DNA from: Ruditapes philippinarum
Taxonomy: Eukaryota
Assembly: GCF_026571515.1 (NCBI RefSeq)
Contig: NW_026862005.1
Location: 124,001 to 188,000 of the forward strand
Length of the DNA: 64,000 nucleotides
Direction: 5' to 3'
This document shows positions 1 to 64,000 of this stretch, one piece after another. Positions within the stretch are counted from its first letter, which is position 1, and every line of letters begins with the position of its first letter. Under the pieces are notes generated by a model. It ran no database searches. It saw only the letters and a program-made list of their open reading frames with translations, and was not told where the DNA came from. The position numbers and the translations under genes were made by a program.

Positions 1-142
1 ATTTTGCACAAGCATTAACTATATTCAGATACATAAGTTTAAACTTAGGTTACTTAAAAAATCATTTTGTTACGAATACAAATATTGGCTTGGCTTTAAT
101 AAGTCTCATTTTATGACATCATTTTAAATGATTTATTTTCAG

Positions 143-212
143 AAACCTATCAGAATGTGTGGAGCTAACAAGATTCAAGTACCTGAGAAGTCTGTGGCTG
201 AACAAGAACCGG
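143..212 (+). CDS. LRRC72: LRRC72 internal exon (NLSECVELTRFKYLRSLWLNKNR)
   Basis: ttttcAG acceptor at 141-142, GT at 213, LRR motif LxxLxLxxN. Confidence 0.88.
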
Positions 213-3200
213 GTATTTATAATTACCTTACCGGTATATAGAACTAAGTTGAAAAAAAATTAGTTGACCTTTTAGGGGCTAATGTTGAAACAATAAAAGG
301 GGAATGAACATTGTAGATTGTGGCTAAATGAGCAAGGTTATAAAAGCCTTAATCACAACAGTGTTTCAAGAGTGGTGTTCAGAAAAAGGATTGTGTTTAT
401 ATATCTGTCAACATCTAAATACTCTTTGCAACATAAAAATACTCATTTGGGGAAAACTTTTGGGGGCAAAAAATACAATGGGTTAGGGTCTTAAAACCAA
501 ACAATCAAGAATATAAGAAATCTGGGGTTGGAACACCTAATACTCATGGTAAGCTGCTTTGAAGACATAATACTCATGGTAAGCTTTTTGGAATATATAC
601 AACTCATTTTATGTTACTGGGAACATACTATACTCATGTTAGGCTACTTATGATTAGCTACTGGGACCATATATTAACCATGAAACATAATAGACAATTA
701 CATGATGGGGACACATTTTACTCATGGTAAGCTATTGGGAACACAATACATGTAGTAAGCTGCTTGGAACACAGACAACTCATGGTAAGCTTTTTGGAAC
801 ACATAATACTGGGACAGTTAGTTACTTAACTATGAACATTATAATACTTTTGGAAAGATACTCAGGGAACATATACATGTATTACTCACAATAAGTTATA
901 AAGAACACATATTACTCATGATAAGTTATTTAGAACACATACTACTCATTGTAAGTTACAGAGAACACATACTGGTCATGGTGAGTAATATAGAGAACAC
1001 ACACTATTCATGGTAAGTTATTAAGAACACATACTATTCATGGTAAGTTATTAAGAACACAGACTATTCATGGTAAGTTATTGAGAACACATACTATTCA
1101 TGGTAAGTTATTGAGAACACAAACTATTCATGGTAAGTTATTGAGAACACACACTACTTATTTTTAATTATTAGAAACACTTACTACTCATGGTAAGCTA
1201 TTTGATGGAACACTACATATTGATAACCATAGTTGTGACAGAGCAACTACATATTATATATATATATATATGTATGCATATAAATAAATAAAGATAAATA
1301 ATTAAAAGTGTTTACAATCTTTATTACCTATTTCAGCTGCGAGACATATCTTGTTTAGACAACAATTTCCAGCTAGCAGAGCTGTATCTACAGAACAATC
1401 AGTTAACTGATATAGCGGGCGTGTTACAACACCTGACAAGTCTTAAAGTGCTTATGTTACATAATAACCAGCTTACAAAACTCGATAAAGTCGTGAAAGA
1501 GTTCAACAAGATGCAGTGCCTTAAAATACTTAGTAAGTGAAAATTAGACAAATTAGAAGCCACATTCTTCATATAATTTTTACAATTTTATATTCCCTAT
1601 AGCAAAGCCTCTTTTAGCTATGTGCCATCAAAAGACTATGTTTTAGCAAAAAAATGTGCCATCAAAAGACTATGTTTTAGCTATGTGCCAAAGCAACATC
1701 AGGGAGCAATGTCTTTGGTGTAACTAACATTTATATTCCTTTTAATCTTTCCTATTGCCAATACCAAAAGTAAAATATATATAAGTTGTACAAGTATTTC
1801 TTCCATAAAGAATTGGCGAAAGCTGCTTTCCCATTCTGTTTAATACTGGTGCTAAAAATTTATCTTGTTGCTCAGGTTCCAGCATTAGTTACTATTTCAT
1901 TCTATATACTTTATATTTCATTTTGTAAGTTGCAGATTTGTTAAATAACCCTTTTTGCTTATCATTTATGCAGAAACCTTTATAAGTTGTTTTTTTCTAT
2001 AACTTGCCGTTAGTTTTTTTAATTATTTGTATTCTATTTCTTGTTTTTTCATTTTGGTACATTGCAGGTTTGTAAAATAACCCTTTTTAGCTCGACTATA
2101 CGAAGTATATGGAGAGCTGTCCTACTCGCCCCGGCGTCCGCGTCCGCGTCCAGATTTTAGATTAAAGTTTTGGTGCAGTAAAATATTTTTCACTATAACT
2201 TTGTCATTTCTTAAGGTATCAACTTCAAACTTCAAATATATGTTCCTTATCATCAACCACATCTTATGTGACAAGGTTCATAACTCTAGCACCAATATTT
2301 TCAGATTTATCTCCCCTTGAACATAGAATTTTCCTTAAAAAAATACTATTTTTTTACTATTACTTCTTTATTTCTTAAGGGATCAACCTCATACTTCAAA
2401 TATATGTACCTTATCATCATCCCCATCTTATGTGACAAGGTTCATAACTCTACGCACCAATATTTTCAGATTTATCTGCCCCTTGAACTTAGAATTTTCC
2501 TCAAAAAGTACTATTTCTTACTGTTTTCTTCTTTATTTCTTAAGGGATCAACCTCATACTTCAAATATATTTACGTTATCATCATCCCCATCTTATGTGA
2601 CAAGGTTCATAAGCTCTAGCACCAATATTTTCAGATTTATCTTCCCTTTGAACTTAGAATTTTCCATAAAAAATATTATTTTTTACTGTTTCTTATTTAT
2701 TTCTAAAGGGATCAACTTCATACTTCAAAATATATTTACGTTATCATCATCCACACTTATGTGACAAGGTTCATAACTCTAGCACCAATATTGCAAGAAA
2801 TTATCTCCCCATAAACTTAAGATTTTTTTACTAGAAAAATGTTATTTTTTATTATAACTTTTTTATTTTTAAAAGGTATCTACCTCAAACTTCAAATACT
2901 TATTCCTTATTCATCAATTACATTTTATGTGACAATGTTTCATATACTCTTGAAGCAATATTTACACATTTATCTCTCTTTTTAACTTAGGATTTTCTTT
3001 TAAGAAATATAATAAACTTCTTTACTTTTTAGCTCGACTATTCATAAGAATAAGCAGAGTATTGTAGTTCACCCGAGCGTCGGCGTCGGCGTAACCACTT
3101 ATGTTAAAGTTTTTGTAATAGTTTAAATATTTTCAAAGTCCATTGACATATGGCTTTGAAACTTTTGCACACTTGTTCACCATCATTACCCCACCTGTAA

Positions 3201-6200
3201 ACAGGAGGAGGTAACTGTTATCAAGCATTTTGACAGAATTATGCCTCTTTTTTTTGACTTAGAATTTACGTTAAAGTTTTTGTAATAGTTCAAATATTTT
3301 TCAAAGTCCATTGACATATGGCTTTGAAACTTTGCACACTTGTTCACCATCATTACCCCAACCCGTAAACAGGAGGAGGTAACTGTATCAATCATTTTGA
3401 CAGAATTATGCCCCTTTTTTCAATTTAGAATTTTATGTTAAAGTTTTTGTAATACCTCAAATATTTTTCAAAGTCCATTGACATATGGCTTTGAAACTTT
3501 GCACACTTGTTCACCATCATTACCCAACCCGTAAACAGGAGGAGGTAACTGTATCAATTCATTTTGACAGAATTATGCCCCCTTTTTTCAATTAGAATTT
3601 ATGTTAAAGTTTTTTGTAATACCTCAAATATTTTCAAAGTCCATTTACATATGGCTTTGGAAACTTTGCACACTTGTTCACCATCATTACCCCAACCCGT
3701 AAACAGGAGGAGGTAACTGTATCAAGCTTTTTTTTTTACAATCAAGCACTAAGAATAGTCGAGCGTTGCTGTCCTATGAACCGGACAGCTCTTGTTAAGG
3801 TACCTTACTTCAAACTTCAAATATATATTTCTTATCATACACAAATGTTGTTGTGACAAGGTCCATAACTCTAGCATGACTATTTCTAGAATTATTCCCC
3901 TTGATCTTGGAATTTATGTTAACAAATATCATTTTTTTACTATAACTTAATACATAATTATACATAATTGATTTTTCTTTCATAGTTTTGTCCTCCTTAC
4001 TGCGTCCAGTATTTTATTAGTCGAGCTTCGCTGTCTCCTGTGACAGCTCTTGTTGCTGATGCAGGAACCTTTATAAGTTGTTTTTGTTTCTATAACTTGC
4101 CATTTTATCTTGTTTTAACTTCCATAATTGTTTAACGATCCTGTTTGCTGAGGAGCTTACATATGCCAAAATCTCATTCTGTTACTTGCCATTTTATCTT
4201 GTTACTTACAGATTTGTTTAATAATCCTGTTGCTCAAGAGCCGGACTACAGACTGTATGTGATTCATTCAGTCCCATCAGTTGAATTACTTGACAGACAA
4301 GGTGAGTTTTGTGTGTGTGCAGTATCTGCAAGTCAATTAATTAATTATACTTTAGTAAACCTTTGAATGAGTTGAACTAAAACAAAACAAACAAAGAGCA
4401 CACACTTTTGCCACCAATGTAGTCTAATTCATCCATGAAGTCAAAGGTCATGGTTCCTTTTACTGGGCCCTGCTTTGGGGAGGCATTTGTCATTTCCAAT
4501 GACAGTTCTTAGTTGTATTTTGATATTAAAATCCCGTTACACTTGGATTTAACTGTTCCAAAATCAAAGCTTGACAAGTTCATTACATAAATTTAGCTGG
4601 TTATGGGATAGGTTTTCACCAACTTATTATATAAATTATAAATGCTTAAACTAAAGTTAAAATAAAATTTGGCACCATAGTTAAAATTTAGACAAACATT
4701 TGGTTGATATGTTATGATATTTCTAACATTGCAGAGGTGCTAAAGAGTGAGAAAGAGGCAGGAAAGAAAATATATGAACAGGAACAGGAGAAAATCAGAG
4801 AGACTGTTGCATTTGGACGCAGATCTGAGGGGCCACCTAATCTTTACTACCCAGGAAAAGATCAGCCTCTCACAAAATTTGGTATGATTTCTTTGTTCCC
4901 ATTTGTTCAAGAAAAATTTGAAAGCTAATTTTCATTGATGAAATTTATTACGTATTATTAGCTCGACTATTCGAAGAATATGAGAGCTATTGTAGTCGCC
5001 CCGGCGTCAGCGTCCGCGTCGGCGTCTGCGTTGGTTAAAGTTTTTTGTAAAGTCAAATATCTCAATTATAACTTGAGATATTCAATTGAAACTTACAATA
5101 GTTATTTATAGTAACAAGGTACATCAGCTTGGACAAGTTGGATAACTCTGCCTACAATATTGACAGAATTATGCCCCTTTTTAAACTTAGAAATTTTGGT
5201 TAAAAGTTTTTTGTAAAGTCAAATATCTCAATTATTGCTTGAGATATTCAATTTTAAACTTACAATACTTATTTATAGTAACAAGGTACATCAGATTGAC
5301 AAGTTGGATAACTTCTGCCTACAATATTGACAGAATTATGCCCCTTTTTAACTTAGAAATTTTGGTTATAGTTTTTTGTAAAGTCAAATATCTCAATTAT
5401 TGCTTGAGATATTCAATTGAAACTAACAATACTTATTTATAGTAACAATGTACATCAGATTGACAAGTTGGATAACTCTGCCTACCATATTGACAGAATT
5501 ATGCCCCTTTGGAACTTCGAAATTTTGGTTAAAGTTTTTTTGTAAAGTCAAATATCTCAATTATTGCTTGAGATATTCAATTGAAATTTAAAATTCTTAT
5601 TTACAATAACAATCAGTTTGCAAAATTGCATAACTCTGTCTGCAATATTTGCAGAATTATTTGCCCCTTTGAAACTTAGAAATTTTGGTTAAAGGTTAAA
5701 AATCTTCAAAGATATTTACTTGAAATTTTACACATGCACTTAGGGTCATAATTGGAGGGGCATAATTGTATGTCACTGACCAAGTTCCATAACTCTATCT
5801 TGCATTAAGGCTGATTCATATCCCCTTTTCTACATAGTCTCTTGGTTAATGTTTACATGCAAGTTTTACATATCTCTATAACTATTAAAGATATTTATTT
5901 AAAACTTCACATATGCATTTAGGGTCATAATTGTAGGTCACTGACAAAGATCCATAATTCTATCTTGCATTTAGGCTGATTTTTCTCCCCTTTTTCAACT
6001 TAGAAATTCATGGTAAAGTTTTGCTTGTAAGCTGTTATCTCAATAACTACTGAAGGGTTTGTGCCTTTTTTGGGACAATTTTATGCATTCATAATAATAA
6101 AGCAGTGATTTACTTGATAAAATATCTTAATAACAAGCTTTTGTACCTTTTCTGTCAAATTTATGTATTCATAGGTAATTAGTATTATTATACTCAATAA

Positions 6201-9200
6201 AAAACCCTCGTGACATTCCCTTCCAAATAGTCAAGCCAATTCTGTATAATTAGACTCTCTCTAAGACCTATAACATGAATTTATATAAAAAAATTAGCCC
6301 TTTTGTGAACTTAAAAAATTTAACATTATCAAGGCTCTTTTACTATCAAGCACTTAGAATAGTCGAGCGTGCTGTCCTACAGACAGCTCTTGTTTTTTTA
6401 TTATATTCAAGGAAAATTTTGCATACCTTCGTGTGAAATTTTAGGCCAAGCCTTTTAATGATTGTAATTCAATTGTTTTTATGCTTCCACAAAGTGGGAG
6501 CATATAGTGTTGCACTTGTCCTTCCGTCTGTCCGTCCGTCCGTCTGTCTGTCCGTCTGTACGAACCCAAATGTACTTGTGTGACTTGGAGGACAATGGGT
6601 AACAGTAAATTCTCTTTGATCCTATTCATTCTGTTTTTACTTGTGAGACTAAAAATGGCCAAAAAGATCAAAGGAAAAGTCACATAAGTACCATTTTGTG
6701 AGTACGTACGTCCCGAAATCTTGTGAACGCAACTCCTCTTAAACCGGATGGAATATTTTGCTTAAACTTACAGGGATGAACAAACTTAATGTGTAATGGA
6801 AGTAAAGGAAGGAATTTTTGCTGCAACCAAATTTAATAGAGTAATGGCCCTTTTTTGATTTTTTCACTATATACTATGTGGAAATTTTGTGAACGCAACT
6901 CCTCTTAAACCAGATGGCAGATTTTGCTTAAACTTACAAGGAAGAACAACCTTAATGTTTAGATGGCAGTTAAGGAAGGAATTTTTGCTGCGATCAAATT
7001 TAACAGAATTATGGCCTTTTGTTGATTTTTAGTTTTCAACTTGTGGCACATGTAGTCCAAAAAATATTTGACCTAGAGTCAAAAGATTGACAGAACAGTG
7101 GCGTGTGGGGGCATATGTGTCCTATGGACACATTTCTAGTACTTGGTATTATATGCTGGATTGTGTGGTATTTGGAGTAAATACTAAATTGTATTTATTA
7201 TTATATTATACCTATGCTACCAGTATAAAGCCATGTCAGTCTGTGTATTACCTGCAGTCTGAAAATGCTCTTTCCTGTTGATGGCTTAATTATAATAGCA
7301 AAAGCTAGTAATACAAACATATTTCATAAAAAGAGCAAAAGCTAAAAGTGTAGTTTGTTACAAGACCAAAAACTACAAACATATTTCATTACAAGAGCAA
7401 AAGCTACAAAAAGAGTTTATTACAAAAGCGAAACTACAAATATAGTTAATTACAAAAGCAAAACTACAAATATACTAAACTACTTTAGGAAAAGCTACAA
7501 ACTTAGTTTACTGTAATAGCAAAAGCTACAAACATTGTTTATTAAAATAGCAAAAGCTCCAAAAATAGTTTATTTTACAAAAGCTCCAAAATTAGTTTAT
7601 TACTATAGCAAAAGCTTCATACTTAGTGTATTTAAATAGCAAAAGCTACAAATTTAGTTTGGTGAAATAGCAGAAGCTACAAATTTAGTTTATACAATAG
7701 CAAAAGCTTCAAACCTTGTTTATTAAAATAGCAAAAGCTACAACTATAGTTTATAACAATAGCAAAAGCCACAAACCTAGTTTATTACAATAGCAAAAGC
7801 TACAAGTATAGCTTATAGAATTAGCAAAAGCTTCAAATATAGTTATTTCAATACCAAAGGCTACAAATATAGTTTATTACAAAAGCAAAAGTTGCAAACA
7901 TAATTCATTAAAAAAGGCATATTTTAAAAGATTGAAATGGTGTTTTATTATCGTTTAATGTATACATATATAATACAGTGCTGGAGTTACCTTGCCGATA
8001 CATTAAACCAGACAAGAGTGAGTGGTTTGAGTTTCTTTTTGTTTCCCAGAGATTTCTGTTTGTGTGGACTTTTACCTTTATCAATTTGAATTTGATTGTT
8101 TTTGTGGTTTTTTATTCTAACTTTTTGGTGTTGTTTAAAGGAAAATTAGATAAAAGTGCTCTTTTCTGTCACTGAGGAAAATATGTTTCAAGAACACTCA
8201 GGTTTTGAAATGTTTTGAAATTATTAAATCAATTGCTTCCATGTCCAAAATGAAAATATGTAATTATTCTTAACTACAAGCTAAAAGTAAGTATAGAAGC
8301 TGCTTTAAAATACTCAGTAATATTGTTTACTCAGGTATATTGTTTTTCTGAACATTTAATCAGAAAAACTTTTACATTTAATGTTCTGCTGCTAAGCTTT
8401 TTTATTCATCCAATTTGCTATTTTTTTTTTTTTTTTTTTTTCATTCTATATTTAGCTTTAACTGGCAAGCTTTAATTGAAGGATACATTTTCCACTTCCC
8501 CCCCCCCCCCCCCCCCCCCCCCCTATCTCTTTGTATTTTTCCTCATATAGATACTTTCACATCACTCTAGTATGCTTAAGGTGAAAAATGTGATGAACAA
8601 CATTCCATTTGGCGTGATCCTTCACAACATCATTTCCCATTCAATCTAATAGTTCCATCCTCAAAATAAATCTAACTTTGTTTCTGTTATAAATAGAATT
8701 ATTTGTTGTTTCTGTATTTGTTTTGTGTGTATTTTATTAAACTACAAAAATGGATTTAATATCATGTTAACACACACTTAGTTTGCAGATTAAAAGTATT
8801 GGCAGTTTTTATAATATTTTTACAAATTGTGAACATATGTGAGGAACCTAAATTAACCATTATGTTAGTCTTCATGTCATAGTTTATGTTCTAAAAAACA
8901 AAGAAACACAGGTTCCAACTCCAAGAAGCTACAATTATCTCAGGTGTGACTTATTTAAGGTACTATGTCCAGCACAACAAAAAACTGGGTTTAACATAGT
9001 GTAAGATGAAATTACAAAAAAATATAGTGTAATTTGAGCCAATGTTTTAATTTTATAAAAGAACTATGTTAATGCATTATTACATTATGTTGATGAGCTG
9101 GTTAAAATTGTGTCATATTGTGCACATGGCATGGACCCTGAAGCAAATAATCTTTGTTTGAATGTACAATGTATATAGAGTACATAATTCTATTGCATTG

Positions 9201-12200
9201 GTTGTCCTTTTCCTTTCTCTCGCAAATTCACCACATATGTATAATTTGAATTCCACTTGTGTTATGGTAATCAATACCATGAATTGGCTGGACTAAACCA
9301 TTCTTCAAGTTTTGGGGGGAAGTTTCAAAATATTTAATGGGACTGAATAGTGAACAGTGCAGACCATAATTGATCAGGCAGCACTGATGTGCAAGCTGGT
9401 CTTGGTCTGCACTGATCACATGAGTAGAATCTTTTGCTGCCAACAAGTTATATAAAAGTTTATTAACCAACCCATTAATTAAGCTATGACACATCTTTAT
9501 ATTCTATGTAAATGCAATGAGATACCTTTTCAAAAAATTGTCATTTTAAACATATTTATGTAAGCTTGATTATGATGAAAGCTTAAAACTTGTAAATGGA
9601 CCACTTTTGAGTCCACTATCTGTAACTTAACCAGTACTGGTGTCATAGTAGTGAAGAAATGGGTTGTGACCTCAGTAAGGCTTGAACCCGTGATCCCTGG
9701 GTTGAGAGGCTGACACTCAACATTCATCGATAAATAAAAGACTTGTAGTTCCGTTTTTTATTTTCCTTTTTTTCTTATCTTATATGATATTTGATTAAAT
9801 TAGTACATGTGTGTTTATAGATTAAATATATAAACATAAATTTTTTATCACATGCAATTTAGTGTTAAGATGTACATAAGCATTTTCAAAATAGATGCCA
9901 TTTTTAGCTCGACTTTTCTATGAAAAGGGGAGCTATCCTACTCGCCCCGGCGTCGGCGTCGGCGTTAGCGTTGGCGTCACACCTTGGTTAAGTTTTTCGT
10001 ACCACCCCACTTTATTTCAGAAGTATTACAAGTATGGCTTTTGAAACTTACCATACTTGTTCACCATCATAACCTCCATCTACAGACAAGAGTACATAAC
10101 TCTGTCAAGGTTTTTGACAGAATTATGGCCCTTTTTTGACTTAGAAAGTGTATTGAGCTTGGTTAAGTTTTTTGTACCACCTCACTTTATTTCAAAACCA
10201 TTGGAGGTATTGCTTTGAAACTGACCATACTTGTTTACCATCACGACCTTCATCAACAGACAAGAGGACATAACTCTGTCAAGGTTTTTGACAGAATTAT
10301 GCCCCTTTTTGACTTAGAAAATACATTGAATATGGGTAAAATCCACTTATTGCCTTAACCCTTTGAGATATTGCTTTTGAAACTTTTAATGCTATTTCAC
10401 ATCATTACCCCCATCTGTACGCAAGAGAAGGTAACTCTGTCAAGGATTTGTTTTAAAAATTAAGGCCTTTTATCGACTTAGAATCTTGGTTAAGTTTTTA
10501 GTACCAGTCCACTTTTTGACTGAACTGTTTGAGATATTAATTTGAAAGTTGGAATACTTGTTTACCATCATGGTCCCAAAACATGGGCAGGAGAAGGTAA
10601 TTCTGTTAAGGATTTTATTTGAATTATGGCCCTTTTTGACTTAGAAACTCAGTTAAGATTTTCATTCTTGTCCACTTGTTGACTTAACCATTTGAGATAT
10701 TACTTTGGAAGTTGGAGTTCTTATGTGCCATCATGAGACCTATCTGTAAGCAAGAGAAGATAACTCTGTGAAAATGTTTCTTGATTTGTACTTAGAAATT
10801 CCTAGTTAAAGTCTTGTGTGCCCTTAACTGTCAAAGTTTTGTTTTATAGGCAAGCACTAAAAAAGTCGAGCGCGCTGTCCTTCTGACAGCTCTTGTTATC
10901 TTCTTTTGTTTATTTTCTTTATATCTTATTATTTTTCTTTTTTTTTCTTATTTTCAAAGTTTAGACTTATATAGATTCAAGATAATTTATTAATTTAGTT
11001 TGGTCGTTGAAATGTCTTATGGAAGCCAACTTATTAGGTAGCCGACTTTAAGTTTAATGTTTCTGAATTTTGTACCAGTTTAATGTAACATCAAAAAAAT
11101 GGACTTTTGTTCGAGTCAATACAGTTAATGTTATTTTATATGGTAAGTTGTTGTGAAGCATTTCATTTTGAAACAAACAAATAATATAATTTGCACCTAA
11201 GGATTACTAATTTGATTTTAATGAATAAGATGATTTGCAAAGGATTTTTTTGTCATATCGGGTTAAGAAACGTATGGTTATATCTGTAACATGGTAGATA
11301 AACTGTTACGTGTAAGATAATTTGTATCATGTATGGTAATCTGTTACATTTAAGGTAATCATTAATCTGATACATGTTAGATAATAACTTACATGTTAGA
11401 TAATCTTATACATATTACATAATATGCTACTTGTAAGATAATCTGTTACATATAAGGTAATCTGTCATATGTTAGGTAATCTGTCATATGTTAGGTAATA
11501 TGTCATATGTTAGGTAATCTGTCATATGTTAGGTAATCTGTCATATGTTAGGTAATCTGCCACATGATAGGTAATCTGTCACATGTTAGGTAATCTGTCA
11601 TATGTTAGGTAATATGTCATATGTTAGGTAATCTGTCATATGTTAGGTAATCTGCCACATGATAGGTAATCTGTCACATGTTAGGTAATCTGTCATATGT
11701 TAGGTAATATGTCATATGTTAGGTAATCTGTCATATGTTAGGTAATCTGCCACATGATAGGTAATCTGTCACATGTTAGGTAATCTGTCATATGTTAGGT
11801 AATATGTCATGCATTAGGTAATCTGTCATATGTTAGGTAATCTTTCATACGTTAGGTAATCTGTCATGCATTAGGTAATCTGTCATATGTTAAGTAATCT
11901 GCTGCATGTTTGATATTCTGTTAAATGTCATGTAATATGTGACATGTTAGGTAATCTGTTACAATTTAGGTAATCTGTTACATTTAAGGTAATCTGTTAC
12001 ATGTTAGGTAATCTGTTACATGTTAGGTAATATGTTACATTTATGTTAATCTGTCACATTAAAGGTAATCAGTCACATGTTAGGTAATCTGCTACACATA
12101 AGGTAATAAGACAGTCAAATGTTAGGTTATATGGTACATTGTAGTTTGATAACCTGTCCTATGTAAGATAATCAGTTACAGTTGTAAGATAAATTTTGTT

Positions 12201-15128
12201 ACATGATATTAAATTTGTTTCATGTTAGATAATCTGTTACATGTCAGATATGTTACAATACATATTAGAATTAATATATTACATATTAGATAATATGTTA
12301 CATGTTTGATGTCACATGTTAGATTATCTGTTCCATGTTATAAAGTCTTGAGTGTTACATGTTATAAAATCTGTTTTATGTGTGTTAGATAAACCAATAA
12401 AAATAGTTAATCTGTTACATATAATATGATCTGTTACATGTTAGATCATCTGTGACTTTAAAATAATCTGTACAATAATCTGTTTCAGGTTAGGTAATGT
12501 GTAACATGTTAGATTATCTGGTCCATGTTGGATAATGGTTAACTGTTGTAATTATGTTAGATAATAGTACTTCAAAAAGGGCCAATAATCTTTTTTTTTT
12601 AAATTTGTTAAGAAGATAAACTACTTAAATTGATACTCATTTTCTTTGTTAGAAGAGTTCTTTTGTTTAACAAAAAATGCTATAGATTAATAAAAAAAAA
12701 GTACAACAAAAAAAACATCTTTTATATAATATAAATTGATAGATTACTTATTAGCTATTTTACATTTATATTTGTGTTATATTTCAGATACAAGAGATCT
12801 TGGAAATAGCTTTTTAAGAGATAGGTTAGTACCCTGTTAAATAATTATAACTTTAGCATTAAGTGTAAGCTTTGACTGGCCAAGTGGTTAATGGTGCTAA
12901 CTTGAAATCTCTAGACCCTTCCTGCAACGGGTTTGATCCTAATGTCAGAGGTTTCCCCTGTGAGGACTAAGCAATGCTGCGCACCAAAAGTCTTCCTTCA
13001 TCATAAAAGCTGAAAATTCAGTTGCCATATGTTCATAATAGTGTCATTGTGCTTTTAAACAACTTAATTCTGAATTGAATATAATCAATCTTTTTGGTAA
13101 CAGCAAAGGTCCTCTAAATTATGCAGCTGTCTGGTTTTTGTCAGTTCAAGAAAAAATTACAAATTTTTAGTATTTTTGTGATTGCTCTTCATTTTAAATG
13201 TTAAAATTGTTCAGCAGTAGATGGAAAAGAAATTAAGATGCATGGCCTGTGGCTGAGATTGGTACTTTTTAAAGCTGTCAGTCTGTTCACTAATGTCCCA
13301 GTAATAAAATCAGCACGTTTGAATCTTGCCAAAAATGTTGGATTAGTTTAAAGCAAACATGCTTAGTCCAGGTAGCTTACAGGGGCTCAGTGGTTCTAAA
13401 GGAGTCTAGGTAGCTTACAGGGGCTCAGTGGTTCTAAAGGAGTCTAGGTAGCTTACAGGGGCTCAGTGGTTCTAAAGGAGTCTAGGTAGCTTACAGGGGC
13501 TCAGTGGTTCTAAAGGAGTCCAGGTAGCTTACAGGGGCTCAGTGGTTCTAAAGGAGTCCAGGTAGCTTACAAGGGCTCAGTGGTTCTAAAGAAGTAAAGG
13601 TAGCTTACAGGGGCTCAGTGGTTCTAAAGAAGTCCAGGTAGCTTACAGGGGCTCAGTGGTTCTAAAGAAGTCCAGGTAGCTTACAGGGGCTCAGTGGTTC
13701 TAAAGAAGTCCAGGTAGCTTACAGGGGCTCAGTGGTTCTAAAGGAGTCCAGGTAGCTTACAGGGGCTCAGTGGTTCTAATGGAGTCTAGGTAGCTTACAG
13801 GGGCTCAGTGGTTCTAAAGGAGTCTAGGTAGCTTACAGGGGCTCAGTGGTTCTAAAGGAGTCCAGGTAGCTTACAGGGGCTCAGTGGTTCTAAAGGAGTC
13901 CAGGTAGCTTACAGGGGCTCAGTGGTTCTAAAGGAGTCCAGGTAGCTTACAGGGGCTCAGTGGTTCTAAAGGAGTCCAGGTAGCTTATAGGGGCTCAGTG
14001 GTTCTAAAGGAGTCCAGGTAGCTTACAGGGGCTCAGTGGTTCTAAAGGAGTCCAGGTAGCTTACAGGGGCTCAGTGGTTCTAAAGGAGTCCAGGTAGCTT
14101 ACAGGGGCTCAGTGGTTCTAAAGGAGTCCAGGTAGCTTACAGGGGCTCAGTGGTTCTAAAGGAGTCCAGGTAGCTTACAGGGGCTCAGTGGTTCTAAAGG
14201 AGTCCAGGTAGCTTACAGGGGCTCAGTGGTTCTAAAGGAGTCCAGGTAGCTTACAGGGGCTCAGTGGTTCTAAAGGAGTCTAGGTAGCTTACAGGGGCTC
14301 AGTGTTTTTAAAGGATGTGCCAGTGCTAAATAATGCACAGGTTGGGGTAGGCTAGAAATGAATGCAGTTTTTAATGTTCAAGTCTTTCTAAAGTAATACC
14401 TTCTATACCATTGCGCTGATTTACAATGTATTGGTGTTGATTCTGTAACACTATTATTGTGAATTAAGTTCTTGACTAGAACAAACTTTAAATCTCAGAC
14501 TATGTATCTTTACATCGTCCTTCAGTTTCAAATATTTCAAAAAGTGATTAACAATTAGCAATTACAAATTTTTGAATTTACAGTACTGTTCAAAGAGACA
14601 ACTATAAGAGTGATGTACATGTATTGCTGTATATAGATTAGACGTTTTTTTGTTTTATTATAATATTATAACATTTCTTTTATGGGCCTAATGTGCCGTC
14701 TATTAACGTAGACGTCTGTTTTGAGTACATTTACGTCATTTCCTTTATGTATCAACTGACAAAACATGTATTGATATTTAAAATTGTGTTGGTTTTAATC
14801 TGTTTGTCCTACATGTTGATACCTCAGAATTGTTGTCACAATACTGTAGAATGAGGGCGATAATCACAATACATTGATTTATTGATAATATCGGAACATT
14901 TCTACTAAAAGTCCTAAGTCATGTACCTCTTATTATATTCTATTTTATTTATTTTTTTACAGCCCCTTATACATGAGCTCTGATGATGCGTGTAATGCTC
15001 GAAGGTTGAAGAAATCTGTCACCTTGTACACAACGTTTGATTGGTCGAAAGTGCCGCGGATTGAGGAACGACGCCAAACAGATACTGTGTTTGATTCTCC
15101 AGAAATTATTACTCATGTTTATAGATAA
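143..15128 (+). CDS. LRRC72: Leucine-rich repeat-containing protein 72 orthologue, 5'-partial; join(143..212,1337..1532,4212..4301,4735..4881,7979..8017,12788..12824,14963..15128)
   Basis: All seven exons have AG acceptors, the first six have GT donors, and the phases are compatible. They splice to NLSECVELTRFKYLRSLWLNKNR-LRDISCLDNNFQLAELYLQNNQLTDIAGVLQHLTSLKVLMLHNNQLTKLDKVVKEFNKMQCLKIL-NLFNNPVAQEPDYRLYVIHSVPSVELLDRQ-EVLKSEKE...ETVAFGRR...-DDACNARRLKKSVTLYTTFDWSKVPRIEERRQ...IITHVYR*. SDS22-like LRRs, an LRRcap and the C-terminus are colinear with vertebrate LRRC72 as recalled. Confidence 0.9.
540..1205. repeat. ~30-bp minisatellite (ACACATACTATTCATGGTAAGTTATTGAGA)
   Basis: About 20 copies, most regular at 1000-1150. 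Confidence 0.85.
1337..1532 (+). CDS. LRRC72: LRRC72 internal exon (LRR repeats)
   Basis: tttcAG / GTAAGT boundaries; LAELYLQNNQL and LKVLMLHNNQL repeats. Confidence 0.93.
2084..4054 (+). mobile_element. Non-autonomous Helentron-associated (HINE/pearl-like) element A with ~165-bp internal repeats; interrupted by element B
   Basis: 5' tttttAGCTCGACTA + hairpin + (CCGCGT)n; GACAAGGTTCAT recurs at 2270, 2434, 2599, 2763 (diverged at 2931 and 3855); 3' TAGTCGAGC + GCTGTC..GACAGC hairpin + TCTTGTT. Confidence 0.85.
3026..3796 (+). mobile_element. HINE/pearl-like element B nested in element A (~167-bp repeats x ~4)
   Basis: Has its own GCTCGACTATTC / GAATAGTCGAGC subterminal IRs, (GGCGTC)n and 3' hairpin; the host monomer resumes (aaggtacc..ttcaaacttcaaat) at 3797. 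Confidence 0.85.
4212..4301 (+). CDS. LRRC72: LRRC72 exon, LRRcap (NPVAQEPDYRLYVIHSVPSVELLD)
   Basis: ttacAG / GTGAGT boundaries; canonical LRRcap NP...YR..VI...P....LD. Confidence 0.93.
4735..4881 (+). CDS. LRRC72: LRRC72 exon (EVLKSEKE...VAFGRR...PLTKF)
   Basis: ttgcAG / GTATG boundaries; phase 1-1; in frame with the previous exon. Confidence 0.88.
4957..6394 (+). mobile_element. HINE/pearl-like element C (~165-bp repeats, then a diverged ~178-bp pair)
   Basis: GCTCGACTATTC ... GAATAGTCGAGC, 3' GCTGTCctacaGACAGC; GTAAAGTCAAATATCTC at 5047, 5213, 5378, 5542. Confidence 0.85.
6476..7140 (+). mobile_element. HINE/pearl-like element D, second family (CCGT/CTGT microsatellite, two ~166-bp repeats)
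   Basis: 5' tttttATGCTTCCAC..GTGGGAGCATA hairpin; (CCGT/CTGT)n; TTGTGAACGCAACTCCTCTTAAACC at 6721 and 6887; 3' GGGGGCATA-TGTGTCCtatGGACACA-TTTCTAGT. Confidence 0.75.
7295..7900. repeat. ~31-bp A-rich minisatellite (AATAGCAAAAGCTACAAATATAGTTTATTAC)
   Basis: Recurrent GCAAAAGCT core. Confidence 0.85.
7979..8017 (+). CDS. LRRC72: LRRC72 candidate 39-nt symmetric micro-exon (VLELPCRYIKPDK)
   Basis: tacAG / GTGAGT boundaries, phase 1-1, GC-richer than flanks; no homology support. Confidence 0.6.
8498..8523. repeat. Poly-C run (26 nt), with a poly-T run nearby at ~8421-8441
   Basis: Direct reading. Confidence 0.9.
9560..9725 (-). mobile_element. Degenerate tRNA-derived SINE
   Basis: Minus strand reads GAGTGTCAGCCTCTCAACCCAGGGATCACGGGTTCAAGCC (B-box-like), then a body resembling recalled bivalve SINEs. 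Confidence 0.6.
9901..10897 (+). mobile_element. HINE/pearl-like element E
   Basis: GCTCGACTTTT / AAAAGTCGAGC IRs, (GGCGTC)n, diverged ~165-180-bp repeats, 3' hairpin; near-identical to 15198-16188. Confidence 0.88.
11280..12560. repeat. 19-20-bp minisatellite (TGTTAGGTAATCTGTCATA) with a 95-bp higher-order core
   Basis: Variant CTGCCACATGATAG at 11557, 11652, 11747. Confidence 0.9.
12788..12824 (+). CDS. LRRC72: LRRC72 37-nt micro-exon (TRDLGNSFLRD)
   Basis: atttcAG / GTTAGT boundaries; phase 1-2, supplying the phase shift needed to join the last exon in frame. Confidence 0.8.
12873..13065 (+). mobile_element. Degenerate tRNA-derived SINE
   Basis: A-box TGGCCAAGTGG, B-box-like GGGTTTGATCC, 3' GTCTTCC..AAAAGCTG..GCCATATG..TGTC..TTAAAC tail. 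Confidence 0.55.
13244..14345 (+). mobile_element. Decayed SINE whose body has expanded into the 38-bp minisatellite
   Basis: A-box-like TGGCTGAGATTGG (13250) and B-box-like GTTTGAATC (13317) precede the array; AAATAATGCACAGG follows it. Confidence 0.45.
13366..14315. repeat. 38-bp homogeneous minisatellite x ~25
   Basis: GTCCAGGTAGCTTACAGGGGCTCAGTGGTTCTAAAGGA head-to-tail. Confidence 0.95.
14963..15128 (+). CDS. LRRC72: LRRC72 terminal coding exon
   Basis: Long pyrimidine tract + AG at 14961-14962; SPLYMSSDDACNARRLKKSVTLYTTFDWSKVPRIEERR...VYR, stop TAA at 15126-15128. Confidence 0.9.
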
Positions 15129-15197
15129 CTTGATTATCTTTTTTATTCTCTTTTCATGTTTTTACCATTTGTTTTCATTATGTTATTTTTGTTATAG

Positions 15198-16188
15198 TTT
15201 TTAGCTCGACTTTTCTATGAAAAGGGGAGCTATCCTACTCGCCCCGGCGTCGGCGTCGGCGTTGGCGTCACACCTTGGTTAAGTTTTTCGTACCACCCCA
15301 CTTTATTTCAGAAGTATTACAAGTATGGCTTTGAAACTTACCATACTTGTTCACCATCATAACCTCCATCTACAGACAAGAGTACATAACTCTGTCAAGG
15401 TTTTTGACAGAATTATGGCCCTTTTTTGACTTAGAAAGTGTATTGAGCTTGGTTAAGTTTTTTGTACCACCTCACTTTATTTCAAAACCATTGGAGGTAT
15501 TGCTTTGAAACTGACCATACTTGTTTACCATCACGACCTTCATCAACAGACAAGAGGACATAACTCTGTCAAGGTTTTTGACAGAATTATGCCCCTTTTT
15601 TGACTTAGAAAATACATTGAATATGGGTAAAATCCACTTATTGCCTTAACCCTTTGAGATATTGCTTTGAAACTTTTAATGCTATTTCACATCATTACCC
15701 CATCTGTACGCAAGAGAAGGTAACTCTGTCAAGGATTTGTTTTAAAAATTAAGGCCTTTTATCGACTTAGAATCTTGGTTAAGTTTTTAGTACCAGTCCA
15801 CTTTTTGACTGAACTGTTTGAGATATTAATTTGGAAAGTTGGAATACTTGTTTACCATCATGGTCCCAAAACATGGGCAGGAGAAGGTAATTCTGTTAAG
15901 GATTTTATTTGAATTATGGCCCTTTTTTGACTTAGAAACTCAGTTAAGATTTTCATTCTTGTCCACTTGTTGACTTAACCATTTGAGATATTACTTTGGA
16001 AGTTGGAGTTCTTATGTGCCATCATGAGACCTATCTGTAAGCAAGAGAAGATAACTCTGTGAAAATGTTTCTTGATTTGTACTTAGAAATTCCTAGTTAA
16101 AGTCTTGTGTGCCCTTAACTGTCAAAGTTTTGTTTTATAGGCAAGCACTAAAAAAGTCGAGCGCGCTGTCCTTCTGACAGCTCTTGTT
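15198..16188 (+). mobile_element. HINE/pearl-like element F, ~70 bp after the LRRC72 stop
   Basis: Near-identical full-length copy of element E with unrelated flanks. Confidence 0.88.
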
Positions 16189-16345
16189 TTTTTCCTAACA
16201 TAGTTATGGAAATGTGTATTAACAGGATTATGGAAACAACATGATATGGAATAAACAAGACATTGAAGAAACATGATAATTATCTTCCTGTATGTTAAAC
16301 TATATATTACTTTAATTGTTATCAAGTGTTATATTTTGGATAAAG

Positions 16346-16588
16346 AAATGAGCCGCATCGGAACAAAACCAACATAATGGGTTTGCGACCAGCATGGATC
16401 CAGACCAGCCTGCGCATCCGCGCAGTCTGATCAGGGTCCATGCTGTTTGTTTACAAACTCTATAACAAGTAGAGAAAGTTATAGCGAACAGCATGGATCC
16501 TGATCAGACTGCGCGGATGCGCAGGCTGGTCTGGATCCATGCTGGTTGCAAACCCATTATGTTGGTTTTGTCGTGACGCGGCTCAAAT
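16346..16588. mobile_element. Palindromic MITE (~240 bp, ~100-bp arms)
   Basis: TGAGCCGC...AAAACCAACATAATGGGTTTGCGACCAGCATGGATCCAGACCAGCCTGCGCATCCGCGCAGTCTGATCAGG is mirrored on the right, ending GCGGCTCA. Confidence 0.85.
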
Positions 16589-19500
16589 ATGTTAAAGTTT
16601 TTTTATGATACATTATCTCCAATTCTTTCTCAAACAAGGAAGAAAATATTTGCGAACTAGAAAATGTGAGCATTTTGTTTACATATTTCACTGCCAGTTG
16701 AAAAGTTTGAACACAAATGTGATTCCATGTATTCCATAATTTAATAGGAAACCAAAGTGTGTTGAAATAATTTATGTATAAACAAAATATTAAAAACTTA
16801 CACTATTTTTAATCATTAGGCTTTTTCAGAATTAAGATTATTTAAGAAATTGGAAATATATTTATTGAACACAATATTGGAATAAAAATAATCATTACTT
16901 AAGATACAACTGAATTATAGCCAACCATTGGCAAAAGTATCTATAAACCAAAAAAAAAATGAAGAACAAAAAAATACATGTACATTAAAAATACAAATAA
17001 TTTAGTGTATTATTTGTATGATGTATTTTATTCTGAGTCTGTGTAAATTTGAAATTCAACTTTTACATGTTTTACTTAAAGTGCTAAGTTTGAAAAATAT
17101 ATGGAGAGAGCCAAAAAGCATATTTAAGAAAATCACACCATGTGCCTTAGTTTTATATTACATGTTCCTAATAATGCTGTTACTGTTAGGAAGTAACAAT
17201 AAATGAATTTGTAAAATATTATCTATTATCCTGTAAAAGAAAGGTGTTGTTTTTTTATCATTAAATTTGTTAAATGTTTAAACAATCAGTATTTTTAACC
17301 CCTTACATGCTGACTGAATGAAATAGATTTGTTCTTTTAAAGCTGCATGCCTCTAGATGAACAAAAATATTTTTAAATACTCAAACTTGAGAAAAAATAT
17401 AGTAACATTTTAAAAAAAGTAAAAAGATTCAAGTAATAATTTACATGATATGTGTGATAAATGACTGATTTTGCAGTAGATTGACCATATTTCAATACTG
17501 GTTGACCTAACACAGTAAGGACTATAATATTTTTGCATTATATTTTGACCTCTTTTCAGTAATTAATGTGGATTGTAAGTGCTGTTTGTAATATTAAAAT
17601 TGCTTACTTTCTTCACTTTACATTATTTTACTTTCAAATAAAGGAGTAAGAGAAATTGCTAAACATTTTGATAAATTAAGTTCTGTAAACAGTAAATACC
17701 GTAAACTAGGTTATTCACTTTATTTTTACAAATTAGCAACATTTTTACTCCAATTTTTAAATTGTAATCCAAATATTAGTTATTCACTTAATTTATACAA
17801 ATTAGCAACATTTTACTCATGAAAACAATCTTTGAATTGTCATCCAAAACAAAAACAAATCTAGAGGTATGCTGCTTTAAGGAATTATGGTTATTATAAG
17901 TTTTTTTTTAGAGTTTTTACATGTTGACATGCTCTGCTTTGCTGAAAGGTTTCAAAAAAGCATTTATACTTATTACTATTGTTTCTATCTTTAAGATGTT
18001 AAATCTTAGTTGTTGTTTTTCTTTTAAGTGCAGAATTTATTTAGTGTTTTTGTTATTCTTGTTTACCTCAAACACCCTGTCCTTTCAGTGATATGGATGT
18101 GTTTAACTTTTGTTTTTGGTATTTTAAAGTATTATAATTAAACAAGAATTGTTTTACCTAAATCTCCTGCCTTGAAACTGTATGTATTTGTTGACATATA
18201 TCGTATAATTTAAAGTTGACAGGTTATATGACCTAATATAAATGGTTGTAAACTTATATAACCCAAGCTATTTGTTGGTTGTATAGCAAACAATTGTTTA
18301 TAAAACAGCCATATAACCTATTAGAAGTCTTCATAAAGATTGATATACTGCACAGTTGCTTTCTGTGGTTAAGATAAAAATATTATATGAAATTTTACTT
18401 ACAATGTATTATGAATAATATCAAATGATGATTGTCCAATGAAAATGGACGTTACAAACATGCATGCAGTATTATGATATTTTATATAAAAACCTGATAA
18501 GCGTACAGTATTACCTATATTTTTTGTGATCCTTGCTTTGCATAACCAATCTTTGAGTTATTTAATATTTGAACTGTGATACCCTTACATATATATTGAC
18601 ATTACCAAAAAATAAACTATTGTTTCTTTATGCAAATGTGATTTTTTTACTGTTTTGTACAACTACATTCTCACTTTTAAAAGCTCATAATATACCTAGC
18701 CTTCTCCATTAAAAATACTTTGTTGGGACATTAAGTCCCTGTTTTGTACATGTATATATACATATATAACCAACTTTTGTAGAGACTATATTTAGCGGCC
18801 CATTTATGTGGAGGAGATGAAACATACATGTATATGGTTATTGATAGATCCCTACTCTGACCTTTTATTTAAATAAAACAATAGATTTTACCACAAAAAT
18901 TGACATGTGTTCTTTTGTTAAAAACAGTTCATGGTGAAATTCTTATGATAATGCAATAATTTGAATAAGAAAGGTACATGTATGTGTCATATAGGGATCT
19001 ATCCATTATTAATATTATAATTAAATAATTAATGGAGTTATTGCCCCTTACACTGTTAACATATTCTGGTTAACAAAAATCTGCAAATGTTTGAATTTAA
19101 TAGTAGCATGTGTTATTACGAATTGGTATTGTTCTGTATATTCCTGTGTTTGGTCCGGGATATAAAGAGATATGTCCCAGCTTTGGTATACAAGTTTCAA
19201 TGTTGTACAGAGTTATGGCCCCTGAGTCATTTATTGCAATGATCATCGTCTGCTGCTTACGTATACATGCATGTACACTCGTTCTAATATAGAAGTTTTA
19301 AAACCCCATGCTACAACCACTTACGTGTATTAAACTTTTTAAGAGGTACCTTCAATATAGAGCTACTTATATTTGTACAACATATTCAACTATGCTTATA
19401 TCCTTATAAAGTAAAAAAAATCTTATATTTTTCGACATTTATCTCTTTAATATCATAATTTTGTCCTTTTCAAGACCCGGTTCACCATTCGGAACACTTT

Positions 19501-20493
19501 ACCAATAGTACGTCATCCTGATCCGAAGTTTGACGGAAAGAGCCGAAAAGTTGCAGTTGCTTGTTGCATGGGTTTTGCGTTTTTGTTTAGTTCTACCAGT
19601 GGCAGATATGCAATGGATCAGTAGCACTTTTTCACACACAAAAAAAATATAACGTCAATTTAACTAAATTAGTTATAAAGTGCCACCAGTTTTCATACCA
19701 ATATTGCACATACAGATCAGTTTTATATTATAGTTTATGTTTTACAATTATGTTTATGTCAAGTGTACCGTCATTTTATTAACACGATCGTTCTATAAAT
19801 AAACCACTCATTATATTATCATGACGCGTTAAAATCAATATTGATTTGTAAATTATAACAGAATTTATAGTTTGTTAAATCATGCTACATAATACAGCCT
19901 TTAAATAATTAAATACATGCAGAACAGGTATATTACATATAATAATCATGCGTACATTCTATTTGTGGTACATTATAAAAGTTAAAACTTGAGACAAATT
20001 TTCGTTCTAGGTAAAAGATATGAATACAGAGGTATGATTCGTTATTTTTATTGTAAACATAGACTAACAAATATGAATAGTCGAGGTTGAACATAATTGT
20101 AACAGTAATGTGTACAGTAAACAGTATAATAATAAATAACAAGATGATCAAAGCAGTTGTTAAACATGGTTTCGACGAGAGGATATAACGTAAGAATTTA
20201 AAGCTGTTTTTTTTTCTAATCTATTGAAAACATTCGTATTTAAGACCATTATTATCAGCGAATTTTTGCATAAAACTATCATTAAGGATTTTGATGGATA
20301 ATCCTTTAAGAAGTAAAAATACTGATAATCTAGTGTGTGTGTTCTTAAAGAAGTCTCAAATATGAACCGAGATATCGCCATAAAACTTCAAATAGCATAT
20401 CCCAGTAATAAAATAAACGTAATAAATATAGTCTAATGTTTGATCATTCGAGGCACAACAGTAATTTATTATATATCACAGAAAAGCTTGGTT

Positions 20494-21405
20494 TTATCTT
20501 GCATCAAAAACAGTTAATTTGTCATCCCATTGGCCTACATACAATTTTGAAGCCTGGTTGTTCATACATAAACACTTTGGATCACGTATATCCCCACCAT
20601 CCTGAATAACTGTTCCAAGTTTCTCCTGCCCACAACTGTCAACTTTAATAACGTTGTCAGATTCAAAGTCGCTGACTAAGACATTACCCTCTGAATCCAC
20701 GCAAAGCCCTTGTGCCTTCTTTAGCCCACTGTCCGTCAGTGTGGCAAGAATTGCACCTGAACTGTCAAAAGTTCTCAATCCTGAACGTTCGTCTGTTACA
20801 TATAATTTAGTTCCATTCTCATTTGTGGCAATATGGCAAAAAGCAGACGACGAAGTACTTCCGGTGTACAGCAATTCCTTTTCCCCGCCATTGCTTGCGT
20901 ATTTCATTATAGAAGAGTCATCAATGACGTATAACTTGCCCCCACAGTGTGTGACTCCGTTACATTTATGTGATAACGTCACTGAACGTGTTATTTTCAT
21001 ACTTCCTTTGCTGTTAACAAAATACAACGAGTTTCCGCCACAAACAACAATCTTGTTGTCATTTTTACCTATACAACACACATCCGAAGGTTGCTCAGGA
21101 AGGTCAATATAGGTAACGAGACCTTTCGGACTTACTTTCTTTAGTCTTTTATTCGTGAAATCTGACAGCACCAGGCAACCGTCTGTTGTGATACAGCATC
21201 CGGTGATGTCACATAGTCTATTGTCATTGTCAACTTTAACATTAAATTCCTTACTTTTGTTAAATATCCTCACAGAAGAGCGATTCTCAGTCACGTGATT
21301 GAATCCAGCAGAACTGTTAATGCCATTTTCGGTGTGTTTTATAACATTTAAGCCCGATGAATTTGGTTTAACAACAACCTTTGTTGAAGATACATTGTGT
21401 CCCAT
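20494..21405 (-). CDS. NHL/SMP-30-like six-bladed beta-propeller protein (TRIM-NHL C-terminal-like, bivalve-expanded family), 303 aa
   Basis: Uninterrupted ORF with propeller-blade motifs (CDITGCCITTDGCLVLSD, PSDVCC, CNGV, LYVTD, AQGLCVDSEGNVLVSDFESDNV, DPKCLC). First ATG is at 21405, with an in-frame TAG 11 codons upstream. Confidence 0.85.
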   Translation of the reverse strand: MGHNVSSTKVVVKPNSSGLNVIKHTENGINSSAGFNHVTENRSSVRIFNKSKEFNVKVDNDNRLCDITGCCITTDGCLVLSDFTNKRLKKVSPKGLVTYIDLPEQPSDVCCIGKNDNKIVVCGGNSLYFVNSKGSMKITRSVTLSHKCNGVTHCGGKLYVIDDSSIMKYASNGGEKELLYTGSTSSSAFCHIATNENGTKLYVTDERSGLRTFDSSGAILATLTDSGLKKAQGLCVDSEGNVLVSDFESDNVIKVDSCGQEKLGTVIQDGGDIRDPKCLCMNNQASKLYVGQWDDKLTVFDAR

Positions 21406-24400
21406 ACTAAACACTATTTCCTTGATATAATTCCTCTATGTATCGCTGTGTAGATGAATAAAAAATACAGTATTGTTTATGAGATTTTTATTCCAATGAA
21501 TATAAATAGTTAAATTCGAACAACCGTCGAACGTTAATTAAAGATTATCACAGGGGCTTTGGATCAGTTCTTTTGAAAGAATCAGCCATTTTGAAACACG
21601 ATCTGATTTGCACTATTTACTCCTTTCAACAAAATAAACAATGTAATCACTTTCTATTGATCGATTTTAAATTACATACACCGAACAAATATATGGACAT
21701 GATTTCGCCCTAACTCCATATGTATACATGTTATCAATAATGTATGGGCTACACATAATCTTCTACGCTATATTTATCGATTACCCTGGGTAGTCAATGC
21801 GCGATGTTTATCTCATAAGCCAGTTACATAATTAATGGTCTTTTATTGTCAATTATTGATAAAATGTGATGACATCATAGAAAATTCCTGTATATGCACC
21901 GTTTCAAATAAGAAACGATGGATTATATTTTGATGATTTTATAACTGTTTTACAAATACCGATTCAGGTTTGATATCTATCGTAATCTTTATTGGGGATA
22001 TGGTTCGACACAGACAACACTTTTGGCAGACATTCGCTTCGAAATAATATTATCATATTATCATGATTATGGACATACATGTAGTTTGTACAAATCTTCG
22101 ATTAAAAAAATAAACAAAAAAAACTTTTGGATTAACCACGGATTTACATTACAATACATGTAATATAAATCCGTGGATTAACTTATTAATTTTTTGATGC
22201 TCATTTACCACATTTTATCGTTAATTATGTAAATTTGAAACTTATTTTATATTTCCCGAGCACGGTATTCGTCCGTATGTCCGACGTCAACAATAGGATT
22301 TTATCAAATATTTTTTGTTGTTTGTTTGATTGCAAAAAAAGCGCAAGACTATTTAAGCGGGATGTTAAAATAATTTAATTCAAGTGAAAGTTAATCGTCC
22401 CTTTCGTAGTTATAAAAAGGCGTGTATGTTATGACAGTTTAAATTTAAGGTATTTTAATAAGATTGCCCCATGTAGTCACTTAAAGAAACTATCCAAAAG
22501 GCTAAAAACATAAATTTTGAATTTCTTTAATTGTTCAGCCAAAAAGATATACAAAAGATAAATTGAAAAATGATTTTTGTGCTATTGTTCTGCTTTGGTT
22601 GTAGGACAATTCTTGTAAAACTAAAATACAAAAAGATGCCATATTTCCTCAATTTATTTTGCAACTATTTCACAGAGTCGTACAATCTATGGCTCTTCAG
22701 AGGAAAGGACATTAGAACAATAACATCCGTGACAGTAATTAATAAACCAATCAATTTTATTGTACACCATGTGACCCTTAATACCCTTAGTTACCTTTTA
22801 ACCAATCAAATTTAATTTCGTGTAATGAAATTTGGAATTATCCAATGAAACAATGTTTACTTTTTACTAAAAGTATTAACTGAAACCCTGAACGTTCATG
22901 ACAAATCATGTTCAGCTTATGGTTACTGATAGTGTTAAAATTACTTTTGCAATATTTACTGCCGAATAATCTGAAATAGGGATTAATAATCTTGTTAAAG
23001 CGATTACAGTAGATTAGATAACTTAGATCTTCCTATCTGTATTTGTTCTTATGATTTCTGTTGTAACATGTTACCGACATTAAAGAGCACGTTAAGAAAT
23101 ATCGATCAGCAAAGTAAAAAATAAAACATTAAGAAATTTCAGCAAAGTAAACAATAAAAATAATAAAATAAATAAATAAATAAATATAAAAAATAAATAA
23201 TAATAATAATCAAAATTTTAATGCATAATACTTTTCTTAGTCCGATTTTAGGGAAAAACGTTGCAACGCTTTTCGATTTTGGATCATTTTTCACAATGAG
23301 AATAATTTTTCTAAAAAAACAACAAAAAACAAACAACAACAACAAACAAACAACAAAAAAAAAACGGAGTGAGCAAATGATCTTAGATTTTGCAGACAAG
23401 TTATTGGTCTAGGACTATATAAAATGGAACATTACTTCCGAACAATTATTTCAAGACCCGTCATGTCAAAAAACCTCAGTGGAGTCCCTTTAACAAATTT
23501 TATTTTTATAAATACTATTGAACGACGTTTGTCGAGTTTTGAAATGCGTTAAAATGGTAAGAATTACCCATTTACATTGACTTTTTTTATCAAAACAATT
23601 CATCATATTCATTGATAAAAACATTGTTCTGGGTCCTATCTATTATAACTCTTTAATGCGGACGACAAATGTGTTAAAATTGAAAAAATGATAATATTGT
23701 ACTAGCACCGCAAAAAATGTTTATATAAATATTGCGTAGAAAAGAACTTATTTTCAAACTATTGGATTTTTTAGTAATAAAGTACACACATAATTATATG
23801 TAGATATAACAAATGATGTCAAAACAAACGTTTTAATTATTGAAAAGTTATAATACACAAACAAATTTAAGAATTTCAAGTAATTAAAACTCCATTTTTC
23901 TTTACTTTCTGGCTCATATACATGATATACCTCAAGAAGAAGATATTAATGCACTATGACCTCTTTGGTATCATGTATATTCGAAACTCGTGCGTTTCCA
24001 CATTGAATTGTCATGTTTACATCTTTGCATTTCAAACATATATAATTTCGAAAATGACCCCTCTTACACCAACAAACATACAAAGAAGAATACATGTAAA
24101 TATCAGAGAAATCTAGAGAAACCTGAAATTAAAAAAAAAATGCTTAAAATTTAATTTCGCGCGGTTGATGATAATCTGTCCCTTGAATCATTATAGGAGA
24201 TCTTTGTATTAATCATTAGCAGCGTGTTCATGAATGACGCCCATGCGATAATGTAAAGGGAAAAAACTGGTATAAATATGAATATTATGATATGGCTGGG
24301 TTGTCTCCCTTCTAATAAAATGTGTCATATTTTGTTACCTATGAAGAAAGCCGCCCGATTCGAATATTTAAACTCACGTATGTTCTTTATTTCTTTATCA

Positions 24401-25439
24401 ACAATGACCAAATGAAGCGGAGACTTAGTAAGTGGTATGTCACAAGTGCAATATATTTTTTTTGGATAGATGGACAGTTTTTGCCTGAAAACGGAAAACT
24501 ATTTGTTGGTACGCTAAGAAAAAACATTAGGGGAATTATAGATCAGGCAAAAACTGTTAATAACTGTACTTTTTGACGAAGAACAACAGATGAAAAAGAT
24601 GGTCCAGCTAATTGGCCGATGAGTAAGAAAACACTTTTTAAGAAAAACTCCTACTGTGTCCATTACATAAATAAATACACGAGACATTAAAAAACATCAG
24701 TGTACTAGCATGATCCCTAAATATTGTGCTGGGATCGCCTCAATAAAGCTCATTTTTTCATGGTTTTGTGATCAAGCGGGTGGCTGCCTTATTGTATTTA
24801 CTTTCTTTTTGAGAGTGGCACAAAAGGATTGAATTATTTTATGCCCCACCGTCTTCGGGGTACAATGTATATTATTTTGTCAATGTATTTCCGCTTCATA
24901 ATTTGCACTCTCTATTATTTCTATATTCATTACTGTAAATTCTTAATTCTATTTCTAAACTACTCGCATGTGAGCATAATCGTAAACTGGTTATATGCTG
25001 CCTTAATTGATCATTCAGAATATCAACTAATTATGTTTCATAATGAAAATAAGTTTTATATCTAAAATAGCAATCTGATTATGACATATAATTAATTTTA
25101 TTACTCCATTCTTAAACAAATTGATCCCTCATTCCTGCTTTTAATGAACTGTGGTGAATCAAGTGAACTCTAGAATAATAATATAAAAAAAACAATCTTA
25201 TTTTCTAATTGAATTTATTATTGATACTGGTCACACAAGGAATATTAACATTGTTACAAAGATCTGTATACATGTGGTAAGATCATGTGTGATAGATCAT
25301 TGTTTTTTGTTGTGTTTTTTTCATAATTTTAAACCAAACTTTAATAGCTCTTTTCTTGCAAATAACTTTCGACGGGCACACGACCAAGTTCCCCATACAC
25401 ATCATAATTATGTTGGTCTCTGTTTTTTAAACTTTATAT

Positions 25440-25710
25440 ATAAACTAACAAAACCGAATGCTTTATTTATCTACCTCTATATATATATATTAACACCCCA
25501 CACTTCACAGCCATATGTAAATATAGGTCAAATAGAGATAACTTGGTACTCAATTTATCAAATACATGTACATTCAAAATAGTATTATATGCCTTAACAG
25601 CTTACTTATTTAATGCTTTAACAGCATTTAATATGGTACAAGTGTATGTTAATTTGATACCGAGATAAACAAAATTGTCTATAGATACGATTTCAACATT
25701 TTTTAAGAAC
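25440..25710 (-). mobile_element. Degraded LINE reverse-transcriptase C-terminal fragment
   Basis: Minus strand encodes EIVSIDNFVYLGI and PIFTYGCEVWG, typical non-LTR RT motifs. Confidence 0.65.
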
Positions 25711-28009
25711 ATCAAGATTTTGCGCCAGACGGATCCGTACCAAAACTCCTTTGAAAACGTTGTCATTTAATTAGAGATTTTCGACCATGCGACCACAGAA
25801 ATATAGGGAAAGTGACCGTGCAACCACTTACACGCATCACAGACCCCCCCCCCCTTTTCTTGTATGAGAAAGGGAAAAGTAGTTGTCCGCCCTTAATTTT
25901 GACTAAAATGCATACTTTAAAATATGCCATTTTCTTACAGTTACATGTATTGATAAGAAGGCCAATTTTCACAAATAAAATATGTCTTGAATTGATTTAT
26001 ATATGACAACCACGGATATACCAAGCGTTTAACAGTTAACGTCCTTTTAATTCCGCTATGAAATTTTAAGAAGATGATATATAAATTTCTTGGAATATTT
26101 TGAGTTTAAAGTTTTTTCTACTTTTCATTTTATGTATAGAACATAATTATATAATTTGCAAGACAGGGACGTTTCAAAAACGTTTGATATGCATTAAAAA
26201 TAAAGATATATTTCACTATTTGTTTTCAAATATTAACGGTTAACCTGAGGGGAGTTTTGTCAAAGTACGAATTTAATTTCTATATTCCACTTATTCTACT
26301 TGTAATAGAAAAGATAATGTGATAGGCTGCAAGAGAAAAAAAAACTTGAGCAGCCGACAATCTGACCCTGATAAGACTATACATATTTTCAAGCTTTATC
26401 TTACCTGCTTGATTTGTAAACTTTACTTTTTCAAGTTCCCATTCTTTTACAATTTTTTATCAATCTGTGCATATCAAGTACAGAGCCGGTTCAGCCTGTA
26501 AAATATGCAGCTGTAATACATGTACCTCTAACCTGGTAAAATCATTTGGATTCCAATAGAATAAAGGTGAAGTGTTGTAAGCAGTGATCATATTTACACA
26601 ATTACCTTTGACCTCAGCTAATTCAAAGTTAAAAAATTCTATTATTCAGTTTTCAATCTCCTTTTATGTACCTGTAGCCAGTGCCTTGAAACTTTCAATT
26701 GTTATATTTTCTAAAGCAATGCGATAGGTGCACAGAAGTTGTAACACTTTTAAATGACACACAGCGAATTTAATTTTGAATCATACCTTAAGTGATGATT
26801 TCATCAATGTATTGATAAAATTGTACTCTGATTGTGGCAAAATAATAATACATATAGTATAATACCTTTAATATCGATAAAACCGCAGACAAACAGGCTT
26901 GTAGGTGAAAGCCAACCCAAAATATAAAAAAAATCTGATCTGAGATTCAATTTTAATTAACACATAAAATCAAGTTTTGTTGACATAATCAATAGCTTAA
27001 TTTTGAAGACCTATAAACTCAAGAAACTCAAGTTACTGTGCCCATGCCAAATTGTGACCCTAAAAAATACATGTACCTAAATTACTTCATATTGACGATA
27101 GATCTGCTGTACAGACATAAGGCCAGCAGACATTATAAAACAATATTACCGTAAAACAACCAAAGAATTAATCATGTATAAATCTATATCAAGCTAGGGC
27201 TACATCCCCAGACAGATCTGAGGAAATTAGCAGGCAATTTGCAGTAAAGGAAGAACTGGAAGCATCATCAAGACAAGGGAAAGAGTTATGTTCTTGACAA
27301 GCTTGTATTTGTTCTTGAAAGTACACAATTATAATTTAATAAAAAAACAACAACAAGCATTACACACGAATAAAGAACAGTTATCAATATGAACAACAAT
27401 AAAACAACATTTTCTCGTCCTCAGGGCATTGTTGACATCTTCGGGCCATTATAATGGCTTAATGGCGAGCTGAAACCAAGAATAAACCTTTAAATATTAC
27501 AGACCTTCCGTCATAGACCAATTTACTTTAATCACTTTAAAGAAGTACTAATAAATATAATACTTGAACATACATTTTGTGATTCCCAATATTCTAGTAA
27601 ACGTACAGATGAAACATATCATATACTGATTTTTCATGAAATAGAATTGAAAAAGATGGACACGTTTTGTTTAAATCACATGTCGGGGCCTCACTTTTCT
27701 CGATGGCATACAGGATTAAATTATTCGGTTAACAGTTAGTCTCAGTTCGTGTAGTTATACAGTCATGCTCTTTTGAACCACACTAATGTCTTTAAATCGC
27801 ATTCATTTTCTCGGCATTTTGAGACTGTAAAGGCATAAATATGCTCACTATTTTACAACAGGGGATTAGAATGCGTCCAAATAATATTCCAGTGATATCG
27901 CGAATTAGATGTCAAGTAAATGAGTGCAAAGTTTTGTTTTTTTGGGTATTAAAACGGAGAAAAGAAGAGTCCCTAAAGAACATGTAAAAACTGACAAATG
28001 TTTACAGGA

Positions 28010-29625
28010 TCTGTTCATGTTCGGTACTTGAACTATACATGGTCGGTACTGAAACTGTTCATGGCCGGTACTGGAGCTGTTCATGGCCGGTGCTAGAGCT
28101 GTTCATGGCCGGTACTGGAACTGTATATGGTCGGTACTGGAAGTGTTCATTGCCGGTACTGGAACTGTTCATTGCCGGTACTAAAACTGTTCATTGCCGG
28201 TACTGGAACTGTATATGGTCGGAACTAGAACTGTTTTTTGCCGGTACTGGAACTGTTCATTGCCGGTACTCGAACTGTTCCTTGTCGGTACTGGAACTGT
28301 TCAGTGCCGGTACTGGAACTGTTCATTGCCGGTACTGGAAGTGTATATGGTCGGTACTGGAACTGTTGATGGTCGGTACTGGAACTGTTAATGGTCGTAC
28401 TGGTACTGATAATGGTCGGTACTATAGCTGTTCAAGGTCGGTACTGGAACTGTTCATGGTCGGTACTGGAACTGTTAATGGTCAGTACTGGAACTGATAA
28501 TGGTCGGTACTGGAACGATTGGTCGGTACTGAAACTGTTCATGGTCGGTACTGGAGGTGTACATGGTCGGTACTGAAACTGTTCATGGCCGGTACTGGCA
28601 CTGTTCATGGTCGGTACTGGAAGTGTACATGGTCGGTTCTGGAATTGTTCATGGCCGGTACTGGAACTGTACATGGTCGGTACTGGAATTGTTCATGGCC
28701 GGTTCTGGAATTGTTCATGGCCGGTACTGGAACTGTACATGGTCGGTACTGGAATTGTTCATGGCCGGTACTGGAACTGTACATGGTCGGTACTGGAGTT
28801 GGTCATGGCCGGTACTGGAAATGTTCATGGCCGGTACTGGAACTGTTCATGGTCCGTACTGGAAATGTACATGGTCCGGTTCTGGAATTGTTCATGGCCG
28901 GTACTGGAACTGTACATGGTCGGTACTGGAGTTGGTCATGACCGGTACTGAAAATGTTCATGGCCGGTACTGGAACTGTTCATGGTCGGTACTGGAACTG
29001 TTCATTGTCGGTACTGGAACTGTACATAATCGGTACTGGAACTGTTCATGGTCGGTACTGGAGTTGTTCAATGGTCGGTACTAGAACTGAATATGGTCGG
29101 TACTGGAACTGTACATTGTCGGTACTGAAGCTTTTCATGGTCGGTACTTGACCTGTACATTGTCGGTACTGGAGCTGTTTCATGGTCGGTACTGGAACTG
29201 TTCATGGTCGGTACTAGAACTGTACATGGTCGGTACTTGAACTTGTTACATTGCCGGTACTAGAGCTGTTCATGGTCGGTACTGGAACTGTTCATGGTCG
29301 GTACTAGAACTGTACATGGTCAGTACTTGAACTGTACATTGTCAGTACTTGAACTGTACATTGTCGGTACTGGAGCTGTTCATGGTCAGTACTGGAACTG
29401 TTCATGGTCGGTACTGGAGTTTGTCATGGCCAGTACTGAAAATGTTCATGGTCGGTATTGAAACTGTTCAAAGGCCGGTACTGGAACTGTACATGGCCGG
29501 TACTGGAACTGGTCATGGTCGGTACTGGAGTTGGTCATGGCCGGTACTGAAAATTTTCATGGCCGGTACTGAAACTGTTCAAAGGCCGGTACTGGAACTG
29601 TACATGGTCGGTACTGGAGCTGTTC
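28010..29625. repeat. 22-bp satellite (CTGTTCATGGTCGGTACTGGAA) x ~70
   Basis: Head-to-tail units with point variants. Confidence 0.95.
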
Positions 29626-31014
29626 CCCTCACAGTATAGAAAAATATTCACCAATAATATAAGGCACCAATATCGTAATGCTTTCAACGGCAAATCTTTA
29701 AAAAGTATTTTATTTTTTTTTACTTGACGTTGACATCGATAATAGCACTTTATTTGTAAATGTGCATACCTTATGTCGTGTCCGGTAACAAAATGGAATG
29801 GTATTTCTAGAAAAATTCACAGCAATCGTTTTTTCTGTTGTTGTTGTTTTTGTGTGTTTTGTTTGTTGTTTCTTTCTTTCTTTCCTTTACAAAATCATTC
29901 TTTCTTTCTTTCTTTCTTATTATTATTTTGTTGTTATTGTTTTTGTTTGATTAGATTGTTCACATAACTATTCCCAAAAATTACAGTTAGACATGACGAT
30001 TCCTTCTGCTATAGGATACATGTGTAATTTGTACGTGTTTTTTTAAACTACGTCATTAAGTTATAAATATTATGGTATATGGCAGTGTTTACTAAACTTT
30101 TTAACAACAGCAGTTACAAAACTACGTGTGTTTTGCATGTAGTTCAATCAAAGCGGTAAACAACCATAGCTGAATGAAGAATATGACAATAGAAATATGG
30201 AAACAGAAAACTACGAAGCACTGGTAGGAACATTTTTACTTCTTGAATTCACAACTTCAACATCTTAAGGAGGTATTATGTCCATCTGAGGGTATATTGT
30301 GAGTTAAAATAAGTAAAAATTTTGCCATAATTACTTTCAATTTCAAAATTAACTCCGCATGAACAACAGATGCCTCACATGGCCCGAGTAAAATTTCTAT
30401 AAATACCAATTCAATTTGTAAAAGGAGAGGGGCAGTCTTTTTATTTTTTAGGCAGATTTATATTTTACATTTTTCAATATCAACTGTTCGTCGAAGACCG
30501 GTTATAACAGTAAATTCTTTTAAATATATTGTTAATTCAGCTCAATTTGACAATGAAAATATGAAAATTATATCACCTTAAAATCATAAATTCTATTTAT
30601 CTGCTCACCTTCATAAACTCACAATTTCAACTTCACGTATTATTACAATTTTTGTTTGTTCCAAAATGTAGTTAATAATTTTTGTTGTTTGCTTGCTTGT
30701 TTTCTCGTCATTTTACATGCACTTTATATCATATATATAGCAATAAACATATTGTATAAACTCTGGAATCTTGTATATTGATGTTGAAATGCTTAAATTG
30801 TGAATTTGTGAAGTTTATAATGAATTTTAATGTCCCCATCGGTCTTTCGTAGAAAACATATTTGTAGTACCAAAGTACCTTACATTGCGCCGTCTCTATA
30901 CATGTATTATCATAACGTGAGTACAATAGCGTTCGAAATTGTTCAAACATATTTGTCTTGTCTATTGTGACTTTTCCATTATCATTTCATAAACAAAACA
31001 GTGTATGAAAATGG

Positions 31015-32945
31015 TTTTAATCTCATTAATGGGCATTTCAGATGAAGAGATAGCCAATGTTTCCGCCGCCGGTATTAAAAAAGTCATTGATAGCGTTAAT
31101 GACGTTTTTCAACATTATTGAATCGAAATGTTTCGTTTTCCTGTCAAACTTGGTCCATTTATTTAATACTGATTAAGAAACTAATAAATCTAATCTTAGT
31201 TCTGTTTGAAAACAAACGTAAATGTAGGAAAGAAACGAACAATTGTAATGTATATGATGTTATCACACGGGTTCAAATCATAATTTGTTTAGATGATTGT
31301 TGTCAAGTTAACCGTATCTATGACGAATTATTGTATTACAGTCCAGCTAAAAGTTATCGCATGTTGAAGATATTCTGTATTTTTGTTTTGTGACATTTTT
31401 AGCAATTCTTTTAGATATCATGCAAAATACCATAAATACATGTATTTGATAGAAACAAGAAAAGAAGAAGAAACAGGAATTCGTTGTTGTTGGTTTTTGT
31501 TATTTTTTTTATATCAGGAAATTGATTGTAACAGTTATAAGAATATAAATGAAAAAGATAAAAACAGAATGATTGAAAAAATGGAATTGAATTCCCAAAA
31601 CTCAAATATTGATAACAAGGTAACTTAAACAAGCCAAGAAACATAAGGAATAAGAAGAAAATATCATAACAAAAAACGTACGCACACACACGCGCAGTTG
31701 CACGTACGCAGACGACGAAGAGACAAATGATGCCACAGTGATCAAACTTTTATTTTGACATGTACATTGTGCCATACTCTACAAAATGATACAAATATTA
31801 ATCAATATCATTATTGTTTAACATTACCAAACGTGTCAAAATATTAATCAATACATTATGTTTACATACAAACGTGTCAAAATATTAATCAATACATTAT
31901 GTTTTACATTACAAACGGTGTAAAATATTAATCAAATACATTAATGTTTTACATTACAAACGTGTGCAAAATTATTTAATCAATACATTATGTTTACATT
32001 ACAAACGTGTTCAAAATATTTAAGAAATAACATCGGCCTGAGCGGTGTATATCGGCTATTTAACACGGTTTGGAGTTTTGATGCGTAAGGAATTGACACA
32101 CGAAGCCGTAGGCCTGAGTGGTTAATTTTTCGCACTCAAAACGGACAAAACCGGTTGAAATGCCGAATAATACACCTTTCAGCCGCGATGTTTATTTCGA
32201 TTTAACACGATTAAAATCAGGAAATCTCATTAATGGCATTTCAGATAAGATTAGCAAGCGTCGGAAATAAATTCCGATAAACGATTATGGACGTTTTTAA
32301 CATTATTACGATGTTTCGTTTTTCCTGTCATTGGTCCATTTATTTCAATACTGATATAGAACTTAAATCTAATCAGTTCGTAAAAGAAAGTCAATGTGGA
32401 AGAAAGAAAGTGTATTTGTATCAACGTTTTAAAATCATAAAACTTCTGGTCGTATTTCTGAATGTATTCAAGTAACCGATCTATACGAATTCATTGTATG
32501 TAAAATAACGTTAGCATGTTTGTTGAATTAGTTGTTATTTTAGTTTTATGACATTATTTTTGCAATTCTTTAGAACTATGAAAATCATATTAAGTATTTA
32601 TAGAAACAAGAGAAGAAAGAAAATTTTAACATATTGTGCTTCTTGTGTATGTTATATTATTCGTTGTAATAAAAAGAAACGATTGTTAAAGATAAATGAA
32701 AATATAAATACAAATGCTTTTAAATTGTTGACTTTAAATAGTGAACATTAGGTTAACTAAACAACCGAAAAGAATGAAAAATATCATAACAAAAACGCGC
32801 ATATACAAGCGTAGCACCCAAATCACGTGTTTAAAATTGTAGCAGATAATGATAACAACAATTTTATTTACTTTGTCGTAAATATCAACAAAATGATACA
32901 AAATATCAATCAATACATTATATATACGCTACAAACGTGTAATAC
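31015..32945 (+). repeat. Direct duplication of ~0.75-0.8 kb (31015-31830 / 32222-32945) flanking a ~42-bp tandem array (31790-32020) and a MITE
   Basis: Colinear matches from AATCTCATTAATGG(G)CATTTCAGAT to ACAAAATGATACAAA; differences are mostly 1-2-nt indels. Confidence 0.8.
32024..32198. mobile_element. Short imperfect palindromic MITE-like element
   Basis: GAAATAACATCGGC ... GCCGCGATGTTTATTTC ends, nested inverted matches, central GCCGTAGGC hairpin. Confidence 0.55.
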
Positions 32946-33216
32946 ATTAGTAATATATTGTGAATACTATAATGTCACCTAAACAATAACATGTCACTAT
33001 TTAATGTGTTGTTTGAAATCAATGAAAATATATATCGTGTTGTTGAGGATAAACATTTTATCACATAAATAATTAATTGACAAAAGTAACAATATAATTT
33101 CTGCATTTTAATGTTTCCTTTATATATTTTGCCAGATTAAGAAGTTTATTCATATTACTATTACACATAACAATTCAATAAATTTTATCATGGAAAGTCT
33201 TTTATAATAGTTTTTT

Positions 33217-33400
33217 TTAATAAACTTTTTTTTCTTCAAAATCTATGAAACAGGGAAATTTAAAATGGTACTCGTCCCTTTTATCATTATTAATAAAATG
33301 TTGTATAACATTTTGAAGAATTAAGATAGCATCTATAGTTGATTTTCCTTTCCTTAAACCGAACTGACAATTAAATATAACAAAACTTTTCAATTCTAGT
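33217..33400 (-). mobile_element. Degraded LINE reverse-transcriptase fragment
   Basis: QFGLRKGKSTIDAI...CFIDF, the non-LTR RT domain signature. Confidence 0.75.
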
Positions 33401-35217
33401 ACAAATGTATTCAATACAGTAGTAAATGATGTCCAAGTGCAAAACTCTACGCGATCAAAAACAGGAGTTTATTAAGGAGATGCATGCGTGTTATAACATC
33501 GTATTCCGGTCTTTATCAGTTTTGGTGTGTATTTTAAGCACTCTGAGGTTAATTTGCCAAATATGGGCGGAACATAGATTCAAATTATAGTTGACCGCAA
33601 GGGGTTACAGATGGCAATACCGCAACCAGTGGATGTGAAAGAAGGAGGTAATTTAGGATATAACTTCAAAATATAGGAAGCTATCGATGGGTTCACTAGG
33701 TCAAATTAGTAGGTTTAACATAATTAATTCAAAAGCACCGTGCTTAAGAATGTCAAATATTAATGTTACAAAAACCTTGCACGAACCTACAGAATGACTG
33801 AAACCGTCGTGTTATTTTAGTATACATGTATTTAACAATAAACTATAACAATGATTTTAAGATAATTTTAGATACAAGAAAGAATTGAAAGAGATAAAGA
33901 TATTTAAACATATATTCTTCTGACATATATCAGTAATATTGAAATTGTTTGACATATTTATGAGTGTGGGTAATTCAAATATTCAAATTTTTACTCAAGT
34001 CTTTATTTTGTTATTTAATATTTATTTGCATTCATTTGCCATAATCCAAATAAATTATCCAATTTCATTCCAAAATAACCCATTTTTATAAATGTGACAT
34101 CAAATATTTCTTGTTGAAATTTTAGCATGAAATTGAATATTTCAAAAATTTACTCATCATTTGCAGCATTTTCTTTAGATAAAGTAAAAGGTTAACTGTA
34201 GAACTTGACATTTAAATACTTCCAGACCACACATTTCTGTTTTCTTTCACAAATGTATACTTTATTTGAAACGTAAAATACGTGATTCCCCTCTAAAAAT
34301 GGGAATATTAAGAATGAATATATTTTTGTTTGCTTGTTTTTTCTTCTTCTATTTTGTCTGTTTTGTTTGTTTTGCATTCTTTCTTTTTTCAAGTTTTAAA
34401 TCTACAGAAAGTGTTTCTCGATTACTTTCTACTCTGCCTGGCTACATACATCAAAAGGAAAAACATTAAAGAAACATATGTTTAAAAGGTTTGACTTTAA
34501 GCACATACTTGCATTTGCCATGTTTACGAAATAAACTTAAAATAAACTTAATGACATTTCCACAATACAATCATCTTTTGAAGAAAAAAAAACACAACAT
34601 TAATTTATACGATGAAGATCTTCATAATAATGATTGTTTTATAGTGATCAAATATTCAAGAATATGAGGAACACTCTCCTGGCATTAATTCTACGTATTT
34701 TAACCTTATCTTAACGATTATTGTATGATATAAAATGCTTGAAATGGCTCTTTGGCACCTTTGATTCAATTTACTATTTGCACGGAAGACATGCGATGGT
34801 TTTACATGCTCGACTTATAATTTAGTTTTCGTAATTTGGAGTTTTGTGTTACTGTTGCTACTGTTCTTGCTGCTGTTAAAGTATTTGAGGGTGTTTGTTG
34901 TTGTTGTTGTTGTTGCTGCATATCAAATATGATTGATTTTTGATTTCCCATTAAAGAAATAAACAGAGAAAATATTAATTCGATGAATAAACAACAAACA
35001 ATTATGACAATTTATTCTTAAAATGTATTTAAATATACTTTACTTTATTTAAAAGTATATCAAGTAAATGCTCTCAATGGATCAGATAATTGGCCTCACA
35101 ATATGATAAATATTCAAGTATATTTGTCTTACATAAGAAAGTAATTTCTATATAAAAATTTTTTTTTTTAAATATATTTTTTAAACTTTAAAAAAAAAAA
35201 ATTAATGTTGATATAAT

Positions 35218-35310
35218 ATGATGATTATGTTATTCTTGTTGTTGATGATGATGATGTTGTTGTTGTTGATGATGATGTTGTTGATGTTGATGATATTGAT
35301 GATAATGTTG
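35218..35310. repeat. Compound (GAT/GTT)n microsatellite
   Basis: Direct reading. Confidence 0.85.
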
Positions 35311-36213
35311 CAAATTTTCACCCTTTTCGCGGTTAAAATTTTTTATGATGTCCGAAAAAACGGACGACCCTGTTATATATCCTCAAATAGATTTTTTGCT
35401 GACGGGTCTGAAAAAAAAGTTATTAACCAAATCACTTGTAACTAATTAAAGCATATGAAATATAAGAATTATGAGTTTGTTAACCCGGGTCGTTATGAGG
35501 AGCAAATTATATTTAGTGAAAATACTCTTATTTCCACTTATGGCATGTTATATTATAACCCAAGGAATCCTATGTCAAGGAAAAAGCGTGCGAAAAACTC
35601 TAAAAGTGTAATTAAGTATGTACTTGATATTGTAGCTGAAACGTTTTACGTCATAATTATTCCATCAAAGATACATTATATAATTCTATGCGTACATTAT
35701 TAAGCATATAATTTGAAGATAACATGCCATTAAAAAATATTACAATATTAAATATTTCGGATATTTCATTACCGTGAAATTGTAAACAAGATATTGTTTT
35801 TGATAATTATAATGAAAAAAAGTACTTTATTTGAAAATGTATGAATATTAAAGTTGTAATTTAAATGCAGTTCTTTTTTTTTCCAGGCGTACTTTTGCAA
35901 TTCACTTCTTTTTGTCTATTCTTTCACAAATAATCATGATGAGTTAATCTAAAGTATCCCCCTATTCAATACAATGGTGTGAATATTGAAAACATATTAA
36001 ACATAATGTCTAATATTGCATATTTCAGATGAACCATACTCCTTTTTTTCTCTGTTTTATATGACGATTATCATACGAAAATAGTTTGCAACTATTATTA
36101 GATGCACTTTTACTTTCGAATGAAAGTGCTATGTTACAAATTTTCTCATTTTCACGCTAAAACCAATTAAGCATTTTACAAAAAAAAACATATTTTTAGG
36201 TTAATAATATATT

Positions 36214-36322
36214 ATGATGATGTTATTGTTAATGATGATGATGATTATTTTGTTGTTGTTGTTGTTGTTGTTGATGATGATGATGATGATGATGATTATG
36301 ATGAAGATGATGATGACGATTA
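36214..36322. repeat. Compound (GTT)n(GAT)n microsatellite
   Basis: Direct reading. Confidence 0.85.
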
Positions 36323-39300
36323 TATGCCGTCCAACACGCCCACTTAAACTGCTGCATGCTCGGTTTGATTAATGGTGTTCGGCACTACAAAACATGCTCC
36401 CTAATACCGGTTATTTTTTTTATTAGATAATACAATATTATGATATGAAAACAATACAATCCTAAGCAAACCTTAGAGTTTATTGTACAATAAACATCAT
36501 AATTGCATGACCAGTTCTTCTGCACGCTTGCACGGAAGCTAACAAGCTTACAATGAAAATTACATTATCTATATGATTAATACGTTTCTGCAGTTTTGAC
36601 AGATTTGCATGTCCCCTATAGAAACCTAGACAGTTAAATAACACCAAGCGGCGGCAAAACATATATTGTATATTGAATGTTTCGGCCAAACCGCAGTGAA
36701 AAACGTTGCCTGCGCTAACCCGTATACTCAAATGCTAATTCTACTTTTGATAACTATTATTTATCGTTAAAATGCAGTTAATATCGATTCATTTCTGGCT
36801 ATCAATGTACTTTTGCTGAACAATCGAAATCGCTCGCCAATCCTGGTCATATTCGTGACAAAGTTTGCAAAGAAATGACATCTCGAGTGGTCACTAAATG
36901 ATGTTGTAACGGATGTGCTTGATGACCGCGCCAGATGTAAGGATTTGCGGATAGATAATACGTCGCAATAGGTGCGTAAATCTGCAAAAATTGTCGATAG
37001 TCCTTTTCAACGATTCCCCAATATGGTATTGTGAATGAGTGCATCAAACTGGGAACGTTCGGTCATATTATGACTTATTCAACAACCAACAGAATATTGC
37101 TAATTATAAATTGATAAACAATGTTTAACAGGGACTTTCCGTATTTTCTTAGCGGTGTCCCAAAGTTTACCTTTGCCTGTTTGGTTACTTTTAGTAAGAA
37201 TTAACAATATACTTGAGTGTATTTGCGTTAAATTGTGTGCGTCGTCGTGAATTTATTTCGAAAGGTGTTTTTCGTCTCTGAAATTATAATTTTCTTCACA
37301 TGGTCTTTCCGGACTAGAAAGTGCAAAAATTTCGTTTCTATCCGAAAATTTGTTTTACAAATATAATAGTTACTAGTGCTTTCTGTAGGTAACCAAACTA
37401 AAAAAAACACACACAATTAATTCAGAAGAAAAAACAAAGTGATGTTAACTAGTGCTTAGATAAAATGACTGAAATCGCAACATAACTTTTACCATCTTAT
37501 ACAATTAATACAAATATGTATATTTTGTTTTATTAAAAATCCACATGTCATATGCTTTAGCTTATACAGTGGAAAACTCACACCAGAATAGAAAATTAAA
37601 TAAAGCGATGACCTGTTCATGAGTTAAACTTGATTCACAACCAAGCATCGCCTAAAGTGGATTTAAATAATTCGAACAAATGTAAATGAGAACAGTGGCT
37701 TTTTTCTAATGTTCTGTCAAAAGTTTTAACATTGCTTTTGACACTTTTACCATAACGTTGTATTACAATATACAATTTTAGAGCCGATGAACAAAAAACA
37801 AAAATAATGGAGACAGAGAAAAGGCATTTTAGAGTCGATGAAAAATGCATACATTTGAAAATTATTCTAATCAATAATAATTGTATAGAGGTTGAAATAT
37901 TTTCTTGCATAATATATTGGTTATGTCATTTGGCGGATTAAATAAATCCCTTAAACACATAAAACATTGACTTGATTTGTTCTATCACTGACATCACAAG
38001 TTTGTTTTCTAATTGTTTTGTTCTTGCTATACAAATGTATCATGGGCATCGTGAATCAAAACTTTGTCATTTAAATCTGGTATAAAAGTTGATGTTTTTG
38101 TTTTATTCCAAAAATAAATTGCTACACGACTGAAAGCTTTTACAAATGTCCGTTTAAAGATGTAATGAGGAATGATAAAATTGTTTCATTTACAATTGTT
38201 ACACTTAAGTGCAATACAATATGGATTACTCACGTAACAATGACGTCGAGTTAGGGGCGGCAAGGGCGGCTACCGCCGCACCCCTAATTTTGGTAAAAGC
38301 AGCACAGAAAAAAAAGTAAAAATATTACATTTTGGGTTTTAAAAAGAATGGATCATTGACAAAAACGTCATATATCTGGCACCCGTTTCCAATACGTCAT
38401 TTATTAATATAAAATGCAACTATCTCCTCGTGCCTCAAGGAAATTTGCCTTACGCAAGATGGTGGCCAGTACCATCCTTGTATATTAATATTGTACTGCC
38501 GCAAACTGAGCCGGGAATCTTTGGTTTCTCAAATAAGTAAATGTCGAAACTTTAAAGAATTGAACTGAAAAAGCCAATGAGTTTTATAAAGGTAATATTG
38601 AAAGAATTGGATTGCCTTAAAATAGTCCTACTTGGTTTACCAGATACAAATTTATGTTATTATTTACATGTATATACGCACCTGATTTTACAGAGGAAAA
38701 AAATGAAAATATTAAAATAAAACAAAACAAATAAAAAAGGCACGTCGTATTTTTTTGTTTGTGTTTTTTTTCCTAAAGTTATTTCTTACTGTAAACATAA
38801 TAGTTGCTAACATATTGTTTGAATTTAAATTTCCCTGAGCGTTGTTTTGGTAAGAAGAATCCAAAAGTACTATCAATAGTCTGATTGTAAAATAAAGTGA
38901 TTGAATTTACTTATAATTGGTAATAACTGATATATACAAGTTTTATAGGCTATAGTTCTATAATTATTAGCCTTGAATAAAGTAAACATTAATATAAAAA
39001 ATATTTAAATATTTGGCGTCTTAAATAATAAATGAACAAAATATAAAGTAGCCATTTTCAATCATCACAAAGCTATCAAAAAGGGCATTAAAAGGAATTC
39101 TCATTTTTCAAAATATACTCATGGAGTCTGCAGGCGGGACACCCCTTCAAAACCGCCTTTTCACAGCCGCTCTAGTGTCAAAATCTTCGCGGCGCGCTTG
39201 CCCTTTATATTGATATTGAATATGAGCAAAGTTATTTAAAAATAAAATGAATTTCTGAATTAATTTAAAATCAATACATTTTTTCCCTGAAGAAGTAAAG

Positions 39301-39610
39301 GCGCATCTGTGCTTTAATAAATTAAGAGCATAATACAAGCTTATAATGTGACGGAATGAAGCGTTTTTATGAAATGTTTTGTAATAAAAGTTACACAAAT
39401 TATAGTGTCTCCCACACAAAACAGTAAATCATTATAACTTATTTATAACCAAAAGGCACATGACTAAATTGCCAACGTTTCGAACAATGTAAGAAAACAC
39501 CAAAAAAAAAATAAAAAAATTAATACATAAATAAATAAAAAAATTAATACCATCAGACAGATGAAAATACATGTAATAGAAATATATGATAGATTATTAT
39601 TACCGTTATT

Positions 39611-40956
39611 TATGGAAGCGTCCTAGTGCCAAACCTGAAATGTTTTTATGTCATAATTAGTAGATAGTAAGTGCTAATTAGTAGAAAGTAAGTGCTAATT
39701 AGTAGATAGTAAGTGCTAATTAGTAGATGCTAAGTCAGAATTAGTAGACAGTAAATACTAATTAGGAGATAGTAAGTGCTAATTAGTATATACTAAGTCA
39801 TAATTAGTATATAGTAAGTACTAATTAGTAGATACTAAGTCATAATTAGTAGATAGTAAGTGCTAATTATTAGATAGTAAGTGCTAATTAGTAGATACTA
39901 AGTCATAATTAGTAGATAGTAAGTACTAATTAATAGATACTATGTCATAATTAGTATATAGTAAGTACTAATTAGTAGATAATAAGTCATAATTAGTAGA
40001 TAGTAAGTACTAATTAATAGATACTATGTCATAATTAGTATATAGTAAGTACTAATTAGTAGATAATAAGTCATAATTAGTAGATAGTAAGTACTAATTA
40101 GAACATAATAAGTCATAATTAGTAGAAAGTAAGTACTAATTAATAGATACTATGTCATAATTAGTATATAGTAAGTACTAATTAGTAGATAATAAGTCAT
40201 AATTAGTAGATAGTAAGTACTAATTAGAACATAATAAGTCATAATTAGTAGATAGTAAGTACTAATTAGTACATACTAAGTTATGACTTAGTATCTACTA
40301 ATTATAACTTACTATCTAATAATTAGTACTTACTATCAACTAATTATGACTTAGTATCTACTAATTATAACTTACTATCTACTAATTAGCACTTACTATC
40401 TACTAATTAGTACTTACTATTTACTAATTATCACTTACTATCTAATAATTAGTACTTACTATCTACTAATTATGACTTAGTATCGACTAATTATAACTTA
40501 GCATTTACTTATTAGTACTAACTATCTAATAATTATTACTAAATATGTACTAATTAGTACTTACTATCTACTAATTATAACTTACTATCTAATAATTAGT
40601 ACTTACTATCAACTAATTATGACTTAGTATCTACTAATTATAACTTACTATCTAATAATTAGTACTTACTATCAACTAATTATGACTTAGTATCTACTAA
40701 TCATAACTTACTATCTACTAATTAGCACTTACTATCTACTAATTAGTACTTACTATTTACTAATTATCACTTACTATCTAATAATTAGTACTTACTATCT
40801 ACTAATTATGACTTAGTATCGACTAATTATAACTTACTATCTACTAATTAGCACTTACTATCTAATAATTAGTACTTACTATCTACTAATTATGACTTAG
40901 TATCTACTTATTAAGAGATAAAAATATTTCAGGTTTGGCACTACGACGCTTCCATA
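39611..40956. mobile_element. Non-autonomous fold-back DNA transposon, possibly IS3EU-type: ~38-bp TIRs, 6-bp TSD GTTATT, inverted 21-bp satellite arms
   Basis: TIRs TATGGAAGCGTCCTAGTGCCAAACCTGAAA / TTTCAGGTTTGGCACTACGACGCTTCCATA; GTTATT at 39605-39610 and 40957-40962; array orientation flips at ~40283. Confidence 0.85.
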
Positions 40957-42307
40957 GTTATTAGACTAATAATAGCAATTTAGCAATTTTGTTTGCACGG
41001 CAATGCATATGATTTTGACTTGACGTCATATGCATTTTATTCTTTAAATTATGTGGCGGTCGTAAAAAGTCGCCACGTACATTTAATCAAAGATGTTATA
41101 CATATATTTTGGATCGTTAAATATCGTTAAGCACGACATGATTGCTGTGTGTGAGTTTGTTGTACTTTTTGTTCTTTCTATTTGATCTGTTTTGTACTGA
41201 TGGGCTGTTCCATTATTCCTATTTACATACTGTATCATCACCCCCAAGGATATGTTGCCAGGGAATGGCACGAACGTGTAACATTGAATGCCCAATGATG
41301 ACCACAGTATGAACATATCATGTTGAATTCTGCTTAAGCCGGTGCAAGGGTGCGGTGCGTGGACGAAAACTTGCGTTTTCCAGTACTGTCCTTGGACAGG
41401 CTCAATCAAAATACTGCACGTTTGTAACGTCGTTTTTTATTGAATAATCGTGACGTTTATATAATTTATATACACTGTTGCTGTCAATTTATGAAGTTTC
41501 TTTTTTTTTCCGGAAACAAAAGTTATTCTTTCGTATATTTTGGCTATTTAAACTTACAGCCATTATTACTATACTGAACCATATAACTTATCAGAAATCT
41601 TTATACTAGTAACGAATAATACAAACGTAGCGTCCAGTCACGCTGAAGAATAAGCGCGTCAAGGAAATGAGATGTACATGCAAGTTTACTATGTATACAC
41701 CTTTAATAACTATATGAAGATGTCAAGTAAAGCTCAGCAAAGTTTTAAAATTCTTGCATGTTAAAAATAAAATTATAACTTTACTAATCTTTAAAATGCC
41801 CCTGCCTCTTGAATATGTTTAAATACATTTTGGTTTAATAAACAATGAATATATTTTGTATAGACTTTAGATAGGTTAAATCGTGCGTACGAATATTATT
41901 AGTAAGTTGAGATATGTAAACAACACATCATAGAATATTGTACAAAAATGCTTGTATAAACACGTTAAAATAAAAACTTTAATAGAACGAATATTCAGTT
42001 GCAATATTAATTTTATCAGTTTGATTCCACCTTTCAGTGTCGTTTGCCTGGAAGCTTGAAGAACTTGTTCACAATTATTTATTGTCTGTTAAATAGATGT
42101 CTTATTTTGAAAAAGACGCGATTTTCTTGTCTGCTAGTTATTTTTTTTTTTAAGAGGTGGTGGGTGGAAGTGGGTGGCAGGTCTGTAATAACGAATCCAA
42201 CTATAAAATACAAGTACAAATACTAAAAACAAACAACTCATATACATAGACAGTATGTTATTATTGTTTTAATTAAGAGATTTAAGTGTAGCCAAATTCA
42301 ATATCAA

Positions 42308-42315
42308 TGACGTCA
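42308..42315. promoter_or_regulatory. Perfect CRE palindrome TGACGTCA (second copy at 41021-41028)
   Basis: Exact motif ~570 bp upstream of the TATA box. Confidence 0.35.
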
Positions 42316-42780
42316 TTTAATTAAACTTACGAGCCTGTCTCTTACTAGATTAAATGATAGAGGAGTTTGGTAAAAACAAATCCTAAATCACACGTCACTT
42401 TAGCTAACTATCTTAAATTCTTATCAAATTTTCCTTATTGAACTATTTTAGATGATATAACTCATCATACGGGACGTTTTACCGATTTCACTATCATTTT
42501 TGTCCGCCAAAATGACATGCAGATATGACATCTTGTTACTGTTGCTATGGAAATGGGTAGAGTCAAATGGGATTGAGTCTTATAACCTCTTGTGTGACCA
42601 CTAAACGCCATGTGCTTATCAACAACACCTCTTGTGCGTAATCAGTTATATGACTGGGAAACTACATGACTTTCGTCAAATATCTCTGACCAAACATTGC
42701 AAACTTTTAAACGCGTAGGAATCGCTAATTATCTGTTCGTGTTACGCGCATTGATTCTGCCACTTGTAACTGGCATTTTG

Positions 42781-42969
42781 ATTGGACGAAAGGTGACAAA
42801 ATCCCGATAAAACGCTTGCTTGGATTGGTTATTATTACTTAATGTAAGCGCGTTATCAAAATCGCACACGTAAAAACGCTTGTATAAAAGAGAGTTTTTA
42901 TTTCATGATTTGGCGGAACAAAAATAAATAAATTTGAAAGACTCGGATAAACTATCCTAATTGGCAAAG
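42781..42969 (+). promoter_or_regulatory. Putative Pol II promoter and short non-coding first exon, probably of the PTH-like gene
   Basis: Two reverse CCAAT boxes (ATTGG at 42781 and 42824), TATAAAAG at 42883-42890, strong donor AAG|GTAAGA at 42969/42970, then T-rich intron-like DNA. Confidence 0.55.
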
Positions 42970-45900
42970 GTAAGAATAATATTTAAGTTAAATTTATTGT
43001 TTTAGAAAATAGTCTCTTATAACTGTTTGAATTTAAAGAATTTCTGATATACATATTTAGCTATGTTATAATTTTAAGAATTTAGTTTACTGTTTGATAG
43101 TTTGTAATTATTTGTTGTTTGACTGCATCAGAAATGTCATTGGAATTTTTAACTGATTATTTCTGTTTTAGGTTTTAAGATATTTCACATTCTTCTTTAA
43201 TTTGTCTGTAAACTGTGTCAATTATATTCGCTTCATTATTTTAACTTAATTTTTCTCGTTAAATTTGCATTAAATCATAGTAAGAGGCCAATAAGCTAAA
43301 TCAAATTTTGATTTAAATCAAATTAAATGAAATAAAAAACAACAACACTTAAATCTCTTCACATGTTGGTTTTTAGTCACAATTTCCATATAGCAGAGGA
43401 TCAAAGATTTCTTTGGCACTTACTATCTAGTATGAATTAAATATCGAAAAACAGAATGCAATATACTCATGACTAAGTTTCATCCAGATATGCAGTCTTT
43501 CAATATTATTTTTTTAATGTGCATTTCTGTTTTATCACTTTTTTGAAATATTGGAAATAATTTACGTAATTGTTACTGATTGTAACTGATAGAGTTAACA
43601 TTATGTGATGTATTGTATAAGTAAGTAAGTACGTAATTTATTTATTATAGGTACATGCGATTGCATATTAAAAGTTAAAGGCCCAATGGGCTTATAAGTG
43701 AGCTTCACTAAACATGAAATATTTACATAAAGTCGAAACAGACACATTTGTCGGAAATCGTAGCTATTACGTGATAGAAATATGAATAAAACATATTATT
43801 ATTGCCTTGAATATGGTAATCATTTGTTAATAAAATGCAGATACTCTTTGTTTAAATTACACTTCATACGATATGTGATTTTATTCTATAAATTAATCTG
43901 TACATGACATGTAAATATTCTTCTAACTATGTTTTGCATTTAATTACGAAATTGAAAAAATATTACAAATAACATAAATGGAGTAAAGTACTTATGATTA
44001 ATTCAAAAGTAAAATTGATATCGTCAAAAAGGCAAAGAATAACGTTAATCACATATTTTGATAGCTTACAACAATTTTGTATGTTTTTTCTTTCTTTTTT
44101 AAATGTTTCAGATTTTTTTAATCGTAGAAATCAGTTTGATATAGATCAATATTTTATATACCTGTTGTTAAATTCACAGCATTGCGGACGGTATTAAATG
44201 CTTCCACGAATAAATTCATTTTTATTAAATATAATTGACTTTTAATTGGATGAAGAACGTAGCAAATGGCATAAAACACTTTTGCAAACTTCCCTAGATA
44301 CGATAAAATTAGCAACATGTATAAATCTATGCTAGATAAGTCGTGGGAATAACTATTCCTTTGCAGGTATGATGATAAAACCAATTTATTTTTTTCAATA
44401 ATTCAGCTTTACATTAAAAATACAATAAAATTTAAGAGTAAAGACTTGTGTAATAATATACGAGAAGATAATCTACAATAAACATAATTTTGTTAGTGCT
44501 GTTTTTGTATCTTAATAACGATTATTATGCCACATCCCTTTATAAGTTTTTTTTCTCTTTAAATCTCATTCAATTTGAAATTTGAATGATTTCTAATTTG
44601 TAAAAGAGACGATCAATTTGCATCGGCACGTTTAACTGGATTCGTGAGAGTTTTAGTCTGTAACAATTATCTCTGTTGCTTCTTATTTCTTTCTAAAGTG
44701 GGATTCAAATTTTGTTATCCTTGTACCTTTTTATTTCTTTCACACGGCAAAACATGATTAATAACGATTGATGATGAAAGTGTTTTACGGTCATTTTAAA
44801 TGTGTTTTTAATATGTTTAGCACACAATAATTGATTTCAAATCAGCTCAAAAACCAATTGACTTTCTTTTTCGGGAAAAAAACGTCGCCATTTTAATTTA
44901 GACCGGGCACACCCATATTGTCTGACCAAGCTCTAACTGTTGGCTGAATACTATGTTTGAATGGTCATCTTCATATCAACAAAATTTCTTATGGACAGTT
45001 CCGAAAATGCTATTTGGACAAGACCATTTAAGAAATTCACCAACTTATGGTTTAACAAATTACGTATACTATTTAAAGAGCGTCTCTGTAATTCAGATTA
45101 AAACTAAGCGTCACAGTGATAAATTCCTTTCAACATCTGAATGCGAGTTCGCACTCTCGTTCCTTAGCAATGTTAGTAATTAAGTCAATTAAAGACACCA
45201 TACTATCGCTCAACTGGTAATTTCTGAAAAATGGTTTTTACGCCACGTGTTTAATGGCTTGTGGTATATATGGTATAACATTAGTTCTAAAAGAAGGATT
45301 ATGCCATATATGTTCTCTTGAAATTAGGGAAAGGTAAAATTGTAGTGACGTTTGCGGAACAAGATATTCCTATCTAGATTAAATTCCCATTATGCCTCAG
45401 AAATGCTATCATTTTTATTTCTCGAAACCTTTTTTTTAATTTTTGGTATCATTTTACCGCCGTGTTTTTCCAGAATAATCATATTTTTTGCAAAATGACC
45501 CAAAAATGTAAAGCGTTGCAACGTTTTTCGCTCAAATTGGACAAAGAATCGCACAATATTCGATATACAATTCAATTATGGGTATATTTCTTTATTATCC
45601 TTTGCAAATTTTCCATTTTTTTAAACTTGATCCATGTAAGAATTTCAAATTTTATGTTTAAAGCCTTTTAATTTCAGTGAAGCACCATTGAAAAAGGTAA
45701 TAAGTTTTGTTGTTATATGATGACATTGTCAGTTAGTGTTGGACACATGCAACATTGAAATACATAGCTACCTTTCCTACCACGACAATTTGTTTAATCG
45801 CTAAATAAGCCTGAAAATGAATCTTAATGGATTAAAATTCGAAATATATACTTCTTTTCTCAATTGAATCTTTCCCTTAATCGATATATATCAAGATATG

Positions 45901-47618
45901 ATTATTTCTGTAATAAAATCTTTCTTTCCTAAAACGTATGTCTGACAGTCATTTTTGCATTTATCAATATCAAATTGTAGACAAGCAAACACATGTTTCT
46001 TCTGTTGCAACAACCAACACGATTACAGAAGGTTCTCGTTAAGTACTATCATGCATTTTTAATCCCTCGTGTAAAATAGATGAAATAATAGAACCTAAAT
46101 GAAATAATAGAATTGTTCGAGGAAAAAACAAAACTGTCATGAATAATAGAATTATAATGAAATAATAAAATCGGTTGGAAATAATAGAATAGAATAAAAT
46201 AGATTATGTAGGATAAATGGAAAAAATAGAACTGTAATGAAGTAGTTTAGTTACCAATCTTGATTGGTTGCTCTCTAACCTTCACCCTGTTGAATTTGTG
46301 CAAAGGGTTTCTCAGAATTTGTAACTTTTTAAAAGGCTTGCAGGATCTTATGTGTGTAACTTATACACTTGGAAAAGGAGAGGTCCCTAAATAAAAACCA
46401 TAAATTGTTAGATATTGTAGACTCGGTTTGATTGGGTCTGTTCATTAACAATATTGGAAAATTCGTCATCTCTTAGGCCCCTAGCACCGACTTAAGAAGC
46501 ATTCAGTCTTCAACAGTCTTCGGCATGTTTTTCTTAGCTGAGTTTGAATTCTCAAGGCTCTAAAGCAATTAAATCTGCATAAGAGTATATTTTCCACTAC
46601 AAGAAATATTGCTTGCGATTTTATAATGCTCTTTGCACTCACTTGGGAATATAGTTTCTAAAAGAAAAGTAGTATTTAATAATATAATAATTACATTGCG
46701 AGCTTTCCCCCGCTTTTTCAAAAGTTTTGTTCCTGTTTTTGAGGAAAACATGGTTGAACTATTTCTTTTTGTCGTATATTCTAGGGACATTGACTCAGTT
46801 TTCACTTAGGACTAGGAATTGAATTTAATTTCCTCAGCAGCATCCACTGGCACATTAATTTCCCTCAAATTTACTCGAATTCTTACAAAAAAATATCAAA
46901 TTTAGATCAAAACCACCTCTAGCAAGTGACACAGTGTTAACCTTTCTCAAGAACTACTTTTTGTTTTTATTATAAAAACTATCAACGAGTTGCTCTTACA
47001 AGAAAACAAAAATAAATTGACAAAATTTTTATCATCTTCTAATGGACAAAAAGTGGTATTCTCTTTAATCTTTGTTAACAACAACAAACAGTTTTGAAAC
47101 ATTATTTGGATACTTTGTTATGTTGTTACTACAATGACAATTTGTCTTTAAGGATGAGTATGTTTTAAAATGCTACCAATGTGAAACAAGTAATATTTTT
47201 ATTAATACATATTGTCTAGAAAACCTAGTTCATCTATTTTGCATTATTTTTAAGTCAAATTTGTCATTAAATATGCTTCAACTTTCTTAATTTTAATTAT
47301 GCTTAGTATCAGAATGCATAATTAGATATCTTTATGAAACACATGCTGACCTGAAGCATTTGCAAGAGGTAAAAGTAAAGGCAAATCGGTGCTTTTGGGT
47401 ATTTGTAAGACTCAAGATCAAAATGACCAATAAAAGTTCTACTTGTATTCACTTGTTCTCTGTATAATTTTATAGGGAGTCAAATTTGTTCACAGAAAGC
47501 TTTCGGCCAAAAGCAAAACAACCTCAAAAACCCCCCAAAAAACCTAGTTTATTGGTTTATCTTAACTATTCTGATTCACTAACTCATACTTTTAATATAT
47601 GCCATGATAATGATTAAT

Positions 47619-47711
47619 TTGATTGATTGATTGATTGATTGATTGAATGAATGAAATGATTGATTGATTAATTGATTGACTGACTGACTGACTGACTGAC
47701 TGATTGATTGA
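47619..47711. repeat. (GATT)n/(GACT)n tetranucleotide microsatellite
   Basis: Direct reading. Confidence 0.85.
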
Positions 47712-48659
47712 ACATTCTCCAAACTCGAAAAAGTACGATAAAGATACTTCTGGAAAGAATAAAATAATATAAATTCCTTTATTAAAGTGCATAGACAAAT
47801 TCCAACAAATATTGAATAGTACAAAGCAATCTATTCGAACGCATTTAATGATATTGGAAAGTCTATGCTTTCTCTGTTTCCAACTATTCTTTGAACATAT
47901 CGTTTATCAATGAAATACATATATACTCTGACAAGTTAGTTTAGATTACAATTGTTAGACAAAAATTTACTCCAAATTTAAATGATTTTGCACAACATAA
48001 ACAACAGTTATTGTTAATACAGCTATATCTAGAAAGGTAAGTATATTAATATTTGTTATTGGCACTCTAAAAATGCTTGTGCATGCCTCAAATGTAGACA
48101 AAGAGCCGTCGGAGGACCAAGTAATGTCTTAAGTAAGCGATAATTCGCCATAAAACTGTAACCTTGTTGGTCAAACTAAAATTGAATTTCAGCACAGTTC
48201 TCTATATAAGCTATACAGCATGACCCTCACTATGCGGGAAACATACAGCGTTTACTGGCAGTACAAAGAGCACGTTTTCTCATTTGACATAAAATTAAAT
48301 AGGCATTATGTGAAAAACATAATTGATGGCAAAACAATTCTAGTTAAATTTGACAAGATTTATATAAATTCAAATAGTGAAAGGTAATAAACTGTGCAAT
48401 ATTTTTAATTGTACGCTTTATTAAATGGTTCGACTAAAGATAGTTTTCTTTTCATTAAGGTGCTTTCAGTGTCGATTCTATAACGATGATATTTGAACTT
48501 TTTTTGTTATAACAATTAGTTATATTGTGATATTTTGATACATGCTGTATAGTATATATGTTGAAATTTTCTATACGAATGATGAATGATTTTGTCCAGA
48601 ATGTTTTATTACAATGTCAATAATCTTTCTTTTTCTTTTCTTTTTGTATACTGCAAAAG

Positions 48660-49300
48660 TATCATGTTTGTAATGAATAGTTTTCTAATTCAAATATCAT
48701 AGTTTGCATGAATTGTCTCATTAAATCAGCATGATAGGTTTCATATCGGTAATAATTTGCGTTCTCGATGAATAAATTTGTGTCCAAAAATATCAACAGG
48801 CGCCAGTATATTCGTAAATGATACGAAGCTTTGCCTTGAGATTGATCAAATATATTCAACATTGTTCATGTTAAAGCTGAAAACTTCCTTATTTATTCAA
48901 ATATACTGTGAATACAACATATTATTAAGTGCTTAGTCAATATCTAAATACGTATCACTCCTATACTGACAATTCTTCCGTTTTTATAATCAAACATTTC
49001 CTCTAGGCAGTTAAAAGAACAATATTCTTACGCATATGATATCAAACAATTTCCGATCTGTTTGTTTTAACTTAAATTCTAAGTCTCGATTAAACTGTTA
49101 ACGGTTGCTTCCTATTTACAATAAATCGCAGCTTATGCTCACAATTTGTAACTCTCTAGCATGCACTGCTATTAACTTTAATCTGGTAATAATGTGGTCA
49201 TATTTTACTGCCAAAATTTAAGCGATTTCGTAGGTTTCTCAGGGATGATATTTTGGAATGATTTCCCAGTTTAATCGGCCTAAAAGTTCAAGAACGTAAT
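48660..49300 (-). mobile_element. Possible highly degraded Penelope-like RT fragment
   Basis: LIFLDTNLFIEN (FLD motif) and KLRFIV-like remnants among stop codons. Confidence 0.3.
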
Positions 49301-52300
49301 TTATACTCCATCTGAGAGTATTGTCGTACCAAACATATTCATTTGGGTGATCTAATATCGCATTTTCAATGAAAGATTTTAGATGTCGTTAGAGATTTTA
49401 ATCGCTTATTAGAAGGGTACCGTATGAGTGCTAAACAGAATTGCATACCTCGTTGGTGAAACTGATCTAGTAATTTTGCATCATCTTGTACTTTTTGCTC
49501 TGTTTTCACCGGTTCGAATTTTAGCGGCGTCTAATAAAAGAACCAAAGTTATACGCACCACTTTTTAATGTTTCGGAATATGCAAAGAGAAAACAGGTGA
49601 TTATGTAAGTCGTGGAAAATTATTTAAGTTAAAAAACGCAATAATTTAAGTTTACGTTTCACTTACGATTCTTTATGATATTTTGATATCATTTTATCAC
49701 GTTAGGTGCGCTAAACAAAATGTAGGTTTAATGATGTACTAAAGGCACTGTAACTAGGTATATGTCAATGGACCGCTTGTAGGTAACTGAGCTTCAAGTT
49801 TGTACTGAGACCGTACAAAATAAAAGAATCCGAGTAAATTTAAATCATTTGGGAATTGGACATCGTTTTAAACGTAAGGATTGATCGATTAACGTTTCAT
49901 TATCTATCGTTTGCGACCAATTCCAGATCATTTATTCGCTAAAGGTCGAATATTACAATTTCTTAAAACTGGAATTTTTTTCTCAAGTGAAGTAACTCGG
50001 TGGTTGATACAAAGTTTAACAAATGCTTCACAAATTCGCCTCTGGTCCAGAATTATTACGTTTTTGCTTAATAGCACTGAAGACTTCTTTACACTAATAA
50101 TTGAATCATGAGTCAGCATATAAATTCCGGCGAGTTTTAGTGATGTTAAACAACATTAAACACATTAGAAATTTTATCGATGAAGAACGTGAACATCAAT
50201 CTAGTTTAAAGCTTATTGTTTTGGGATTTTTTATGACATAAATAAAGGGATTGTACTGTGGTGCATTCATACTGAGACTAAGTTAATGTTATAGAATATG
50301 AACCAGACAAAAAGATGATTAAGCCAATGCATCGTAACAAGAAAGTGTATCAAAATATAAAGAGTAAATATCGGTTCAAAAGTACATTAGTTATTTTTAT
50401 TATTATATTTTTATCCTACAAACTATCATCATAATTTACTTTAATCCAAAAATTTGGAGCATTTTTTTTCCAGAAATGAAAATCATTGAAACTGATAATT
50501 TTGTACATGTTTCCATTGTCTTGACCTAATTTGTTTGAACCCTACCTACAAAAACAATTGTTTCGAAAAATAAACTAATCATAATCGGACAGAAAATTCA
50601 TTGTTATTGTAAGTCTTTAAAACCATCGTTGCCATTAAGTGAAATTTATACATAAAAAACCTCGTTTTAGTATGAATAATTTAATGGAAAGCCAGAAAGT
50701 CTGAAACCCAGTATTGTTATAATTGTAAGCAGATATGTTAATGTTTATTTGTATGTAATTGTAAGTAATCATAATTGTATTGTAAGTCTTTAAAGGCATC
50801 GTTGTCATCAAGAGAAATATTTCAAATAAAACTCTTCAAAATGTCAGTACAAAATTGGGAAAATAACATTTTATTGCATAGAATTTTACGTATTAAACTT
50901 CAATCAAATTCCAATCGTTTTTACGAGGACCTCATATTATCTGCAAGTTTTTCCCCTCTTTTAAAGATTATCAGAAAAATTTCACTACGCAATTCACAGC
51001 TAGAGAGAACAATGTGGGGGATGGATAAAGTTCAAACCGCTGAGACTTGAAGAACTTGACTGTTACTTTTTAATATTATCGTGTGAATATATAACATATT
51101 CATTGCATGTTTCCGTTTGTTTTTTTCTTTTGTGTGATATAACTGGTTTTGGTGTTGTTGTTTTATCATTCAGATTCAATTCGAACAACTTAAAAACATG
51201 CTGTATTTTAAAAGAAAACAAGCTTAAAATGAAACATTTTTAGACGAATGGAAATAAAATGTATTTATGGACAATCCCTTTGGAGCTTTTTAGACAAATG
51301 ACAAACGAGTTATATGGCATAGCCATATATCATGCATAGCCAACTAGAGCTTGTATTGGAAATTCGAGATTAACGTGCTAAAATTATTGATCTCCTCTTG
51401 ACGCCATCTTGGTTTTGAATGTTTGACGGGTTGCAGAACTTTGACCGGAAGTACTTATCGGGTGGTACTCAAAATGTATGATTCGCCATCTGCTCGTGTA
51501 AACAATATGTGACACATTGTCATTATTTTAGATTACATCGCTGACTTAGCAATTATCCGCCAAGTGAGAATTACTGCTTGATTATAAGATGTATTTATAA
51601 GATCTTTAACCATTATACAGTTAAATAGACGTGTTCCTCTTTCAATGTTGATAGACAAATTTTGATATATCTATTGGCTGAAAAGAGAAACAGTGCACCG
51701 AACATGTTAACACGGCACGGATGTGTCAATCTGTTGGCCCGTTTTGTTTATTTTGTTTTGGTGTGTTCATTTTTGCTTTATAACCCATCATTAATGGATT
51801 TATAGATAACTCTTTTTGGCTTATAAGTAATCAAAACTGCTTTTTAATAGACGAAAGACATTCGTGTTAGGTATTTTTAACGCTCCTTGGATTTTTGTTT
51901 TTGTTTTGCAAACGTTCATCCATTTATTTCTTAATTTAAAAATCTTATTTTGATATTTTCTATTGTAAAAACACTGATCTTATTATAAAGGCGCGTGTTT
52001 CGGTAACTATTTCTGGTACTTTGATGCCAACAACGTAATATGGACTTTCTTTAATATTGCTTGTCTGAAATAATGGTGCCTAAAAACTAATTTGAAGATG
52101 ATTAAAGTAGTACCGAACAGTCGCCGTTGCAAAATTACAAATGTATTGATTTCATAACACCCTTTGCATTATTACATTTTATCTTTTGATTGTATTTTGA
52201 TTTTGTTTATGTTGTTTATTTGATGTAAATACAAAACGATGTTATGCGCAAAATAAATAACCCTAAAGCCATTAAATTAACCAAAATGGACAACCAAGCC

Positions 52301-55300
52301 AATTAAATACATTTGTACACCATGACAAAATGTGAAAATTCTTTAAAATTACATACTAACTAACAGACTGTGGACACGGCGCGTTGTTACTTTTGTTACT
52401 TAGACACTCAAGTGTTATATTTTCTACTACATTTCACTGCCTTTCTGTATTGAAACTGACATGGATATTCATTATGGCAACATCTTATGGAGTAATGAGC
52501 AATTTTCGTACAATCTATTTGCATTTCTTTTGTGTGGACACCCACTGATGTTGGAAAGAAAACTCTTAGCTTTAATGAGAAAATAACAAATAATGACACA
52601 TTTTCAAGTATAACATAATATGAATATATGGTTAAAAGGAAAGCATGTCTAAGAAATGTTTTAATAGTGTCCCGTCTTCTAAACCTTTCAACGTCATTTT
52701 TTATTTGTTTCCTAATAAAACTTGTTTCGTTCAGTCTTAGGGGTATTTCTAGTGTAATTTTTCATTATGTTTATTTGTTTGGGCGTGGCGCCCATTTATA
52801 ACTGCATTTCATTCGCATATCGCCGAGCAATTATTAAAAAAAAACAACATCTTCTTTTAATAATTTTAGTTAGGGAAATTGATTCACTGCTTTTTCGGAG
52901 GCAATTGTCAATATCGGGATGAAATGACTTATTGTGTATTAAAATTATGGGAAATTTAGTCACAGTGTCCAACATTTAATTGTAGTTATAGACGTTACCA
53001 AGAAGCCGAATACAGAAAACAGAACCCCCGAAGACCCACCCCCCCCCCCTAAAAAATAAATGAAAAAAAATTTAATGAAATAAACAAATTACAAAATAAA
53101 TACATAAAATCGGCAAAATTGAATATCTTACGCGCTTGGTTTAATTGAGTCGGCGTCTACTCATGGGTGGTAGTGGTGATTGCAAGATAGAGTTCATGAC
53201 CCCTCCCTAGCACCGGCTTTGATACAATTTAATATTTACACATCAAATGATGATCTTTTTAAATCAAAATACATCACGCGGAGGAGATTAAGAAATCAAT
53301 GGTCCTTGTATCTTATACACATTCCTACTTTATTCTGCCAATAGCTATTACCAAAAACTCTTGAAATCTTTGACAGACAGATTTTATGTTACAAAAAAAA
53401 ATATGTCACGCGATAGTCACATTTTGAATGAAAAGAATGAACAAATTAAAGACAACAAGTGTGCGTGCGTGTGACTCTTGAATTGAGCAAACATAAAACT
53501 TGAAGGTCGGAAGGTTTTAACTCTTTCATTGGCAACGGTTCAAATGATAGTTCTTAAATCACCTTTATATAGCCAGGAAAATAAAACAAGCACATCCTTA
53601 AATGTTCTTCTTTTTTAATAGTTTTATTAAATTTAAGTAATAGGATGTCTCAAAATATTCAATTTACAGAAAAGTCAACTAAAGTCTTCGGAATTTGCAA
53701 TTTTCATATACTAGTATACCGGGTAGTCGGCGGTGGTGTGCTTTTTCACTCCAGATCACGGCAGCGAGCTCGTTCCTGGTAATCAAATTTAATACCAAAT
53801 ATGTACTGTCTAAAGATTAAATATCCAAGACATAATGTTAGGATCTAACATGAGTTGACGTTCCATACAGACATCTTTTAAATTGGTCTAAGAAGTATTC
53901 AAAAGCGTAATAATAATTTCCGGTCAATTTTATTTTAAGTATATCTGAAAGGGCAATACGTGTTGGATTGGTTTTAATACAAATGTTGATATTAATATTG
54001 TTCTGGACCTTGGGGATTATAGTTTTACTTAGTAATTTAAGGAATTAATCGTGAATACAGTTTTAGGCGGTGCCAAGGGGCGTGGGGGATGTTCCATTTT
54101 CTATGACCTCCCATGGACCAACTCAATAAAAATGTCTATAGATAACAATTATGAATTATGTCTTAATCATTTAATATTTTCAAACCTAAACTAGTTAATT
54201 GTTCCACATCGCAGGTGAAAGTGAAAAAAATATACGCAAGCCAACGCCTATTTGAACACCTTTCATTACTCTTGAGAGTTTATGACGCAATGACCACCAC
54301 ACTTAGGAAACAAAGGTTAAAATATATAAACATGTAAACAATGTACAGACGGCAAAACATCGAGGTAATGTAATTAAAATTAATTTTCCTGGATCTGTGT
54401 TAGAAGAACAAGGTACAGTTTGCTTTTCCATGCTGATTTTAGCCGAGGTCAAATAGCTCAAATTAATTACACCATTTGTTGTCGCACCTGGAAGCTAATT
54501 CAATAAAGACGAAGTTCAGTGAGTGTGTACCCTGTAGAAATATTACGTCTTTGGTTTGTTTACTTTCCTTTCTTTTACGTCATGTTTTACAAAAGTGTAC
54601 TTAAATATAGTTTTTCGACGTAAGTTTTACCAATTATTTCAATGGAAAAGATGTGTGAATTTATATAAGTATGCAGTTTGGGCTATATTCAAAAGGTCTA
54701 TGAATACATGTTTATGCAAAACTTTACTTTTTATGTCTAAACTATCTTATAACGGGTTATCTTATTAAATTTTAGCGTTCTTTCTGAAATCTGTGGATTG
54801 TGAAATTATTGTTTCTATTGTGATTATTCCTGTGTCAGAATATTTAATAATCAAAAGCGAGTGGGCATGCTTGAAATCATCACCAACCCTACTTAATGCA
54901 GCCGCTTTAATATTTTGTCCCGGAACATTTTATTCCATTTACGTATAACGTTCTGTATGCTAAATTAATTAAAAATACATCATATGTTACAAATTGTTTA
55001 ATAAGTCACTATAAGGATGTGTAAGCAACACAAATCTTCAGTTATTTAAAATTTTGATAAAATATTTCACCATATTTAACTTTATACACTGTTACCTTGA
55101 AATTTGATATATTTACTTTCATTATCTGAAATGACATTTGTTGCGATGTGGCGCGTATGAATACGAAATATAACATCAACAAATAACAGGAGAAACAAAC
55201 GATACATCAGAAGATCATTTTCATGAACTATTTTATATAAATAGGAACCGAACTTTGTTCTCTAACGAGTGATTGGGGAATCTCAAATCACTTTAATTCC

Positions 55301-57049
55301 AAGTATCTCATTCACTTTTATAGATGCATACAAAACAAAAGTCAGAAGTCATCTCTACAGATTTACAAATCTAAACCAAATTCCTCTTGAACATTTCAAA
55401 ATAGAATTTGGCTCACAGTTCTAATACCCAGCGGAGCACTGTTATCTAATTAGAACACTGTAGTGCGTGTGAAATATCTTATTAGGTTATTGCAGACTAA
55501 GATCATTTAGAATAATCCAAACCTAATACTCCCCTGATTTCCTAGCATTAAGACACTTAAGCTTTGCGAGTCTGTGTGTAACTTGTTGATTAGATAAGGT
55601 TGCAGAACAGTCTGCTGTGTCACACTGGTTGAAGTACTTCCTTAGCAACCACGTCCCTGACTTAAAATTCCTCTCGTTTCTTTACTTATTCACACACAAA
55701 GAAATAAGGAAATGGAATGAGTTTCGTTGCAAAAAAGTTATGTGCTTTTATAATTACATTTTTAATCATCAAATAAAAAATTGACAATATCATAGTCTGG
55801 GTTTTGTGCATTTCGTTTGCTTTGTGTAATTTGATTTAATTTTTGGCAAAAAAAGTGAAATATATGCCTTAACTTATTTGAAAAAAAATCTATTTAATTT
55901 ATAACAAAGTTAGAACTTAGCTAATTGTTTATTCGTATTATTTCAGTAAATGTATTAGTACAACATAAGGACATTTACAATTATTTAAACTAATATGAAA
56001 CTTTTCTGTTTATTTATAGAACTTTTATTTATCATGTTGCTCAATAATTATGCATATCAGTTACCCTATGACTTTGTCGGTCATTAACATTCGCTTTGAT
56101 ACTATTTCTTTCTCTCGTTTCTTATTTAATGTATATTCCCCTGTAAAGACGGTCATTACCATATTTCAATGTGTCGCCAATGACCAAATACGTTTCTAAC
56201 ATTATCCGCTTGACATACGTTCTTGTCAAAGTATATAAGTGTTGGAGTTGTAAATGCACTCCAAGTTAATATACCAATCTAAGAAGACGGTACTGGATTA
56301 CCACATGTTGAATGTCATATATAAAGAGAGAGAAAAGAAACATTATAATCACTAAACCCCTTATAATAGGTGAATAAGAGAAATAACGTCACCAAAGTAG
56401 ATATGAGATAGTCATGAATAAGAGAAACAAAATGTCACCGAAGAAGAAATTAGAGTATATATGCGTATTAGAATACCATAATCTATTGCGATGCATTTCA
56501 ATCATAATCATAGCTGATCTGTATTGTTTAAGTTTTAACAAGCAATTTATCTCAGGTGGACCTGTGCATCTTTCAATCTTGGAAAAGACCATCTATCTAT
56601 CTTTTAAGCGAAAATTGTAATATATGTATTGTCTGAATAGCGAACACAGATTTGCAGATTGAGTTTGTCCTCAACTTGTCACATGACTAGATTCTGTAGC
56701 CGCCTGCATGTTAATGGTTAGAATGATATGCATGTTAATAAGAATATTTGTTAACATTAAAGATTAAAAAAGAAGAAAGACGACAGAGCCTAGTGTTCAT
56801 TATCGATATATATATTCTTTTATCAAAACCAATGCTGCAGAGCAACTGTCCGGTTAGCTCAATAGGTAGAGCGTTGGACTAAATATGATATCTAACATAG
56901 TTTAGAAAACTTACAATTTATTACATCCATATGCATACTAAACCATTAATGTAATAGTACAATAAAGGATTTTAAATGGCTCGTTAATTTGTTACGTCAT
57001 AACCTGATTTTCGAAAATGTTAATCTTGTTTTTATTGTTGTTTTCAGAG

Positions 57050-57144
57050 ATGTTAAAGACATACGTAACTTCAGTGGTTTTGGTTATAGCTTTGGGATTG
57101 ACGACAATCACCTCTGCTAGATATTTACAGGATACAGACGACAG
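57050..57144 (+). CDS. PTH-like precursor coding exon 1 (signal peptide)
   Basis: ttgttgttttcAG acceptor at 57046-57047, ATG at 57050, hydrophobic core VVLVIALGL ending TSA, donor AG|GTATG. Confidence 0.88.
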
Positions 57145-60100
57145 GTATGCCCGACCTTGACCTAATTGTTATATCTATTTATAACGTTTATCAATTTGCA
57201 TCTAATTATAATTTTTATTAATTCTTATAAATGGCGCAGTCCAAAAGTTAGAAATAGTAACCGATTAAATATTTCATGTTTACCAGTTGAAGACTGTGAC
57301 ATCAAGTTGTTTTAACTTGTAAAGATATACATCAAAAGTTTATTAAGACCCCATACGTTTTTTTTTTAATTTTCCAAAGGTAGTATTTTAAAATTACATT
57401 TACATCAAGTTTTATGTGACAGTCATTCTAGATAGATTCGAACCACCATTGATGAAGCGTCTGTTATGTAAATTACATAAGAATATGTAAATGGAAATAC
57501 AATATACAAGAAAGATGTGTTTTGAAAATAAGTATCTTTGTGACACTTGAACTGTTAACAATAATTACTTTCCAATCCATTTTGGTCATATGATTCTTAA
57601 ATGCCATTTCTGTTTAAACATTCATAAACGTTTCTGCCGAATTCCTTTTATGTAAAAATATTTAAATATTGATTTTAAAATAATAAAAAAAATGTTACGA
57701 ATTTGTACTGAATATTGTTTTATTTATATAAAGGTCTTTAGTTGAAACGGTCTTTTCGAATTTAATTCAAGCGGCTTTTTTAATTAAAGGCCATGTCTTT
57801 CAAGTAATACAGAATATACTAAATTGATGAACTGTTTTTCAGAGATAAACGACAAATTGGTGACTTACGCACAGCCGAGTATCTTGCTCGTATCACGCTT
57901 GATAAAAACAAATTGCTACGCTATCTTCAAATGCCATCACATTGCGCTGATATTGCTTGCGGTCTAGTTGACGTTTTTGAAAGGTACAGGCGATGACATT
58001 GGGTGTGGTCAAATATATTTGCCGGTGCCACATGGTTGCATATTGCGATTTTACCTTTGCACTGCATGCGTTACATAAGAGAATGTGCATGATAGACCGA
58101 ATATTTATCTTATATGAATATATTACCTTAAGCATGATTTTTTTTATTTAAATAACTCATTTGCATGCGTCACCTGTAGCATCCGTTGATTATCAAAACA
58201 TTGGCATAATTAATACTGTTACAGTCTTATCCTTAAATCATAACACCACAATGGTCGAATAATTCCTTCATACAGTGAATGACAAAGCCATATTTTAGAA
58301 ATGGAACACCAGCATAAAAGTATATTGAATTGCTTTTTACAGATTTGTAGATTAATTGAAGATAAAAAAACACAAGCTTGAAGAATGATTGAGTACGATA
58401 TTATATCGAAATTCAGTTATAACACAAAAGTCTGTCTGATGATGTATTTTTTAAGGTCAAGCCTAGACTTTTATAAAGGCAAGTGCACCATCGCTGCAAC
58501 GCATTGGCTTAATTGGCCATTTATGTCATAATAGCTTTATTTCTCACATAAAAATATTGTTCTCAATTCAAACAGTCACATAGGGACCCATTAAAGATCG
58601 CGCAACATATTAAGAAAATTGAAAATGTTGCAGACATACAAACATTTATATACATTTTTTAAGAATAAATGCCTTTCCACTCGAATAAGAAAGCTAGATT
58701 CGTTTAAAGATTTGAGTTTTACAGTCTAATGCTCTGAAAATATCTTAAAACATGATAAAAGTATAAACCAATTTTTCAGGAAAAGTTGAACAATCTCCCA
58801 CTGCGCGATGCGAACAGCTTTTTGTCTCTTCTTTATCAACGTGCTGTCTCCAAGGCGACGGCACAATATAAATAAATACATATATTGTTTCTTGCATGCG
58901 TTTTCTTTATTTCATTCATGACAGGAAAACGGTCAAGGCTACTGAATAAAACCCATTTAACTTTTTTGCATGCTTTTTTGTGCAGTTTTGTAACGGAAGT
59001 AGATGAAACTTGTATAATGCATTATACTTTATATTATGTTTTGTTTATGACCTTCATATATATTTATTTAATATAATTATATATATAACCACCATGTTAT
59101 ATAACCTTTGATTTTAAAAGTATGGTGAAGCGGACAATGTCGGATCAGAGGATCGCCGAAATCCAGGCTCTTATTGCCCTCAACAGAGGCCTAGGTGTAC
59201 CAGTAGGTCACGGACTATTTGACCCGAATTATATGTACGTATATAGTGACATCATATGTTTATAACGTTTCAATTGGCCAGTTTCGACATTTAGTTAACT
59301 GTGATCTATATGCTGTTTTTTATCACTTTTAAGATGATTTAAGTACGGAGAGAATTGATTTTAATCAAAAGAGAGATCCTACACGTGAAAATATGAAATA
59401 CAGTAATAGCGTCTTACAATGTTTTGATTCCTTTGATATTATTTTATTGTCGTCTGCTTCGAAATCACATTTACTCCTTTTTCGGTGTTTCAAATTAACA
59501 TAATGTACATTATAATTATGATTATTTTATTTTTCAAAGTAAGTAAGGAATAATTAAATAGGTTAGGAAAAAAATGATGTCAGAGAATAATGCGCACAGC
59601 AGGTACCCGCCATAAGTAATTGCTTTCGTCATCATAAAATATCGGTTCAACCTTTTCAAAATGAGGACTCTCTTGACGGATGGGATAATAAAACATTGTC
59701 ATTTTTCATATTATAAATAACTTTTTTCTTATCATATTTGGTAGAGGTTGACGCGAAAGATGAAACAAATCATCCTTCTTTATTTTTTGTAACGTAATTT
59801 GAAACCTGCAAGGAAAATTGCATCTATTCAAATACGATAGGGACTTTTATCCCCTCACAGTAACGTATAAACTAATATGTCTACGATGTTAGAATATAGT
59901 CAATATACTGTTTTAGAAAAGGTATCAATCACGTGTTTTTTTCCCTAGACAACTTTTTTGCTGATTTATGAACCGATGTGTTTGTTATATCGCAAGTGTA
60001 AGCTTGTTAAGCTTATAAACGTGGTTTAGTATTCAAGAACGAATAGGTACTTATAAGAACATTTTCTATCTTAAAACGCAAAGCATGTTCCAATACTTTA

Positions 60101-62020
60101 TATCCGAGGTTATCGAAGATACACACGTTATTATAGCTAGAAATTTAAATTGCAAGAGACGTGATTTTTATTTATTTGTAATTAGGCCACTATCAAACAT
60201 AAGTCTTCAAAAATTAGTGTTTCACCAGAAATAAATGGCAAGAATCCGTACAAATTTCCACACAGACTGCGACAACTTAACAAGAATTCTTGAGAGCTTG
60301 CCTGCCACCAAGCTGGAAAATTTCGTCTCCAATTTCACGGAAATCCTTTATACACAAGAAAAAAATATTATCATGCTGTATGAATAATTGCCACCATGCG
60401 TGAAAGTCTGAAAAAAAGATAGGTCCATCTGTCCGTGACACATTGATTCATTTTAACGGATAACACTGCAATAAATAAAAACAATATAGGAAATGGCGAT
60501 AAAGAAGTTATTACGATACAAAACTAAATCATATTTCTAGGTTTTTTTAATTGAATATTTTATATATATTGGTATCAGTATCTGTTTAAGGAATGCCAAT
60601 TTCAACAGTACCACTTAAGGCGTCTGTGAAATTCATTAATTCCTATGTCACGTGATAATAAAATCTTTAGACAGTAACAGTAGTTAAAATTGAGATAGGT
60701 ATTTTCTACGCTAAATTTGTATCTTGAACACTTTGTGCACTTTATCACACGGGTGAGAAATGATATAATCAGGAAAACAATAATTGTATTATGAGCAAAA
60801 AGAAATTTTGAGATAAATTTATTGATAATTTTAGATAATTGACCAAAATGATGATGGTCTCCTTAACAAGTAAAGCAAATACCAAAAAAGATATATAGTA
60901 AACAATGAAAATGATATTTTCTGAACCGGTGTTTTTTTCCCCTTTTTTTAATTTCACTAAAGATACAGTGTTTCAGGTATAACAACCCATTCAAACACCC
61001 ACACATTCACACATTCACTCATATTGTTTTCATCATTAAATTACATTGTTTTCATCCAAAATTAATAGATTAAGTAAGAACTTGACATTCGGTGTATTTA
61101 TGTTTACAAATAAGCTAAATATTTTTTTATTTATATAATATTTTTAATAATTTGTAATTTATGTATACGTTATTGCACGAGCACATCAAATTTTTAAAAC
61201 GTATAACTTTGTTTATTTGTCAATTTCAAACACATACAAATTACGTGAATGGCATGTGTTGAATGTTAAATCCTATGCATGTTTATATACCCGTATATCA
61301 TTAGTTTTATCACATCAAATTTCATAATAAAATTTTAAAGGACATTTTGTGTCTGATTTTATTTTACAAATCTTGTTTATGTTATAAGACTTTATATTGT
61401 ATTCACTGAATTAAATATATGATATGTAATGTATATGAAATAATGATAAATATATGATACATTGGTCTACGTTTACAAAATAAATGTTAAAATGAATAAT
61501 ATGTATTATAAATGAAACGTCATATGTATCCAATTTAAGAGTATCATGTTTTATAAGAACACGTGAGTAAATTTCAACACGTTATAAATGCACAATATGA
61601 GAAAGATTCTTCACCTATTCCCTTTCATTTTCCAATTTTCTCAAGTTTTCTAAAGGATGGTAACATTTTAAAGTTCATTTACAATTTCAATTTTATACTA
61701 TCAAATACAATTTCATATCAAAATAATTTAGTGGTATATGAAGAAACAATGTCGTGGTTTCTTCTTGCTGTTTAGTTATGTATATATTTGTCAACCAACA
61801 AAACAATTATGAATTATCATAACTAAAAACGCCTTTGTATCACTTTGATACTTTCATATCTTCAATATATACTTTATCTTATTGAAACACTTATGTACAT
61901 TTTAGCGGCAAGCGCAAGAAAAGATCTCTGGACTCGGTGTTTAATGGCCTAAGTGATGAGCAGAAATACAGATTATCAAACATTTTACTTTCTTCTGCAA
62001 GAGATGACCAATATTCATAA
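57050..62020 (+). CDS. Parathyroid-hormone-like neuropeptide precursor (iPTH / PXXXamide family), 107 aa; join(57050..57144,59121..59234,61906..62020)
   Basis: Splices to MLKTYVTSVVLVIALGLTTITSA-RYLQDTDDSMV-KR-TMSDQRIAEIQALIALNRGLGVPVGHGLFDPNYI-G-KRKKR-SLDSVFNGLSDEQKYRLSNILLSSARDDQYS*. It has a signal peptide, dibasic sites, an amidation Gly, and the DQRxAE..ALI / GxG..DPxxIG family motifs. Both introns are GT-AG, phase 2. Confidence 0.9.
59121..59234 (+). CDS. PTH-like precursor coding exon 2 (mature peptide)
   Basis: AG at 59119-59120; GC-rich island encoding KR-TMSDQRIAEIQALIALNRGLGVPVGHGLFDPNY; donor GTACGT at 59235. Confidence 0.92.
61906..62020 (+). CDS. PTH-like precursor coding exon 3 (G-KRKKR + C-terminal peptide)
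   Basis: ttttAG at 61904-61905; completes the Ile codon, then GKRKKR; TAA at 62018-62020. Confidence 0.88.
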
Positions 62021-64000
62021 CGACGGGGTCTTAGAGGTTATCATACTTATAAAAAATATTATTTGTACGACCAAGTATAAGATTTTGTTTTGCATTTCGT
62101 TAATCAATAAATAGTAGGTATTAGAACGAAAATATTGTATTCAGATGAAGAAAATGTTGGTATTAAGTAAGTGCTAAATGAGTTGGTTCACCAAATATTT
62201 TTCATTTAGATTTTCTTCTTTTACTAAGATATGAAAAAATAAGTGAGATTAAGTAATCTTATTGGTGAATTACATTACAATATGATATTACAGGAGAAAA
62301 GAAATAAGTTAATTAGGATTATATCAACATATTGTCAAATTACTTATTCAGAAACACTTGTCACTATAAAATCACTGTAAATGTATAAAATTAAATCTTT
62401 TCTATTTCAGATTCAACGGCGTTCGTCTCCGTCCTGTCATAAACTACATTTTTAAGAAAATTCACTAAAAACTCTAAAACAAGTTCTGACAATTATTTTG
62501 AGATCATGTGACCTGGAGCTGACAATAATGTACGTGTTCTTAGACGACAATCAACAATATCGACACAGCTATGATCATAGAAGAGCTACACTTTCATCAA
62601 TGCAATATAATTTAAAGAAACTCTATGATGGATAAAACATCTCTTAACGAAATGTACATGTATGTTAAAAGAAGAGCTAAGGGGACAAACATTGACAAGA
62701 CCAAAAATCAAATTAGATTGTGAATGCTTCACAAAAATGTCAATTTAATTATATCGATGTATATTTTTATCTTATTATTATTTAATACCATGTAATCGCT
62801 TTATCTTAAATTATTTATTACTTTTATGGTATATCTGAATTTTGGAATAGTGTGAAGACAACAGTAAAATAAACAAATTGAAAAAAATGCGGTTTTGTCT
62901 TTTTTATGTAAAAGAAATTGATCATGATAATAAACATATACTAGTATATCAGTAACATCATAGTAACGTAAATCTGTTTAATGAAGGTTCATCCTCCATC
63001 AAGTCATCGAGTTCGCATCTCGGGACTGTTATTCTCTTTCAAGGGTTTGATCTTGAAGCATAAATTAGTGAGATGTTACCTCTGTATAATTTTACACAGA
63101 GTGAAAGCCAAATATATTAATTTTAAGCCCATTGTATATCACTGAACAGAAGCTAATTGGAACCTAAACGTACCGTAACCTATAACAATAAAAAAGGAGG
63201 TAAATAGCCCCAATAAGAATTGTTATGAGCTAAATGCCTGCCTTTCAAGGAGTCTTTGTAATAAAGGCTTCCTTCCTAGTCGTGCCTGTCTTTGTAGGAC
63301 ATCTCCCATCGCCTTCAGTCAGAACATTGTCGTTGCAAGGTCTAAAAATCTTCTACCGGTTCCACCGTGTATATCCAGTAACGCAGGAATGTGCAAATAA
63401 CACAGAATGGTGCGAATCAGTGGCTAAAACGAGCACCGCGATAAGAAAATGGACCAATATTTTTTACAGTACAATGAATTAGCGCATATGGCTCTCGAGA
63501 CATTATACTATAAACCTCATCAAAAATATTTTCATGTTAATTTTTCAAGATCATCCGTGAAAATGACGACCTGACTAGCGTATTGATGGCAATTTTTATT
63601 TTCGTTGATATCTTTAAATACAATTACGTACATGTTACTTTATGATTTTTATATGCCTTGTACCTGAGACATTTTCCAGTCTACTCGTGTTATATTACAG
63701 TTAATTTAGCAGATAATTGACGTAATTGTGACCATTTTTACGAGGTAACGCCGAATTCGTGAATGAAGCACTGAAGCAACGCCGGTTATCTCATAAAAAG
63801 TAGCTAAATCTTATTTTACCAGCTTCCTTCTATTGTTATACGCACTTGTAGTTTGACAAATGTCTTAGGTAGATCTATATATAATATGAAAAAATAATGT
63901 TTTAAATGTGTTAAATGTACATATTTATTTGACGAAAACACAAAAGTCACCTTCAAAACGGTAATCAGGTTGTATTTCTCACGAATGATCTAAAGAAGTA

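What the first reader, a model, noticed from the sequence alone, without database searches (positions are those of the whole stretch)
57050..62020. Hidden three-exon PTH-like neuropeptide gene yielding a 34-aa amidated peptide
Seen: three exons of 95-115 coding nt, all below the ORF-track cut-off, splice into a signal peptide, KR, TMSDQRIAEIQALIALNRGLGVPVGHGLFDPNYI, G and KRKKR. Known: the DQRxAE..L..L and GxGxxDPxxI-amide pattern characterises protostome PTH-like peptides (insect iPTH, cephalopod PXXXamide), ligands of PTH-receptor-like class B GPCRs. Inference: this is a bivalve PTH-type signalling ligand. A role in calcium handling or shell formation is attractive but untested.
Basis: partly seen in the sequence, partly recalled or inferred. 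Interest (0 to 1): 0.85.

Follow-up and report, generated by a model that had tools for sequence, protein, structure and literature searches.

The report
Manila clam QSamide/PXXXamide (iPTH-type) neuropeptide gene

Summary

The gene is not hidden. The exon translations match RefSeq XP_060557091.1 letter for letter (LOC132717613 isoform X1, Ruditapes philippinarum, "uncharacterized protein").

It encodes a paralogous peptide with a cysteine loop, the "QS-type" peptide. Isoform X2 skips the PXXXamide exon. The QS-type exon then joins the last exon directly, and the last exon supplies the Gly-Lys-Arg amidation signal.

It does occur in short, necessarily intronless contigs of a close relative, and in published oyster, limpet and octopus transcripts.

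Family membership is solid:
- The invariant S-D-Q-R-x-A-E...G-x-G-x-x-D core is present.
- The amidation glycine is invariant.
- Exon 2 alone gives E down to 1e-18.

The same gene architecture was published for Crassostrea gigas and other lophotrochozoans. I found no sequence similarity to vertebrate PTH.

Receptor pairing is inferred only, and the shell or calcium role is speculation. I could not obtain RNA reads.

Verdict: a new member of a known kind, of modest interest.

The parts
57048..57049 (+). Acceptor-like site (gttttcag|AG) 2 nt before the ATG. It suggests an untranslated 5' exon further upstream, which I did not locate.
   Evidence: Sequence. This is an inference; no RNA data were available.
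57050..57144 (+). Coding exon 1: ATG, a signal peptide (n-region with K3, hydrophobic core, T-S-A before the predicted cleavage site) and the start of the propeptide. Donor CAG|gtatgc, phase 2.
   Evidence: residues 1-31 of P0025, exact. The A|R[YF] cleavage context is conserved in orthologues.
57843..57983 (+). It encodes D-KR followed by a QS-type peptide: N-terminal Gln, the core G-D-x-R-x-A-E-Y, and a C-x4-C-G-L-V-D disulfide loop. Its splice sites are the strongest in the gene (ttttcag|A, AAG|gtacag).
   Evidence: Exact match to residues 33-78 of P0025 and P0028. Homologous to the exon 2 module: hhalign probability 93%, E 2.5e-7.
59121..59234 (+). PXXXamide/iPTH-type peptide exon of 114 nt, phase 2-2. 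It encodes MV-KR plus 33 residues of the 34-residue peptide that ends P-N-Y-I. Its splice sites are weaker (ttaaaag|T, TAT|gtacgt), and it is skipped in RefSeq isoform X2.
   Evidence: residues 80-116 of P0025. phmmer E down to 9.6e-19. Invariant D, Q, R, A, A, G, D columns.
61906..62020 (+). Last coding exon. Its first base completes the final residue of whichever peptide exon precedes it. It then encodes Gly (amide donor), KR-KKR, a 31-residue C-terminal associated peptide and TAA.
   Evidence: residues 118-154 of P0025; 80-116 of P0028. The Gly is the only invariant column across 16 family members.
62106..62111 (+). AATAAA, a candidate polyadenylation signal 86 nt after the stop codon.
   Evidence: Pattern match only.

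Best explanation
This is the single-copy Manila clam (Ruditapes philippinarum) gene for the lophotrochozoan QSamide/PXXXamide proneuropeptide, which is the orthologue family of insect iPTH.

Gene layout:
- A shared first coding exon supplies the signal peptide.
- A shared last coding exon supplies the Gly-KR-KKR amidation and cleavage signal plus a C-terminal peptide.
- Between them lie two paralogous peptide exons of 141 and 114 nt. Both are phase 2-2 and multiples of three, so either or both can be included without breaking the frame.

Products by splice form:
- Both exons included (RefSeq X1): a non-amidated Cys-loop 'QS-like' peptide plus the amidated 34-mer ending PNYI-amide.
- 114-nt exon skipped (RefSeq X2): the Cys-loop exon meets the last exon, and its peptide becomes C-terminally amidated (Q...S-amide).

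Shown here: the exon anatomy, identity to the RefSeq proteins, family homology, duplication of the peptide module, and single-copy status.

Inferred:
- Prohormone-convertase cleavage at the KR sites.
- Amidation, pyroglutamate formation and the disulfide bond.
- Secretion from neurons.
- Action of the PXXXamide peptide on a cluster-B (PTH/glucagon/secretin-receptor-like) class B GPCR, by analogy with Tribolium and Ixodes.
For: -
- The four exon translations are exact substrings of P0025 (XP_060557091.1) in the order 1-31, 33-78, 80-116, 118-154, and the junction residues R, S and I equal the split codons. P0028 (XP_060557092.1) lacks only the 114-nt exon.
- Four-exon orthologues exist in Mercenaria, Mya and Dreissena.
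- A close relative has both the QS-only form (P0029) and the PXXXamide-only form (P0030) on contigs of at most 1045 bp. The locus here spans about 5 kb, so those contigs must be spliced.
- Family homology reaches cephalopod, gastropod, nemertean and insect proteins.
- The two modules are homologous to each other.
- Only this locus in the 1.41-Gb assembly matches the protein or the family profile.
- Literature: the same alternative-exon architecture is published for C. gigas, Lottia, Octopus, Sepia, Lingula and Phoronis (PMC7224569 Table S1; PMC8398477). The oyster peptides were detected by mass spectrometry. iPTH activates PTHR-like receptors in Tribolium (PMC7224569) and in a tick (bioRxiv 10.64898/2026.06.22.733765).
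Against: - The isoforms therefore rest on RefSeq models, plus one Logan record of X2.
- I could not pinpoint a PTHR/cluster-B-type receptor in this genome. Four class-B TM3 exons all matched calcitonin receptor best.
- Receptor activation by a lophotrochozoan peptide had not been shown as of PMC8557429 (2021), and I found no later report.
- The AlphaFold model is low confidence (pLDDT 60).
Confidence: 0.88

Rival explanations
1. One reading: a three-exon gene whose only product is the 34-residue PNYI-amide peptide, with exon 1 spliced directly to 59121.
For: The frame is preserved (the ex1|ex2 junction codon is S). A close relative has exactly this form on a 974-bp contig (P0030). Oyster, Lottia and Octopus have published PXXXamide-only transcripts. 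Scallop and Mya gene models (P0006, P0008) join these exons directly.
Against: Both RefSeq isoforms of this species contain the 141-nt exon, which has the better splice sites. No protein of this species with the three-exon form appeared among the candidates, although it would share all of exon 1 with the query. As the sole product this model is excluded by X1 and X2. As one additional isoform it remains plausible.
Confidence: 0.45
2. The principal hormone of this gene in heterodont clams is the Cys-loop QS-type peptide, acting on its own receptor. The PXXXamide peptide is the accessory product.
For: Among Ruditapes, Mercenaria, Mya and Dreissena the QS-type exon is 39-44/46 identical, against 24-28/37 for the PXXXamide exon. 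It is present in both RefSeq isoforms. It has the stronger splice sites. Scallop QSamide was confirmed by mass spectrometry (PMC5996578).
Against: No receptor is known for any QS-type peptide. Higher conservation may reflect structural constraints of the disulfide loop. Across phyla the PXXXamide module is the better conserved one (rows P0001 to P0019).
Confidence: 0.3
3. The peptide regulates calcium handling or shell formation, as vertebrate PTH regulates calcium.
For: The evidence is by analogy only. Cluster-B receptor transcripts occur in bivalve mantle (PMC7200681). Tribolium iPTH knock-down affects cuticle maturation (PMC7224569).
Against: [quoted passage not shown] In oyster the transcripts are in visceral ganglia, digestive gland and gonad, and the PTHR orthologue is female-gonad-specific, so those authors propose a reproductive role (PMC8398477).
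Confidence: 0.12
4. Chance open frames, or a decayed pseudogene.
For: None beyond the small size of the exons.
Against: Exon 2 alone gives E 1e-10 to 1e-18. All four exons are intact with canonical splice sites, and they are identical to an annotated protein. Orthologues are conserved across four bivalve orders or families.
Confidence: 0.01

Closest known systems
Crassostrea gigas QSamide3/PXXXamide gene (Realis-Doyelle et al. 2021, PMC8398477; also 'C. gigas gene 1' transcripts in Table S1 of Xie et al. 2020, PMC7224569)
   Same: The first and last coding exons are shared. Alternative peptide exons give a Cys-loop Q...S-amide, a PXXXamide, or a non-amidated QS-like peptide plus a PXXXamide. 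The last exon donates Gly and basic residues. The peptide cores are the same (Q-x-A/G-D-x-R-x-A/S-E... C-x4-C-G-L-V-D, and S-D-Q-R-x-A-E... H-G-x-x-D-P).
   Different: The clam has one PXXXamide exon, whereas oyster has several (PYKI, PALI, PIKI). It has one gene, whereas oyster has three QSamide-type genes; this is within the sensitivity. The clam QS-type peptide carries an extra stretch of about 10 residues before the first Cys, shared with Mercenaria, Mya and Dreissena. The oyster peptides were seen by mass spectrometry and the clam's were not.
Insect/tick iPTH (Tribolium castaneum, Xie et al. 2020; Ixodes ricinus preprint 2026)
   Same: The precursor layout is the same: signal peptide, dibasic site, a peptide of about 34-41 residues, Gly plus basic residues, then a C-terminal extension. 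The S-D core, the A-[ED]-[LI]-Q helix and the G-x-G-x-[IF]-D-P-x-x-I-G ending are conserved. Schistocerca P0010 was hit at E 9.6e-6, and the Tribolium sequence was read.
   Different: The arthropod genes listed carry no Cys-loop QS-type exon. Receptor activation is demonstrated there, not here.
Vertebrate PTH/PTHrP/TIP39 (Pfam PF01279)
   Same: The only link is the presumed receptor class: family B1 GPCRs of the PTH/glucagon/secretin group. The N-terminal half of the peptide is predicted helical, at low confidence.
   Different: No detectable sequence similarity. Vertebrate PTH is not amidated, and its gene has no alternative peptide exons.
Vertebrate calcitonin/CGRP gene (CALCA)
   Same: It works alike. 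One gene with a shared signal-peptide exon uses alternative exon choice to deliver different class-B-type peptide hormones.
   Different: The sequences are unrelated. In CALCA the alternative exons carry their own 3' ends, whereas here a common last exon provides the amidation signal.

Membership tests
iPTH / PXXXamide / QS(G)amide proneuropeptide family | N-terminal signal peptide, followed by a dibasic site directly before the peptide | tested here: met
   K3, a 17-residue hydrophobic core, T-S-A before the predicted cleavage site, then KR before T-M-S-D-Q. The A|R[YF] context is conserved. SignalP was not available, so this is judged from sequence and alignment.
iPTH / PXXXamide / QS(G)amide proneuropeptide family | Conserved N-terminal core S-D-(Q)-R-x-A-E of the mature peptide | tested here: met
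   D8, Q9, R10 and A12 are invariant, and S7, E13 and L14 are at least 90% conserved across 14 sequences from molluscs, a nemertean and an insect.
iPTH / PXXXamide / QS(G)amide proneuropeptide family | Strictly conserved C-terminal Gly plus basic residues (amidation and cleavage signal) | tested here: met
   One search shows G-K-R-K-K-R. This Gly is the only invariant column in the 16-sequence alignment.
iPTH / PXXXamide / QS(G)amide proneuropeptide family | Pro at position -4 from the amidated end (mildly conserved, per Xie et al. 2020) | tested here: met
   The peptide ends D-P-N-Y-I.
iPTH / PXXXamide / QS(G)amide proneuropeptide family | Significant sequence similarity to published members | tested here: met
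   One search gives E 9.6e-19 to 1e-3. The hits include the Octopus, scallop and nemertean proteins, whose congeners are listed as PTH-family sequences in Table S1 of PMC7224569. The correspondence to that table was judged by eye, not by a tool.
iPTH / PXXXamide / QS(G)amide proneuropeptide family | Lophotrochozoan gene architecture: an alternative Cys-loop (QS-type) exon sharing the first and last exons with the PXXXamide exon | tested here: met
   Exon 57843-57983. Isoform X2 = P0028. Module homology by hhalign at 93% probability.
iPTH / PXXXamide / QS(G)amide proneuropeptide family | Transcribed, spliced and processed to the mature amidated peptide | not tested
There are only RefSeq models and a Logan record of X2.
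iPTH / PXXXamide / QS(G)amide proneuropeptide family | A PTHR-like (cluster B) class B GPCR in the same genome | tested here: inconclusive
   The genome has at least 31 HRM exons and many 7tm_2 hits. The four class-B1-like TM3 exons I tested all match calcitonin receptor best in the PDB, so no PTHR-type gene was singled out.
iPTH / PXXXamide / QS(G)amide proneuropeptide family | Activates a PTHR-like receptor | not testable with these tools
   Shown only for Tribolium (PMC7224569) and Ixodes (preprint). Still open for lophotrochozoans according to PMC8557429.
Vertebrate parathyroid hormone family (Pfam PF01279) | Match to the Pfam model, or to PTH/PTHrP chains of solved structures | tested here: not met
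   No Pfam family at E<=10 for P0025, P0028 or either peptide exon. The family profile finds no PTH-type chain in the PDB at E<=10.

The most novel reading that the evidence does not exclude
The gene acts as a splice-controlled switch between two different hormones. The choice between the two phase-2-2 exons decides which peptide lies next to the shared Gly-KR exon, and therefore which one is amidated. In heterodont clams the Cys-loop QS-type peptide is more conserved than the PXXXamide and carries a lineage-specific insertion of about 10 residues. It would be the main ligand, with its own receptor among the expanded and still orphan cluster-B (or A) class B GPCRs.
Probability: 0.25. Interest if true: 0.5.

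Novelty: new member of a known kind. Interest (0 to 1): 0.27.

Why it matters
This gives a functional name to a RefSeq 'uncharacterized protein' (LOC132717613) of a major aquaculture clam, and to its unnamed orthologues in Mercenaria, Mya and Dreissena. It also lays out the full exon logic of the locus.

No receptor has yet been shown for any lophotrochozoan member of this family. The two clam peptides are therefore ready-made candidate ligands for de-orphanising the expanded cluster-B receptors of bivalves.

It does not reveal a new kind of signalling system. The family, its link to PTHR-like receptors and the alternative-exon architecture are all published.

Tried and rejected
- Joined spliced model. 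All searches used single exons by reference, and full-length comparisons used the database proteins P0025 and P0028.
- Further peptide exons or paralogues. tblastn of the exons against the window, plus a scan for phase-2-2 AG..GT frames, found only 57843-57983. Whole-genome searches with P0004 and with the family profile found only this locus. Short, diverged exons could still escape these searches.
- Receptor. HRM and 7tm_2 searches gave many loci. PDB phmmer of four TM3 exons (C6508, C6138, C2353, C12342) gave calcitonin receptor as the best hit each time. My initial guess that C6508 was PTHR-like was therefore rejected, and the route was dropped as not discriminating. Full-length receptors could not be retrieved, because the search for homologous proteins filters by length and the genes have many exons.
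- Complex prediction was not run, because I had no receptor sequence.
- Vertebrate PTH homology: rejected.
- Structure. The AlphaFold2 model of P0025 has pLDDT 60 and pTM 0.23, too weak for a fold search. I use only a helix at residues 85-101, and only as a hint.
- ESM Atlas. The nearest clusters are assorted neuropeptide precursors, all scoring under 0.9. This fits a prohormone but is not evidence of family membership.
- Literature. I found no paper naming this peptide in Ruditapes and no later lophotrochozoan receptor de-orphanisation.
Full report
**Observation**

- Exon 1 is 57050-57144. It starts with ATG and ends at CAG|gtatgc with two bases left over.
- Exon 2 is 59121-59234. It lies between ttaaaag| and |gtacgt, is 114 nt long, and is phase 2 in and 2 out.
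- Exon 3 is 61906-62020. It follows ttttag| and ends in TAA.
- The split codons give S and I.

The conceptual product is as described: a signal-peptide-like N-terminus, KR, a 34-residue peptide ending D-P-N-Y-I, then G-K-R-K-K-R and a 31-residue tail. The window contains no N.

Every search used one exon by reference, and whole-protein comparisons used database proteins.

**Reality of the gene**

Exon 2 alone (37 aa), scored by phmmer against 1.84 billion representative proteins, gave 23 hits at E<=1e-3. Four were at E<=1e-10, and the best was 9.6e-19.

The hits are small secreted precursors from:
- bivalves (Mizuhopecten, Mercenaria, Mya);
- Octopus;
- a land snail;
- the nemertean Lineus;
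- the locust Schistocerca.

In their alignment D8, Q9, R10, A12, A19, G31 and D34 of the exon 2 translation are invariant.

**A fourth exon, and the species**

Reading the sequence there shows ttttcag|AGATAAACGA...TTTGAAAG|gtacag. This is an open 141-nt segment at 57843-57983 in phase 2-2.

A search with the Mercenaria orthologue P0004 returned two relevant proteins:
- P0025 = XP_060557091.1, 'uncharacterized protein LOC132717613 isoform X1 [Ruditapes philippinarum]';
- P0028 = XP_060557092.1, isoform X2.

A script showed that the four exon translations are exact substrings of P0025 at residues 1-31, 33-78, 80-116 and 118-154. Residues 32, 79 and 117 (R, S, I) equal the three split codons. P0028 has exon 1, the 141-nt exon and exon 3, but not exon 2.

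So the window is Manila clam. The gene is annotated but unnamed, and it has at least four coding exons. An acceptor-like ttttcag two bases before the ATG suggests an untranslated exon further upstream (inference). AATAAA lies 86 nt after the stop.

**What the extra exon encodes**

It encodes D-K-R followed by a peptide with these features:
- it begins with Q-I-G-D-L-R-T-A-E-Y;
- it contains a C-x4-C-G-L-V-D loop;
- its N-terminal half resembles the exon 2 peptide, and its A-C-G-L-V-D aligns with the G-H-G-L-F-D of exon 2.

A profile-profile comparison of the two modules, cut from alignment A2, gave hhalign probability 93% and E 2.5e-7. The two peptide exons are therefore ancient duplicates.

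**Splice forms**

Both exons are multiples of three with the same phases, so any combination keeps the reading frame.

| Form | Exons | Products |
|---|---|---|
| X1 (RefSeq) | both peptide exons | Cys-loop peptide followed by S-M-V-K-R, so not amidated; then the 34-mer, which is amidated |
| X2 (RefSeq) | 141-nt exon only | junction codon is S and the next codon is the shared Gly, giving a Q...S-amide |

The shared last exon therefore hands its amidation signal to whichever peptide exon precedes it. That Gly is the only invariant column in a 16-sequence family alignment.

It is not among the proteins on record for this species. The query shares all of exon 1 with it and would have recruited it.

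It is nevertheless very likely a genuine isoform type:
- A close relative has both a QS-only protein (P0029, contigs <=1045 bp) and a PXXXamide-only protein (P0030, contig 974 bp). The locus here spans about 5 kb, so those contigs must be intronless, meaning transcripts.
- Table S1 of Xie et al. 2020 lists one-peptide transcripts of both kinds for Crassostrea, Lottia, Octopus, Sepia, Lingula and Phoronis.
- In the clam the 141-nt exon has the stronger splice sites, and exon 2 the weaker ones (AAG acceptor, T at donor -1). This fits exon 2 being the exon that is skipped.

**What is already known**

- PXXXamide was described in Sepia.
- Xie et al. (PMC7224569) showed that the beetle orthologue activates the insect PTH-receptor orthologues and renamed it iPTH. 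[quoted passage not shown]
- Thiel et al. (PMC8557429) equate iPTH/PXXXamide with the lophotrochozoan QSGamides. They note that receptor activation in lophotrochozoans remains to be shown.
- Realis-Doyelle et al. (PMC8398477) describe the C. gigas QSamide3/PXXXamide gene with the same differential splicing. They detected the peptides by mass spectrometry. They found expression in visceral ganglia, digestive gland and gonad, and proposed a reproductive role because the oyster PTHR orthologue is female-gonad-specific.
- Scallop QSamide was also confirmed by mass spectrometry (PMC5996578).
- A 2026 tick preprint repeats the ligand-receptor pairing and uses a Mytilus sequence for comparison.
- I found no paper on this peptide in Ruditapes.

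**Tests of 'PTH-like'**

No Pfam family, including the vertebrate PTH family, matches P0025, P0028 or either peptide exon at E<=10. The family profile finds no PTH, PTHrP or TIP39 chain in the PDB. The label therefore rests only on the receptor shown in arthropods.

**Receptor in this genome**

The assembly has at least 31 HRM-domain exons, including a tandem array of at least 10 on contig C12342. It also has many 7tm_2 hits, most of them intronless adhesion-type ORFs.

Four class-B1-like TM3 exons all matched calcitonin receptor best in the PDB. I therefore could not single out a PTHR/cluster-B gene. The literature reports that cluster-B receptors (homologues of the glucagon/PTH/secretin receptors) are expanded and orphan in molluscs and are expressed in mantle (PMC7200681).

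**Copy number and conservation**

Only this locus in the 1.41-Gb assembly matches P0004 or the family profile. Oyster has three genes.

Among heterodont bivalves the QS-type exon is better conserved than the PXXXamide exon: 39-44 of 46 residues against 24-28 of 37. It also carries about 10 extra residues before the first Cys, compared with cephalopod, gastropod and scallop. Across phyla the PXXXamide module is the better conserved one.

The AlphaFold2 model is weak (pLDDT 60). It shows helices over the N-terminal halves of both peptides and over the C-terminal tail.

**Verdict**

- The calcium or shell idea has no support.
- The finding is a new, unnamed member of a known family with a known architecture.
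- The open question worth testing is whether the two alternatively amidated peptides address different class B receptors.

No splice junction was verified with reads.

Noticed in passing
window 118-154 of P0025 = 61925-62017: The C-terminal associated peptide (31 aa after KRKKR) has a motif, [DN]-E-Q-[KR]-Y-x-L...L-L, that recurs in gastropod, nemertean and brachiopod precursors. It is predicted helical with pLDDT about 70. It may be a further product or a sorting domain.
   Followed up: partly
window 20494-21414 (-): This is the only long ORF in the window (306 aa). It hits NHL repeat and SMP-30/gluconolactonase-like beta-propeller models just above cut-off, so it is possibly an exon of an NHL-repeat gene.
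   Followed up: partly
window 28003-29625: A 22-bp satellite of about 74 copies at 82% match. It produces the only GC-rich block in the window (44.5% against about 31%) and spurious ORFs of 140-175 aa.
   Followed up: no
window 13365-14315; also 2184-5694, 9983-10769, 15274-16026: A very homogeneous 38-bp satellite (25 copies, 97% match), and several arrays of a repeat family of about 165-174 bp. The pair 9983-10320 and 15274-15611 is nearly identical and flanks the 38-bp satellite.
   Followed up: no
window 39650-40913: Two abutting arrays, of period 42 bp and 21 bp, lie within the fold-back element that another note of this scan (s1-804637) places at 39605-40962. I did not examine them further.
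   Followed up: no
G000:C12342:133656-259611: A tandem array of at least 10 HRM-domain (class B GPCR ectodomain) exons, each in an open frame of 150-190 aa, with a 7tm_2 exon at 259417-259611 whose best PDB match is calcitonin receptor. It looks like a lineage-specific expansion of secretin-family receptors. These are candidates when looking for the receptor of these peptides.
   Followed up: partly
G000, e.g. C3582:11064-11804, C6979, C4418, C10251, C8924: Dozens of intronless 7tm_2 ORFs of 500-750 aa, often in clusters on one contig. They appear to be an expanded adhesion-type or other non-B1 family B GPCR repertoire.
   Followed up: no
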